From NCBI RefSeq assembly GCF_964355755.1, contig NC_092670.1, positions 1,044,201 through 1,108,200 of the forward strand: a DNA stretch of 64,000 nt, written 5' to 3'. The notes under the pieces are model-generated. The model saw nothing but the letters and a program-made list of their open reading frames with translations, did no database searches and had not been told where the DNA came from. Below are positions 1 to 64,000 of the stretch, in pieces. Position numbers and translations under genes: made by a program. Every line of letters starts with the position of its first letter. Within the stretch, counting starts at the first letter, position 1. This stretch comes from Antedon mediterranea. Taxonomy: Eukaryota; Animalia; Echinodermata.

Positions 1-197
1 TAAAAAGAAAAAATATTGTTTGGAATTGGTTTGTATACATTAAAGAATGGATCTCCAAATATGTATTTCTACTGAATGACAGTGTGACACTTGATCAGGC
101 ACTGGCTTCAAAAGTGGTTTAGTATAGTATATCAACAACATATAAAATGAGATTGATTAGGTAGATGAATTTATGATAGAGGAAGTTGTAAACTTAC

Positions 198-3100
198 TGG
201 CTTTGAAGATTGTCTATTTCGGATCTTAATTCTTTTTCTTGTTTACTCTGAAAAACACAAATATTAGCAATTATTAATGATTATTTAGATAATGCATATC
301 TCTTTTAAATAAATTAATATTAAGCTCTGCCTACGTTATCAAACTAGTTTGACAAAAAGGTATGATGTGCCCAAATATGATAGTGATATGACATCATCGT
401 GTCCATATATGGCACATCACATTTTTTGATAGTTTGATAGTGTGAACAGAGGTTTAGGCTTTGGTTACTTTTGATACATTCCTAATGTGTACAGTACATA
501 TATTTTACACATATTTATCGATGGTGTGAATATGGTATTATTAAACAGTATTACCATGGCTTCTTTATGTTTGTTCTTTATTTCTTGTTGCTCCTCTTTA
601 ATTTTGATGTCAGTTTCTCTAATTTGCTCTTCCATCTGGTTTAACTGCTCCCTCAAATGGGTGGTTTCAGAACGCATTTTTTGCAAGAGGTCATTTCCAG
701 ACGCTTTGACCTCTTCTAGGTCAACTACTTGATTTTCTAATTCTCTGACCTAGGGATAAAGAAAACATTTTATTGTATTGTAGATAAAGGTATTTTGTTA
801 AACCTACTGTAAGTATAGATTATTACTATAGAAATACTGTTTACTGTACCCAACTGGCCTATTGTAGCAATGTATTCTAGTTAAAGTTAGCTAGTTATCA
901 TATAATGATTAGAGTATTGTTACTGAACAATAGCAACCCCTTACCCTATCACTGAGTTCTAAGACATCACTTTCCGAGGCTGCATAATCACCGAGACCAT
1001 TAGACATGACGCCATTTTGAAGATTGTTGGATGAAGATGAACGATACAATTGGCTGAAATATTCAAGAGAAATTGAATCAGATATAGTGTCCACATTTTC
1101 ATGTCATTTATATAGAAACATACAGAACATTAATTCTAAACCGCCCGGTGATATACTGAAATTTAATTAATTAATTTTTTTTATTTTTTATTTTATTTAT
1201 TTAGGCAAATTGCCAAGGATAACCATAAGCGAATTCATTCACTATCCTTCTTAAAGGTGGCAATCCGTTCACGAGACAAACATATACACAAGATGCTCTA
1301 CATTAACAAAGTCTTTGGGAGTGGAGTTGTAAATTGTCATTAGAAAAAAATCCTGACATATGACAGGACTTGAACCCAGGACCCTTGGATTGGCAGCCAA
1401 GCATCGTAACCACCAGGCCACAACTCCACTCCAATTTGAAACGATAAAGATGAGGAAATCATATATATACAGTATATATATATATATATATATATATTTC
1501 ATTTTACATATTTGCAATTTTTTAGTACAGTAGTAGTAGTAGTTTAATATCACCTGCTGCTTTACGGATTTTTTTTTCAAGAGATAAAAACTACTACAAA
1601 ACATTTGGGCGTTTTCGAAATATTCTTCTTCTTCTTGTTAACGTTTTCCGTCTACGCTTTCCACAATTTGTTTCCATTTTTGTCTGTTTATGGCATATTG
1701 TTATTGTGTTAGTGTTTCCGAAATATATAACATCATAATTTCCTGTATTTTTTGCAATTCAATATTGTTTACCTTGCAAATTCGTTCGATGTTACTCTTC
1801 TTGTACTGAAATCAAAGATAAAAACACATTATAAAGAATATGGTATATAAAGACGTAGAGACTTCACTTAACACACCATGTAATGGATAACAGCATACAC
1901 TAATGTAAATGTGTAGTGCCATGCTAAGAATAACCACCAACTAGTGTCTTATTTCAAAGCACCTACTTAATGACATTCAGTCTATTATTTCTCAGAAAAT
2001 CAATTCAGCATTATGGTATGTTAATCATGTTTTTGAAAATAATATGAACTGAAAAAAAAAAGTTATTAAATTAAATTTTTGTTTAAACTTGATATTTCTA
2101 GAAATGCAACATCATGATTTGTTGTTGTGCAGAAAGAAATTAGTTCTAAACAGAAAAGAAAATTAATATAAAGAGCATGTTAAAATAAACTAGTTAATTA
2201 TTCTACGCTATTTTCTATCGTTAAGCATTATTTTTACCAATGTGCAGCTACAAGTGTGCAAGAAAAGTTGATTGCAGTGTAATGAAAGCAGTATGACTAT
2301 CACAACAGGGCAACCACTAGAAACATATTCCAGAATATGCTCAAAGGCGGATTCAGAAGGGGTGGGCATTCAGTATGAGTCTCCCTAAATTTCAATTTAA
2401 CTACACAATTCTAAGGCCCTTGGCTCGTATTTCAAAATTTTGAACTGATGTTTTAGGCCAGTATTTAATTGGTAGGTATAGTACTAATAGCTATTCCAAT
2501 CAAAAACATGTTATTATCGTTTCTATCAAAAAGTTATGCAGTTTATTTTATCAAAAGAAACAAAATGGAAATATGTTGACGGATGAAAACAAATATTCTC
2601 TGAGCATTTAAGTACTCTCTATTAAAAAATAGACATAAATACAATGAAACTAAATTACTTTAACTAAGTATGTGTTGAGAGCTGCATAAATCTACATCAA
2701 CATCTGATGTAATAACAATTGGTTTGAGGCATTCATTTCTATCATCTTAATGAATGCAGTCTACATTTATTCTCATTTATTTATAATCACATTACAATTA
2801 GTCATCTATCACAACTAGCAACAACACAAGAGATACTGTAAGTAATTAGCAACAACACAAGAGATACTGTAAGTAATTAGCAATAATACTAAATATGGAC
2901 ACTAAACGTTGGATAGATTGTAAGCTACTGTAAGCTGCATACTGTAGTAATATAATGATTAAGTTAAATTGTACTATGATTGCTTGTCTACCAATCCAAG
3001 ATGCTAGGTTTAAATCATATTGTCTTCATGAAAATAAACAAGCTGATATTTATTAAGTGCAATTGTACTATGATGCCTTGGTGGTTTCAGTGCTATTGTC

Positions 3101-6100
3101 CTTTTGATAAAATAATAGAATAGAAGTGTCATTGTTTTGTCAAACTGTATTGATATGAGGGCACTAATGATCAGCTTTGGCAGGATGGACCACCCTCGTA
3201 AAATATTGTTGAAAATAAATAAATAACTTGTTGTAGTGCTTGTTATAGGATATTTAGGTACAGTAGATAGAATTTGGTGAATGTTTGTTATGTTAGGAGT
3301 GTGACTGTTCATATTGGCAATAACTGGCAATGCCCCTAAATAAATAAGACCAATCTATTGTGGCCTTACAAAAGCACATAACACCGTACACAATTAACCA
3401 AACAAGCAGAAAACACAGAGAACAACAGAAAAATGGTTAGTTATTATTAAAACAGCCAAAACATTTATACACAAGACAATATACTTTAATAAGAACCCAT
3501 TAAGATTTACCGAAGACTAGAATACTGGCGGCTCCCTCGCTTGAAGCTAGAATGTAGAAAAAAAATCATGCAGTTAGTATGATCATGCAACAGAAGAAAT
3601 GTATAAACACAGGTACAAAACAACAATATGGAAACAGTAAAAACAGTTAAAATACAAAATAAAAAATTCCTATGATAGATAAAATATCTGAAATAATACA
3701 AAATAAAAATTAGAAAAATAATGATGGCATTGGATATTTTTTGTTATTCAAATATGTTAAACTAATTGAAGAAAAATAATGTTTAGATTGTTTTAACTTT
3801 TGTTATCAGTTAGTATTGCAACAAGAAAAAGTGCTATTAAAAAACCACTCCTTAAAAGGAAGTATTGGTTGTTCTTTTTTAAAACATTGTGTCGACAGCC
3901 TAATTACATACAAGAGTGTGTGCCCATACTGTAATTAAAAACAACGTCACTAACAAAAATAATATATAGGTACATGTAATTTTAGATTTGATTAAACATT
4001 TTCATCCGGTTTTGAATATCCATGAGTTAGCTAACTTTTGGTTTTTGCAAAAAGAACTACTACAGTAACTCATAATTTTAGATTGTTAAATTTGTTTTGA
4101 TTTGGTAGTTTTTCAATAAAGATTTTCTTTTTAAAGTTAATAATGGTGGTTTTCCATTAGAAAGAAGGATATCATATCTATTAAAAGTTTAGATACCCGT
4201 TATATTGTTCACACTTAGACCACACGTCACGCTTGAGAGTAACGAGTCGACGGTCCTGACAAACGACTGTGCTGTGAAAAGATTGCGAAAGGTATGTTAG
4301 TAACACTGCAACCTACAATATACACTTCCAACAGACATGTGATACCTACAAACGCTAATGATACAAGAATTACAAAACGACCTGAACATGTATTATAGTT
4401 ACATAACATGAGACACAGTTATTGGTAGGTTTGAGAAGGTGCTGGAAACAAACAAAAAATATACTGTAACTATATACAAAAATTCTGTTTGTTTAAAATC
4501 CCATGTAAAAGGCACATTTGTTCCTTCCTTCCTACAGTATGGTAATAACTCCCAGACTGCACACTCCTCCAAAAACTTGTTTTAAAGTAGATCTTAATAA
4601 CAATTACTTTTCAATTTTTATAGATGTACCAAAAATAAAGTATAAAACTCTGTTTACACTAGCAAACTAGTTTGATAAAAAAAAGTGTGATGTGCCCAAA
4701 TATGGTAGTAATATCATCATGTCTATACATGGGCACATCACATTTTGTTGACACATAAAGTTCGATAGTGTAGACAGAGCTTTAAACTTTTTTTACACCT
4801 ACTGTATACTATTATTCATATACCAGTGACTATCCTACAAGTAAATTTATGTTAATTTTAGTAATTAAAAACATTATTTCTCAATGAGAGTAGGTGCAGT
4901 GCATAGAGTGTAATTAGTAACACATTGTTTACCTTGTAGTGGCTATAGACTCAGTATCTTTATCAATATCTTCAATGTATACTTGTACTGGGCTAGTACT
5001 ATCCAAGTCACATTCTATATCTGTGTTTTCCCCATAGTCTTCGTACTGTTCTTCATCATCGGTGAAAGATTTACTAAGAATACTATCAAAATCCGTTCTG
5101 TTGGAAAAAAATGTCATTTGATTTATATTCTCTTATACACACTAATCTTGCTTGTATTTTTGTACTTTAAAACGATGTGCAGTATTGTATATGTATTTTT
5201 GTGTTTTAAATGATATATTTTATCAGTATTTTAGCAAATCTTGTTTACTCTTTACTAATTTTTAAATTTGTATGTGAATTTTTAACTAACGAAAATAATG
5301 TCAAACCATGTACTAAAATATTCTACTGAGTTTGACCTTAACTAAATGAAATAATATAGAAGTTATACAATTATTGCATGTGCAAAATTATGTTTCTAAA
5401 TATTATAAAACAAAAATTTTGGTGTCAAGTAATCAGAGTTTAAATACTGTATTTAGGATGAGTCAAATGTAAACTTTATTATCAAAATATTTGTCATTTC
5501 CATCTGCCAAAACTTCTTTCATAAAATGCAGTTGGTGTTAACACAATACAAGCTTGATGTCATTTGGCACACACTTCATTAACAATCTACAATTCCTCAC
5601 TTATTCTTCAATTATCTTATAATTTGTATAAAAAATAAAACTTTTGATTTCCTGAAAAGGGACAAAACTAATTATTTTGATTGTTTCCTAAAAAAGGATC
5701 ATTACAAATTGGCAGTTTCAGGGTGAATCCTGGATTTAGAAAACTAATTCAGTTTTCACTATTTCTTTCAGTTTGTTGATGAATGTGAATAAAATACCTC
5801 AATCTAGTCATCCCATTGGCTATTGCACTATCATCATCATCGCCGTCTATTGATTGGCCTGTTCCTTCGCTTAAGAACGGGCTTGCAACAATGTTTTCTT
5901 CACTCATGTCGGTCATGACGCTATCGTCATATTCATTATACGTGCTAGCGGTAGAATTCTGGAAAAAAAATGTATAAATTGTTTTTAACTTTTACATAAT
6001 GAGAAGTAAAACATGGAAAAATTCTAGTATTCTGGGGTCAAATCATTTTTTCAGACATTTTCTGATACTGTCTACAGTAGCAGTACCATTAAGTACTGTA

Positions 6101-9100
6101 GCCTGAAAACAAACACTCACGTAATTGTAAACTTCAGATATTCTATATCTGAAAAAGGGGGAAAAGAGTTTACCCACGGTACCTTTTAAATGACTGGTAA
6201 CTTCCCTTCAACTTAATCACACATTATAGAAAACAAAAAAGGGTGTTTCCCATTTCAAATGAATTATTATCATAACATAAAGCAGATAAATACAATGACA
6301 ATAGAAGCGTGATAAGTATCTGTTGACCTGACAATCTTTACCTACTGACTGTATTTTGATACTTAAGTCAATACGATTAGTTTGGGTAAAGGAAGAAATG
6401 AAATGCTATTCAAATTAAAACATATAAAAATCTCCTAAATCTACTGTACTAGATTATATACAGAAAGCCTTTTCAAATACAATCATGTACAGTATTGCAA
6501 TAGAGTAAATTGTGGCTTTCTTGATACTATTCTCGATAAAAAAAAACTGGTATTAATGTGGTAGAAACAGGATATGAACCTGGGACCTTTTCAATTAAGG
6601 AAGCCAGTAAGTTGTTAACCACAGGGTAATAGATTGATGATAGCCTACAGTACATACAAGCTATACTAGTAGGCCAGGTAGACTTACCTGATACACAAAT
6701 TACAATACTAAACAGCAGACCAGCAATTCATAACTACTCCACATTAATAATTAATATCAATGATTGAACTCAAATTACCATGCCATATGTTTTATGACAA
6801 TGTTTATGTTGAATACTTTATGGACAAAATGGGAGTATCCTCTGAATGAGTCAGTTCACTAACAACATACTGCCTAAATAAACAGAATTTGAAGTAAATA
6901 CTTTGTATGGCCGTGTTTCATGTTTTCTAATTTAGGCTAATTTCTCTATCTATATTATCTCTCTTTATTGTATAACAACGAAGGTTGAATCTGTCACGAC
7001 CACTTTGGATTAACAGAATACAGTATTTTTTGATTGAATACTATATATTAAGTTAATTTAAATAATTTAGTGTAGGTTCCCATTAACAAGAACATAACAG
7101 CAGTCGCTAAAGATTATAAAATTGAAAATAAAACATCTAGATTGTCAATCACCAAATACCTGTTTTATGTAAAGATATTATAATCCAAAATACAGAGATA
7201 TGTTGAGAGCAAATGAAACACAGCACAAGTGACGTTCAGCAAACTAAAGCAATGTATGAACTTCGCACCGGCTTATTTACATGGCACTCTTATGATGGTA
7301 GGTATTAGATTGCTCATTACTATATAAACAAACGGTTGACTTCCGCCAAATGATACTTCATTAAAATACATTCACAGCAGTAGACCACTACTACTATGTA
7401 GAGAGGTTCAAGGAATACAGGGAAGTTATGCACCCTTTGTTTTAAATTAATCATTAAACACTGTCTAAATACCATATGGAATATGAAATGGTATTTTATT
7501 TTATTTATTCCTAAGTTTCAGTGAAACATAAAAAGGGAGCACTGAGGAGAGAGCTGTCAAAGACAACTATCACCAAAGGACGTGTCTCTCCAACTCCAGA
7601 CAAACAATACAAGCAAACTAAAATAAAGAATTAAAAAGAAAGACTATATGTACAATATTACAATCATTATTTATTGTAAAACAGTTCTGGATTCTAGAGT
7701 TTGTTTATATCATTACTGTTGCTTTTCCATCATTGCAATACATAGGCCCTATAGTAACCCTACACTACAGTACATAAGTTACTGCACTAACGTCCAGCAT
7801 TTAATGCAGTGCAGTGCCATACTATATGAATACATTGCAACAGGCCTTGTCCTACAACATAATAAGTTACTGCACTAAAGTCCAGCATTTAATGCAGTGC
7901 AGTGCCATACTATATGAATACATAGCAACAAGCCTTGTCCTACAACATAATAAGTTACTGCCCGTCCAGCATTTAATGCAGTGCAGTGCCATACTATATG
8001 AATACATTGCAACAGGCCTTGTCCTACAACATAAGTTACTGCCTGTCCAGCATTTAATGCAGTCCAGTGCCATACTATATGAATACATTGCAACAGGCCT
8101 TGTCCTACAACATAGTAAGTTACTGCACTAACGTCCAGCATTTAATGCAGTGCAGTGCCATACTATATGAATACATTGCAACAGGCCTTGTCCTACAACA
8201 TATAATAAGTTACTGCACTAAAGTCCAGCATTTAACAATACCATACCTATGTATACACTAAGTACATTACCTCACCATCACTATTCATTGTATTATTGTT
8301 GTTTTTCAAGTCTGTATTCAAGTGCTAGAATAAATATAAACTGTTCCTGTTATTATCACCAATATCTTCACTGTTAAAGGAAGCTGTCTACTAAAACCAA
8401 GAAACCTTGTATACAACACCTACAAGTTGTACACTAAATATAGAGGTCATGACCTTTGCGGCTTTTATAAACAATTCAGTGAAAACATTATCCCCTGTGG
8501 ATTGACTCCGGCCTATTAACAATAAATTAGAATAATGGCTAGTATTAGCACCTATAGAGTGTTTACCTAACAGACAATTACATGGGCCCTGGCAGTAATT
8601 CACAGTCATTTTATTCAATATTCATTGACAATATTGTACAATAAATTTAAAATTAATGGCTAAATACTCAATAAGATAAAAATAATTTTAGTAGTTTTAC
8701 CAGGTAATTCAGGTTACCCACCTCTTCTTGATTATAAAAACCTGAACAGTTAATTTGTAGACATGTGTTAATAGGATTTAATATTTAGAAAGAATATAAA
8801 AAAACGTTCTGTTTTTACTTCTTTTTTCCTCACAAATCCAGTCTTTGTGGACACCCTGCCATTTCCAAGGGCCTTTCTCTTTTCAGTTAAACTGGCATAC
8901 CATTTTGTACAGTACTTGTTTGATACATCTGGACTAAAATAATAATATCAATTCTAGTCATAGTATTCCTAGTATAATGAAATTATCTTTTAGATTCACC
9001 TACTCTATCTAGTGATTTACCTCTTTATCTTCTATACAATTCTATACTTCTTGATCTTTTACATACTGTATTCACTGATTTTCTCTTCAGAATATAAATT

Positions 9101-12100
9101 TAATACTAAGGCATTTAACCTACGAAGGGTGTATTATTATTATTAAATAGCTTTGCTTTTCCTGTGGAGAAGTATGGTGTGGGAATTACCGGAAAAGACG
9201 TTTCAAGATTGCATCCTAGTTGTCAACAATTCTAATAATGAATAGCATGAGATTTTTAACAACCCTAATACTGTTTTATGAAGATATTATCAAATGTCTA
9301 AGTGTAATTATGAAAATTTACTGAAAAATATAAATTATATCCGTTCTGTTAATAAATTAATTTTGTCTTTGACTTTTCTACACACAGTATCTACAGTAAT
9401 ATAATTGGTAAATGCATATTATTTTTACGATAAATTTTTCTTAAAATTCTGATTTGATTTCATTTTAATAAACAACTCCTGTCAACCTTGATTTAAGAAT
9501 AAACACTTTCGTTCCTTTCATTAAATTTAGAGCCTATTGCTATTTCAGTACCGTACTAATAATTAAAAAACCTAATTTCAGAATACTCAAATATCTATTT
9601 CATTTTTTACAGTAAGTGCTTGTACAGTAGTTTCATCAATATCCTTACTACTATATGAGTTTTACATGGTATACATGGCTAGCAATGCTACTCCTAGCAA
9701 ACAAGTTGATACTGATGATGTAACGGTAGAACTTAAGATCTTGCAAGTTTACAATAGAATTTAGAGCATTTTGTGAAAAGGCACAATCTCACTCAGAGCA
9801 CAACTCCCTGCACAGAGGTTTGAGAATGATCTAAAACAGTGCAGGAAAAAAAAACTAGAAAAGAAAATAAACATCTGAGCACCAGAGTACATCACCAGAC
9901 CTAACATAATATAAATGTGTTTATATTAAACAGTGAAAACATCCTTAAAAACTGTTTGAACAACTACTGTATACACCACTCACCATTACATGTGGTACAA
10001 CTACTGTATACACCACTCACCATTACATGTGGTACCAAATAAATCAAAGTACAACAACTTAGTATATCATCCTTTTACACTGCATAAAACTGTAAGCATC
10101 TTACTTAGCTAATGCTAGAAAATGAAAACCTGTTCTTAATTCTCACTGTGAGAAATTAATTTGCATGACAATTGACAAGCTTGAATAACATGCTTAACAC
10201 AGGGAGCAGACTGGATAGTAATCAATACAGCCTATAGATTGGATCTATTCAAACGCTATAGTGATAATTTAACCTGGGACAATATAATTGATTGGATCAT
10301 GATTGGATCTATCTAAATGCTATATTTGCACCATCTGTAATAACAGTAGGTCCTAATTGGATTACCAGAATGATACCAAATAGTAAATACATGAAACTTT
10401 TTGCCTGGTGCAATGAAGCAGTATCTAATTCCAAGGGTACTGTAGATTGTATCTGTTGAAATGCTATTACATAGTTATTAGAATTATATTAATAAGCAAC
10501 AGGCTTTTGGCATTGACACTTGATGTTTTTAGCATTACAAATACAAGCAGTGAATAAATGCAAAATATGCAAGATTAATTTCCAAGGACAATGAATATTA
10601 AAGACATAGTGGCATAAAAATGTGAAAGTAAAACAAAATGTAAATTTTAAATTGCTAAACGAACAGAAAACAGTAAAACAATTAATTAATTACTTCTGAT
10701 TATTTATTTATATTTTCATTGCTTTATTTTTATTTAAATAAAAAAAACTAACCCAGATTATTCTATGATTTTTAGAAGGCACTATTTTGACTTATTTTAT
10801 GGTTTTTCTGTGGCCATGAATTAAGCATCTGCACGTGCATAATTTAATAAACCGCCAAATGGTGGTTCCTAGTACAATTTGGTCATGTTGATACACTATG
10901 TGTATGGATGCGTGCTATAGGTATATAAAGAAACTATGTATAGATAGAAACTCAAACAAACTGAAATTTCAACAGAACCATGGATGTTTTTAGGTCAGAA
11001 TTTTTAGACTGAATGGAAGAATTTGTGAGTGCAATGATGGCACAAAGTAACCCTGCACAGTTAAACCCCTTTTACATACCTTTGAGACTGCATTAACAAG
11101 TACATATCCAACGCACACAACAGCACACACGTACATCCAATTATGAAGAAAGAGTATAGAGAACGCTGACACTGCCAAATGATCACCCCACCCTTTTAAA
11201 GGCATCAGTTCGAGTGATTCTGAACAATTTTGTCCCGTCATTCGCTACGTCAATCTTACCACAACTAAGACTTTTACTATCGTGAACTGGACACAAGTTG
11301 CTAAATAGAGCTGTACATAGTAGATAATAAGGTCTTTCTGTAGCTTCTTCTATGATCTTTTAATATTATTACTTTGTGAACTGGACACAAGTTACTAAAT
11401 TGAGCTGTATATTTAGTAGATGATGGAAGTCTTTCTGTAGCTTCTTCTATGATCTTTTAATATTATTACTTTGTGAACTGGACAGAAGTTGCTAAATGGA
11501 GCTGTATATTTAGTAGATGATGGAAGTCTTTCTGTAGCTTCTTCTATGATCTTTTAATATTATTACTTTGTGAACTGGACAGAAGTTGCTAAATGGAGCT
11601 GTATATTTAGTAGATGATGGAAGTCTTTCTGTAGCTTCTTCTATGATCTTTTAACTGGACAGAAGTTGCTAAATGGAGCTAGTACATTAGTAATAGTAGT
11701 GACAGTTCTTTCAAGAAATGCAGTAGATCATCAAAGTTTTCTGTGATCTACTTCTTTCAAGAAATAGTATAGCATGCAATCTTTTCCATTTCAGTTCAAG
11801 TAGGCCTACTGTACACATAGCAATTTCAGAAAACTTTAGCCTCTGTACAATTACCAATTACTGACCCCTATTGCAATCCAGTAATAGTCATGTAATCATT
11901 TCACATCGAAGTTGGATGCAGATTGAAATTAGTACATAATATCCATTAATAATCAGAATATATTGTTGAAAATCTGTAAGATGTCAGAAAGCATGCACAG
12001 CAAATGTCAAGCTACTGTATAGTTTCACATTCTAAAAGTACCAGTAATTATTCCGTGCAGTTTTTGTCGAAATTTGCCAAATACTATAATACACTTTGCT

Positions 12101-15100
12101 AAAGATCACATGCATACATATCATTATACCCTATCAGGTTTGTGACGATAGGAACTATCAATTGAACAGTTTGCAGTAATGATGATTGATAATAATCAAA
12201 AATTTGCAATTTGCTAATATTTCAGGAGATAAGATACTGTATTAACCAGGTCAAAACTATAAGACAGCAAAGTGTATTACAATAAATACACAGAAATCAG
12301 GTTTGATAGAATTACTCTTTCTATTCAAACAACCACTTTCTACAGTTTGGAAGTTCGACAAGTGTTAAAATAGTGCAATTCACTCACAAGCTACTGTACA
12401 ACAATTTTAAAGTATTTATCAATTTAAAATAGAATGTTGCTTCTGACATTTTTTTTATAGAGCAACACTTTTATTTACAGCATTTAACAACATGCCTGGT
12501 ATTTTAAACTGCATCCTGATTCTTAAATTGCACTTATATAAATGTCAGATATCATTCCTGTCACCACATGTAACTGGCCAATACATTATGTCATATGTCA
12601 GGACTTGTGCTACACTCTATGCATTAGGACTAACTTGTGCTACAATATGCATTAGTTAATTGAATATTCCTTTAGATGTAAGGCATCACAAAATTGAAGA
12701 GCTCTAATGACAAATTGACAATCACATTATTGAGAATATGCCGTATAAATCTAGTAACATCCAATATCAAAAGAGAACAAATCTTGAAATAAGAAAATGT
12801 ATTCTAATAGCAGCATTACCAAAGATCAAACACAGCAAACAGTAAAATAGATTAAAGCAAAATTTCAGTAATAATTCAATATCAAATTAAAAAACAGTCA
12901 ATTCTTGATCGACATTAAAGAGAGACAGCAGGTGTGTAACATTAAAATGTTTGTTTTCGATCTTGCAGTCTAATTTTGTTAAGATGTCTTGAAACAGCAA
13001 AACCTGGATGAAGTTTGAAGCTCAACAGAAAAAACAAACAATAGCTGCAATATTCATATCAAAATTCTAGTGACTGCAAATTATAATTAGCTTTGTTACC
13101 CTTGGCAACATATCAAGAGTCTTAAGTCCACAAGAATAATCATCAGCATTTTATTACATCTGTACCCAGTGAAATTTACTACATAAGATTATTATTTTTG
13201 AGCAAACTACTGTTTAGCAGATGAAAAAACGTCACTAGTGTAGTAGCAGACGACAAAATTGTACTGTAGTATCGTCTGCTCACCAAACCATACACCGGAT
13301 CAATACTATAAATCTTTTACAATACAAAGCTTTTCAGGTAGGACAATTGGAAGAGGAAAACCGTTAAAAAAAGATGGGTCGGAGTGACAATGACCCCAGG
13401 TCCAATCACACAATTTTGAATGGAATTATAGAACTTTTTCATGCATGGATGATTCTAGAAATTCCCACTCAATAAACTAAATAATAGTCTGATAATAGTT
13501 GCACAATGAATTCATAATAAAAAAGTAAAAATCAACAATTCAATTGTCTTTGTTTTATGTGGATGGTATGATTCAACTGTGAGATTACTGCATACTGTAT
13601 GCACTCAACAAGTAGGCCCATGTCATCATTAATGGTGAGGTATGCATGAGCGTTGTTGCCCACCTGAGGGCATGGTACACTATAGCTTGGAGGGAATTTT
13701 TAAAAATTGTTTTCACTTTTTGAGTTCTTGAAGGGGAAAAGGCCTATGTCGATTTATCCAGGTAAGCTAGTCACGTAATAGACTAATTGCTATAGGTCAC
13801 TAAAAAAGCACTCCACTAAAAAAATGGGTGGTAATTGGAAAGATTTCATAAAATTATAACATGTTATATATTTTTAAAAATAGGTTTCAATTCGAAAGAT
13901 ACCCATGTACGCCAATATCATTTTATTTTAGCCGAAATAACTGTTTAGAACAAGTTGATTGAAATGATTAAACTAAATGTGGTGATCTACAAATAATAAC
14001 AATTATGATGAAATTGATTTTATACTATTTGTTGGTATTGAATGTTTAGAAGCAAAATATCTGAATGTGTGATTCACGGATGAGACATATGGTTTAAGTC
14101 AACAATAAAATAAATCAATAAATTGAGTTTGATTCACAGATTGATATTATAGTATTTAACCTATTTATACATTTTTTCGTATATGTAGAGGTTCTTGAAC
14201 ATTAAACAAAAACAATAGTTTGGCTGCTGACATTTGTAATCTTCCTATAATCAGTTCCTGTTTCAAGTCTATTTATTACTTTATAACTTAATAGAGGGGG
14301 CTATAACCATACTTAATTTGACCGAAAAATTGTTTTATGAGTTCAGAATCCACTTTACTAAAGATTGCTTTTGTGTTTATGGAGTTTGGATTATAGTACT
14401 CTTTACTGGGAAGATAGGAAGAATGTTATATAATTTTGTTATTGAATTTCATTTAATGATAATTGTTTTATAATTTTTATATTTAGAATAAAATTGATGT
14501 ATTGTATGTATTGAGATGATATAAAGTATATTTAATTACAATTTCCTTGACAACACTAATTGTATTCATGGGTCATTCCATCTCAGATCACCCAATGAGT
14601 TAAACCCTACCTCTTCCAATTTTGATGAAATTTGGTATATGGGTGATTCATAGCAATTAAAGTCAAAATTTCAAATTTTAACTTTATCGGACCAACGGTT
14701 TTCGAGATATCGCAATTTCAATTTTCGGTTTTTACGCAAAAAAGGGCGCGTCCGCCACGTTTCAAAGAGCTGTATCTCGGGAACTATAGGTTCAATTTTA
14801 AAAGCAAAGGTATTTTTGTAAAGGGGAGACCATAAGGAATCTAAATATACTAATTGTGTGTGTTTTATGTTAATTTTAAGTTTAATAAAACTTTGAAATA
14901 TATTTTGACCTTGAAATTGACACCGTGGAACACGCCCGATTTGTTGGTGACTATCACGAAAAATGTAGCCCTACGTGTCAACTACAACATATAAAAAAAT
15001 TGGAGGGGTTTTTTTCTTTGTTTCCATGAAATTACAATTTGAAGTTGACATACCTCTTCCTTTTAGTGTATTTTTTGGTGTTGTTATATACTTATACACA

Positions 15101-16044
15101 GTGTGAACACTAACTGTTAAGGTGTCTTATTGTTACGCTTTCTCATCAGGCCCACTTAAACACTACAGTAGATATATTTTGATATGAGAAATACTGGGTA
15201 ACTCACATACTTTTCAAATCAATTTTGACACATAGTTTAGTGTCCTTACTATGTTATTTTAGTGTATTTTGGTGTCTGTCCATGCATTACTTCAATGTCA
15301 ATTTGATGTATTCCAAAAATAATTTTATTTACAAACTAAATATTATTATAATGTTACAATTGTCTATGTCTGGCCTTTACTCCTTGTCATCTGGCCAATT
15401 CAAACAGTATTTAGAAATGTTGTGGCGTTCATTTTGGGAAATTACTGTAATTCCTAGTCGAAGAGGATTTTATAAACGGAGAGGCTATAATACAATGTAC
15501 ATTTGATTCAGGAATCCAACAACAGTCTTCTTTGGACGGCCAATAAAAGATTTTCGCTGGCCCATGAGGATGCATAAATTTAATTTGATAATCCCCAAAC
15601 TCTTCTGAGACATCCACAACCAAATGGGACACCATCATAACTACAGCACACAAATTCTGAAGTCTAATAATGGTGGGTTGTGTATCAGCAACAATTTCAT
15701 TTTCATCACTGAAAGATTCTTGAATCACTACCACATCCGGAGGGTTTATCTGGGTACTAAGTTTGTAGACCTGCATCTGTGCCAGATAAACGTGAACAAA
15801 GCGATGATATTGTAATGTACCCTTGATGGTCTGGGCGAGGTTGAATCTCGGCTTTATTTCTTTTTCCACAGTAGATACCTCATCTATTCCCACATGAAAA
15901 AAGTTGATGCCTGGAATGTCCATATGAGCGAGTCATATGGCCGAGCGGTTAAGGCAGGGGCGTCGTTTACCGTACCTAAAGAGCCAACAACAACATCGGC
16001 AAGGGTTCGAGGCCGACTCGCTCCTAGTTCTGGTGGTGGAACAA

Positions 16045-16078
<34 letters not shown>

Positions 16079-19000
16079 AGTGTACACAGTTATAACCTGT
16101 GTGTACTTTAAAGAACCCAGTTCATTATTCGAAAAAGAGTAGGGGGTTATCCCGGTGAACTGGTTCACACAATAGCCCCTGTATCAGGGGGATTACCACC
16201 TATCTGATAGGACAGTGATTAATTCACTATTGGTAATCCTTGGCCACATTGCCTAAAGACATAAATAAAAATAAAAAATTACACAGTAGTCGAACATACT
16301 GAGAGATGTGAGAATATGACATTCAGTCAAACGCTGTAAGCTTCTCTTAGTGACAAGCCTCTTAACTGTTCCACCTATGCCATCACATGCACTCTTGCCA
16401 TGTGATGTAGCGAAAAAATTCCCCTCGGCGTCTAAACCAAAATCTTCCTGGTGGTGGCAAAGGTTAATAAAGTTATATTTGTTTTTGTATTGGCCGCCAC
16501 ATCCATCTGTGAAATAATGAACTTTTTTCATGGTTGGTAGTTTTGATTTTAAATAGGGGATGACAACCTTTAAAAAGGCATCAGTAACTGATGTATGTTC
16601 TCTGCAATCACTTATTATGCATTAATATGCATAATAACATAGTAAGGACACTAAACTATGTGTCAAAATTGATTTGAAAAGTATGTGAGTTACCCAGTAT
16701 TTCTCATATCAAAGTATATCTACTGTTTAAGTGGGCCTGATGAGAAAGCGTAACAATAAGACACCTTAACAGTTAGTGTTCACACTGTGTATAAGTATAT
16801 AACAACACCAAAAATACACTAAAAGGAAGAGGTATGTCAACTTCAAATTGTAATTTCATGGAAACAAACAAAAAAACCCCTCCAATTTTGTTATATGTTG
16901 TAGTTGACAAGTAGGGCTACATTTTTCGTGATAGTCACCAACAAATCGGGCGTGTTCCACGGGGTCAATTTCAAGGTCAAAATATATGTCAAAGTTTTAT
17001 TCAACTTAAAATTAACATAAAACACACACAATTAGTATATTTAGGTTCCTTATGGTCTCCCCTTTACAAAAATACCTTTGTTTTTAAAATCGAACCTATA
17101 GTTCCCGAGATACAGCTCTTTGAAACGTGGCGGCCGCTCCCTTTTTTGCGTAAAAACCGAAAATTGAAATTGCGATATCTCGAAAACCGTTGGTCCGATA
17201 AAGTTAAAATTTGAAATTTTGGCTTTAATTGCTATGAATCACCCATATACCAAATTTCATCAAAATTGGAAGAGGTAGGGTTTAAAATTCCATTTTTTTT
17301 GGGTGAACTGAGATGGAATGACCCTCATGGGGAAATAAAGAAACTCATAGCAACCACACATAATGGAGTAAGAATAGATGAATACCATATTAGGCATTTG
17401 AATATTTCAATCAACATTGTGAATTATAAACTAAGGCATTGCATTACAAATACATTGTTTATTTTGGACAGTGTTGCTGGTAGCGGTACAATTAGTGTAT
17501 CGGGATGTAAACTTCCTCACTCTGGTATGTTGGACTCATCCAAGAACAGTTAATTAAAACATTAATTAACAAAGACCGGATTTGTTTTTCATGAATTGGG
17601 CCCAACTTGACAGAAAACCAATTACCAACTACTGTAAATAAATACCTTATTTCATATTAGAAATTCACATTCATTTTGTCAATTTCTTTCACAAGACAAC
17701 ATTATTATTATTAGAATGTTATTCACAGAATCCCAAACAACAAACGCATTTGAAATGCAAGTTGTGTAAACTACCTCATCTTCTGCGTGCCCATCACACT
17801 CATCCAGCGTCAACGACGTCATGTTGACATTTCTTTCTTGATCGTTACCTATTAATAGAACCAAAACAGTTACTATGACAACCCGTGAATGCAAGCAATG
17901 TAAACATAATTTTGTAATACTCACCTGATCACTAACCAATCATCATCAGGAACTTTATTCAGCTTATTGCTTAATAATACAAATTCTGTTTATAATTTCT
18001 AGGGCATTAAATTAAAATATTCTTGTTTATAGTGTAGGAATATCATTGTTTGCTTTGTCGACAAAAATGGTTTTGTTATTCAATGATTATGGTTAGAATT
18101 ATTTGAAGAACAGTATTGACTGAGCAACCTCAAGCAGTAGTATAATCATCTTACCAATTTTGTAACAAGACTCCCAGGGACTAAGATTTGGTAATTAATT
18201 TGTTTTATCTGAGATTTCTGCTTTTCGCTGATTCTAATGTACTTGATATAAACAGTGAATGTTTTTAAAAAAGGGTAAAAAATACAGTTTGTTTGTTTTT
18301 GTACAGAACATCCACTGTTGTTGCCAAGTCAATAAAATAACTTTCTCATGGTTTTGACAATTTGTTATCATTTATATTATAAAAATATCAAATATTTTGT
18401 TATCTCGTTGGCAGCATCTCCCAGTACCAGGCTACAACAGTGTTATAATATGTTGCTGGATGCATCACTGACCTTGCTATTCTAGGCCACTTCATTAATC
18501 ATTCAACTACAGTATATAAATGAATACCATTCGAAATATTTCTAAAATCAATATTCTAACTGAGAATTCTTAATAACAACATAATTGGAACAACAGGTAT
18601 TCTTCCTTGTTGACTGATGTTTATTAACTACAGTACTGTAATTCCTACTATTTCTAATGATGGTAGTCCATCAACACTTTGTAATGGTAGTACACTGCAC
18701 ATCTGTATAATCATTTGTGTGTACTGTACTTTAAAACTCACAACCAGGCAACAGGAAATGAATGAGAAATAAAAAAATGGAAACGATGGGATTTAAGAGG
18801 CTAACTCTGTCTACACTCTGTCAAACTTTATGTGACAAAAAATGTGATGTCCATTTAAGGACGCGATGATGCCATACTTATCACTACCATATTTAGGAAT
18901 ATCTCTACCATATTTGGGTGTATCACTACCATATTTGGGCACATCACACTTTTTTCGTCAAACTAGTTTGATAGTGTAGACAGAGCTTGAGATGGAGATT

Positions 19001-22000
19001 CACACTGTCATCATCAAAAGCATGAATCCTTTCTGCCGATTTGTCTAGTCCTAAATACTTACATGTATTTTCTATTGTTGCCATATCATTAATTACTTGA
19101 ACACCGTCACAAAATGAGTTGAAGCTTATCTGTCCGCAGCCTTCAGGGTCTAACAACTGGATAAGACCTGTAATCTCCTGCAAAAAAAAAAAAAAACTAA
19201 ATAAAACACACTAAACTACCTTCAAATATTAACCACAAGGAGAAATCAGACTACATATAAAAAAACTTTCCTAAGATATGAAAGGTCAAAAATTCACAAA
19301 TTCTTTACTATTCAATCTACTGTATTCTTTCCATCATTCTGAAAAACCAGAATTTTGGAAGAAAACTTCAACAGCTTGGGCCAGAGTCTACATACAGTGT
19401 TTTAACAAACACACGTATTACTATTATTAATAATTTTCTAAATGTGCAAACTTCACATAATTGTACAAGTACATTTCAATTGGTAAATTGCATTAGTTAA
19501 ATCTGGAATTTATCAATAATAATTGTTTCTATTTTTATACAGAATTTGACAATGTAATCAAGGAAGTGAGGTAATCCTTAGGCTATGGCTACTGTACAAC
19601 CGGAAAAATAAACCAATTCATACCAAGTGTCTAGATCTTCACAATTCAGGGTTCATAAAGGGAAATTGTACAAAACCAAATGTTATGAGAACACGATTTA
19701 AACAATTAGGCTTTATTAAAATTTACTTTATTAAAACTATTTTCATTCAAAATTTTAACATTAAATATTTAAAGAAAAATAAAAACTAGTGTCTAGATCA
19801 TCACAATTCTGGGTTTAAAAAGGGGTACTAATACTATTGTACAAAAAACAATTAATATGAGAACACTTTATGAGAACAGTTTATACTAGGCTTTATTCAG
19901 ATTTACTTTATTAAAACTATTCTCATTCAAAATGCTAAAATTAATTAATTAAATATTAAAGATAAATAAAAACTATGTACAAGTTCTTAAACGTACAGTA
20001 CTTACTGTAAACCAGTGAAATTAACAAACTAAACAATTAAAATTGCTGCATAAAAATAGACACTCTGACACACATTAATAAAGGAGTAATCAAACATCAG
20101 ATTTAATACTTAGATTTATTTAATCAGCATGCTTCAACTGATTCAATTGTTCTACAATACAAACTGCATGTGACTTTTAATGGAAAAGGAAAGTAAAAGA
20201 CTTGCTATTGTTATTTTGGTTTGTGAAATCTGTTCTTATAATTGTTAATTATTTGAATTTGATTGACATAATGCAAATGATTCAATGGCAGGTGTTTTGT
20301 TATTTTAATATAACTGCATCAATTCATATATTTATTAATACAGTAATACTATTGTTGCCCTTTATTTTCAGGGCCCAAATATCCTAGGACTACTGAAAAT
20401 GATCAACAACAAAAATATAAAATTACAGCAAAAATACCAGATAGTCCAGGACTAAAATTAGTCATTTTCAAGAATACAAGCCTTTATCTAGTACATACAG
20501 TACAAAAACAATGAAACAGACCAAGAAAGCAATGGCCCAAAATAAACAGGTAGTGAAATTTTACAAATCATGTGGTTCATAAAATAATAATTGATTGATT
20601 CAGTCAGTCTGGAAAGAAGGTTAAAGAATTAGAAATATGATACATTCAGTAATTATAACAATTAGGAAAAATTAAAAACACAATTAATTGTGTTGTTCTA
20701 TTTTATTAATCTAGGCAGATGGAACATAGTGTACCAATTCATCCAGGGTGCCATATAAAGCAATGATTAGTTATTAGGATTAAGATTTACGGAGATTAAC
20801 ACATTACAAAACCTAATATTAATCCTTTACTACAGTATCAATTTTTGCAAGCACTAATTACAGAGATCAGGAGATTAACCGTTATCCATTTATTTATGAA
20901 TACAAGAATAATTTTAAAACTTGATAATTACTACAAAAAAAGGATTTTACTTTGTCAATTTTTCCTATTTATTTTATTATAATTTAATAACAATGATTGT
21001 ACAGTATGTAATTTTAGTTTCATTGGAGAAAAAGGATTGTTTATTTGATTTGTTGTAATCTACAAATAAACAATTAAAAAAAATTGAAATTCTGATTTAA
21101 AGATACAGTAGCAGTTGTATGATTTCTGATTTTTATGAAGCTTTTGCCTTTTGTGAGTGGGACACACCACTTTGATGATTCATCAGGAATAGGATCAATA
21201 AATTCCTTCCAATAACAAAAACTCCTCCCAGCACGGGCTGTCGTATGAACAAGACCGTTTAGCCTCTTTGTCTGCTTCTACATCATTTAACAAACTCTTA
21301 AACACACGTTTTCCAGGTGTGATTTTCAACAAAAACCTAACGATGGCCTATCCTTAGCCTAACCAAACAACTTATGCAGAATCTTTCACAACAGGTTCTA
21401 CCGTAAACAAAATCAAAGTCAAGATTTTCTACTGGTTGCTTCTTGACAATAGACTGGCATGGTGAACAGTTAGTAAAATAAATACACACCTCAAACAATA
21501 GCATTCTATCTAAGAAGAATTATTGATCAGCCCTTCCTTTTACGCAATCAAAAGTTTTTTTTTTTATTTAGCTTTTTAAAACTGGGTGGAGTTCGATTAA
21601 GGTTTTTCCGGCCAGTAAAGCTTTTGAGGACCTTCCCGAAACTGAAGGTGTGAATATTTTGGCCACAAAGATTTTTGTAGCTTAAAAGAATAAAAATAGG
21701 CCTCCTAGTAGTAGTAGTACAGTAATCTAAGTGCAGCTGGATATTAAAACAAATGGAAAATCTATAAATCTGTCAACAATGAATAAAAACCGGACATCCT
21801 TGATTTTAAAAAGAGTTCAATTCAATTTCGGGAGAAAAAAATCTTTCAATGCTGTGAGAAAAAGATTTTAAAATTAAAAGTATTACATTAGTAATAATTA
21901 TCTAATAATACAATTCTGCAACACAAAATTATTATGAAATGATTTACTGTATACTGTAATAATATTAATACAGTATGCCCGTCTTATTATCTATCTAAAA

Positions 22001-22441
22001 AGGCCAGGTTATTCTGCTGAATAAAGCATATTATTTTTCACATTCTAAAATAAAATCATATTTTTTTTCCATATTTTAACTAAAGTTTAAAGTTCGTTAA
22101 CTTTTAGTTAGCTGCCACTTAAAAAAATACTAAAAAAAAAAGGTAAATTGAATTTCTTTTAATTAAAAATTAATTCCTTTAATTTTAGTTAGCTGTAGTC
22201 TTTAAAAAAAATAAGTGAACAAAAACAAAAACAACCGGTTAGGTCTAGGCTAGGATCATGGCTAGGCCTCACTGTTTCCTCCTTCCTTCCTCTTCCTTAG
22301 CTTTACCTTATGCTTGTCTTCTCCGAAGTGTTTCTTGGCTATCTCACAAAAATGGTCCACTTCAATGCTGCCTCGACCATCTGCGTCAAACGCTTCAAAA
22401 ACTACTTTCAGCTGTTCTAAAATATCAGCACAGTCGACCAT
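198..22441 (-). CDS. RAB11FIP3/4: Rab11 family-interacting protein 3/4 (Nuf/arfophilin-like), 5' part; continues beyond the left window edge
   Basis: Phase-consistent GT-AG exons: 22441-22307 (MVDCADILEQLKVVFEAFDADGRGSIEVDHFCEIAKKHFGEDKHK, EF-hand), 19177-19063 (EITGLIQLLDPEGCGQISFNSFCDGV, EF-hand), 17848-17775, 5958-5798, 5097-4933 (DDEEQYEDYGE), [4271-4215 optional], 3546-3511, 1805-1773 (RRVTSNEFAS), 1053-945, 749-555 and 247-198 (coiled coil). EF-hand pair + EEQ(F/Y)EDYGE + coiled coil matches class II Rab11-FIPs. The C-terminal Rab-binding domain is outside the window. Confidence 0.85.
323..453. mobile_element. PIF/Harbinger-type MITE, copy 1 of 4
   Basis: Degenerate TIR AGCTCTGTCTACACTATCAAACT...AGTTTGATAGTGTAGACAGAGCT with TTA on both flanks; related copies at ~4646, ~18803 and ~34133. 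Confidence 0.75.
1178..1432 (-). mobile_element. tRNA-derived SINE inserted in a remnant of the tRNA-carrying repeat
   Basis: Minus strand: A box TGGCCTGGTGG, B box GGTTCAAGTCC, A-rich tail (TAAAA)n. Flanks 1126-1177 and 1433-1460 rejoin into the repeat seen at ~52025-52103. Confidence 0.75.
4646..4781. mobile_element. Harbinger-type MITE, copy 2
   Basis: Same TIRs and internal GTGTGATGTGCCCAAATATGGTAGT core as the copy at 323. Confidence 0.75.
6540..6626 (-). mobile_element. Degraded tRNA-derived SINE head
   Basis: Minus strand GTGGTTAA...GGTCCCAGGTTCATATCCTG resembles A/B boxes; strongly decayed. Confidence 0.4.
7770..8236. repeat. Minisatellite, ~76-85 bp unit, ~5.5 copies
   Basis: Repeating GTCCAGCATTTAATGCAGTGCAGTGCCATACTATATGAATACATTGCAACAGGCCTTGTCCTACAACATAATAAGTTACTGC. 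Confidence 0.95.
9960..10036. repeat. Tandem duplication, ~38 bp x2
   Basis: ACAACTACTGTATACACCACTCACCATTACATGTGGT occurs twice in tandem. Confidence 0.9.
11274..11680. repeat. Minisatellite, ~97 bp unit, ~4 copies
   Basis: Repeating TTACTTTGTGAACTGGACAGAAGTTGCTAAATGGAGCTGTATATTTAGTAGATGATGGAAGTCTTTCTGTAGCTTCTTCTATGATCTTTTAATATTA. Confidence 0.95.
15429..16620 (-). pseudogene. C-terminal remnant of a Sola2-like transposase, split by a SINE
   Basis: ORF pieces 16531-16253 and 15923-15429 (TIKGTLQYHRF; IKFMHPHGPAKIFYWPSKEDCCWIP); N-terminal part absent. Confidence 0.85.
15926..16278 (+). mobile_element. tRNA-derived SINE inserted in the Sola2 transposase
   Basis: A box TGGCCGAGCGG, B box GGTTCGAGGCC, A-rich tail; 3' part (TGGTAATCCTTGGC..ATTGCCTAAA) resembles the tail of the SINE at 1178-1432. 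Confidence 0.8.
18803..18988. mobile_element. Harbinger-type MITE, copy 3 (inverted, with internal triplication)
   Basis: CTCTGTCTACACT...AGTGTAGACAGAGCT ends; internal ATCACTACCATATTTGGG-like unit three times. Confidence 0.75.
19628..19935. repeat. Diverged tandem duplication, ~160-180 bp x2
   Basis: AGTGTCTAGATC..CACAATTC...TAGGCTTTATT..ATTTACTTTATTAAAACTATT..CATTCAAAAT occurs twice. Confidence 0.8.
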
Positions 22442-22818
22442 GACACCAAAGAATGATATAAATGTATAAAATATTTGAAAATACGGATGTTACAAGAACA
22501 TAATTATGTTTTTAATCTGTCGTACAATACCCCTTCTTTCTTTCAAATCGACTCCACTGTGCTAAACCAGCGCGTTGCATGCCGACGACGAAAATAATAT
22601 CGTTGTTTATGTTTGTCACGGTTGAATGAATAATCTACCGCCCGCTTTCTTTCACCATGCAAATGGATTTACCAAAGATCTTAGATGTTTTATCTGCGAT
22701 CGCTTGGCTTTTTTCTCAATTCGATATAAAACAATTTAATTACAGTATATTATTAAATAGAGAAATAAATTCCCCATACTCATTTCTCATGATAAAACAC
22801 AGAGGTCAATAAAATGAA

Positions 22819-23456
22819 TAATTATTATTATTATTATTCACTTTTATTTCAAATATCAAAAAATTGACCAAAATTACAACTCGTGGCTAAGAGCCAAATT
22901 GCGTGTAAAATACATGTCATATCAAAAATATAAATATATATAAAAAATATGAAAAAAAAAAAAAAAAAAACAACAAAGAAGGGGAGAGCAGTCGCAAACT
23001 AGCAGGGGAGAAAATTAAGAATTTAGTAATTTGATGAAGTAGGGTATAGGGCTATTGGTAAATCTGGATGTTTTAGACGCTAGCTGGGTAATTTTGTTTT
23101 TATTTCTTAAATTCCTACCATGACAGCTATGTCTGGTCGGTGGGATTAAATCAGCTGTTTGTTTAATTTTGGGGAGATACTCAGCGAACTTGCGACAATG
23201 CTCCACCCTTCTTTGAGCCAAAGTCTCTAATTTAAGAAATTCAAGGGCACCAGAGTAAGAAAAGTAATCATTGCCTAACATTATACGGCAAGCCCTCTTT
23301 TGAACATTTTCAATACAATCGCTTAATCTACTAGACAGGCCAGAATGCCAAACAACATCAGCATACTCAACAACTGGTCTAATGTAACCACAAAAGGTCA
23401 ATTTAAGCTCTTCAATGTTAAAACCAAATCGTTTTAGTGATCGTAAAAAGAAAAGA
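22819..23456 (-). mobile_element. 5'-truncated CR1/L2-group LINE (ORF2 C-terminus + 3' UTR)
   Basis: ORF 23470-23015 (LFFLRSLKRFG..GYIRPVVEYADVVWH..IENVQKRACRIMLG..TSRFTNSPIPYFIKLLN) is a typical LINE ORF2 C-terminus; (AAT)n tail near 22820. Confidence 0.85.
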
Positions 23457-24121
23457 AACAATGCATGCACACAAAATTGTTCATTTTGTACTTTTGTAGT
23501 CGCTTTTTAGTTTCAAAATTTGACGTCTCTCGGTATTTAAGTCTCATAAAATAGTTGTTTTAAAATCATTATCCAAATTTTAGTATACGTATGAAATACA
23601 GGACATCTCAAGGAAGATTTTCATGCAACAAAACAAAAGTTTAAGTTATTTCTTCCAGATAAAATAATACACAACACAGTTAAAAAACATGAAATTTAAT
23701 TTTAAAAACTTGGCATAAAAAAAAATGTATTAACAATAAATGGCAGAACAAAAATTAACTTCAGTTTTCCACATTTTAAATGCTCAACTGTTACTACTAC
23801 TACATGAATTCCTTCATCGACTGAGCCGTTAGATTCCATCATGGAATCTGCCATGATGGCAGCAGACATGAAGTTCTTCCTACACTTTTTTAAAATCTCA
23901 AAAACAAAAATTTATTTCGCCACTGTATTAAATAAAAGTAAAAGTTAAAGTACTGTAAATATTCCCTGTATAATCTACTATTTATTTCAATAAATTGTTA
24001 TTTGGAAGTTTAAGTTTTTGGCAGTTAAGTTTTGAAAGTTATTTTGTGCATGTCACAAAAACTATGTTCAACATATTGTTCATTTACATACTATACTCAG
24101 ACCAGCGGTCATTGACTTTGG

Positions 24122-27100
24122 TCAATCAACGTCATCAAACTGACCAGGTTGGCAAACATCAAGACCGAGTGAATCTAGTTGTAAGTTCTCAGGATGATTT
24201 GTTGATGGAACAAAAAGAAAACGGCTTGGCTTCTCAGGTATTGGATAATGCACATGTTCTATCTCTGAAAAATAAAAACAGTAATGATAATAATGATAAT
24301 AATGATAGTAATGATAATAATGATAGTAATAGTAATGATAATAATGATAGTAATAATAATGATAGTAATGATAATAATGATAGTAATGATAATAATGATA
24401 GTAATGATAATAATGATAGTAATGATAATAATGATAGTAATGATAATAATGATAGTAATAATAATGATAGTAATGATAATAATGATAGTAATGATAATAA
24501 TGATAGTAATGATAATAATGATAGTAATGATAATAATGATAGTAAGATGATAATAATGATAGTAATGATAATGATAGTAATGATAATAATGATAGTAATG
24601 ATAATGATAGTAATGATAATAATGATAGTAATGATAATAATGATAGTAAGATGATAATAATGATAGTAATGATAATAATGATAGTAATGATAATAATGAT
24701 AATGATAGTAATGATGATAATGATAGTAATGATAATAATGATAATGATAATAATAATGATAATAATGATAATAATGATAGTAATGATAGTAATGATAATA
24801 ATGATAGTAATGATAATAATGATCGTAATGATAATAATGATAGTAATGATAGTAATGATAGTAATGATAATAATGATAGTAATGATAGTAATGATAATAA
24901 TGATAGTAATGATAGTAATGATAGTAATGATAGTAATGATAGTAATGATAATAATGATAATAATGATAATAATGATAGTAATGATAGTAATGATAGTAAT
25001 GATAGTAATGATAGTAATGATAGTAATGATAGTAATGATAGTAATGATAGTAATCTATATATAAATTTACGTAAGGGCAAAATTCGGTAAATCGCGCCTT
25101 ACTTCTAGAATTTTCACTCGATGGTATGTAAAGTTGGTTCGTACTTTCGGTACTGATTTTAACCGCCTGATGTAACCCTGTTTACTAATTAAATTGAGTT
25201 AGATAATTAGTTATTGACGATTAAAACGAATTTAGGTTCAAAGATTTGCCCCAAATAGGGGTGTTTTCCGATCGTGGTATACACTGTCTAATGGATGTCC
25301 ATCTTGAAAAATACCCGCCAAAAAAATGCGAGGAGGCTTCGCATTTTTCTATCTCCTCCTACGATAATTGTTTTTAATAGCTGAAAACCGGTTGAACAGC
25401 TAGAGTACACCATCATAATGTTGAAGACAGGCCGATTTTCTTTAAAAAATACTATTTTGATAGATTTAATATACGATTATACAAATGTATTGATTTGCGA
25501 TGAATGGAACATCCCAATCTCTCAGTCTGCCAGAGTTTGTTTTAACACAAGTACTGTAGGTAAATTTATGAGCCCTTGGTTTAACACATATGGTAGGTAA
25601 ATATATGGGCCCTTTGAGAATAAACTTGCAATACTTTGACAATACTGTAAATACCTATTAACTATTTTTCATTTGAATCGAACATTTCTTACTGTGAATG
25701 TTCGTACTGTTAGATGTAATATAAAAATATATACAAATAAACTTTATTACTGAGACTGTGGATAGGCTCTACTGTTAGATATACAAATAAACTTTATACT
25801 GACAGTTCCTTCTCAACCTTTGTATTAATTAATAATTACCAAAAATATAAACGTCGTAGTGGTGTATCGTGACATGTACTTTAATATTTCAATCGATTAT
25901 GACAGTGACAGTTTTAACAAAGTATTAAATCGCAAATGTTTTAGGCCTACTGTATTTAGAGGTATATTATTTATAGGCCTATAAAACATGAACAAAATAT
26001 TTCGTTACTCAGTGGATAAAGAATATATTTAAAAATTGTTCCTCTTTGTACCTATCCGCTTTCCCATCCCTCAACCCTAATGTTACATAGCGAGGAGGCC
26101 TCGCATTTTCCTATCTCCTCCTACGATAATTGTTTTTAATAGCTGAAAACCGGTTGAACAGCTAGAGTACACCATCATAATGTTGAAGACAGGCCGATTT
26201 TCTTTAAAAAATACTATTTTGATAGATTGCTAGAGTACACCATCATAATGTTGAAGACAGGCCGATTTTCTTTAAAAAATACTATTTTGATAGATTTAAT
26301 ATACGATTATACAAATGTATTGATTTGCGATGAATGGAACATCCAGTTTGGTTTAACACATACGGTAGGTAAATATATGGGCCCTTTGAGAATAAACTTG
26401 CAATAGGTTCGGAAAATGTTAAAAACCAATTTCTATTATTTGAATCGGTAAACAGTTTCCATTTATTATACATTGATAATGAAACATGAAATATTCCTAT
26501 TTATGTCCCTCGAGGTTCATTACAATTTATATTTAGTAGTCCCACGGACTTCATCTTAGCCACTCCCCCGAGTGCTAAGGCCAAATTTATGATACCCTAC
26601 TTTCTATGTAAGTTTAGTTACAGTTAGTTCTTGACGATAATACAACGAATTTAGGTTACACCCTTCGGCCGCGAAAACGTTTCTGTACAAATATGATACC
26701 GATTGGCTTTATTTCATTCAACAGCGACCATAATCTCGCCAATTACAGGATAGATAAACTATTTTATTATTGATGTGCTTATAAATTAAGACTCATGTAA
26801 ACAGCTTGATTACATCATTTTACAGACAAACGAAACTTTTTTAAACCTACTGTTTCAATAACTGAGTATGTTATACGTTTTCATAAGTAAGTGCATATAC
26901 ATTTTCGTGTTTTCATTGACGAGATTGTAATAGTAACTTCAGTAACTATTACAGTACTTATTTATTATACGACACAAGACAATTGTATCTGACAGGTACG
27001 TACATTATTCTAAAAAATAAGTCTAGATAGATCCCTTAGGCGTCATAAATCACAGGCCAACAAATCAGTACTCATGACAGAAATTCGACCCAGTTTGGTT

Positions 27101-30100
27101 CACACAAATGTTTACAGGAAGTTCAACACCACAACCGATGATTTGCCCTAAATATTTAGGTAGACTACAGTTTAATTTTTCACTGAATAGGAGCTTGAAT
27201 TTCCGATTTCCATTTCGCAGAATGTCTAGGTCTATTTATTTAGTTTGGTTCTTATAATATATAAATACAATCAACTTTATTACTGCGGTTCCATCACCAC
27301 CACAACGTGCCGCCGCCCAATTCCCGTACATACATTTCCATTTCTCCCTAATTTCTTTAATCCACATAAATTAATTGTCCTTTATGGAATCCAGTATTGG
27401 TTTTGTTGTCTCTATTTCTGAATACCCCAATTAGGGGGACACTTCCGTTTTTGTTTAGTGTCCCAACAAAGTCCCCGTCCGTGGATTCTACTGTATTCGA
27501 GAACCATCTGTGAGCACCCCTAGATGGTACGCGAGCGAAGCGAGCGTGCCATCTAGTGATAGTAATGATAGTAATGATAGTAATGATAGTAATGATAGTA
27601 ATGATAGTAATGATAGTAATGATAGTAATGATAGTAATGATAATAATGATAGTAATGATAGTAATGATAGTAATGATAGTAATGATAGTAATGATAGTAA
27701 TGATAGTAATGATAGTAATGATAGTAATGATAGTAATGATAGTAATGATAGTAATGATAGTAATGATAATAATGATAGTAATGATAGTAATGATAGTAAT
27801 GATAGTAATGATAGTAATGATAGTAATGATAGTAATGATAGTAATGATAATAATGATAATAATGATAGTAATGATAGTAATGATAGTAATGATAGTAATG
27901 ATAGTAATGATAGTAATGATAGTAATGATAGTAATGATAGTAATGATAGTAATGATAGTAATGATAATAATGATAGTAATGATAGTAATGATAGTAATGA
28001 TAGTAATGATAGTAATGATAGTAATGATAGTAATGATAATAATGATAGTAATGATAATAATGATAGTAATGATAGTAATGATAGTAATGATAGTAATGAT
28101 AGTAATGATAGTAATGATAGTAATGATAATAATGATAGTAATGATAGTAATGATAGTAATGATAGTAATGATAGTAATGATAATAATGATAATAATGATA
28201 GTAATGATAGTAATGATAGTAATGATAGTAATGATAATAATGATAGTAATGATAATAATGATAGTAATGATAATAATGATAGTAATGATAATAATGATAG
28301 TAATGATAATAATGATAGTAAGATGATAATGATAATAATGATAGTAATGATAATAATGATAGTAATGATAAGATAAGATAAGATAAGATAACTTTTATTG
28401 ATCCTCAAAAAGGAAATTCATTGCTCGTCATAAAACAAAGAAAACACTATAAAAACAAATATAGCATAAAACCATTCATATAAAAACATCTAAAAAATTA
28501 CAATATAAAATTATCTTCTTGACTTCCTGTTGTACTGGATGATACCGGAGGGAATAAAGGATTTAGCAAATCGATTTGTTTTCACACTGAGGAGCCTCAA
28601 TCTACCACTTGGATTAAGTTGGTCTATGATCACTTTGTGGAGAGGATGAGAGGCATCCGACTCAATGCGTTCGAAATCTTTCTGGAGGTGTTCTAGGTGC
28701 ACATCGGTAAAGGAAGGCAGTTCCAGACCAATCATTTTACCAGCCCGACGGATGAAAGTTTCAAGGCGTCCTTTATTCCCTCCGGTAACATTACCAGCCC
28801 AACAGGAGAGGCAATACGTCCAAACACTACATATAACGGATCTATAGAACGAAAGTAACATCAAATCACAGGAGTTAAATTTATATAAAGTTCTCATACA
28901 ATACATTCTGGGACTTAATTTTTTGCTGATGAAGTCTATATGGTCTCCCCAACTCAGTTTATCATTGAAAACAATTCCTAGATACTTGTACTGGTCAACA
29001 ATTTCAATTTCTTTACCTTTGATAGTGATTGGTTGAAAATTAAATTTATGTTTAGTCCTAAAATCAATGATCATCTCCTTTGTTTTTGATGCATTTATTT
29101 GGAGATAATTATCGTCACAAAATTTAACAAATCTTTGTATTTCGCTACGATAATTTTCATCATTGTTTGAAACTATGAGACCAATAGTACTAGTGTCATC
29201 AGCGAATTTAACAACGGGGCAAAGCTCATCATTTAAAGATCTGTAATCCGTCGTATACAAGGAATATAATTTAGGTGCGTTGACAGTACCCTGAGGAACA
29301 CCGGTGTCAGAGGTTACGATTTCTGACTTAACACCATTAATATTAACAAATTGTTTTCTATCACAAATGAAATTTAAAACTAAACGAACAATCGGACAGG
29401 GAAACTCCATATTCAACATTTTGTCTGCTAAGATATGGGGTTGTATGGTATTAAACGCAGATTGAAAATCAAAATACATAATACGTGCCGAGTGGCCTTT
29501 CTTTACATTATCTAGATGTGAATACAATTTATGTAATTTAAAATAAATCGCATCACTGGTACTACGGAGTGATCGGTAAGCAAATTGCAACGGGTCTAAC
29601 ACTTTTTCAGCATAAGGTTGCATAATTTTTAAAATAATACGTTCCAATATTTTCATCGCGACAGACGTGAGTGCAACGGGTCTCAAATCATTCATGCTGT
29701 TAATCTTAGGTTTCTTAGGTACCGGTATTATGCATGAAAGTTTCCAAATATCCGGGAACGCATGATAAGAAAGACACATATTGAAAATAAATGTAAATAT
29801 ACCATCAAGGTGAGGAGAGCAGACCTTAAGTACTCGTGGTGGGATTCTATCCGGCCCAGCAGCCTTCGATGAATTGAGTTTCATGAATTCGTTATGTACA
29901 TCAGAAATGCTTATACTAAATTTGGGATCATCTTCAGTCACCCGACACAAGCTAAATAGAGCCTCTCTTTCTTTTTTAAAATCATGAACATTAAAACGGT
30001 TATAAAATTCATTTAACTCATTAACATATTGCACAGTAACATTCGGAATCGAGGTGGGTGTATTACCACCGTTTGTGTAACCACTCATAAGTTTCATACC

Positions 30101-33100
30101 CTGCCAAACTTGTTTCATATTATTAGACCTGAAGTTATGTTCAACTTTTTTCCTATAAATGTTCTTCTGTTTCATTATTTCAGATTTAATCTCTCTAGTC
30201 AATATTTTCATACGATTAGAGTCGCCCATCTTAAAGGCTTTACGTTTCTCACACAACAGTAATTTAACGCCTTTCGTGATCCATGGCTTGTTGTTAGGGT
30301 AGATTTTCACTTTTTTAACTGGAACGCATTTATCAATACAAAAGTTTATGTACGAGCTCACTGCATAAGTAATACTATTCAAATCTTCATCCTCCGTAAA
30401 AATATCCCAATCGGTAGATTCAAATTCCGCTATCAGGGCTTCCTCGGCTTCAGGAGACCATTTACGTACATTAATAATTTTTGGTTGGCATGTCTTATTT
30501 AACGGGCGATATTTAGGACTGAGTAAAATCAAATTATGATCAGATTTGCCCAAGTTCGGTAGTGGGGTCGAAATATAGGCATCCTTCACACTAGAGTAGC
30601 ATAAATCAAGAATCGCGTTGTCCCTCGTTTTACATGTAACATGCTGATAATAAGTGGCCGTTGTTTTCTTGAGCTTGCATCTGTTGAAATCGCCATTGAT
30701 AATTACAAGCGCCTCAGGGTGACTACACTCAATACCTTCGATAATTTCTGCGATCTCATTTATAGCAGGCTTTTCAAGCTTTTTGTTAGGTATGTATACC
30801 ATAACATTGATAACATGCGAGAACTCTCTCGGAAGATAGTAGGGGCGAATACCAACAACCAGCACTTCCGAGTGTGGCGAACATTTATGAAGCTTAAAGC
30901 CCCATTCCCTACGTTTTTTAGATCTAATTTAAGATCACAAACTATATTTAATGTAAAAATAATACTATATGGTCCTATTGCGATAACTTTTTTCGTCTTT
31001 AAACGGTTAAAAATGTGAAAAATAAGCCGATTCTAATAATTATAGCGGCCCGCTATAAATCCCAAAATGCATTGCGCGCGGATTGATATTTTTGTTTTTC
31101 ACCTGTAATTCGCCCACTTTTCGATCGATCGTGAGGCCAAAACAAATGGAAGACTCCTAACTTTTCAGCGAAAATACCGGGTTTTCCCCAATTTGTATCA
31201 ACGGAGTCTGGCAAAAATAGAAAGACAATTAATGCAGCAACTATACAACGTCAGGATAGGTATATAGCTCGCGTACGATGTTCGTACGTTACCGATGTTT
31301 ACCAGCTAGGCCTACAAAACTAAGCCTAGCTAGGCTAGGCCTAAGACCGTCCACGAGAGGTCGATCGCCGCGAGCTACTTAGGTAGTGCATTGTTTCTCA
31401 CTTTTTATCATAATTTACCATAAAACGTACATTTAAGACAAGGAATGACATGGTTTAATGTTTTTAAAGTGATATATATGTATTATTTTCCAAAAAACGT
31501 CCAAAATTGCAGGGAAGGGGTCTTTAAGCGTAGAGTTATTTGGATGACAGTATTTCTCATTAATGTAGAGGCAAAGACCACCACCGCCATCTTTGTTCGC
31601 TTCGGCTGTACGATCCCCACGAACAGATTTAAAGCCAACTACTTGAATATGTTGATCGCTATGCTTATCGCTCAGGTAGGTTTCCGTGAATGCAAGTAAG
31701 CTGGCATTCCTAAAATCGCTGAAGTGTTCGACGTTTGCTCTGAGTAAATCGACTTTGTTATTCAAAGATCTTACATTTCCAAATATTAAAGATGGTATAA
31801 AAGGCTTACATTTCCTTCGTTGTAGTCGCTTTCTGACCCCACCAGCCTTGCCCCTTTTCCGAAGCCTGCGACGTTGTATCTCAGATGGTAATTCAACGTG
31901 TGCCGGTAGCGGTGAGGTCGACCTCTCGCCCATGGAATGCAAATCAGATGACGTGTACGCAATTCCACCGCCCGGCTTACTCAATCCACACAGTAAGAAC
32001 AGCCAAAATATCAGCAAAAAATACAGAAATTTCAAAACTTTCACATACAACATAATGTATAAATCAAATGACTTCTTCCACAATACAATACAGTCCAAAT
32101 ATACGAAAATAACGTCAAAAAATGAGTGACAATAGTGAGACAATGAGACGAGCTGTGTCGCCGTGTTGCACAGCGCCATTATTATAATGATAATAATGAT
32201 AGTAATGATAATAATGATAGTAATGATAATAATGATAGTAATGATAGTAATGATAATAATGATAATAATGATAGTAATGATAATAATGATAGTAATGATA
32301 ATAATGATAGTAATGATAATAACAAAGATACAATTATTAATACTAATACTTTTCAAATAACATTATAATATTATTATTGTTTTTAACCTTTTATTTTCTA
32401 AAAACAGGAATATAAAAAGTACGTATATACACAATATTGACAAAACTCAAATCTTATTCAATTACATCATTCATGATGCATCCACTGAGGCCCCTGGTTT
32501 AGGAACCCCAAGCTCCGGGGCTCCTGGATTTAGCTAGTGTCGAATTGTTAAAGACCTGGAGGGTGAATTATTTCCATGATTCTTACCATAAGGTCCTGTA
32601 TCTAGTTCTTCCTCCCAATTTTCAAGATCAGTCCCCCGTTCTTCCTCCCAATTTTCAGTATCCACTGTGTCGCAAGTTGATGTCGTTTGTTCATCATTAT
32701 CATCTTTAAAAATAACATAGACATCATTAATCCAAATGATGCATGATTCTCCTGATATTACTCTTTATTCAAAATTCTACAAAGGTGTATAAAATGGGTA
32801 GCGGTTCGATCAAGACACAACTTTGTGCTGATTACTAGCTGCATTATTATGGGGGTACGTTTCCATACATGTTTGATCCAAAAAAATGGCTGTGATAATA
32901 ATGTGCAGTGCATTGAGAGATTGCTTATATGCGCTATATAAGAATGAACCATTATTATTATTTTTTTTTTTTATTCAGTCAAAACCAACAGCGATAAATA
33001 CCGCCACTAACAGGTTTGAAACATAAACAATACAACATCAAAAACGGTTAACAATAAAATACAGATAAAATATATATATATTCATCTGCATATCAAGCAG

Positions 33101-36100
33101 GCGGTCCGAGTTCGAGTCTCGGTTGGGGCGACTTTTTCTCATTCTCACAGATTTCCTCATCTTTATCGTTTCAAATTAATTAATTAAATTTCAGTATATT
33201 ACCGGGCGGTTTAGAATTAATGTTCGTTGCCTGATTTGTTTATATATATATATATATATATAACATAGATCGGCATGCCATAAACAATTTCAAATTTATA
33301 TTATAAAAGGAATATGCAATAAATGTCTATTTCGTGTACAACCAGGGACATTTAAACTAAATAGTGAAATTAATAAACAGTCATATTTAGAATTTAAAAT
33401 ATTATATAAAAAAACCATATCAGATATCGTTCGACGATTGCTGACAGAATCAATGGAAAAGGCAAAATTAACACAGTTATAAGACAGGAATCGTACAAAC
33501 TTCCGTTGAATATGTAAAAAGTGTAATTATTACCACTGTAGCTAATATGATAATGTTCATCCTCTGACTCATAATCAGAATATTCATCTGATTTCTTGTC
33601 ATCGTCATCCTCCCTTCTTTCCGTGTTTAATTCATCTTGATCAGTTTGTTCCAACAACTGTCTGATCCATGTGGATTCAGTCTTGTCTTCCTCCTCACTT
33701 TCTGGACTTTTGTCACTTTGAAAAGTAACCTGGAAAAAACGAGATAAAACCATCAAGAATCAAGATTCTAAAGAGCTATAAATTTACCTTTCCTTTGGCA
33801 ATAGAGAATTATATATAAAACTAGAGATACTATGTTGAATAGAACATGAACCCAGTCAGATAAATTTTGATCAAGTTTAACTCCTCAATGTGGTAACTAA
33901 ATTACAAAACTGCTGAATTGTATCAATATACGTTTATCCAAGAGGCTCCTTAATTATTTGTAGTGCTTTTTAAAGATACTTTAAGTGGACACCTTTGGGT
34001 CCCAACAAATTGTCCAATTAATAGCACCATCTACTGAATAGTAGTTAATTCATTTTTGACCACATGAAAAGTGTCTTTTAACAGGGGGAGGGAAGCTATG
34101 TAACAACAATAATGATGGAATGAATGATGTTAAGCTCCGTCTACACTAATCAATCACTAGTTTGACAAAAAAGTGTGATGTTGGCCAAATATGGTAGTGA
34201 AATACCCAAATATGGTAGTGATATGACATCATCATGTCCATGGGCACATTACATTTTGTTGTCACATAAAGTTGGAGTGTAGACAGAGCTTTACGAATGA
34301 GTGAATGTTGCATCATCATAACCTGTTGAATGACAGGATCATAGTGGTCAGCTCTCTTCTTCCCTCGCCAATTGTTAGAAAAGTCTGGATTGCGTTCAGC
34401 ATACTTATTTCCACGGAAAATCTTGGGAATTTCACTTATTGAAATATCGATACTATTCTGAAAAAAAATAATACAAAGTTCACATTTGAGAAGAACACCG
34501 ATTGCCAGACTCATTTTCATCCTCGGAGTAGTTGATCCCACCATAATGTAAACATTTATATCATTAAGTATGGCTTACAATCAGTAGGCAAAAGGAGTTG
34601 AGTAAAACGGAAAGATACAGAGTATACAATGTACAGTACCTCATCAATATCCAAGCCTATAAGCTTGTTCATCACGCTGATACAGGTTGGAATGGCAGTG
34701 AGTTTATTGCGAAACAGGTCAAGATATTGTAAATCTACAAGCATGTCAAATGACACCGGAAGCTCTGAAATCTGAAAAGTTTGAGAAGACTTAGTCAAGT
34801 ACTGTACGATAATATACTGGAGTAATTTTAATTTCTAAGCTAAAACACCAGATAATAAGTTTGTATTTTAATTATATACAGTTATAAAAATGAAAGAATG
34901 TTTAAAATAATGATTAATACAAGTATTACTAATAATAATATCAACAAATTCCATTCTATTTATCTCTAGTGTTTTATATCTACAGTATGATGTTACCTCA
35001 TTGTTATCAAGTCGCAGTTCTCTCAGCGCTTGAAGTTCTCCAAATCTTTCAGGCAGCTTTGTTAAATGATTTTGCGAAAATAAGCACTTTCTTAAATTGT
35101 GTAAATTAACAAAACTATCTGGTATTTCACAAATCATGTTCTGACACAAGTCAACATCTTGCAAATTACAGAGGCACCCGAAATCTTTTGGTAAGGAAAA
35201 CAACCTGTTTTCATCAAGGTGTAGCTCTTTTAAAGACTTAAGATTACCAAAGAGTTCTGGAAGCTTTGGAATCCAGTTACCATTCTGAAAGCCACGCCTC
35301 TCTAATTCTCCAATAACACTACCTAAATGTACGTACTCCAAATTGACAAGACAACCAAATGAGGATGGAAGATCTGTTATAGAGTTGCCAGCAAAGTCAA
35401 ATCTTTTCAATTTTACGCTAGTCTCTCCAAAGGTGTCAGCTAGAGGGCTCCCTTGTAAACAGTTGTCTCGCATCGTAAAATGAAGTAACCCTGGAAGCTT
35501 TGCAAACCAAGCTGGCAAGATACATATTCGATTGGAATCAGCATGGAGTCTTTCAAGAATAGGTGCAGACTTAAAAGTATCTGGTAATATACTAATTTGA
35601 TTATCAGAAATATCAATACATTTTAAATTTGTTAGATTTCCAAAATCTTTTGGTAAGGACTTTATTTTATTGTTAGAAATGTTTAGTATTGTTAAAAAGT
35701 TCAAATTGCTAAGACTATCTGGTATACTCTCAAGTTTGTTGAAGCAAGCCTCTAAGATTTCCAGATTCTTAACACGACCAATGTCTGCAGGCAGCGCTTT
35801 TAAAGCATTCTCATCTAAAACCAGTTTCTTTAAAGACTTTAGACAGCACACTGCAGAACTTAGTTCAATAAGATGATTGCCAATAAGATGAAGATCTTCA
35901 AGACACAACAGGTTACCTATAGAGTCTGGAAGTGTTTTTAATTTGTTCTCATTTGCGTGTAGAGTTTTTAGTCGTGTGAACTTCTTGATACTATCTGGTA
36001 AATGTTCAAGAAGGTTTCCAGATACCAAAAGGTCTTCTATATGTTCATGTTCATCAAAATCAATTTCCAAGTCAGTCAATTCTTTAAATTCAAGATCTAA

Positions 36101-36217
36101 CCTTGTGATTTTTGAATTATTATAACCATTTGTTTTGGTCAACATGTCAATCTTAACATTGGACACCGCAGTGCTGGCTCTTTTAGAGCAACCAATGGCG
36201 TCATTCATTCTGGACAT
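24122..36217 (-). CDS. Leucine-rich-repeat protein (~647 aa; SHOC2/Scribble-type LRRs) with acidic C-terminal tail
   Basis: Phase-consistent exons 36217-34997, 34771-34640, 34457-34323, 33729-33534, 32703-32587 and 24264-24122 (total 1944 nt). About 17 LxxLxLxxNxLxxLP repeats, an Asp/Glu-rich linker with two ENWEEE motifs, and C-terminus ...VCQPGQFDDVD*. No signal peptide. The last exon is inferred from phase match and a good acceptor (ttttcag). Confidence 0.8.
24280..25053. repeat. (AATGATAGT/AATGATAAT)n microsatellite, block 1
   Basis: Directly visible 9-bp periodicity. Confidence 0.98.
25054..27556 (+). mobile_element. Non-autonomous Helitron
   Basis: Starts TCTATATATA, ends CTAG after a GC-rich hairpin (CTAGATGGTACGC..GCGTGCCATCTAG); inserted between A and T of the microsatellite with no TSD; internal direct duplications (~25330-25515 vs ~26090-26345). 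Confidence 0.85.
27557..28368. repeat. (AATGATAGT)n microsatellite, block 2
   Basis: Directly visible 9-bp periodicity. Confidence 0.98.
28366..32184 (-). mobile_element. Apparently full-length Rex1/Babar-like LINE (APE endonuclease + RT), interrupted by a Kolobok element
   Basis: APE motifs GNVRSL, FTETYL, GGGLCLYIN, IINGDFN, SDHN; family motif IRPYYLPREFSHV; RT motifs LRPVALTS, GVPQG, KFADD, YKYLG; (TTATC)n 3' tail; 5' end begins ATGGCG. Confidence 0.92.
30898..31523. mobile_element. Non-autonomous Kolobok-like DNA transposon
   Basis: TTAA TSD (30894-30897, 31524-31527); AG...CT termini with imperfect TIR AGCCCCATTCCCTAC / GCAGGGAAGGGGTCT; excision restores the LINE reading frame. Confidence 0.85.
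32185..32322. repeat. (AATGATAGT/AATGATAAT)n microsatellite, block 3
   Basis: Same unit as blocks 1 and 2. Confidence 0.97.
33082..33262 (+). repeat. Partial copy of the tRNA-carrying, (TA)n-flanked dispersed repeat
   Basis: Reverse-complement match to ~52005-52170; bounded by (TA)n on both sides. Confidence 0.85.
34133..34290. mobile_element. Harbinger-type MITE, copy 4
   Basis: TTA|AGCTCCGTCTACACT...AGTGTAGACAGAGCT|TTA. Confidence 0.8.
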
Positions 36218-37307
36218 CAGAAAAGTGCACTGCTACAGTAGTTGTTGTGGTTGCCAATTGTCAATTTCACTCTCTACCATTCACTCACTTCATTTCTGCA
36301 AAAGCAAATACATAACTAGTACTACTAGTATTCAATTATTATTAAATTATGGCCAATTTTAACAATTTCATTGTTTGCTCATTATTTCTGTTTACCGCTG
36401 TGTCCAAGCAAGATGCCGGTGTATCCAACATACCAACTTTATATTATTAAAATAGACCTCGCGCCGCTAACCCTTTATTTTAGGATAGGGCTATAGGTGA
36501 CTACTACCTAGCTAGCCCTGTAACTGGACATCTCTATCTATCCAGGGAGTTGTATTATTATTTTACAACTCTCTGATCTATCTAGCGTACTAACTAACTA
36601 GGCCTAGGCTAGTAGTAGTAGTAGTAGGCGCTAGGCCTCTACTCCTCCTACTGGAGGCCTACCGTATACTGTAATATAGTAATACTATTAAATTAGGACT
36701 ACTCTCCTACTACTATGTAGGTAGGCCTGGGTATGTAGGGTGGACTAACTCTGCTCGAATAACAAGAATAATTCGGTGACTATATACAAACATCATAAAT
36801 AAATAAATATTCTATTTTTACCAAACAACCGGCATCAAAATACCACAACAACACCACACACACACACACCAACCATGGAGGTATAAAACATGCACCAACC
36901 GACCACATGGGCGGCGCCCTGCGACTTTTGTTAAGATTCAATTCTCGCATTAAATAAAACTTTTTTTCCACACGTTCACCAACTTTCCAACAGTAGGCCT
37001 ATCTCCGTCATGTTTCAATATTTATATTGAGCACTCACAAGACTGTGCTTTATTGTTGCTAATTATGTATTATTACAGGACATACCGTAGTTGTCATTCA
37101 TAACATAGATAAGAACAGGATTCCGACAAATCTGTCTTTATCATTAATTTATAAACAAACAAGTTACTTATCTCGTTCTGACAACCTTTGGGCTGAAATA
37201 TTGATTATAAGTGCATTAACTTATTTGCTAAAGTAGTACCAACTGAAAACACTTGCTAGGCCGAATAATTTCGACGATAAATATTACTGCTACAAATTTT
37301 CAGAATT

Positions 37308-40300
37308 ATGGCAAGGGACAGAGGATACTTCTTGCTTTTAGTGATTGTGTGTTCCTTTTGGAAAACAAATTCAGGTATTTATCAGCAAACAAGCATGTAG
37401 GCCTACACGAATAAAATTAATCAGTATCAAATGAATGATTAGGCCTATGTGAGTTGAATGAGGAATGCAATGCATTGAACTATTGACTGTTCTATTGAAC
37501 GAGGCGGAAAACAGTCATTCTTTCTACTCATGCAATGTTCTCTCCATTCACACAAACATAAACGTCATTTTAATAATGCACAGCAAGGAAGTTTTTCGAT
37601 TTTTATATATAGGAAGACATACAGTAACAATGTCAAATGCAGTGGTGGCGCCAGCGGGGGGGGGGGGGGGCTACGGGGGCTCTAGCCCCCTCGTCGGGGA
37701 GCCTAGCCCCCCCGTCGGGGAACACGGGTACTTTTTGTCGGGGAATATAATATACAGTAAAAAACGTTCGCGTTCACTTCATATAGCTTCAGCGTCTAGA
37801 AAACCACGACGTTCCATTGACCGTGAGAGTACGTCAGAGGGCTAATATGCACGTTTATGCATTCATTATTTCCAGCGATCTAACTTACTACTAAACATTA
37901 GCTAGGTATCCCTTTGTACGAATCGTTCAACGTTGGGTCGAGACGCGTGATATCAAGTTTCATCCAGGGACCAAAATGTGTAATGTAGTTATTTTCCAGG
38001 CGAAGTTTACCGACGGTTACCGAAGGGAACACGTGTACTTTTTGTCGGGGAATATAATATACAGTAAAAAGCGTTCGCGTTCACTTCGTAGCTAGCTCCA
38101 GCGCCTAGAAAACCGCGACGTTTCATTGACCGTGAGAGTACGTCAGAGTGATATTATGCACTTTATATGCATTCATTATTGCCAGCGATCTAACTTACTA
38201 CTAAACAATAGCTAGGTACGCACTTGTCTGGCGGTATCCCTTTGTACGAATCGTTCAACGTTGGGTCGAGACGCGTGATATCATGTTCCATCCAGGGACC
38301 AAAATGTGTACTGTAGTTATTTTCCAGGCGAAGTTTGCCGACGGTTACGTCGTGTACTGCGTCGACGTACGCTACACTACAGCAAAAACGAATTATGTTA
38401 ATTGTTCGCATGTTCACCAATTTTTTAATTTACAAGTAACCTTCTGTACCGTGGGGCACCTAAAATAAATTTTTCATCCATTACTAAACAAAAAACATGC
38501 CATTTTCGCTTAGCCAACATCTTATTATAGCTATAGTTATTACATTTTCAATATCCTGTATGTCATGAATTTCTCACCACTCGGAAATCCAGATGGTACG
38601 CATGCATACACCTGGGAGGAATAAACTTATTTCCCCGACTGAAAAAGGTCTACGCTTGCGTTTTTTAAGCCTCTAGGCCTGATGTTTCCAAAGTATAAAA
38701 TGCAATTTTTTGAAGACCTGCAGCTCTAGTTTTAAACATTTTCTTAGTTCAGCCCCAACAATAAAGCTGGTCATATTTCGAAGAACAAGAAGTACATTTT
38801 CTGGGACCTAACATCTCTATTTTTCAAACATTTCTTAGCTCAGTCACAACCATGATAGGGATTTATATATATTTTTTCATTTTTTGAAGTATAATAAGTC
38901 CAATTTCCGGGACCTCCAACTCTATTTTTCTAAATTTTCTTTGAACTTTTGTTTTTTAAATTGAAAAATATTGATTGAAACAGTCATCGCGCATCTTTTT
39001 TTGCACGCAGTATTTTATTTATGCATTATAAAAAATGGAAAAAATGGCTACCCTAAATCTGATTAAAAAGACCTCAAATGACGCTAGAACGCGTTGCTTC
39101 GGGGGGCTTCGCCCCCTGGACCCCCACCGGGGGCCCTTGGCGGCTCCTTGGCCCCCAGCCTAGTGATGCTCGCTTCGCTCGCATATAGCCCCCTCGTCGG
39201 GGAATGTAGCCCCCGGGTCGGGAAGATCCTGGCGCCACCCCTGGTCAAATGTTTAAACGTCAAGAAGGTATATATTATATCCTTAGTAAGGACCAGCTGT
39301 GCTTGGGAGATTCCCCCTTTCCATTACATTGTTTTGTAATGATTATTTATGTATGTTTATGTTTTTGTGAATGGAAATAAAGAAACAAACAAACTGTATT
39401 CTAAATGGACACTTTTCTGTGAATGTATGTTTTAATACTATACTGCCAACCTCACAGGGGACACTCTTATTTATCTGTGAATGTATGTTCTAATACTATA
39501 CTGCCAACCTCACAGGGGACACTCTTATTTATCTGTGAATGTATGTTTTAATACTATACTGCCAACCTCACAGGGGACACTCTTATTTATAAGAGGTACT
39601 TTGTGGGTCCTGAACGCGTCTCCTTTGTTATAGGAGGCGAGTTCTACGTCTGTAACTCCACTTACTATTCATTTATAGGAGCAGGCGTTGCATTTCCAAG
39701 CGGTATTGTATTTGAGCCTGTTAACCCTTCTGACGTCACGGAAGAAGACGCACTCTATTACGCTGACTCGAAGAGTACAGGCTCGGAGCTTTTTCTGACG
39801 TCACAATACGAATCACAAAAGTTGACCCTAAGTCTTAAGGTTAAAGATTTTGTAGCACCAGGCAGTCTTTACTTCAGGTCACATCCGACTTTGTTTGAAT
39901 GTCTTCAGAAAGTGAATACTAATGTTTCAGAGACAGGGAGGGTAAGTATCTTAGATAATTCATTTTGTGTAACTGCTTGTCATTATTCGCATTCATATTT
40001 GATTTTGACATTTTTATTAAAGTTAAATAGTCAAAACTTTATTTTACCCGATGTTCTAAGAGGATATACTTACTACAAGAGATATTAGGCCTATTAGCAA
40101 GACATACCTGCTAGTTTTGTAAATCTTCTTTCGCAAACTTGGTTAGGAACCATTTTAAGAGTTTGAAGTGACGTGATACTGACGACACAATCCTATTTGC
40201 ACAGATTACGATAGTGAATGGCTACAATCCTGATGGAAGGACCTTAGAAAGAAACGAAAAAACCCTTTACTTGGCATCAGGTGCCGGTATTGACATCAAG

Positions 40301-43300
40301 GTAGAAGCGATTACTGGATATACTACATCCACACATGACCTCGCAGATGTTGTTATTCAGCAATGTTTTCCCATTTTCCAGGTAAGCTTTTTATCTCTTC
40401 TCTGGACTTTTAGCTTCTACGTTCTTTGCTTTCTCTTTCATGTCGTTCTGGATTTACTTATTTCATTCTTCTTCTTTTGTCTCACCTCATCCTTCGTTAT
40501 ACCATTTTCCTCTTTTTCTTTCTACTTCTCTCTCAATTTTCGTTCTAATGCTTTAAAATAAATATATTTATTGATGTAGGCCTAATAATAATAATGTTTG
40601 TGAATAGAAAATAAACAGAGACATGGGACTTGTAGTAATGGATGACCGCTTACATGTTCATATCAGAGGATCTGAAGATGGCGAACCGTACTACAGCACT
40701 CAAGGCGGCTCGATGACGGATAATGAATTTAAAGATCATGTCTTGAACGTTATCGACAAAACCTATGGTGAGTGCTACTGTGGACACTCCATCCGCATTT
40801 ACCCCAATATGTTAAAGCTACAGAGGGTTCGACTCCAATCTTTACCCCATAGAGGAGGACGTGATGACATTTTTGACATCGGCTAATGCTGCTGTGTATG
40901 TTTTCTAAAGAATATATACAATGTACATATTTTAATAAACGTTCTAAAATGCTAATGTGTATTTTGCTTAGATCCCGTTCATTTTCCTTCAATGTGTTCT
41001 GTGAACCCATTTACATCCGGAGAAACATTTCCAAAAACTGCAACATCAGCAGAAGAGGCCGTTGGGAAAGTAGATCATCCAATAACTAGGAATGATATTG
41101 AAGACTTTGAAAAGTACAGTAATTTACTTAATTACTTCATTAATTGTGTCATTTTAAATAATATAGGTTACTTATATGGATCATTTTCCGAATCGTATAA
41201 CTCCTAGTCTACTTAGTAACTTTACTAACTGGTCTACACTGGCAAACGGCGTACAGCTTTTGACAAACGGCAGGAGTTTGCCTGTGAGTTTGTAAATAAA
41301 TTGGCTTTAGTTATCCATGAAATGTAAACGACACTAGCAAACTCTGAGTTTGACAAGTTTTCCAAAATTTGCTATTCTACAATTACTGAACATTTTTGCG
41401 TATGGTTTGTAAAATCAGCGAATTAAACGACAATGTTTATAGTCATGTGACGAATGCCTCCAGTAAAGCCTGTTTTACACTAGAGCAAACTTTTACTAAA
41501 ACGTTTTGTTCAAAACTGCGAGTCTGCTCAGGGTGTCACGAAAGCTCAGACCACGAAAGCTCAGACCCCCTAAGGGTTCTAGGACACCTACCCCCTGGAC
41601 AGTTACCCCCCGGATGTTTACCACCCGGACAACTACCCCCTTAGGACAACTACCCCCCGGACAACTACCTCCTTAGGACAACTACCCCCTTAGGATAACA
41701 ACCCCCCGGACAACTACCCCCCGGACAACCACCCCCTTAGGACAACTACCCCCTTAGGACAACTACCCCCCGGTCAACTACCCCCCGGTCAACTACCCCC
41801 CGGTCAACTACCCCCCCCCCCCCCAATCTAAAAGTAGACAAATATATAGGACCGGTTTCTGTAAAAATGAAATCATCTGTTTTTAACGGGTGTTTCGAAA
41901 CTAGAGACCCGAGACCAGAGACCTGACACGAGACCAAATACGAAAAGGGAGACCTATATTTGGGTCGGTTCTAGGACACCTACCCCCTGGACAGTTACCC
42001 CCCGGATGTTTACCACCCGGACAACTACCCCCTTAGGACAACTACCCCCTTAGGACAACTACCCCCCGGACAACTACCCCCTGGACAACTACCCCCTTAG
42101 GACAACTACCCCCTTAGGATAACAACCCCCCGGACAACTACCCCCCGGACAACCGCCCCCTTAGGACAACTACCCTCTTAGGACAACTACCCCCCGGTCA
42201 ACTACCCCCCGGTCAACTACCCCCCCCCCCCCAATCTAAAAGTAGACAAATATATAGGACCGGTTTCTGTAAAAATGAAATCATCTGTTTTTAACGGGTG
42301 TTTCGAAACTAGAGACCCGAGACCAGAGACCTGACACGAGACCAAATACGAAAAGGGAGACCTATATTTGGGTCTCCCTTTTCGTATATTAGGGTCTCCC
42401 TTTTCGTATAGTGTGGTCTCTTTCTTCGTATAGTGGGGTCTCCCTTTTCTTATAGTGGGTCTCCCTTTTCGTATATTTGGGTCTCCCATTTCGTATATTT
42501 GGGTCTCCCTTTTCGTATATTTGGTCTCCCTTTTCGTATATTTAGGTCTCCCTTTTCGTATATTAGGGTCTCCCTTTTCGTATAGTGGGGTCTCCCTTTT
42601 CGTATAGTGGGGTCTCCCTTTTCGTACGTGGGTCTCCCTTTTCGTATATTTAGGTCTCCCTTTTCGTATTGGGTCTCGGGTCTCATGGTCTCTGGTCTCG
42701 GGTCTCTAGTTTCGAAACACCCGTTTTTAACCGATTATTCTGTTTAACAGCACGCTAGGCCCTAGATGTGCTAGATTTAAAGTACCGTACTTATTGAAAA
42801 AAACGGCCTGGGCTGTTTATTGTTTAGGTGGTTTTTAGGTGGACATTTATTGGAAGAAAGTTGTTTATTCAATGGGAGGGGGTATAATCTAATGGAAATA
42901 GACGCCGATTATTCCATATGATGTGTCATGGGAGTGACATGGTCACCGTTTATTTGAGGGGAATTTATTTAAAGATCGCCGTTTATTCGGTGAGTGAACA
43001 TTGAGGTCAAATATCAAAAGTGATATTATTCTTCAAGTGTACAAAAATACAAATGACAAATTTGAGACAAAAATTAATTCTTTTAAGACCAGTGGTTATC
43101 GAAGCATTGTCCTGACGCAAAAATTATTATTATTATTAGCGAACCCAGTCTTTACAGTAAATACAGGGAGTACTATATTCTCTGGGGGTAATTGTCAAGG
43201 GTAAATTGTTCCTAGGGGTAATTGTCCGGGGGTAGTTGTCCAGGGGTTAGTTGTCCTACGGAGGTAGTTGTCCTAAAAGATTATTTGCCCTCGGAGTATT

Positions 43301-46300
43301 GTCCAGGAAGTAGTTGTCCTACGGGGAGTATTGTGTCAGAGGTAGTTGTCCGCGGGGTAATTACCCGGGGAGGAGGGGGTAATTGTCCGGGGGGTAATTG
43401 TCCGGGGGGTAATTGTCCGGGGGGTAATTGTTCCTAGGGGGTAATTGTCCGGGGGGTAGTTGTCCAGGGGGTAGTTGTCCTAAGGGGGTAGTTGTCCTAA
43501 GGGGTAGTTGTCCGGGGGGTATTTGTCCGGGGGGTAGTTGTCCTAAAGGGGTAGTTGTCCTAAGGGGTAGTGGTCCAGGTGGTGGTTGTCCGGGGGGTAG
43601 TTTTCCGGGGGGTAAATGTCCAGGGGGTGAATATCCGGATACGCCCCTAAGACCTAAGATCACGAAAGCTAAGACCCAACACCTAAGATTACAAATATTT
43701 ATCTTTCGCACCTGCCTTCTATTTTAACTCCCAACATTTATTCTGAATACCACACCTTAGAATTGGCACTTTCATGAAAAAGAATCACATAAAAAGTAAC
43801 AAATACATTTTTAAATTGATGATTTTACAGACGTTTTTCTCGCACACAAAATGACTAGCCTACAGTACAGTAGGCCTACCCCATGGGCCATGTTCAATGT
43901 TTTTGTTTCTATGGAACGTCAAAAGAGCAAAAATTATATAGAGGGCTGAAAACTCTGTGGAGTCCATCTACAGTGTGGATGGAACAATGTAAAATTAAAA
44001 TTGTAATGATAATAGTATAATCATGCAAGTACGAAGAAATAAATACTGGCAAATAAATTTTAATTTAAAAATCATGATAAGTTTTTTTGTTTCGTTTTCT
44101 TTCTGTTTTTATACTTGTACTATTATTGTTGCTCTTTTGGCGCTCCATAGAAACAAAAACATTGAGCATGGGGAGCTCGAGGAGTTACATTGTCATTGCA
44201 GTATACAAAGAAACACATCTGTAAAATCATCAATTTAATTTTTATTAATTTATTTATTTGTTATTATGTGTTTCTCCTTCTGAAAGTACTTATAAGTCCT
44301 AATTTTAAAGTGTGGTGTTCAGGATAAAGTTAGTCAACAAATTTGGAGTCAAAATACAAGAAAGGCAGGTGCGTAAGAAAAACATCCTCTGAAGCAACAC
44401 AATGGGGTAAATATATACCAACAAACAACCCGTCAAGTTTGTTTGTTGTAAAGAAAAAATATACATTTACTCAACGGGCGAAAATAATGTGAGTTTATCT
44501 ATGTTTTGCGGTAGTATTAAATTATATTTATGGTAATAAATGAAACCTACTGTGTTTAAAATTATGTATGGATAAACAAGTATTGTTTTTAAGCTGTAGT
44601 ATATCTTAGTATTTGTAATCTTAGGTGTTGGGTCTTAGCTTTCGTGATCTTAGGTCTTAGGGGGTCTGAGCTTTCGTGGTCTGAGCTTTCGTGACACCCA
44701 GTCTGCTCATGCCCGCGATTAATAATGTTTTATTTTGTCTAGATTAATTCAGTATCCAGCTCGACTGATCGCCTTTGAAAACTCTGAACGTTCCTCAAGC
44801 TGGTGTGGAGACCAATCTCGGGGCTGTGTTGATTGTAGGAACACTATTTATGGATCAGCATTATCATCAAGGTATTGATGTTAATATTGATAATACATTT
44901 ATGACTGTATCAAGAGCCACTTTTTCTTCGACCAAAAGTGCTCTCAGTGTGCTTTAAAGTTAATAAGTGATTCTTTCAAATTCACCAAAGATTGTACTTG
45001 TGCTCACTTTAAGTTGTTTAATGATAGGCCTACAGTACTTATAAAAAGCTTTACTTTATGAATACAGATGCTCTGATCGGACAATGACTCCTAGATTAAT
45101 GAGCGTGTTACAGAAAATGCAAAAGATGACGTCAAATGCATATATTGGAGGTAATGAAATAATATAAATTCAGAATCATTGATTGATAAACATATTAATG
45201 TTTATGATGAAATAAAAACATCTCGCCACGGTAAAAGTAAAGGGTCACAAGTAATTTTTGTATAATTTGTTGATTCTAACTGTTGAGAGAAAACCTTTGA
45301 CTCAATTAAATTTGTAAAATTATCTTTTCAATAGAGAAACTTGTTATAATTGAAGCTTGGGATGAAGTTTACGCAGATGCGCCAGTAACTAGTGGCGATA
45401 ATCCAGAGGGCTCTCTGTACTATGAAGGTCGAGCAGCAAAGGTCACTCTACCTGTCGCAGACGATGGAAAACTCGGTCACGTGGCATCATTCGCACAGTG
45501 CAGTGGCGCGGATTTCGTTAAACATAATGGTTTGTTAAAAATATCAATGAGATGGTATAAAAGCCGTGGCTTGTGATAGGTCAAGTAATCACTTAGCCAT
45601 GTTTTATACTATTTGCGTTTATAAAGCGCGCCTCCATTCTGTCCGTGTAGGCCTACTGATTTCCCATTAAAAATGGGATGTAGGGCCTACTCTACTTTAA
45701 AGGTGTTTGAAGTGAATTTAATTATCTTAATTAATCACAGGTGATCATGTTTTCATTGCGGTACAGAAGCAGGCCGGATATGTCGCTCAGAAAGTTCAGT
45801 TTCCTAGCAATCAATTTATTGTCGTAGCTCCGCCCACACACCAGTTATCGCAACATGAACTGCCAATCAAATTTCAGGCCTATGGTGATAAAATGCCATT
45901 ATTTGACAGTGATCACCAGGTAACTAATTAGACCTTTGTATTCTATAAATCAAGCAATGCCACACATCAATCAATCAAGAAATTTCAACCAATCAAATGA
46001 TATAGATTTGGTGATTGAATAAAAGTTTGTCGCTTTAGTAGTCGATTCAATGGTAGTGAACAAAAATAACTGTCGATCAGTACAGTAAATGGACTGAATG
46101 ACTGACTTCCTGACTGAACTGTCCAACGACGTTTACTATCTGGAAGTTTATCATGAAAGTTACAAAAAATTATGGATAAAAAACTTCATTAAAAAAAAAA
46201 CTTATAAATTAAAACATTCATTGCATTTACAGAAGTTTAAAAATAGAATATTATTAAATATTACATGTATGAAGAAAGTTCTAACATACGCGTTACTTAT

Positions 46301-49248
46301 TAGATGGATAAGTTAGTGGCACAGGACTCATCGTTGTCGAACTTTGTTTCCATGGAATCACGATATCTGCGTTTGAATCCGCTGATTGCAAGGTGTTACC
46401 AGGCATTGATCACGAAGGAGAACAAATGGAGAGAAGGTACGTAATAATCGAATAACTTACTATAACCTGATGAATATAGAAACTTTATAAATTCTCTTTT
46501 GTTTTACAGGTAAACAAGAGGTAAACATTGACGTTCTCTGGTCTTACCTAACTAATATTCAGCGCAATGATTTGATGGAGAATGACGATCCGCGCTACGA
46601 CACGCCTGCTCTTGGACGCGCAATGCAGGTCATGTACGATCCATCATCCGTAGTAAATGACCAGGAAGTCTTCACACCAAGACGTCTAGTGAACCTTATA
46701 GCACACCAGTGTGGACCACTATTTCAAAAACCTGGATTCCAGATAGGCATTGGTAAGTAGGATATGGTAGAAACAATTAGCATATACATTGATGTTTGAT
46801 TGCCTTTTAAAAAATAGACATTAAAGAAAACATTAGTCTCTATTTGACACAAGTTTGAAAATGTTATTTTGTTTGCTTAGGGCTGTATAACGGTTCGGTA
46901 TTTGTAGACCTGAGAAGCGAATTCAAAGTCTGGGTTGAAGAACAACAACTACTGAACGGTGAAACATTGGAGGAGTTCACACAAGACGTGAAAGATCGAA
47001 CTAAAGCAGCGTTAGGTAAAGATTTACAACATTATTATGCGTATTGTAAACGTCATTTCTGTAATAAGGGGAGATTTAGAAATCACGACGGAAACTTTAC
47101 GTCTTACAATTTACTTAATTTGCTTTGAATTGCGCATGCCTAATTTATATGTATAACTTTTCTTTGGTTGTGTTTGTGAAAGTACAAAAAGTATGATGAA
47201 AAGTGTATGCAAGAACACTATAAATATAACCGCCACCTATGTCTAGGTGTTCAAGTTAACACATTTTAAATTTTCAAATTAGTAGTTTTGGATTTATGAA
47301 AAAATTTAAATAAAACTAGTTTGTTTGAGCGAATGACATGTAGTGTGAAACAAACTTGTTTCTACTTGTTTTAGAAAGTCGTGTAATAGACCCAGACGAC
47401 AAGACGACTGTGTGCAAATCTTCAGTCAAGCCAGAAAAACAGTCCATTGACTTTGAGCATACATTCCCAGAATCTTGGTCAGCTTTCACTGGCTCCAGCA
47501 GTTGCAAGTCAACTCTAGATACAGAGTTTTGCAAAACATCTGCGGGACATCGAAAAGAGGAGGTACTTAAAAGCAAACCAAGGACGGCTAATGTGTTTCT
47601 TTACCTTCTTGGTGTAAAAATGTTTATACAGGAATCATATATGAAACTAAATTTAAGCACTACTGTAGTTTAAATTATTGTACGTACTCTATAAATAAAA
47701 AATAGGTTAACTCATGCATTATTTCGTTTAGGTTGAAAGATTGTGGACAGAAATTACACGAAAATATCTTTACCGCAATAGGCAAGATGTGAGAAATGCT
47801 CTGGAAGGTTGTTTTGGCGGCTGCAGTACTTGCGAAGAAGGTAAAACAAAACAAATTAAAAATGTAATTACATTTTGTTGGTCTGGAACAAGATGTTGCC
47901 AACTGAAAGTTGCTAGATTCTAGTACAAATTGCTTAGGTAGCCTATCTCAATGGCTGTTGCTGCTTAATGCTACGTAATTTAATTGTTTGAAGGTTTGCA
48001 TGGCGAAATCAATATGTAAGTACACCACGTATAATAGTTCTAAAAAGTGTTGAGTTTCTTGACGTTTCGAACAATATACTTCGATGGTCCTCATGCTACG
48101 TAGTTCTTATCATACTGACTATGCTCCAAAATGAACATTTCTTTCGTTTGCTTGTCTATAGGCGTTTATTATGATGCCAAAATTGAAAGCTGTAACAACC
48201 TAATTCACTGGATACCATTTTCATTTCTCGAGGAACAAGACAGATCAAACTTCTATGCTCGGGAAAACCAAGAAATGAAAGCATATGCTTGCAAAGAACA
48301 TTGTATCGATACATCTCCAATATTCTCATTAGTCGGTAAGAATCTTCTTGTTTCACGGCAGCTTATCTAGGATTATTACCTAGTGGATCCAGGATGTCGA
48401 AAACAAGCATCCACATAATAACAAAGTTCCTAGAATGTAATGTAAAACATTTCTTTTGCATTAAGAAAGATCTAAAGTTTTTTTTTAAATTGTTATTTAC
48501 CAAATTATAACCACAGAAATTCTGATTTGATTATGGGAAAAAACTTGGACATCTATTGAACATCAACTGACTAGGCCCAACACGTTTTCACCATTTAAAT
48601 AAACACGATACGATATCTAACTGTTATTATTCTATCAATTATTGTTGAAGCTCCATCGCTAGAAGCAGTGTTCCGACCTGACCCAAAGGAGAGTGCCACA
48701 CATGATCTTTACGCTGCAAATGAAAACCCACTGCCCGTCAATGATTTGCTGTACAGACTTTATGCACTTCATTCCAGAGGAACCGTTAAATTCTGGGTCA
48801 AAGACGACGAGGAACTTTTGACTCTAAAAATTCCACTACAGGTAGGCAATGCTAAAATAAAATTCGCAGATCAAAAGATCTTTGAATATGTGATCGGCTA
48901 ATTTTGATGTTGATTACATTCGGCATTGTTTCAAAGAAATCACTTTAACGTTTGCAATTGTTATTATCTTTGTAATTTTTGTACATATTTCAATTAGTAA
49001 CATCACAAAAACAGCGATCGTACGATTATCATCTACATGAATTGTTTTTTCTTAAATTATGATTTCAGGTGTTAATGGTTTACAATAAAGATATTACTGA
49101 TATCGAGATAAATGTTGGAGCGAAAGTCAACGTAAATAGCGTAATTGGAGTAATGAAGAGTCTGATTATGGATTGGTCAAAGTCAAGCTGTGCAGATTAT
49201 TCTAGAGAATATATGCCGCCATTTGTTGTCAATGCCATTTCTGCCTAA
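37308..49248 (+). CDS. Secreted ~915-aa protein: signal peptide - peptidase M15A-like - Hedge (Hedgehog-N) - M15A-like - Cys-rich/unknown C-terminal region; no Hint domain
   Basis: 17 phase-consistent GT-AG exons: 37308-37374, 39679-39941, 40205-40381, 40608-40767, 40972-41113, 44743-44871, 45068-45150, 45335-45529, 45741-45919, 46304-46436, 46510-46752, 46881-47015, 47375-47562, 47732-47840, 48162-48335, 48651-48841, 49069-49248 (2748 nt, no internal stop). Signal-like MARDRGYFLLLVIVCSFWKTNSG. Hedge motifs PITRN, SDRTMTPRL, KLVIIEAWDE, SLYYEGRA, GADFV, DHVFIAV. Confidence 0.85.
37640..39243. mobile_element. Non-autonomous hAT-type DNA transposon in intron 1 of the Hedge gene
   Basis: TIR CAGTGGTGGCGCCAG / CTGGCGCCACCCCTG; 8-bp TSD GTCAAATG; subterminal TAGCCCCC..GTCGGGGA repeats; internal ~300-bp direct repeat (37718-38020 / 38025-38350). 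Confidence 0.9.
39415..39590. repeat. Tandem repeat, ~58 bp x3
   Basis: TCTGTGAATGTATGTTTTAATACTATACTGCCAACCTCACAGGGGACACTCTTATTTA occurs three times. Confidence 0.95.
41575..43643. mobile_element. Foldback element with GGACAACTACCCCC subterminal arrays, inserted in the outer element's left TIR
   Basis: 8-bp TSD CCCCTAAG (41567-41574, 43644-43651); arrays of GGACAACTACCCCC at left and their reverse complement at right. Confidence 0.85.
42296..42722. mobile_element. Mutator-like MITE (innermost element of the nest)
   Basis: TIR GGGTGTTTCGAAACTAGAGACCCGAGACCAGAGACC; 9-bp TSD GTTTTTAAC; internal array of GGGTCTCCCTTTTCGTATA. Confidence 0.88.
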
Positions 49249-50028
49249 CATTCATCTTATAACAATGTAATAAATGTTTATAATATCCAACCTTTTTATT
49301 TTGCACTTTTAACATTAATCAATGTTGTGCTTTTTACATTTTCTGTTGATTGTTTAGAGCTTAGAGGCGCCCTGCATTTTGCGCTATATAAATTGAACAT
49401 TATTAATATTATTATATGACCATCTACGCAAACTACATATTGCCCATTAATGTTATATACAAGTAAATGATGTGAATGTCCTCACGACGAGACAAATAAA
49501 TATTTAATATGATATATAATTCGACGAAATACTTTGTGTTACTTAGAACGTTAACATATTAAAGTTACAAATATGGTTTTAAGATTATTAGATGCTTGTA
49601 TAAGAAATTATGCTTGTTTCCTTCAAGATAGGCCTACCAGGATTAACAAAATAGTACCAATAAAGGTGTGTCTCCTAGTGGTCGTAGCACATTCAACTTG
49701 CAATTCAAAAAACACATAAACTGTGTTAATTTGTCAATAAACTTTAAATCAAACAAACGAACTTGAACATGTTATTACAACTTATTCAAAGAGGATAATA
49801 AATGTGTAATGTGTACATGGTGTTTGCATTATTTAATATTAATTCTGTCAGGATATTATAATGATAATTTATATTCTTACAAAAAGTGACTAATTGAGTC
49901 ATCAATGCATCCAATCAGTATTCTCGAACACGTTCGTTGTCGGCAGCTTCTTGTACGTTTGATTAATTCTCGCTGGACTTCGAAATTGATCAATGGTGTA
50001 ATTTTTTTCCACTAATTTTTAACACAAG

Positions 50029-53000
50029 ATGTGTTTTCTAAGAAACTTAGGATGTATACTTACACTTTTGCTAATTTGCCAAAATACAGGTAAGTGTCTG
50101 TATATCTAACAATGTTAAGAGTCATACATTTGAAGAAGATGGATTTGTATACCAGTGACTCAATTACATTTAGACATTTTATAGGTATTTTGGTTTCCTT
50201 CAACAAGAGTCTTTATGATTTGATTTTATGTTCTGACGTCTCTCGGGAAATCAACCCAACAAAATATTTGAAAAAGAAAATGCAGAGAAACTGCCATTGG
50301 TCCGATTGGTTCCATTTTCCATTAAGATGAAACTCTTTGTCCTAATATATCCGAATAAAACAAATGCAAATTTGAATTTGTGTGTTAGTTTGGTAAATGC
50401 CTTTTACCTAAGTTTTAAATAAAACATAATTGGTTAAAGTTATTTTGCACAACATTTCAGGGGTATGTTATTGTCGTGAATGGAACAACTACAGTACCAG
50501 TTGGTATAAGATTTACGATAACAATCAGGTTGATTGGGTAACTGCGCACAGTACATGTCATAGAGAAGGAGGATCATTAGCTTCAGTGACGTCATCTGGT
50601 GAAAATCAATTTGTTGGTTCATTAGGAAATGTTCATAATCTCTGGATCGGATTAAATGACTGGGACCATGAAGGGACGTTCCAGTGGACAAATGGCGACC
50701 CTATAGTAAACTATACAAGTACGTATTATATTTTAACCAATATTTTTAGTCGCATGGAAGCGACTCTATAGTTCACTATGTCGGTCGGTCTGTCGGTCTG
50801 TCGGTCTGTCGGTCTGTTGGTCCGGTATCACTATGCGTTTTATCGCTTTCTGACCTTATCTTGATATCAGTTTAATCTAGCTAAGTCAATTTTTTACAGT
50901 ATATTCCTTATGGCCAGGAATCGATGTGGTTATGTTTTCACGGTGCGCAATAAAAAATTACGCGGTCTACGCACGATTTAACGAAATCACGTTTGTAATC
51001 ATATCTTCACAACCATGAATCACAATTAAATAAAATTTGGTACTCATAAATTTCAGGGCATAAATCATCATATGGCAATACAATTACGTGCGTAGCGCAT
51101 GTAACGCATGCGTACGCGCGCTTAAAATTTACAAAATTTATTTTCGACGAAATAAGAGTACGTTTCAGGCAATTTTAAGCGTTTATAAAATTGCCATGAG
51201 TGCGCAGATTTTTGCGCGCACACTGCGCGTTAAATGTTGTTGCGCACTCTTTTTGCCCGATTTCTGTTTTTTTGACTTACTTTTCAACTCGAAATTACGT
51301 TATACGAGCACGTCAAAAGTGACAGGCTACGCACGTGTAAATTAAAAAAATATAACTGTTTTTAAACATTTCAACATTTTTAAACATGTTCAGTAATTTC
51401 GGTCAGTTGGTAGGTTGGTCGGTTGGTCGGTAAACACTAAGCACGCGACTGCAGCCACCTATATGGCCTTGTTATTTTAAAGGTGACGGGTATGTGGTAT
51501 CCTAGATCGTAAGTATTCTCTTTGTATTTGTTTCTATTTCATAGATTGGGAAAACAAGAGTAACCATAATACGGACGGAGAGGATTGCACCGTAATGCTA
51601 AGTACTGGTGACAACAAATGGTCAATGAAAAATTGCAGCGACAACTACCATTTCGTTTGTGAAAAAGGTACCATTGTTATTAAAAGATATACTGAAAGTT
51701 AATTAATTAATTTAAAACGATAAAGATGAAGAAATCTGTGAGAATGAGAAAAAGTCGCCCCAACCGAGACTCGAACTCGGACCGCCATGCTTGATATGCA
51801 GATGTACTAACCATTAGACCACTGGGGCTTTCATGGTATAGTTCAAACTCGATTGGATAGCGACTCTTTAACATTCTCGGCGTGGTACGGCGGAACAGCA
51901 CTAGTCCTCAGTTGTATGCACGCACACCAGAGATCAAATTGATACGCCCTAATCTTTCAGTATTTTTATTCACAAGGCGGGATCTCCGAAGAGATACTTT
52001 TATATATATAAACACATCAGGCAAAGAACATTAATTCTAAACCGCCCGCGGTGATATACTGAAATTTAATTAATTAATTTGAAACGATAAAGATGAGGAA
52101 ATCTATGAGAATGAGAAAAAGTCGCCCCAACCGAGACACGAACTCGGACCGCCTGCTTGAAATGCAGATGTCCTAACCATTAGACCACTGGGGCTTTCAT
52201 GGTATTGTTCAAACTCGATTGGATAGCGACGCTTTAACATTCTCGGCGTGGTACGGCGGATCGGAACAGCATTAAGGCCGGTGCACACCGAACGCGAAGC
52301 CGCGAAGCGTCATGCGTCACGCGTCATTCGACGGATCGCTTTGAAAGTTGAATTGTCATGCGTCTATTAGTTTTTCTTGTCGGTTCCCACTAAACGCGTC
52401 ACGATGTGCTGATTCGTCGCGATTGCTAGGCCTAGGAGATAGTGGGTTGGCCAATAATACAATGCTACATTTAAAATAATCAGAGAAGATGACTCTGAAG
52501 TATTTCCTATGTAAGTTTAACCAGAGAAGAGTTAAATTAAAATGTAATTTAACTCTTCCCTGGTTACACCAATCACAGTGTTTGGTTTTGGTGGGAAAAT
52601 GTTATCCTTTTCCAAAGCCTGAAATGTGCATGATTGTATGTATATATCACAAGAACAGAAGAAGATGTATCCAATATCAATACAGTTACAAGAATTAAAG
52701 CATTTATTGCATGTTGATTACACGTACATATGTGATCTGCTGACTGTATTTATTAGTGGTGTTACAAATATCTTTCAACAGAGGTTATTATAACCATATA
52801 AAACATTTCATATAAACACGAACTGGGAATCTTCCTGGGTTTGTTACTTTCAAATATAAACTATAGGCCTAATATTAATGTAAAGTTTTCACATTCATTT
52901 TCTAATTATTATTAAATATTATATTATTCATGACAAAACATACAGTTTTTTTCTCATTTGATTAAATGTAATAAATATCCCAAACTCATATTTACACTGT

Positions 53001-56000
53001 ATATTATCTTATGACTTTTTCAAATAAATACACTTATTGAAATAGTGAATCATTGTTTTTAAAGGTATCATTAAATATCAACCATATTTTCTTTTTTACT
53101 ATTCCTGAATACTTTCGCAAAATAATATCAAAATAATAAATTAAAAATGTATCATCCCAAAAAAAAATGAAAATTGAAGAAATATTATTATTGTTAAAAG
53201 TGAATAACTAACCCTAAAGTGTTATACTGTATTACACACAACGAAAATGTTTTAAATATATCTTGTCCAAAAAATGACACTAAACTTAAAGATTTATTGT
53301 CCCATAGAATCATGAAAAATGAAGATTATTAAAATCAAATTTGAATAGGACATTTTGTAGTTTTAACAAAGTTAATCACTTACATAGAAAAAAAAACCCA
53401 ACAAACTTTTGTTTTCACTTATAAAATGAAAAAAATTCCATTAGCTGGCAGCCAATATGACTATTTTTTTAGTATTGGAGTATAACAAAACATATACATA
53501 TATTTCCATGTGTTCTCTATTGCTAAAAAAAGACATTCAGTTCAGCTTTCCTTCTATAACCACTTAATAAATACTAGTTACAGTCCAACTCCTCCTTAAT
53601 CTCTTCCATTTTCTATAAAAAAAATGAAACAAGTATTAAAAAATTGCTATAGTAAGGCATATTGCTCAAATCATTTTTTCTGGCCAATGTATGTCACCAA
53701 CTGACATACACATTTGAAAAAAGTCTATACAAACCTGTGTCAGCCTCATAATTGCCAGTCCACGTTTTTGAGGAGCAATTGCTCTTAATTCCATGGCAAT
53801 ATACTGGCCGCTTAAACTACTAGCTTGGTCATTGGTGGAGTTTGTAACGCTGGTAATAGCCTGAAGGATCCAATTTATCAATGTTCATCTAATTGACCTA
53901 AAAGAAACAAAAACAACAGTATTTATGTATTAATATTACTACTACTACTAGGCCTATCCTAGCCTTACAACACTAAATCAACTAAATATTAGGCCTATAA
54001 ATATTAATTAATAATAATAAGTAGCCTAGGCCTAGGCTAAACCTAGCCTAGCCTAGTACTGTACTCATTTATTTGTAGGCTTAACCTAGGCTAGGCCTGG
54101 CCTAGCCTACTAGGGTATATGTAGCTAGGTAGGCCTAGCTAGGCCCTAGTATGGCCTAAACCTATGTAGGCTAGAAATAGAAGGCTTGCCATCACTTTAC
54201 AAATTGATCTCTGACGCGTTTTAGGTCTAGTTTTTCTGGCATTCTTCTACACAGATGTTTGTCTGAAATTATTGTCTTCATGCATTAATCCTTATGTTTC
54301 TGTCTGTGTATGACTTACTTCCCTTATCGTAAAGACAAGAAGGGTAAGTATTTCCATAAAGACCTCGCTCGTCAGCCACCATTTTTTTGCCGTCGGTGTC
54401 GTCGATGAGAGATATTCCTGACTTCTGATTGGTTGACGAACGCAAACCGCGCTCGCGACGCCTCAAAAAGTTGACCAAGGTTCAACTTTTGAAAATTCGC
54501 GTGCGAAGCCTTCGCTGCTGTCGTTTTCAACGCGTTGAAGTTGAAATTCGACTATCGTACACTGTTCGCTTGTATGTTCACACTGGAAGCGTCCGTCGCC
54601 TGCCGCGTGCGTCACTTTTTAACGCGAAATTCGCGGCTTCGCGTTTGGTGTGCACCGGCCTTTAGTCCTCAATTGTACGCACGCGCACCAGAGTTTATAT
54701 AGCGCCGATAAACAATGATAGTGGCTAACGTGTTGGTTTTCAAAGGGATGTCCCAACACATTTTTGGTGATTTCAACTGCATATGCGCAGAGGGATTCGT
54801 GGTTGAAGGTAAAGAGGGTTCACGCTAGAACACGTTCAAGGAAAAAGTCGGAAAACAAGAAATGGTTAAAAAGTTTTTTTTTATAGATTTTAATAAATGC
54901 ACAAACTCAACGGATGATTGTCAGAATGGCAAAGGTATGGTTCATTTTAGAGTACACTTGTAAGTTGCGATCACGATTTAAAATAATATCTGATTACAAT
55001 ATTGCCAAATGTGTATTGCAGATTCAAGATTCAAGATTCAAGAAATTTTATTTGTCCATAAAAATGGAAATTCACTTTGCTTGGTAGATTAAAACAACAA
55101 TATTGCAACAATTTAAAAAAAACGTGCAGTATAATAACAGATTAAAAATACAAGATAAAAAGTTAAAAATACTGTTAAAAATGTAAAACTATTAAAAATT
55201 GCATTAACGTCTTACATTAGAATTAAAAATATGAATGCTATTTACGACGAAGGATTTTCTAGTTCTACAAAGATTTGCTCTTGGAGGTCGTAGCCTAATG
55301 CCTGATCTATTTAAGTTATAACAGTAATGTAACGGATGAGTGGGGTCTTTCATAATATTGTTTACTTTTTTAGAATACTCTTTTCATAGATAAATGAACA
55401 AGGCGTTAGATCAGCTTTAATAATACGTTGTGCAATTTTACGTGGTCTCTCAATATTTTTCTTATCATTTTCAGTAAAGTTACCATAAAAACATCCAATG
55501 CTAAAAGATAAAATACTTTGAATAATACTTTGATAAAATAGAATTAAAATAGTGTTATCAACTCTAATTTCCTTGAGTTTTCTGAGAAAGTAAAGCCTTT
55601 GAGATGCCTTCTTGGAAATCATGAGAGAGTTTGACTCCCATTTTAATTTGTTGTCAATTATAGTACCTAAGTATTTGTATTGGGTTACTCTTTCAACCTC
55701 AATTTCAATGAATGTGAAAGCTCTGCAAATGTTTGCAAAAATGGGGCCACTTGTTTTAACACATTTGGTGATTACAACTGCACATGCACAGAGGGATTCA
55801 TTGGTAAACGATGTGAAATAGGTAAGGTATGGTTCACGCTAAAACACTCTCTAAGTAAAAGTAGGAAAAACAAGAAATAGTTAAAAAGTATTTTTTTTAT
55901 AGATTTTAATGAATGCACAAACTCAACGGAAGATTGTCAGAATGGCGCCACCTGCGTCAACACACATGGAAACTACACGTGCACGTGCGCTGAGGGTTTC

Positions 56001-59000
56001 ATTGGTCATCTATGTGAATCAGGTAAGGTATGGTTCATTTCAGAGTACACTTGTAAGTATTGCTCATCACGATTTTAAATAATATCTAATTACACTATTG
56101 GATAATTGTGTATTGCAGATTTCAATGAATGTGAAAACTCTACAAATGCTTGCAAAAATGGGGCTACTTGTTCCAACACATTTGGTGATTACAACTGCAC
56201 ATGCGCAGAGGGATTCATTGGTATACGATGTGAATTAGGTAAGGTATGGTTCACGCTAGAACACTTTCTAAGAAAAATTAGGAAAACAAGAAATGGTTAA
56301 AAAGTATTTTTTTTATAGATTTTAATGAATGCACAAACTCATTGGATGATTGTCAGAATGGCGCCACCTGCGTCAACACGCATGGAAACTACACGTGCAC
56401 ATGCGCTGAAGGTTTCATTGGTCATCTATGTGAATCAGGTAAGGTATGGTTCATTTCAGAGTACACTTGTAAGTTGCGATCACGATTTTAAATAATATCT
56501 AATTACAATATTGCCCAATGTGTATTGCAGATTTCAATGAATGTGAAAACTCTACAAATGCTTGCAAAAATGGGGCTACTTGTTCCAACACATTTGGTGA
56601 TTACAACTGCACATGCGCAGAGGGATTCATTGGTAAACGATGTGAATTAGGTAAGGTATGGTTCACGCTAGAACACTTTCTAAGAAAAAGTAGGAAAACA
56701 AGAAATGGTTAAAAAGTTGTTTCTTTTTATAGATTTTAATGAATGCACAAACTCAACGGATGATTGTCAGAATGGCGCCACCTGCGTCAATACACATGGA
56801 AACTACACGTGCATGTGCGCTGAGGGTTTCATTGGTCATCTATGTGAATCAGGTAAGGTATGGTCCATTTCAGAGTACACTTGTAAGTTGCGATCACGAT
56901 TTAAAATAATATCTAATTACACTATTGGATAATTGTGTATTGCAGATTTCAATGAATGTGAAAACTCTACAAATGCTTGCAAAAATGGGGCTACATGTTC
57001 CAACACATTTGGTGATTACAACTGCACATGCGCAGAGGGATTCATTGATAAACGATGTGAATTAGGTAAGGTATGGGTCACGCTAGAATACTTTCTAAGA
57101 AAAAGTAGGAAAACAAGAAATGGTTAAAAAGTTTTTTTTTATAGATTTTAATGAATGCACAAACTCAACGGATGATTGTCAGAATGGCGCCACCTGCGTC
57201 AATACACCTGGAAACTACACGTGCACATGCGCTGAGGGTTTCATTGGTCATCTATGTGAATCAGGTAAGGTATGGTTCATTTCAGAGTAGGCCTACACTT
57301 GTAAGTATTGCTCATCACGATTGTAAATAATATCTAATTATAATATTGCCCAATGTGTATTGCAGATTTCAATGAATGTGAAAACTCTACAAATGCTTGC
57401 AAAAATGGGGCTACTTGTTTCAACACATTTGGTGATTACAACTGCACATGCGCAGAGGGATTCATTGGTATACGATGTGAATTAGGTAAGGTATGGTTCA
57501 CGCTAGAACACTTTCTAAGAAAAAGTAGGAAAATAAGAAATGGTTAAACAAGTTTTTTTTTATATAGATTTTAATGAATGCACAAACTCAACGGATGATT
57601 GTCAGAATGGCGCCACCTGCGTCAATACACCTGGAAACTACACGTGCACGTGCGCTGAGGGTTTCATTGGTCATCTATGTGAATCAGGTAAGGTATGATT
57701 CATTTCAGAGTACACTTGGAAGTATTGCTCATCACGATTTTAAATAATATCTAATTACAATATTGCCCAATGTGTATTGCAGATTTCAATGAATGTGAAA
57801 ACTCTACAAATGGTTGCAAAAATGGGGCTACTTGTTCCAACACATTTGGTGATTATAACTGCACATGCGCAGTGGGATTCATTGGTAAACGATGTGAATT
57901 AGGTAAGGTATGTGTCACGCTAGAACACTTTTTAAGAAAAAGTAGGAAAACAAGAAATGGTTAAAAAGTTTTTTTTCTATAGATTTTAATGAATGCACAA
58001 ACTCAACGGATGATTGTCAGAATGGCGCCACCTGCGTCAATACACCTGGAAACTACACGTGCACGTGCGCTGAGGGTTTCATTGGTCATCTATGTGAATC
58101 AGGTAAGGTATGATTCATTTCAGAGTACACTTGAAAGTATTGCTCATCACGATTTTAAATAATATCTGATTATAATACTGCCCAATGTATATTGCAGATT
58201 TCAATGAATGTGAAAACTCTACAAATGCTTGCAAAAATGGGGCTATTTGTTCCAACACATTTGGTGATTACAACTGCACATGCGCAGAGGGATTCATTGG
58301 TAAACGATGCGAATTAGGTAAGGTATGGTTCACGCTAGAACATTTTTTAAGAAAAAGTAGGAAAACAAGAAATGGTTAAAAAGTTTTTTTTCTATAGATT
58401 TTAATGAATGCACAAACTCAACGGATGATTGTCAGAATGGCGCCACCTGCGTCAATACACCTGGAAACTACACGTGCACGTGCGCTGAGGGTTTCATTGG
58501 TCATCTATGTGAATCAGGTAAGGTATGGTTCATTTCAGAGTGCACTTGAAAGTATTGCTCATCACGATTTTAAATAATATCTAATTACAATATTGCCCAA
58601 TGTGTATTGCAGATTTCAATGAATGTGAAAGCTCTACAAATGCTTGCAAAAATGGGGCTATTTGTTCCAACACATTTGGTGATTACAACTGCACATGCGC
58701 AGAGGGATTCATTGGTAAACGATGTGAATTAGGTAAGGTATGGTTCACGCTAGAACACTTTCTAAGAAAAAGTAGGAAAACAGGAAATGGTTAAAACAGT
58801 TTTTTTTTATATAGATTTTAATGAATGCTCAAACTCAACGGATGATTGTCAGAATGGCGCCACCTGCGTCAATACACATGGAAACTACACGTGCACGTGC
58901 GCTGAGGGTTTCATTGGTCATCTATGTGAATCAGGTAGGTATGGTTCATTTCAGAGTACACTTGTAAGTATTGCTCATCACGATTTTAAATCATCACGAT

Positions 59001-61554
59001 TTTAAATAATATCTAATTACAATATTGCCCAATGTGTATTGCAGATTTCAATGAATGTGAAAACTCTACAAATGCTTGCAAAAATGGGGCCACTTGTTCC
59101 AACACATTTGGTGATTACAACTGCACATGCGCAGAGGGATTTATTGGTAACAGATGTGAATTAGGTAAGGTATGGTTCACGCTAGAACACTTTCTAAGAA
59201 AAAGTAGGAAAACAGGAAATGGTTAAAACAGTTTTTTTTTATATAGATTTTAATGAATGCTCAAACTCAACGGATGATTGTCAGAATGGCGCCACCTGCG
59301 TCAACACACATGGAAACTACACGTGCACGTGCGCTGAGGGTTTCATTGGTCATCTATGTGAATCAGGTAGGTATGGTTCATTTCAGAGTGCACTTGAAAG
59401 TATTGCTCATCACGATTTTAAATAATATCTAATTACAATATTGCCCAATGTGTATTGCAGATTTCAATGAATGTGAAAGCTCTACAAATGTTTGCAAAAA
59501 TGGGGCCACTTGTTTCAACACATTTGGTGATTACAACTGCACATGCGCAGAGGGATTTATTGGTAACAGATGTGAATTAGGTAAGGTATGGTTCACGCTA
59601 GAATACGTTCTAGGTAAAAAGCAAGAAATATTTGTTTGAAAAGTATTAAGTTCTTTTTTTAGATTTTAATGAATGCATGCATTCATTGGATGATTGTCAG
59701 AATGGCGCCACCTGCGTCAACACATATGGAAACTACACGTGCACGTGCGCTGAGGGTTTCATTGGGCAACGATGTGAAGCAGGTAAGGTATGGTTCACAC
59801 TCGGAGTACATAGATGGACGAGCACGGTATAATTCTATAATTGTTATACAATGTACAGTTTGAAAAATACGATTTTGATTAACGGCGTGTTAGATTTTAT
59901 AAAAAAAAATTGCATGAATTCAAAGAATCTGTCACCGATTTTAGACCTAACTAGTAAACGTGTTTTTCAGACATCGATGAATGTGAAAACTCAACAGCTA
60001 CTTGTAAAAATGGGGCCACTAATTGTTTCAACACATTTGGTGATTACAACTGCACATGCGCAGAGGGATTCACTGGGAAACAATGTGAATTTGGTAAGGA
60101 ACTTGAGAGCAAACAAACTCATGCAAGTCAATACATATAAACTTAAAATACTGTAAATCCATATATTAGACGGGAGTATATTTATTCATGTATGTAAAAC
60201 AACGCTTGTTGTCCGACATAAAAGCTAAAAATGTATCTTTTAACATTGCATTATACGATGTGAATTGTAGATCTGGTTCACCATAGTGTAATTTAAACGT
60301 ACTTAAACTGTCCTTTAATAGTAATAATAATGTTACAAATATGAAATATTTAAAGATGTTAATGAATGCACAAATTCACTGGATGACTGTCAGAATGGCG
60401 CCACCTGCGTCAACACACATGGAAACTACACGTGCACGTGCGCTAAGGGTTTCACCGGGCAACGATGTGAATCAGGTAATGTATTTTGTTTACAAACCAT
60501 GGGTAAGTTAATTGTTTTATTGGTCAACGATTTGAATCAGGTAAGGTATTTCTTTATAAACAAATAGTGTATTGTTTTATACCACTCTGTCGATTTCACT
60601 ATATAAATGTCATAGACTATAGACTTTATTCTAAACTTAACAGTAGGCCCATTTTAGTTAAAGCACACCGATGGTGAAATAATATTATGGAATGTAAAGT
60701 TATGGATTTGAGGGGCTGAACTCTTGTAATCAATGCAAAACAAAAATATGACTACTATGTCTACTTTAGATATTGATGAGTGCACTAACTCTATTGATTG
60801 CTGCCAGAATAACGCCACATGTGTGAACACGCCCGGAAGTTACACCTGTAAATGTACTCATGAGTATGTAGGCATTTACTGTGAAAGAAGTAAGTACACC
60901 CATTTTATTAACGACTTTTCTTTTTTATGACGTGCCACGCACACGACGCGCCTGTTACAAGGATTTCTGCGCACGCTCAAACAATATTAATTGGCGCGCT
61001 TTCATAATTAAAAAGCATAATTTTCTCGTCTTTTCCCGCTTTTCTTGTCTGTTTCCACACATTCGTTTGTTCGTTTGTTTCTTAACTTTGTTCATCTGCT
61101 TCAAGCCAAACTGAGATTTCCATATAAATTTTTTAACAATCATCTAACAATCATCGGCGGTCAAACCGACAAACTTGACTGATACCGCTATGATTTGGTA
61201 AATGATATTTTGTCTCTATTTTAAGTACATAGGTCTACATCGAGGGGCACGAAAGTGGTCAATGCAAACGGTCATCCGGTTTGTCTTAAACCTGATAAAT
61301 TAGCCAAGTTTACAGTTAACAAAAAGCTGCTAAGAAGTACGATCGAGTGTTTTCAGTTTTGCCTCAAAGTTGGTCATTGTGACACAAACAAGCCAGCGAA
61401 TGCGTACCAACTTCAACAGACGTCAGCAGGAGTGATGTGCCACTTGGTGGAATATGACGACGGTGACCCGACTGACGGTGACCCGACTGGGTACATCAAA
61501 GTTGATGGTTGCACTCTCTACAAAATGACAGAGGGGCCGATAATGATCACGTAG
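50029..61554 (+). CDS. Secreted C-type lectin / ~22 calcium-binding EGF / PAN-apple-like protein (~1137 aa if all intact exons are used); fibropellin/Notch-like EGF array
   Basis: Signal exon 50029-50089 ([20 protein letters not shown]); CTLD exons 50461-50718 (WIGLND) and 51545-51667 (EDC..W...C..FVCEK); 19 phase 1-1 120-nt EGF exons between 55903 and 59782; further EGF exons 59971-60093, 60356-60475, 60770-60889; terminal exon 61226-61554 ([13 protein letters not shown]). No transmembrane segment. Confidence 0.85.
50743..51473 (+). mobile_element. Helentron-associated HINE / DINE-1-like non-autonomous element
   Basis: TTTTTAGTCGC..GCGACT 5' inverted repeat, (GTCG/GTCT)n microsatellite, 3' CGCGACT subterminal repeat, short GCC..GGC hairpin ending CTTGTT. 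Confidence 0.75.
51756..51828 (-). other. tRNA-like sequence (Asp/Glu-like, anticodon ATC, disrupted anticodon stem) in a dispersed repeat
   Basis: GCCCCAGTGGTCTAATGGTTAG...GTTCGAGTCTCGGTTGGGGCG followed by TTTTT; probably a pseudo-tRNA. Confidence 0.6.
52123..52194 (-). tRNA. tRNA-Glu(TTC)-like cloverleaf in a dispersed repeat (probable pseudo-tRNA)
   Basis: Acceptor GCCCCAG/TTGGGGC, D-stem GTC/GAC, anticodon arm TCTGC-ATTTCAA-GCAGG, T-arm CCGAG-TTCGTGT-CTCGG, TTTTT terminator; atypical A32 and T58. Confidence 0.45.
52275..54661 (-). mobile_element. Harbinger DNA transposon derivative with decayed MADF (Myb/SANT) ORF
   Basis: TIR AGGCCGGTGCACACC(G/A)AACGCGAAGCCGCGAA; 3-bp TSD TTA; minus-strand remnant [22 protein letters not shown] (~54280-54380) resembles MADF; no transposase seen. 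Confidence 0.88.
54748..54934 (+). pseudogene. Decayed EGF exon pair at the 5' edge of the array
   Basis: 5'-truncated, frameshifted A-type exon plus an internally deleted 48-nt B-type exon (54887-54934). Confidence 0.75.
55021..55700 (-). mobile_element. 5'-truncated Rex1/Babar-like LINE inserted at an EGF exon acceptor
   Basis: [47 protein letters not shown]; (TTGAATC)n 3' tail; separates TGTATTGCAG from the exon body ATTTCAATGAATGT. Confidence 0.88.
55702..59800 (+). repeat. ~415-bp coding tandem repeat (exon A - intron - exon B - intron) x ~10
   Basis: Near-identical units including the introns; A = [41 protein letters not shown] = [40 protein letters not shown]. Confidence 0.97.
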
Positions 61555-61684
61555 ACTTGCCCATGTTTTAAAAAGAAAACTTCACAGTATATACCTTCGT
61601 GAACCAAAAAAAAAATGTCCTCTTATAATAGAGTGTAACGGGAAAGTGTCCACTTTATAGGTGGTGTCCTAACGATGAGGTTCT

Positions 61685-62532
61685 CAGAGCCATATATATA
61701 AAGAGTTACGACATTGGATTATAGTCACGTGATATGCAGATCAAAATGTGTCAAACTTGTCTCCATTAATGCATGTAAAGTATAGGAGCAACAAATACTT
61801 TTAACTTTTTCTTGTATTAAAAAAAATGTAATTGCACATGTTACGATGAAATATCGATGTGCACAGCGTACAGAAGTAAGTACTTGCGCCAAAAAATATT
61901 GCGCGCGCGTGCGCTAGTACATTATAACGTTCGATTGATTGATTGATTTTGGAACAAAACATCCCATACCTACGTCCTATTAATAACAATTATGTAATAT
62001 TTTCAATTCATAATGCATGCTTTGATGACTAAATAAAATAATAAAGTGTCGTGGATATATTTGTTAATATACTGAAAAGGGTATGAACAATATTTAAATA
62101 ATAAAGGCAAATTATTACAAATGAAATGATGAACGAGTCTCTGAATGGTAATAACGTTGGCGGCGCAGTTTGTGTAAAAAACACACAGAAAGCAATATAC
62201 TGCATAAAAAGAGAGGTGAATTTGTGTGTTTTTTGTATTGGTTCATTCTTTGATGCATTCTAACTTCCATGTAGGCCCTTTTAGCATTTATTTTTTTGTT
62301 ATTATAAAAAATATATATATATTTTAACAAATCAATACCGTTAATAAAATTAATTACTAAATTAAAAACGGAATCTAAGCGTTATTTCATAGACAACAAA
62401 ATCTAAAAATAGTGCATGAACTATAGGAAAACGCTATACAAAAGAGACGCGCGCGCCCTCAGCGTGCGAATTCTTTGACACAAAAATGGCTTCTAATTTT
62501 CAATGTCGTAACTCTTTATATATATGGCTCTG
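61685..62532. mobile_element. Non-autonomous TIR element (P- or hAT-like)
   Basis: 32-bp TIR CAGAGCCATATATATAAAGAGTTACGACATTG; 8-bp TSD GAGGTTCT. Confidence 0.88.
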
Positions 62533-63539
62533 GAGGTTCTATACTGTATAGTAATTACTTAGATGCATATAGAACTGTTAGTATATTATAGAAAGTTTAT
62601 ACCCTTTATCAAAATACATGCCTCGACAATTAATGTATCAAACATTATATGAATACACACGTGAAGTTTTAACAAAATCTGTTACGCTTCTTTAGTAGAG
62701 AATGCGTACACAATCGTTTCCACGACCTTCTTTTGGTGGATTAATTTGCATTTTTGAGGTTTTTTTTTTATTATCAACGGAGAATACAAATTACAGTATA
62801 CATCAATAAAATGACATTATACAGTAGAACTACTTATGAAATTCACTGTATATTTTTAAAATTGTAACTTTAGACTGTCCGCTCAAGTACCACAATGACA
62901 ACCATAAACCGACAATGTTGATGATGATATTGAATTGATATATAATGATTCTATGCCAACCTATAAATAATAATAATGATAAAGATTGCCATGACATAAT
63001 AAGACAGCAACAACCTAGCCTACATTGTATAACAGATGGTCAAATACCATGAGCCTGTGTATTGTAATTTTTGATAGGCCTATATTCCTTAATTTAATAA
63101 GCAGTAAAATAATGTTATGGTTTACGATCACATCAAATAAGTCAATAAAAAACCTTTAATAAATGAACTCAATGCATTGCAACACTGTACAAGTAGCAAT
63201 ACTGTAGGCCTAATAATAATCTTATTAACTAATACTAATAACGCACTAATAAACCGCTAAAGTTTCACCTATTTTGGTTGTTGTTGGTTGTTGTTTATTA
63301 GTTTTCCACAAATAATTCATATTTTCTAAATTTTTCAAATCATTAGGCCTACACATTATTTTACAAATGTGGATGGTGGTCACAATAAGTCTGTAAATAG
63401 GCAGTGGCCACTATTAACAAAATAAAGAAACATCAAAAGTCTGTACAATAAATAATTTGTTACAAAATAAAATTCACCTAAAACAGACATTATGTAGTAC
63501 AGTATTTACAATTTTTTGTCACGCTTGATTTTAGATTTC

Positions 63540-64000
63540 TTATTTTACTGCAGTATATCATATTAGACTTCACTATATCTTTAACTTATTCATATTTTAC
63601 TGCAGTATATCATATTAGACTTCACTGTATCTTTAACTTATTCTCATTTTACTGCAGTAAAGACTTCACTGTATCTTTAACTTATTCTCATTTTACTGCA
63701 GTATATCATATTAGACTTCACTGTATCTTTAACTTATTCTCATTTTACTGCAGTATATCATATTAGACTTCACTATATCTTTAACTTATTCTCATTTTAC
63801 TGCAGTATATCATATTAGACTTCACTGTATCTTTAACTTATTCTTATTTTACTGCAGTGTATCATATTAGACTTCACTATATCTTTAACTTATTCTCATT
63901 TTACTGCAGTATATCATATTAGACTTCACTATATCTTTAACTTATTCTTATTTTACTGCAGTATATCATATTAGACTTCACTGTCTCTTTAACTTATTCT
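63540..64000. repeat. Minisatellite, ~53 bp unit, running off the right edge
   Basis: Repeating ATTTTACTGCAGTATATCATATTAGACTTCACTRTATCTTTAACTTATTCTC. Confidence 0.97.

Follow-up and report, generated by a model that had tools for sequence, protein, structure and literature searches.

The window is a 64,000-nt stretch of Antedon mediterranea DNA (GCF_964355755.1, NC_092670.1, positions 1,044,201-1,108,200, forward strand), and all coordinates below are window-based. The gene analyzed here consists of 17 plus-strand exons between 37308 and 49248, bounded by GT-AG introns throughout, which splice into 2748 nt encoding 915 amino acids followed by TAA. No internal stop occurs in the spliced 2748-nt frame. 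The exons are as follows.

37308..37374, +: exon 1, initiation codon plus signal-peptide-like stretch, aa 1-22
39679..39941, +: exon 2, from the short acceptor, in which M15A-like unit 1 begins
40205-40381, +: exon 3, unit 1
40608-40767, +: exon 4, unit 1
40972-41113, +: exon 5, end of unit 1 and start of Hedge
44743-44871, +: exon 6, Hedge
45068-45150, +: exon 7, Hedge
45335-45529, +: exon 8, Hedge
45741-45919, +: exon 9, end of Hedge and start of unit 3
46304-46436, +: exon 10, unit 3
46510-46752, +: exon 11, unit 3
46881-47015, +: exon 12, unit 3
47375..47562, +: exon 13, linker with conserved Cys and start of the C-terminal domain
47732-47840, +: exon 14, C-terminal domain
48162-48335, +: exon 15, C-terminal domain
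48651-48841, +: exon 16, C-terminal domain
49069-49248, +: exon 17, C-terminal domain, stop included

Both the splicing and the NCBI model XP_071952023.1 (P0001 in this manuscript, 950 aa) bear out the 17 exons and the intact reading frame of about 915 aa proposed in the initial annotation. P0001 was the one identical protein retrieved by a search with exon 8. P0001 is identical to the 915-aa form except that its exon 2 is longer by 35 residues, and P0001 numbering equals the 915-aa numbering plus 35. The 950-aa N-terminus was rejected. Its acceptor at 39574 falls within copy three of a 58-bp tandem repeat and is likely repeat-derived. Neither the Anneissia japonica orthologue (73% identity) nor any of the other 14 aligned relatives has the 35 extra residues, which the AlphaFold2 model shows as disordered. 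The 915-aa form is therefore preferred. The exon junctions appear to be correct, as they are backed by the uninterrupted frame, by P0001 and by conservation. Several relatives are encoded by single open reading frames on contigs of 3-4 kb. One Antedon sequencing run tried as RNA covered the introns and gave no exon joints, and thus looks like DNA. A second copy of the gene was not detected by tblastn within the 64-kb window.

The gene product is likely secreted. Its N-terminus is hydrophobic, as are those of its relatives, and no internal 19-mer exceeds 1.23 on the Kyte-Doolittle scale, which supports the earlier description of a soluble protein with a signal-like N-terminus. In addition, 18 cysteines of P0001 are near-invariant across the 16 aligned rows. 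Behind the signal-like segment lie four modules.

39774..40985, +: unit 1, M15A-like pseudo-peptidase, aa 55-227 (P0001 90-262), exons 2-5
41001..45772, +: Hedge domain, aa 233-416 (P0001 268-451), exons 5-9
45806..47014, +: unit 3, M15A-like pseudo-peptidase, aa 428-635, exons 9-12
47518..49248, +: C-terminal Cys-rich domain with a predicted ADP-ribosyl cyclase fold, aa 684-915 (P0001 719-950), exons 13-17

The folds of both flanking units and of the C-terminal domain are predictions. A first model built from 3 sequences (pLDDT 42) was too poor for the flanking units, and an AlphaFold2 model built from 16 sequences was confident (pLDDT 81.1, pTM 0.70). Structural matches to unit 3, Hedge and the C-terminal domain come from a search of 48,161 chains.

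The Hedge domain had been placed in exons 5-9, and this placement was confirmed. Pfam HH_signal matched P0001 with an E-value of 7.4e-15, the sole Pfam match passing, and the modelled domain superposes on ShhN, IhhN and DhhN with Z-scores of 18-21.6 (about 21 for ShhN) and an rmsd of mostly 1.6-2.2 Å over about 148 residues. The proposed lack of a Hint domain also held, since PF01079 was not found in P0001 at E<=10 or in the 60 relatives scanned at E<=0.001. The single GCF motif lies 300 residues past Hedge in a helical, Cys-rich part of the protein, and unit 3 directly follows Hedge. The positions of the Hedge zinc ligands are occupied by Y404, K411 and F445 (P0001 numbering), and the acidic calcium-groove residues (E/D) are partly kept. 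The zinc triad was complete in none of 42 non-bacterial Hedge rows, compared with all 6 bacterial-type rows. These 48 rows were drawn from the 150 matches listed; in each, the profile match spans 85 residues or more, reaches the motif and belongs to a protein of 200 aa or longer. The bacterial-type label was assigned from amidase or lysozyme fusions and likeness to published BacHh rather than from source names.

The two units that flank Hedge were described earlier as mutually similar, and profile comparison agrees. Unit 1 (P0001 90-262) aligned with unit 3 (P0001 490-680) at an hhalign score of 130.5 and a probability of 99.3, far above the reversed control (15.8) and 30 column shuffles (all <=21.8). 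This similarity shows, at the sequence level, that units 1 and 3 form an internal duplication. Hedge itself aligned poorly with units 1 and 3 by hhalign (probabilities of 9.6 and 0.6). The M15/LAS fold is indicated for unit 3 by the Streptomyces zinc DD-carboxypeptidase 1lbu (Z 10.2, rmsd 2.6 Å, 119 residues aligned) and for unit 1 by its homology to unit 3 together with a direct structural match to MepA, which is weak (Z 5.7) and was obtained on the poor first model. Unit 3 also resembles M15_2/M15_3 (M15A/MepK) clusters of the ESM Atlas (features 0.91-0.93, TM 0.65-0.68), and matches in a viral library were phage peptidases, many labelled M15 or M15A, with E-values from 5.7e-6. Pfam M15 did not match the flanking units of P0001, so the likeness to M15A rests on fold and embedding. 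The earlier proposal of two M15A-fold flanks is supported, with the correction that both units, like Hedge, have lost the full zinc triad and are pseudo-peptidases. Unit 1 has the D and H-x-H of the zinc triad with Leu replacing the first His, unit 3 lacks the H-x6-D / H-x-H triad wholly, and neither unit has a complete triad in any of the 16 class I proteins (see below). The first unit of one relative, P0027, carries the full H-x6-D / H-x-H set (1 of 17 units aligned), and this motif ties the units to genuine M15A enzymes. Given this intact set and the M15A fold, units 1 and 3 are probably decayed M15A peptidases.

The C-terminal residues, about 230 in number, were left uninterpreted in the initial annotation and are predicted to adopt the ADP-ribosyl cyclase/CD38 fold. 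Among the 48,161 chains the cyclase representatives were Aplysia cyclase (Z 10.3), porcine CD38 (9.8) and CD157 (9.3), and human CD38 entries gave Z 10.2-10.7 over about 190 residues, covering both lobes of the CD38 chain (47-280). Foldseek matched the domain to cyclases at an E-value of 7.5e-4, its best match after Hedgehog. The superposition is loose (rmsd about 4 Å, identity 10-13%), and a sequence-profile link to CD38 was not obtained, with 0 PDB matches and no match to Pfam Rib_hydrolayse. In CD38, Glu226 is essential and Glu146 is used for hydrolysis (PMC12356396), and the catalytic residues of Tox-ARC are given as [ST][DE], S and E (PMC3482391). No Glu column reaches 70% among 45 aligned C-terminal domains. 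The best acidic column, 882 in P0001 (847 in the 915-aa form), is Glu in 28 of the 45 and Asp or Glu in 42, with D, S or T common three residues ahead; this arrangement looks like a helix capping box. Column 891, which we take to be the place of CD38 E226 in an assumed register, is mostly Q, K or R, with Glu in 3/45. By the same assumed register, a putative nucleotide-site Trp is present in 37/45 and an acid occurs at the E146-like place in 31/45. From these columns the domain is likely to be catalytically inactive, and column 882, being acidic in nearly all members, leaves some room for activity. A complex prediction for unit 3 and the CD38-like domain, run without an alignment and with the partner fold uncertain, scored 0.00 and was given no weight.

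Cleavage sites differ between crinoids and other carriers. Of the 16 aligned relatives, 13 have a polybasic furin-type site in the exon 13 linker, at the boundary of unit 3 and the cyclase-fold domain. Among the 14 rows that are complete at the C-terminus, 12 have a dibasic site ahead of a short tail. Both crinoids (Antedon and Anneissia) lack the polybasic site, the dibasic site and the tail. In most relatives furin would separate unit 3 from the CD38-like domain and make a further cut ahead of the tail. The linker Cys and the nine Cys that follow it together give an even count, so the two halves may remain disulphide-linked. The crinoids, having lost the sites and the tail, would secrete one uncut chain.

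The range of the family was examined by an HMM search of 1.84 billion representatives, which gave 643 matches at E<=0.001 and 40 at 1e-30; 150 matches were listed, and source names were looked up for 20. Word-based homologue searches recovered only 3 proteins. Class I proteins have about 920-970 aa and the five-part layout of P0001. Among the 20 named matches they occur in Asterias, Glandiceps, Branchiostoma (two paralogues), Potamilus, Sinanodonta, Patella, Owenia, Argopecten and Crassostrea, and Solemya has a longer form. Class II proteins have about 1400 aa and two or three Hedge domains and are named in Octopus and Sinanodonta. In the sponge Oscarella pearsei, a 2253-aa protein with trypsin and PLAT domains ends in the full unit-Hedge-unit-cyclase module. 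In the choanoflagellate Craspedida sp. UC1, a 2145-aa protein (P0030) has the full module at its end and also carries a C2 domain and a Peptidase_M15_4 domain with intact-looking motifs. Many relatives carry a unit and the cyclase domain without Hedge, some of them behind FN3 or cadherin-like repeats and one, P0045, with an M23 domain. The bacterial-type Hedge proteins P0103 and P0143 carry amidase, glucosaminidase, lysozyme and PG-binding domains. A search of viral contigs with P0046 found no relative.

In the Hedge tree, which contains no animal Hh or Hedgling sequences, the two crinoids grouped together (100/100) inside a 17-row class I group (96/81) that also holds starfish, amphioxus, hemichordate, annelid and mollusc class I proteins. 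Class II formed an 18-row group (96/96), and the sponge Hedge grouped with the bacterial-type rows (97/90). A rapid tree built from C-terminal domains placed the sponge next to class I (SH 90).

The Antedon gene belongs to a family that already has a name. Jägers and Roelink (2021; PMC8052667; bioRxiv 10.1101/2019.12.17.880039) named "Hedglets" from a domain of about 105 residues in molluscs, echinoderms and amphioxus, predicted that they lack catalysis, described their distribution as "enigmatic" and regarded an origin from Hh as plausible. XP_002607850.1, a published amphioxus Hedglet, belongs to the cluster of P0015, and on visual comparison residues 305-414 of the published XP_002599309.1 match the Hedge stretch of P0010. 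Both P0010 and P0015 align end to end with P0001 and fall in the same 17-row tree group. On this sequence evidence, the Antedon gene is a Hedglet; like the published members, P0001 has a Hint-less Hedge at residues of about 300-420 that has lost its catalytic residues. The portions of the published work that were available lack the flanks, the CD38-like domain, the furin sites, the tandem-Hedge class and the sponge and choanoflagellate members, and the crinoid form differs further in missing both basic sites and the tail. The term "hedglet" was found in only one work, in its journal and bioRxiv versions, and is not mentioned in the available portion of PMC9695228. Our search, with subscription journals and figures outside its scope, found no literature account of M15A-Hedge-M15A flanks, the CD38-like fold, furin-type sites or sponge and choanoflagellate members. 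The earlier idea of a third architecture survives in that the protein is distinct from Hedgehog and Hedgling, but the family is not new. By the initial annotation's own terms the existing name counts in part against that idea, although the published work covered the Hedge domain only and the named family is uncharacterised. What is known is the family name; what was not found in print is the architecture, the predicted CD38-like fold and an ancestry deeper than published.

The protein was compared with four known systems. Hedgehog shares the Hedge fold, the partly kept calcium-groove residues and secretion. However, P0001 has no Hint domain, lipidation sites or zinc triad, its Hedge is internal, and unit 1 stands where Hedgehog has an N-terminal Cys peptide after the signal peptide. 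The position of the Hh exon-2 donor (PMC8052667) falls within Antedon exon 9, about ten codons past intron 8, which weakly fits an origin independent of the hh gene. The picture of Hh, Hedgling and BacHh and the H-x6-D / H-x-H motif are those of Roelink (2018; PMC6027127). Hedgling likewise has a Hint-less, catalytically incomplete Hedge and also occurs in sponges and choanoflagellates, but the VWA domain, cadherin repeats and transmembrane segment of Hedgling are absent from P0001 by Pfam and hydropathy, and the Hedge of Hedgling lies in one exon (PMC8052667), compared with five in Antedon. Units 1 and 3 have the fold of peptidase M15A (1lbu; MepK/YcbK-like) and also its closing pair of glycine-aromatic strands; they differ in the incomplete triad, an added disulphide, the lack of a Pfam match and their place inside an animal secreted protein. 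Lastly, the C-terminal domain shares with ADP-ribosyl cyclases (CD38, CD157, Aplysia cyclase and bacterial Tox-ARC/Tac1) the predicted two-lobed fold of about 190 residues, but has no conserved catalytic Glu or membrane anchor and stands behind pseudo-peptidases.

The reading that we prefer, tentatively and at somewhat less than an even chance, is that the Antedon Hedglet is a secreted, non-enzymatic binding protein whose likeliest ligand is bacterial peptidoglycan at body surfaces. A binding role is expected because four enzyme-derived modules apparently without catalytic residues occur in a secreted, disulphide-rich protein. Peptidoglycan or the bacterial surface is favoured by the three peptidase-derived modules, the wall-enzyme fusions and the bacteria-eating habit of the oldest named carriers. 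Non-catalytic PGRPs bind through retained clefts, and the emptied peptidase clefts of the Hedglet would, by analogy, still hold stem peptides or glycans, with three clefts giving avidity. Bacterivores and suspension feeders are among the named carriers (choanoflagellate, sponge, crinoids, bivalves and amphioxus). Starfish, limpets and octopus, which are not filter feeders, carry the family as well, and fold alone does not give the ligand. The ShhN-like Hedge (about 1.7 Å), with its part-kept calcium acids, could instead bind Hh co-receptors or sulphated glycans. An unlikely reading is a secreted scaffold of matrix or mucus, in which the inactive domains attach to glycosaminoglycans or matrix proteins of the host and serve structure or adhesion, independently of bacteria. 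None of the four modules looks catalytic, the protein is rich in disulphides, ShhN binds heparin and chondroitin sulphate according to structure-entry titles, and large relatives place the unit and CD38-like module behind FN3 or cadherin-like repeats. However, several relatives are fused to cell-wall enzyme domains, and the Antedon protein has no collagen-like, mucin-like or repeat segments.

Signalling and toxicity were considered along with binding. A non-lipidated modulator of the Hh pathway, acting as a decoy for Hhip, Cdon or Boc or as a competitor for heparan sulphate, would draw on the closeness of Hedge to ShhN, on its calcium-groove acids and on the co-occurrence of Hh in every animal with a Hedglet (PMC8052667). 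This reading is decidedly unlikely, and less likely than a peptidoglycan binder. Hint is absent, the first 22 Shh residues that mediate Ptch1 binding (PMC8052667) have no counterpart, the zinc gripped by Hhip is lost, many relatives keep the unit and CD38-like parts without Hedge, and the module is present in sponge and choanoflagellate, groups said to lack Hh (PMC6027127, PMC8052667). The missing Patched-binding peptide and the sponge and choanoflagellate relatives likewise weaken the ligand or decoy role raised in the initial annotation, whose other suggestion, peptidoglycan recognition, is the better candidate. A targeted effector, in which the pseudo-peptidases dock on bacteria and a CD38-like domain set free by furin acts on NAD(P)+ as a glycohydrolase or cyclase via a shifted acid, is quite improbable. 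The whole two-lobed fold is matched, the furin site stands just before the domain in most relatives, and bacterial enzymes of the cyclase fold are antibacterial (PMC12356396). The acidic column 882 also fits it. The Trp and the E146-like acid of the assumed register would fit as well, but no Glu is invariant, column 882 alternates between E and D as a capping box would, the presumed E226 place is rarely Glu, and crinoids miss the cleavage site. It is very improbable that the CD38 likeness reflects only a common alpha/beta arrangement in a domain unrelated to cyclases. The loose superposition, low identity and missing profile match would suit such a fold; however, all three cyclase representatives of the 48,161 chains rank right after Hedgehog and cover both lobes colinearly, whereas unrelated alpha/beta folds match the second lobe only, at Z<=6.8.

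Beyond the role as a peptidoglycan binder, a wider and rather doubtful proposal is that the family forms a third Hedge lineage older than animals. It would be a secreted module directed against bacteria that recognises peptidoglycan with its decayed clefts and delivers or presents a furin-released CD38-type domain. Its parts would come from enzymes of bacterial conflict, namely M15A peptidases, a Hedge peptidase and an ADP-ribosyl cyclase, and it would have been kept from choanoflagellates and sponges to deuterostomes. If so, Hedge would have reached the animal lineage as a sensor of bacteria and become a morphogen later. The sponge and choanoflagellate modules argue against derivation of Hedglets from Hedgehog and suggest that the family predates Hedgehog itself. 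Their presence also supports the view, put forward at the outset, that the gene bears on the origin of Hedge. For those who work on Hedgehog origins, the "enigmatic", possibly Hh-derived family now appears with a conserved four-module anatomy that is shared with sponge and choanoflagellate, and members with intact cell-wall peptidase motifs offer a testable link from bacterial-type wall peptidases to eukaryotic Hedge. The predicted CD38 fold would be an unrecognised branch outside the known cyclases, invisible to sequence search. Also, Bürglin (2008; PMC2362128) described an Oscarella EST with Hedge and neither Hog nor VWA, which may be a member of the Hedglet family.

Besides the class I proteins, which share the layout of the Antedon Hedglet, the relatives retrieved by the HMM search include a second Hedglet class (P0022-P0024, P0026, P0028, P0029, P0032 and P0034-P0036), from sources including Octopus and Sinanodonta. 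These proteins carry two or three Hedge domains in tandem, and their N-terminal part comprises several hundred residues without a Pfam match. In class I, 12 of the 14 C-terminally complete rows end in a charged, Trp-rich tail that follows a dibasic site and makes up the C-terminal 25-35 residues; it is missing from both crinoids. This tail could be a released peptide.

Six large relatives of 2700-4300 aa (P0041, P0051, P0065, P0067, P0081 and P0083) have a C-terminal M15A-like unit and cyclase-fold module without Hedge. All six contain a strongly hydrophobic internal segment, and several contain FN3 or cadherin-like domains. An M23 domain is inserted within the M15A-like unit and cyclase-fold module of relative P0045, and relative P0105 has a lipase domain. 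Visual inspection of the sponge relative P0021 (Oscarella pearsei) suggested two additional degenerate stretches resembling wall peptidases (residues ~720-920 and ~1130-1330), each followed by a peptidoglycan-binding-like motif; neither Pfam nor self-BLAST confirmed these stretches.

The following repeats and mobile elements lie in the window:
28511-30928, 23015-23506, 55362-55838 and 15429-16621, all minus strand: stretches read by eye as ORFs of LINE-like reverse transcriptases or as transposase-like fragments
~24000-25200 and ~27400-28400: long ATC/ATT-type microsatellite arrays
37640-39250, intron 1 of the Hedglet gene: high-copy repeat, from read depth in sequencing run X2
39416-39590: 58-bp tandem repeat, three copies
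41531-44699, intron 5 of the Hedglet gene: 3.17-kb insertion with terminal inverted repeats and a flanking duplication

The last copy of the 58-bp repeat supplies the exon-2 acceptor of the NCBI model, and the 35 residues added through it are probably spurious. The intron-5 insertion has perfect 44-bp terminal inverted repeats, is flanked by a 10-bp duplication and holds tandem arrays of 15-bp and 22-bp units. It is a polymorphic DNA transposon, probably non-autonomous, and is called polymorphic because one DNA contig of X2 joins 41520 to 44700 without it. The intron-1 repeat, where X2 depth reaches ~100,000 versus ~35 for unique DNA, has short sequences at its two ends which resemble each other, and is probably another transposon.

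Two exons read by eye adjoin the Hedglet gene: a leucine-rich-repeat exon upstream and head-to-head (34868-36232, minus strand) and a C-type-lectin-like exon downstream (50430-50771, plus strand). Both domain types are common in invertebrate immunity.
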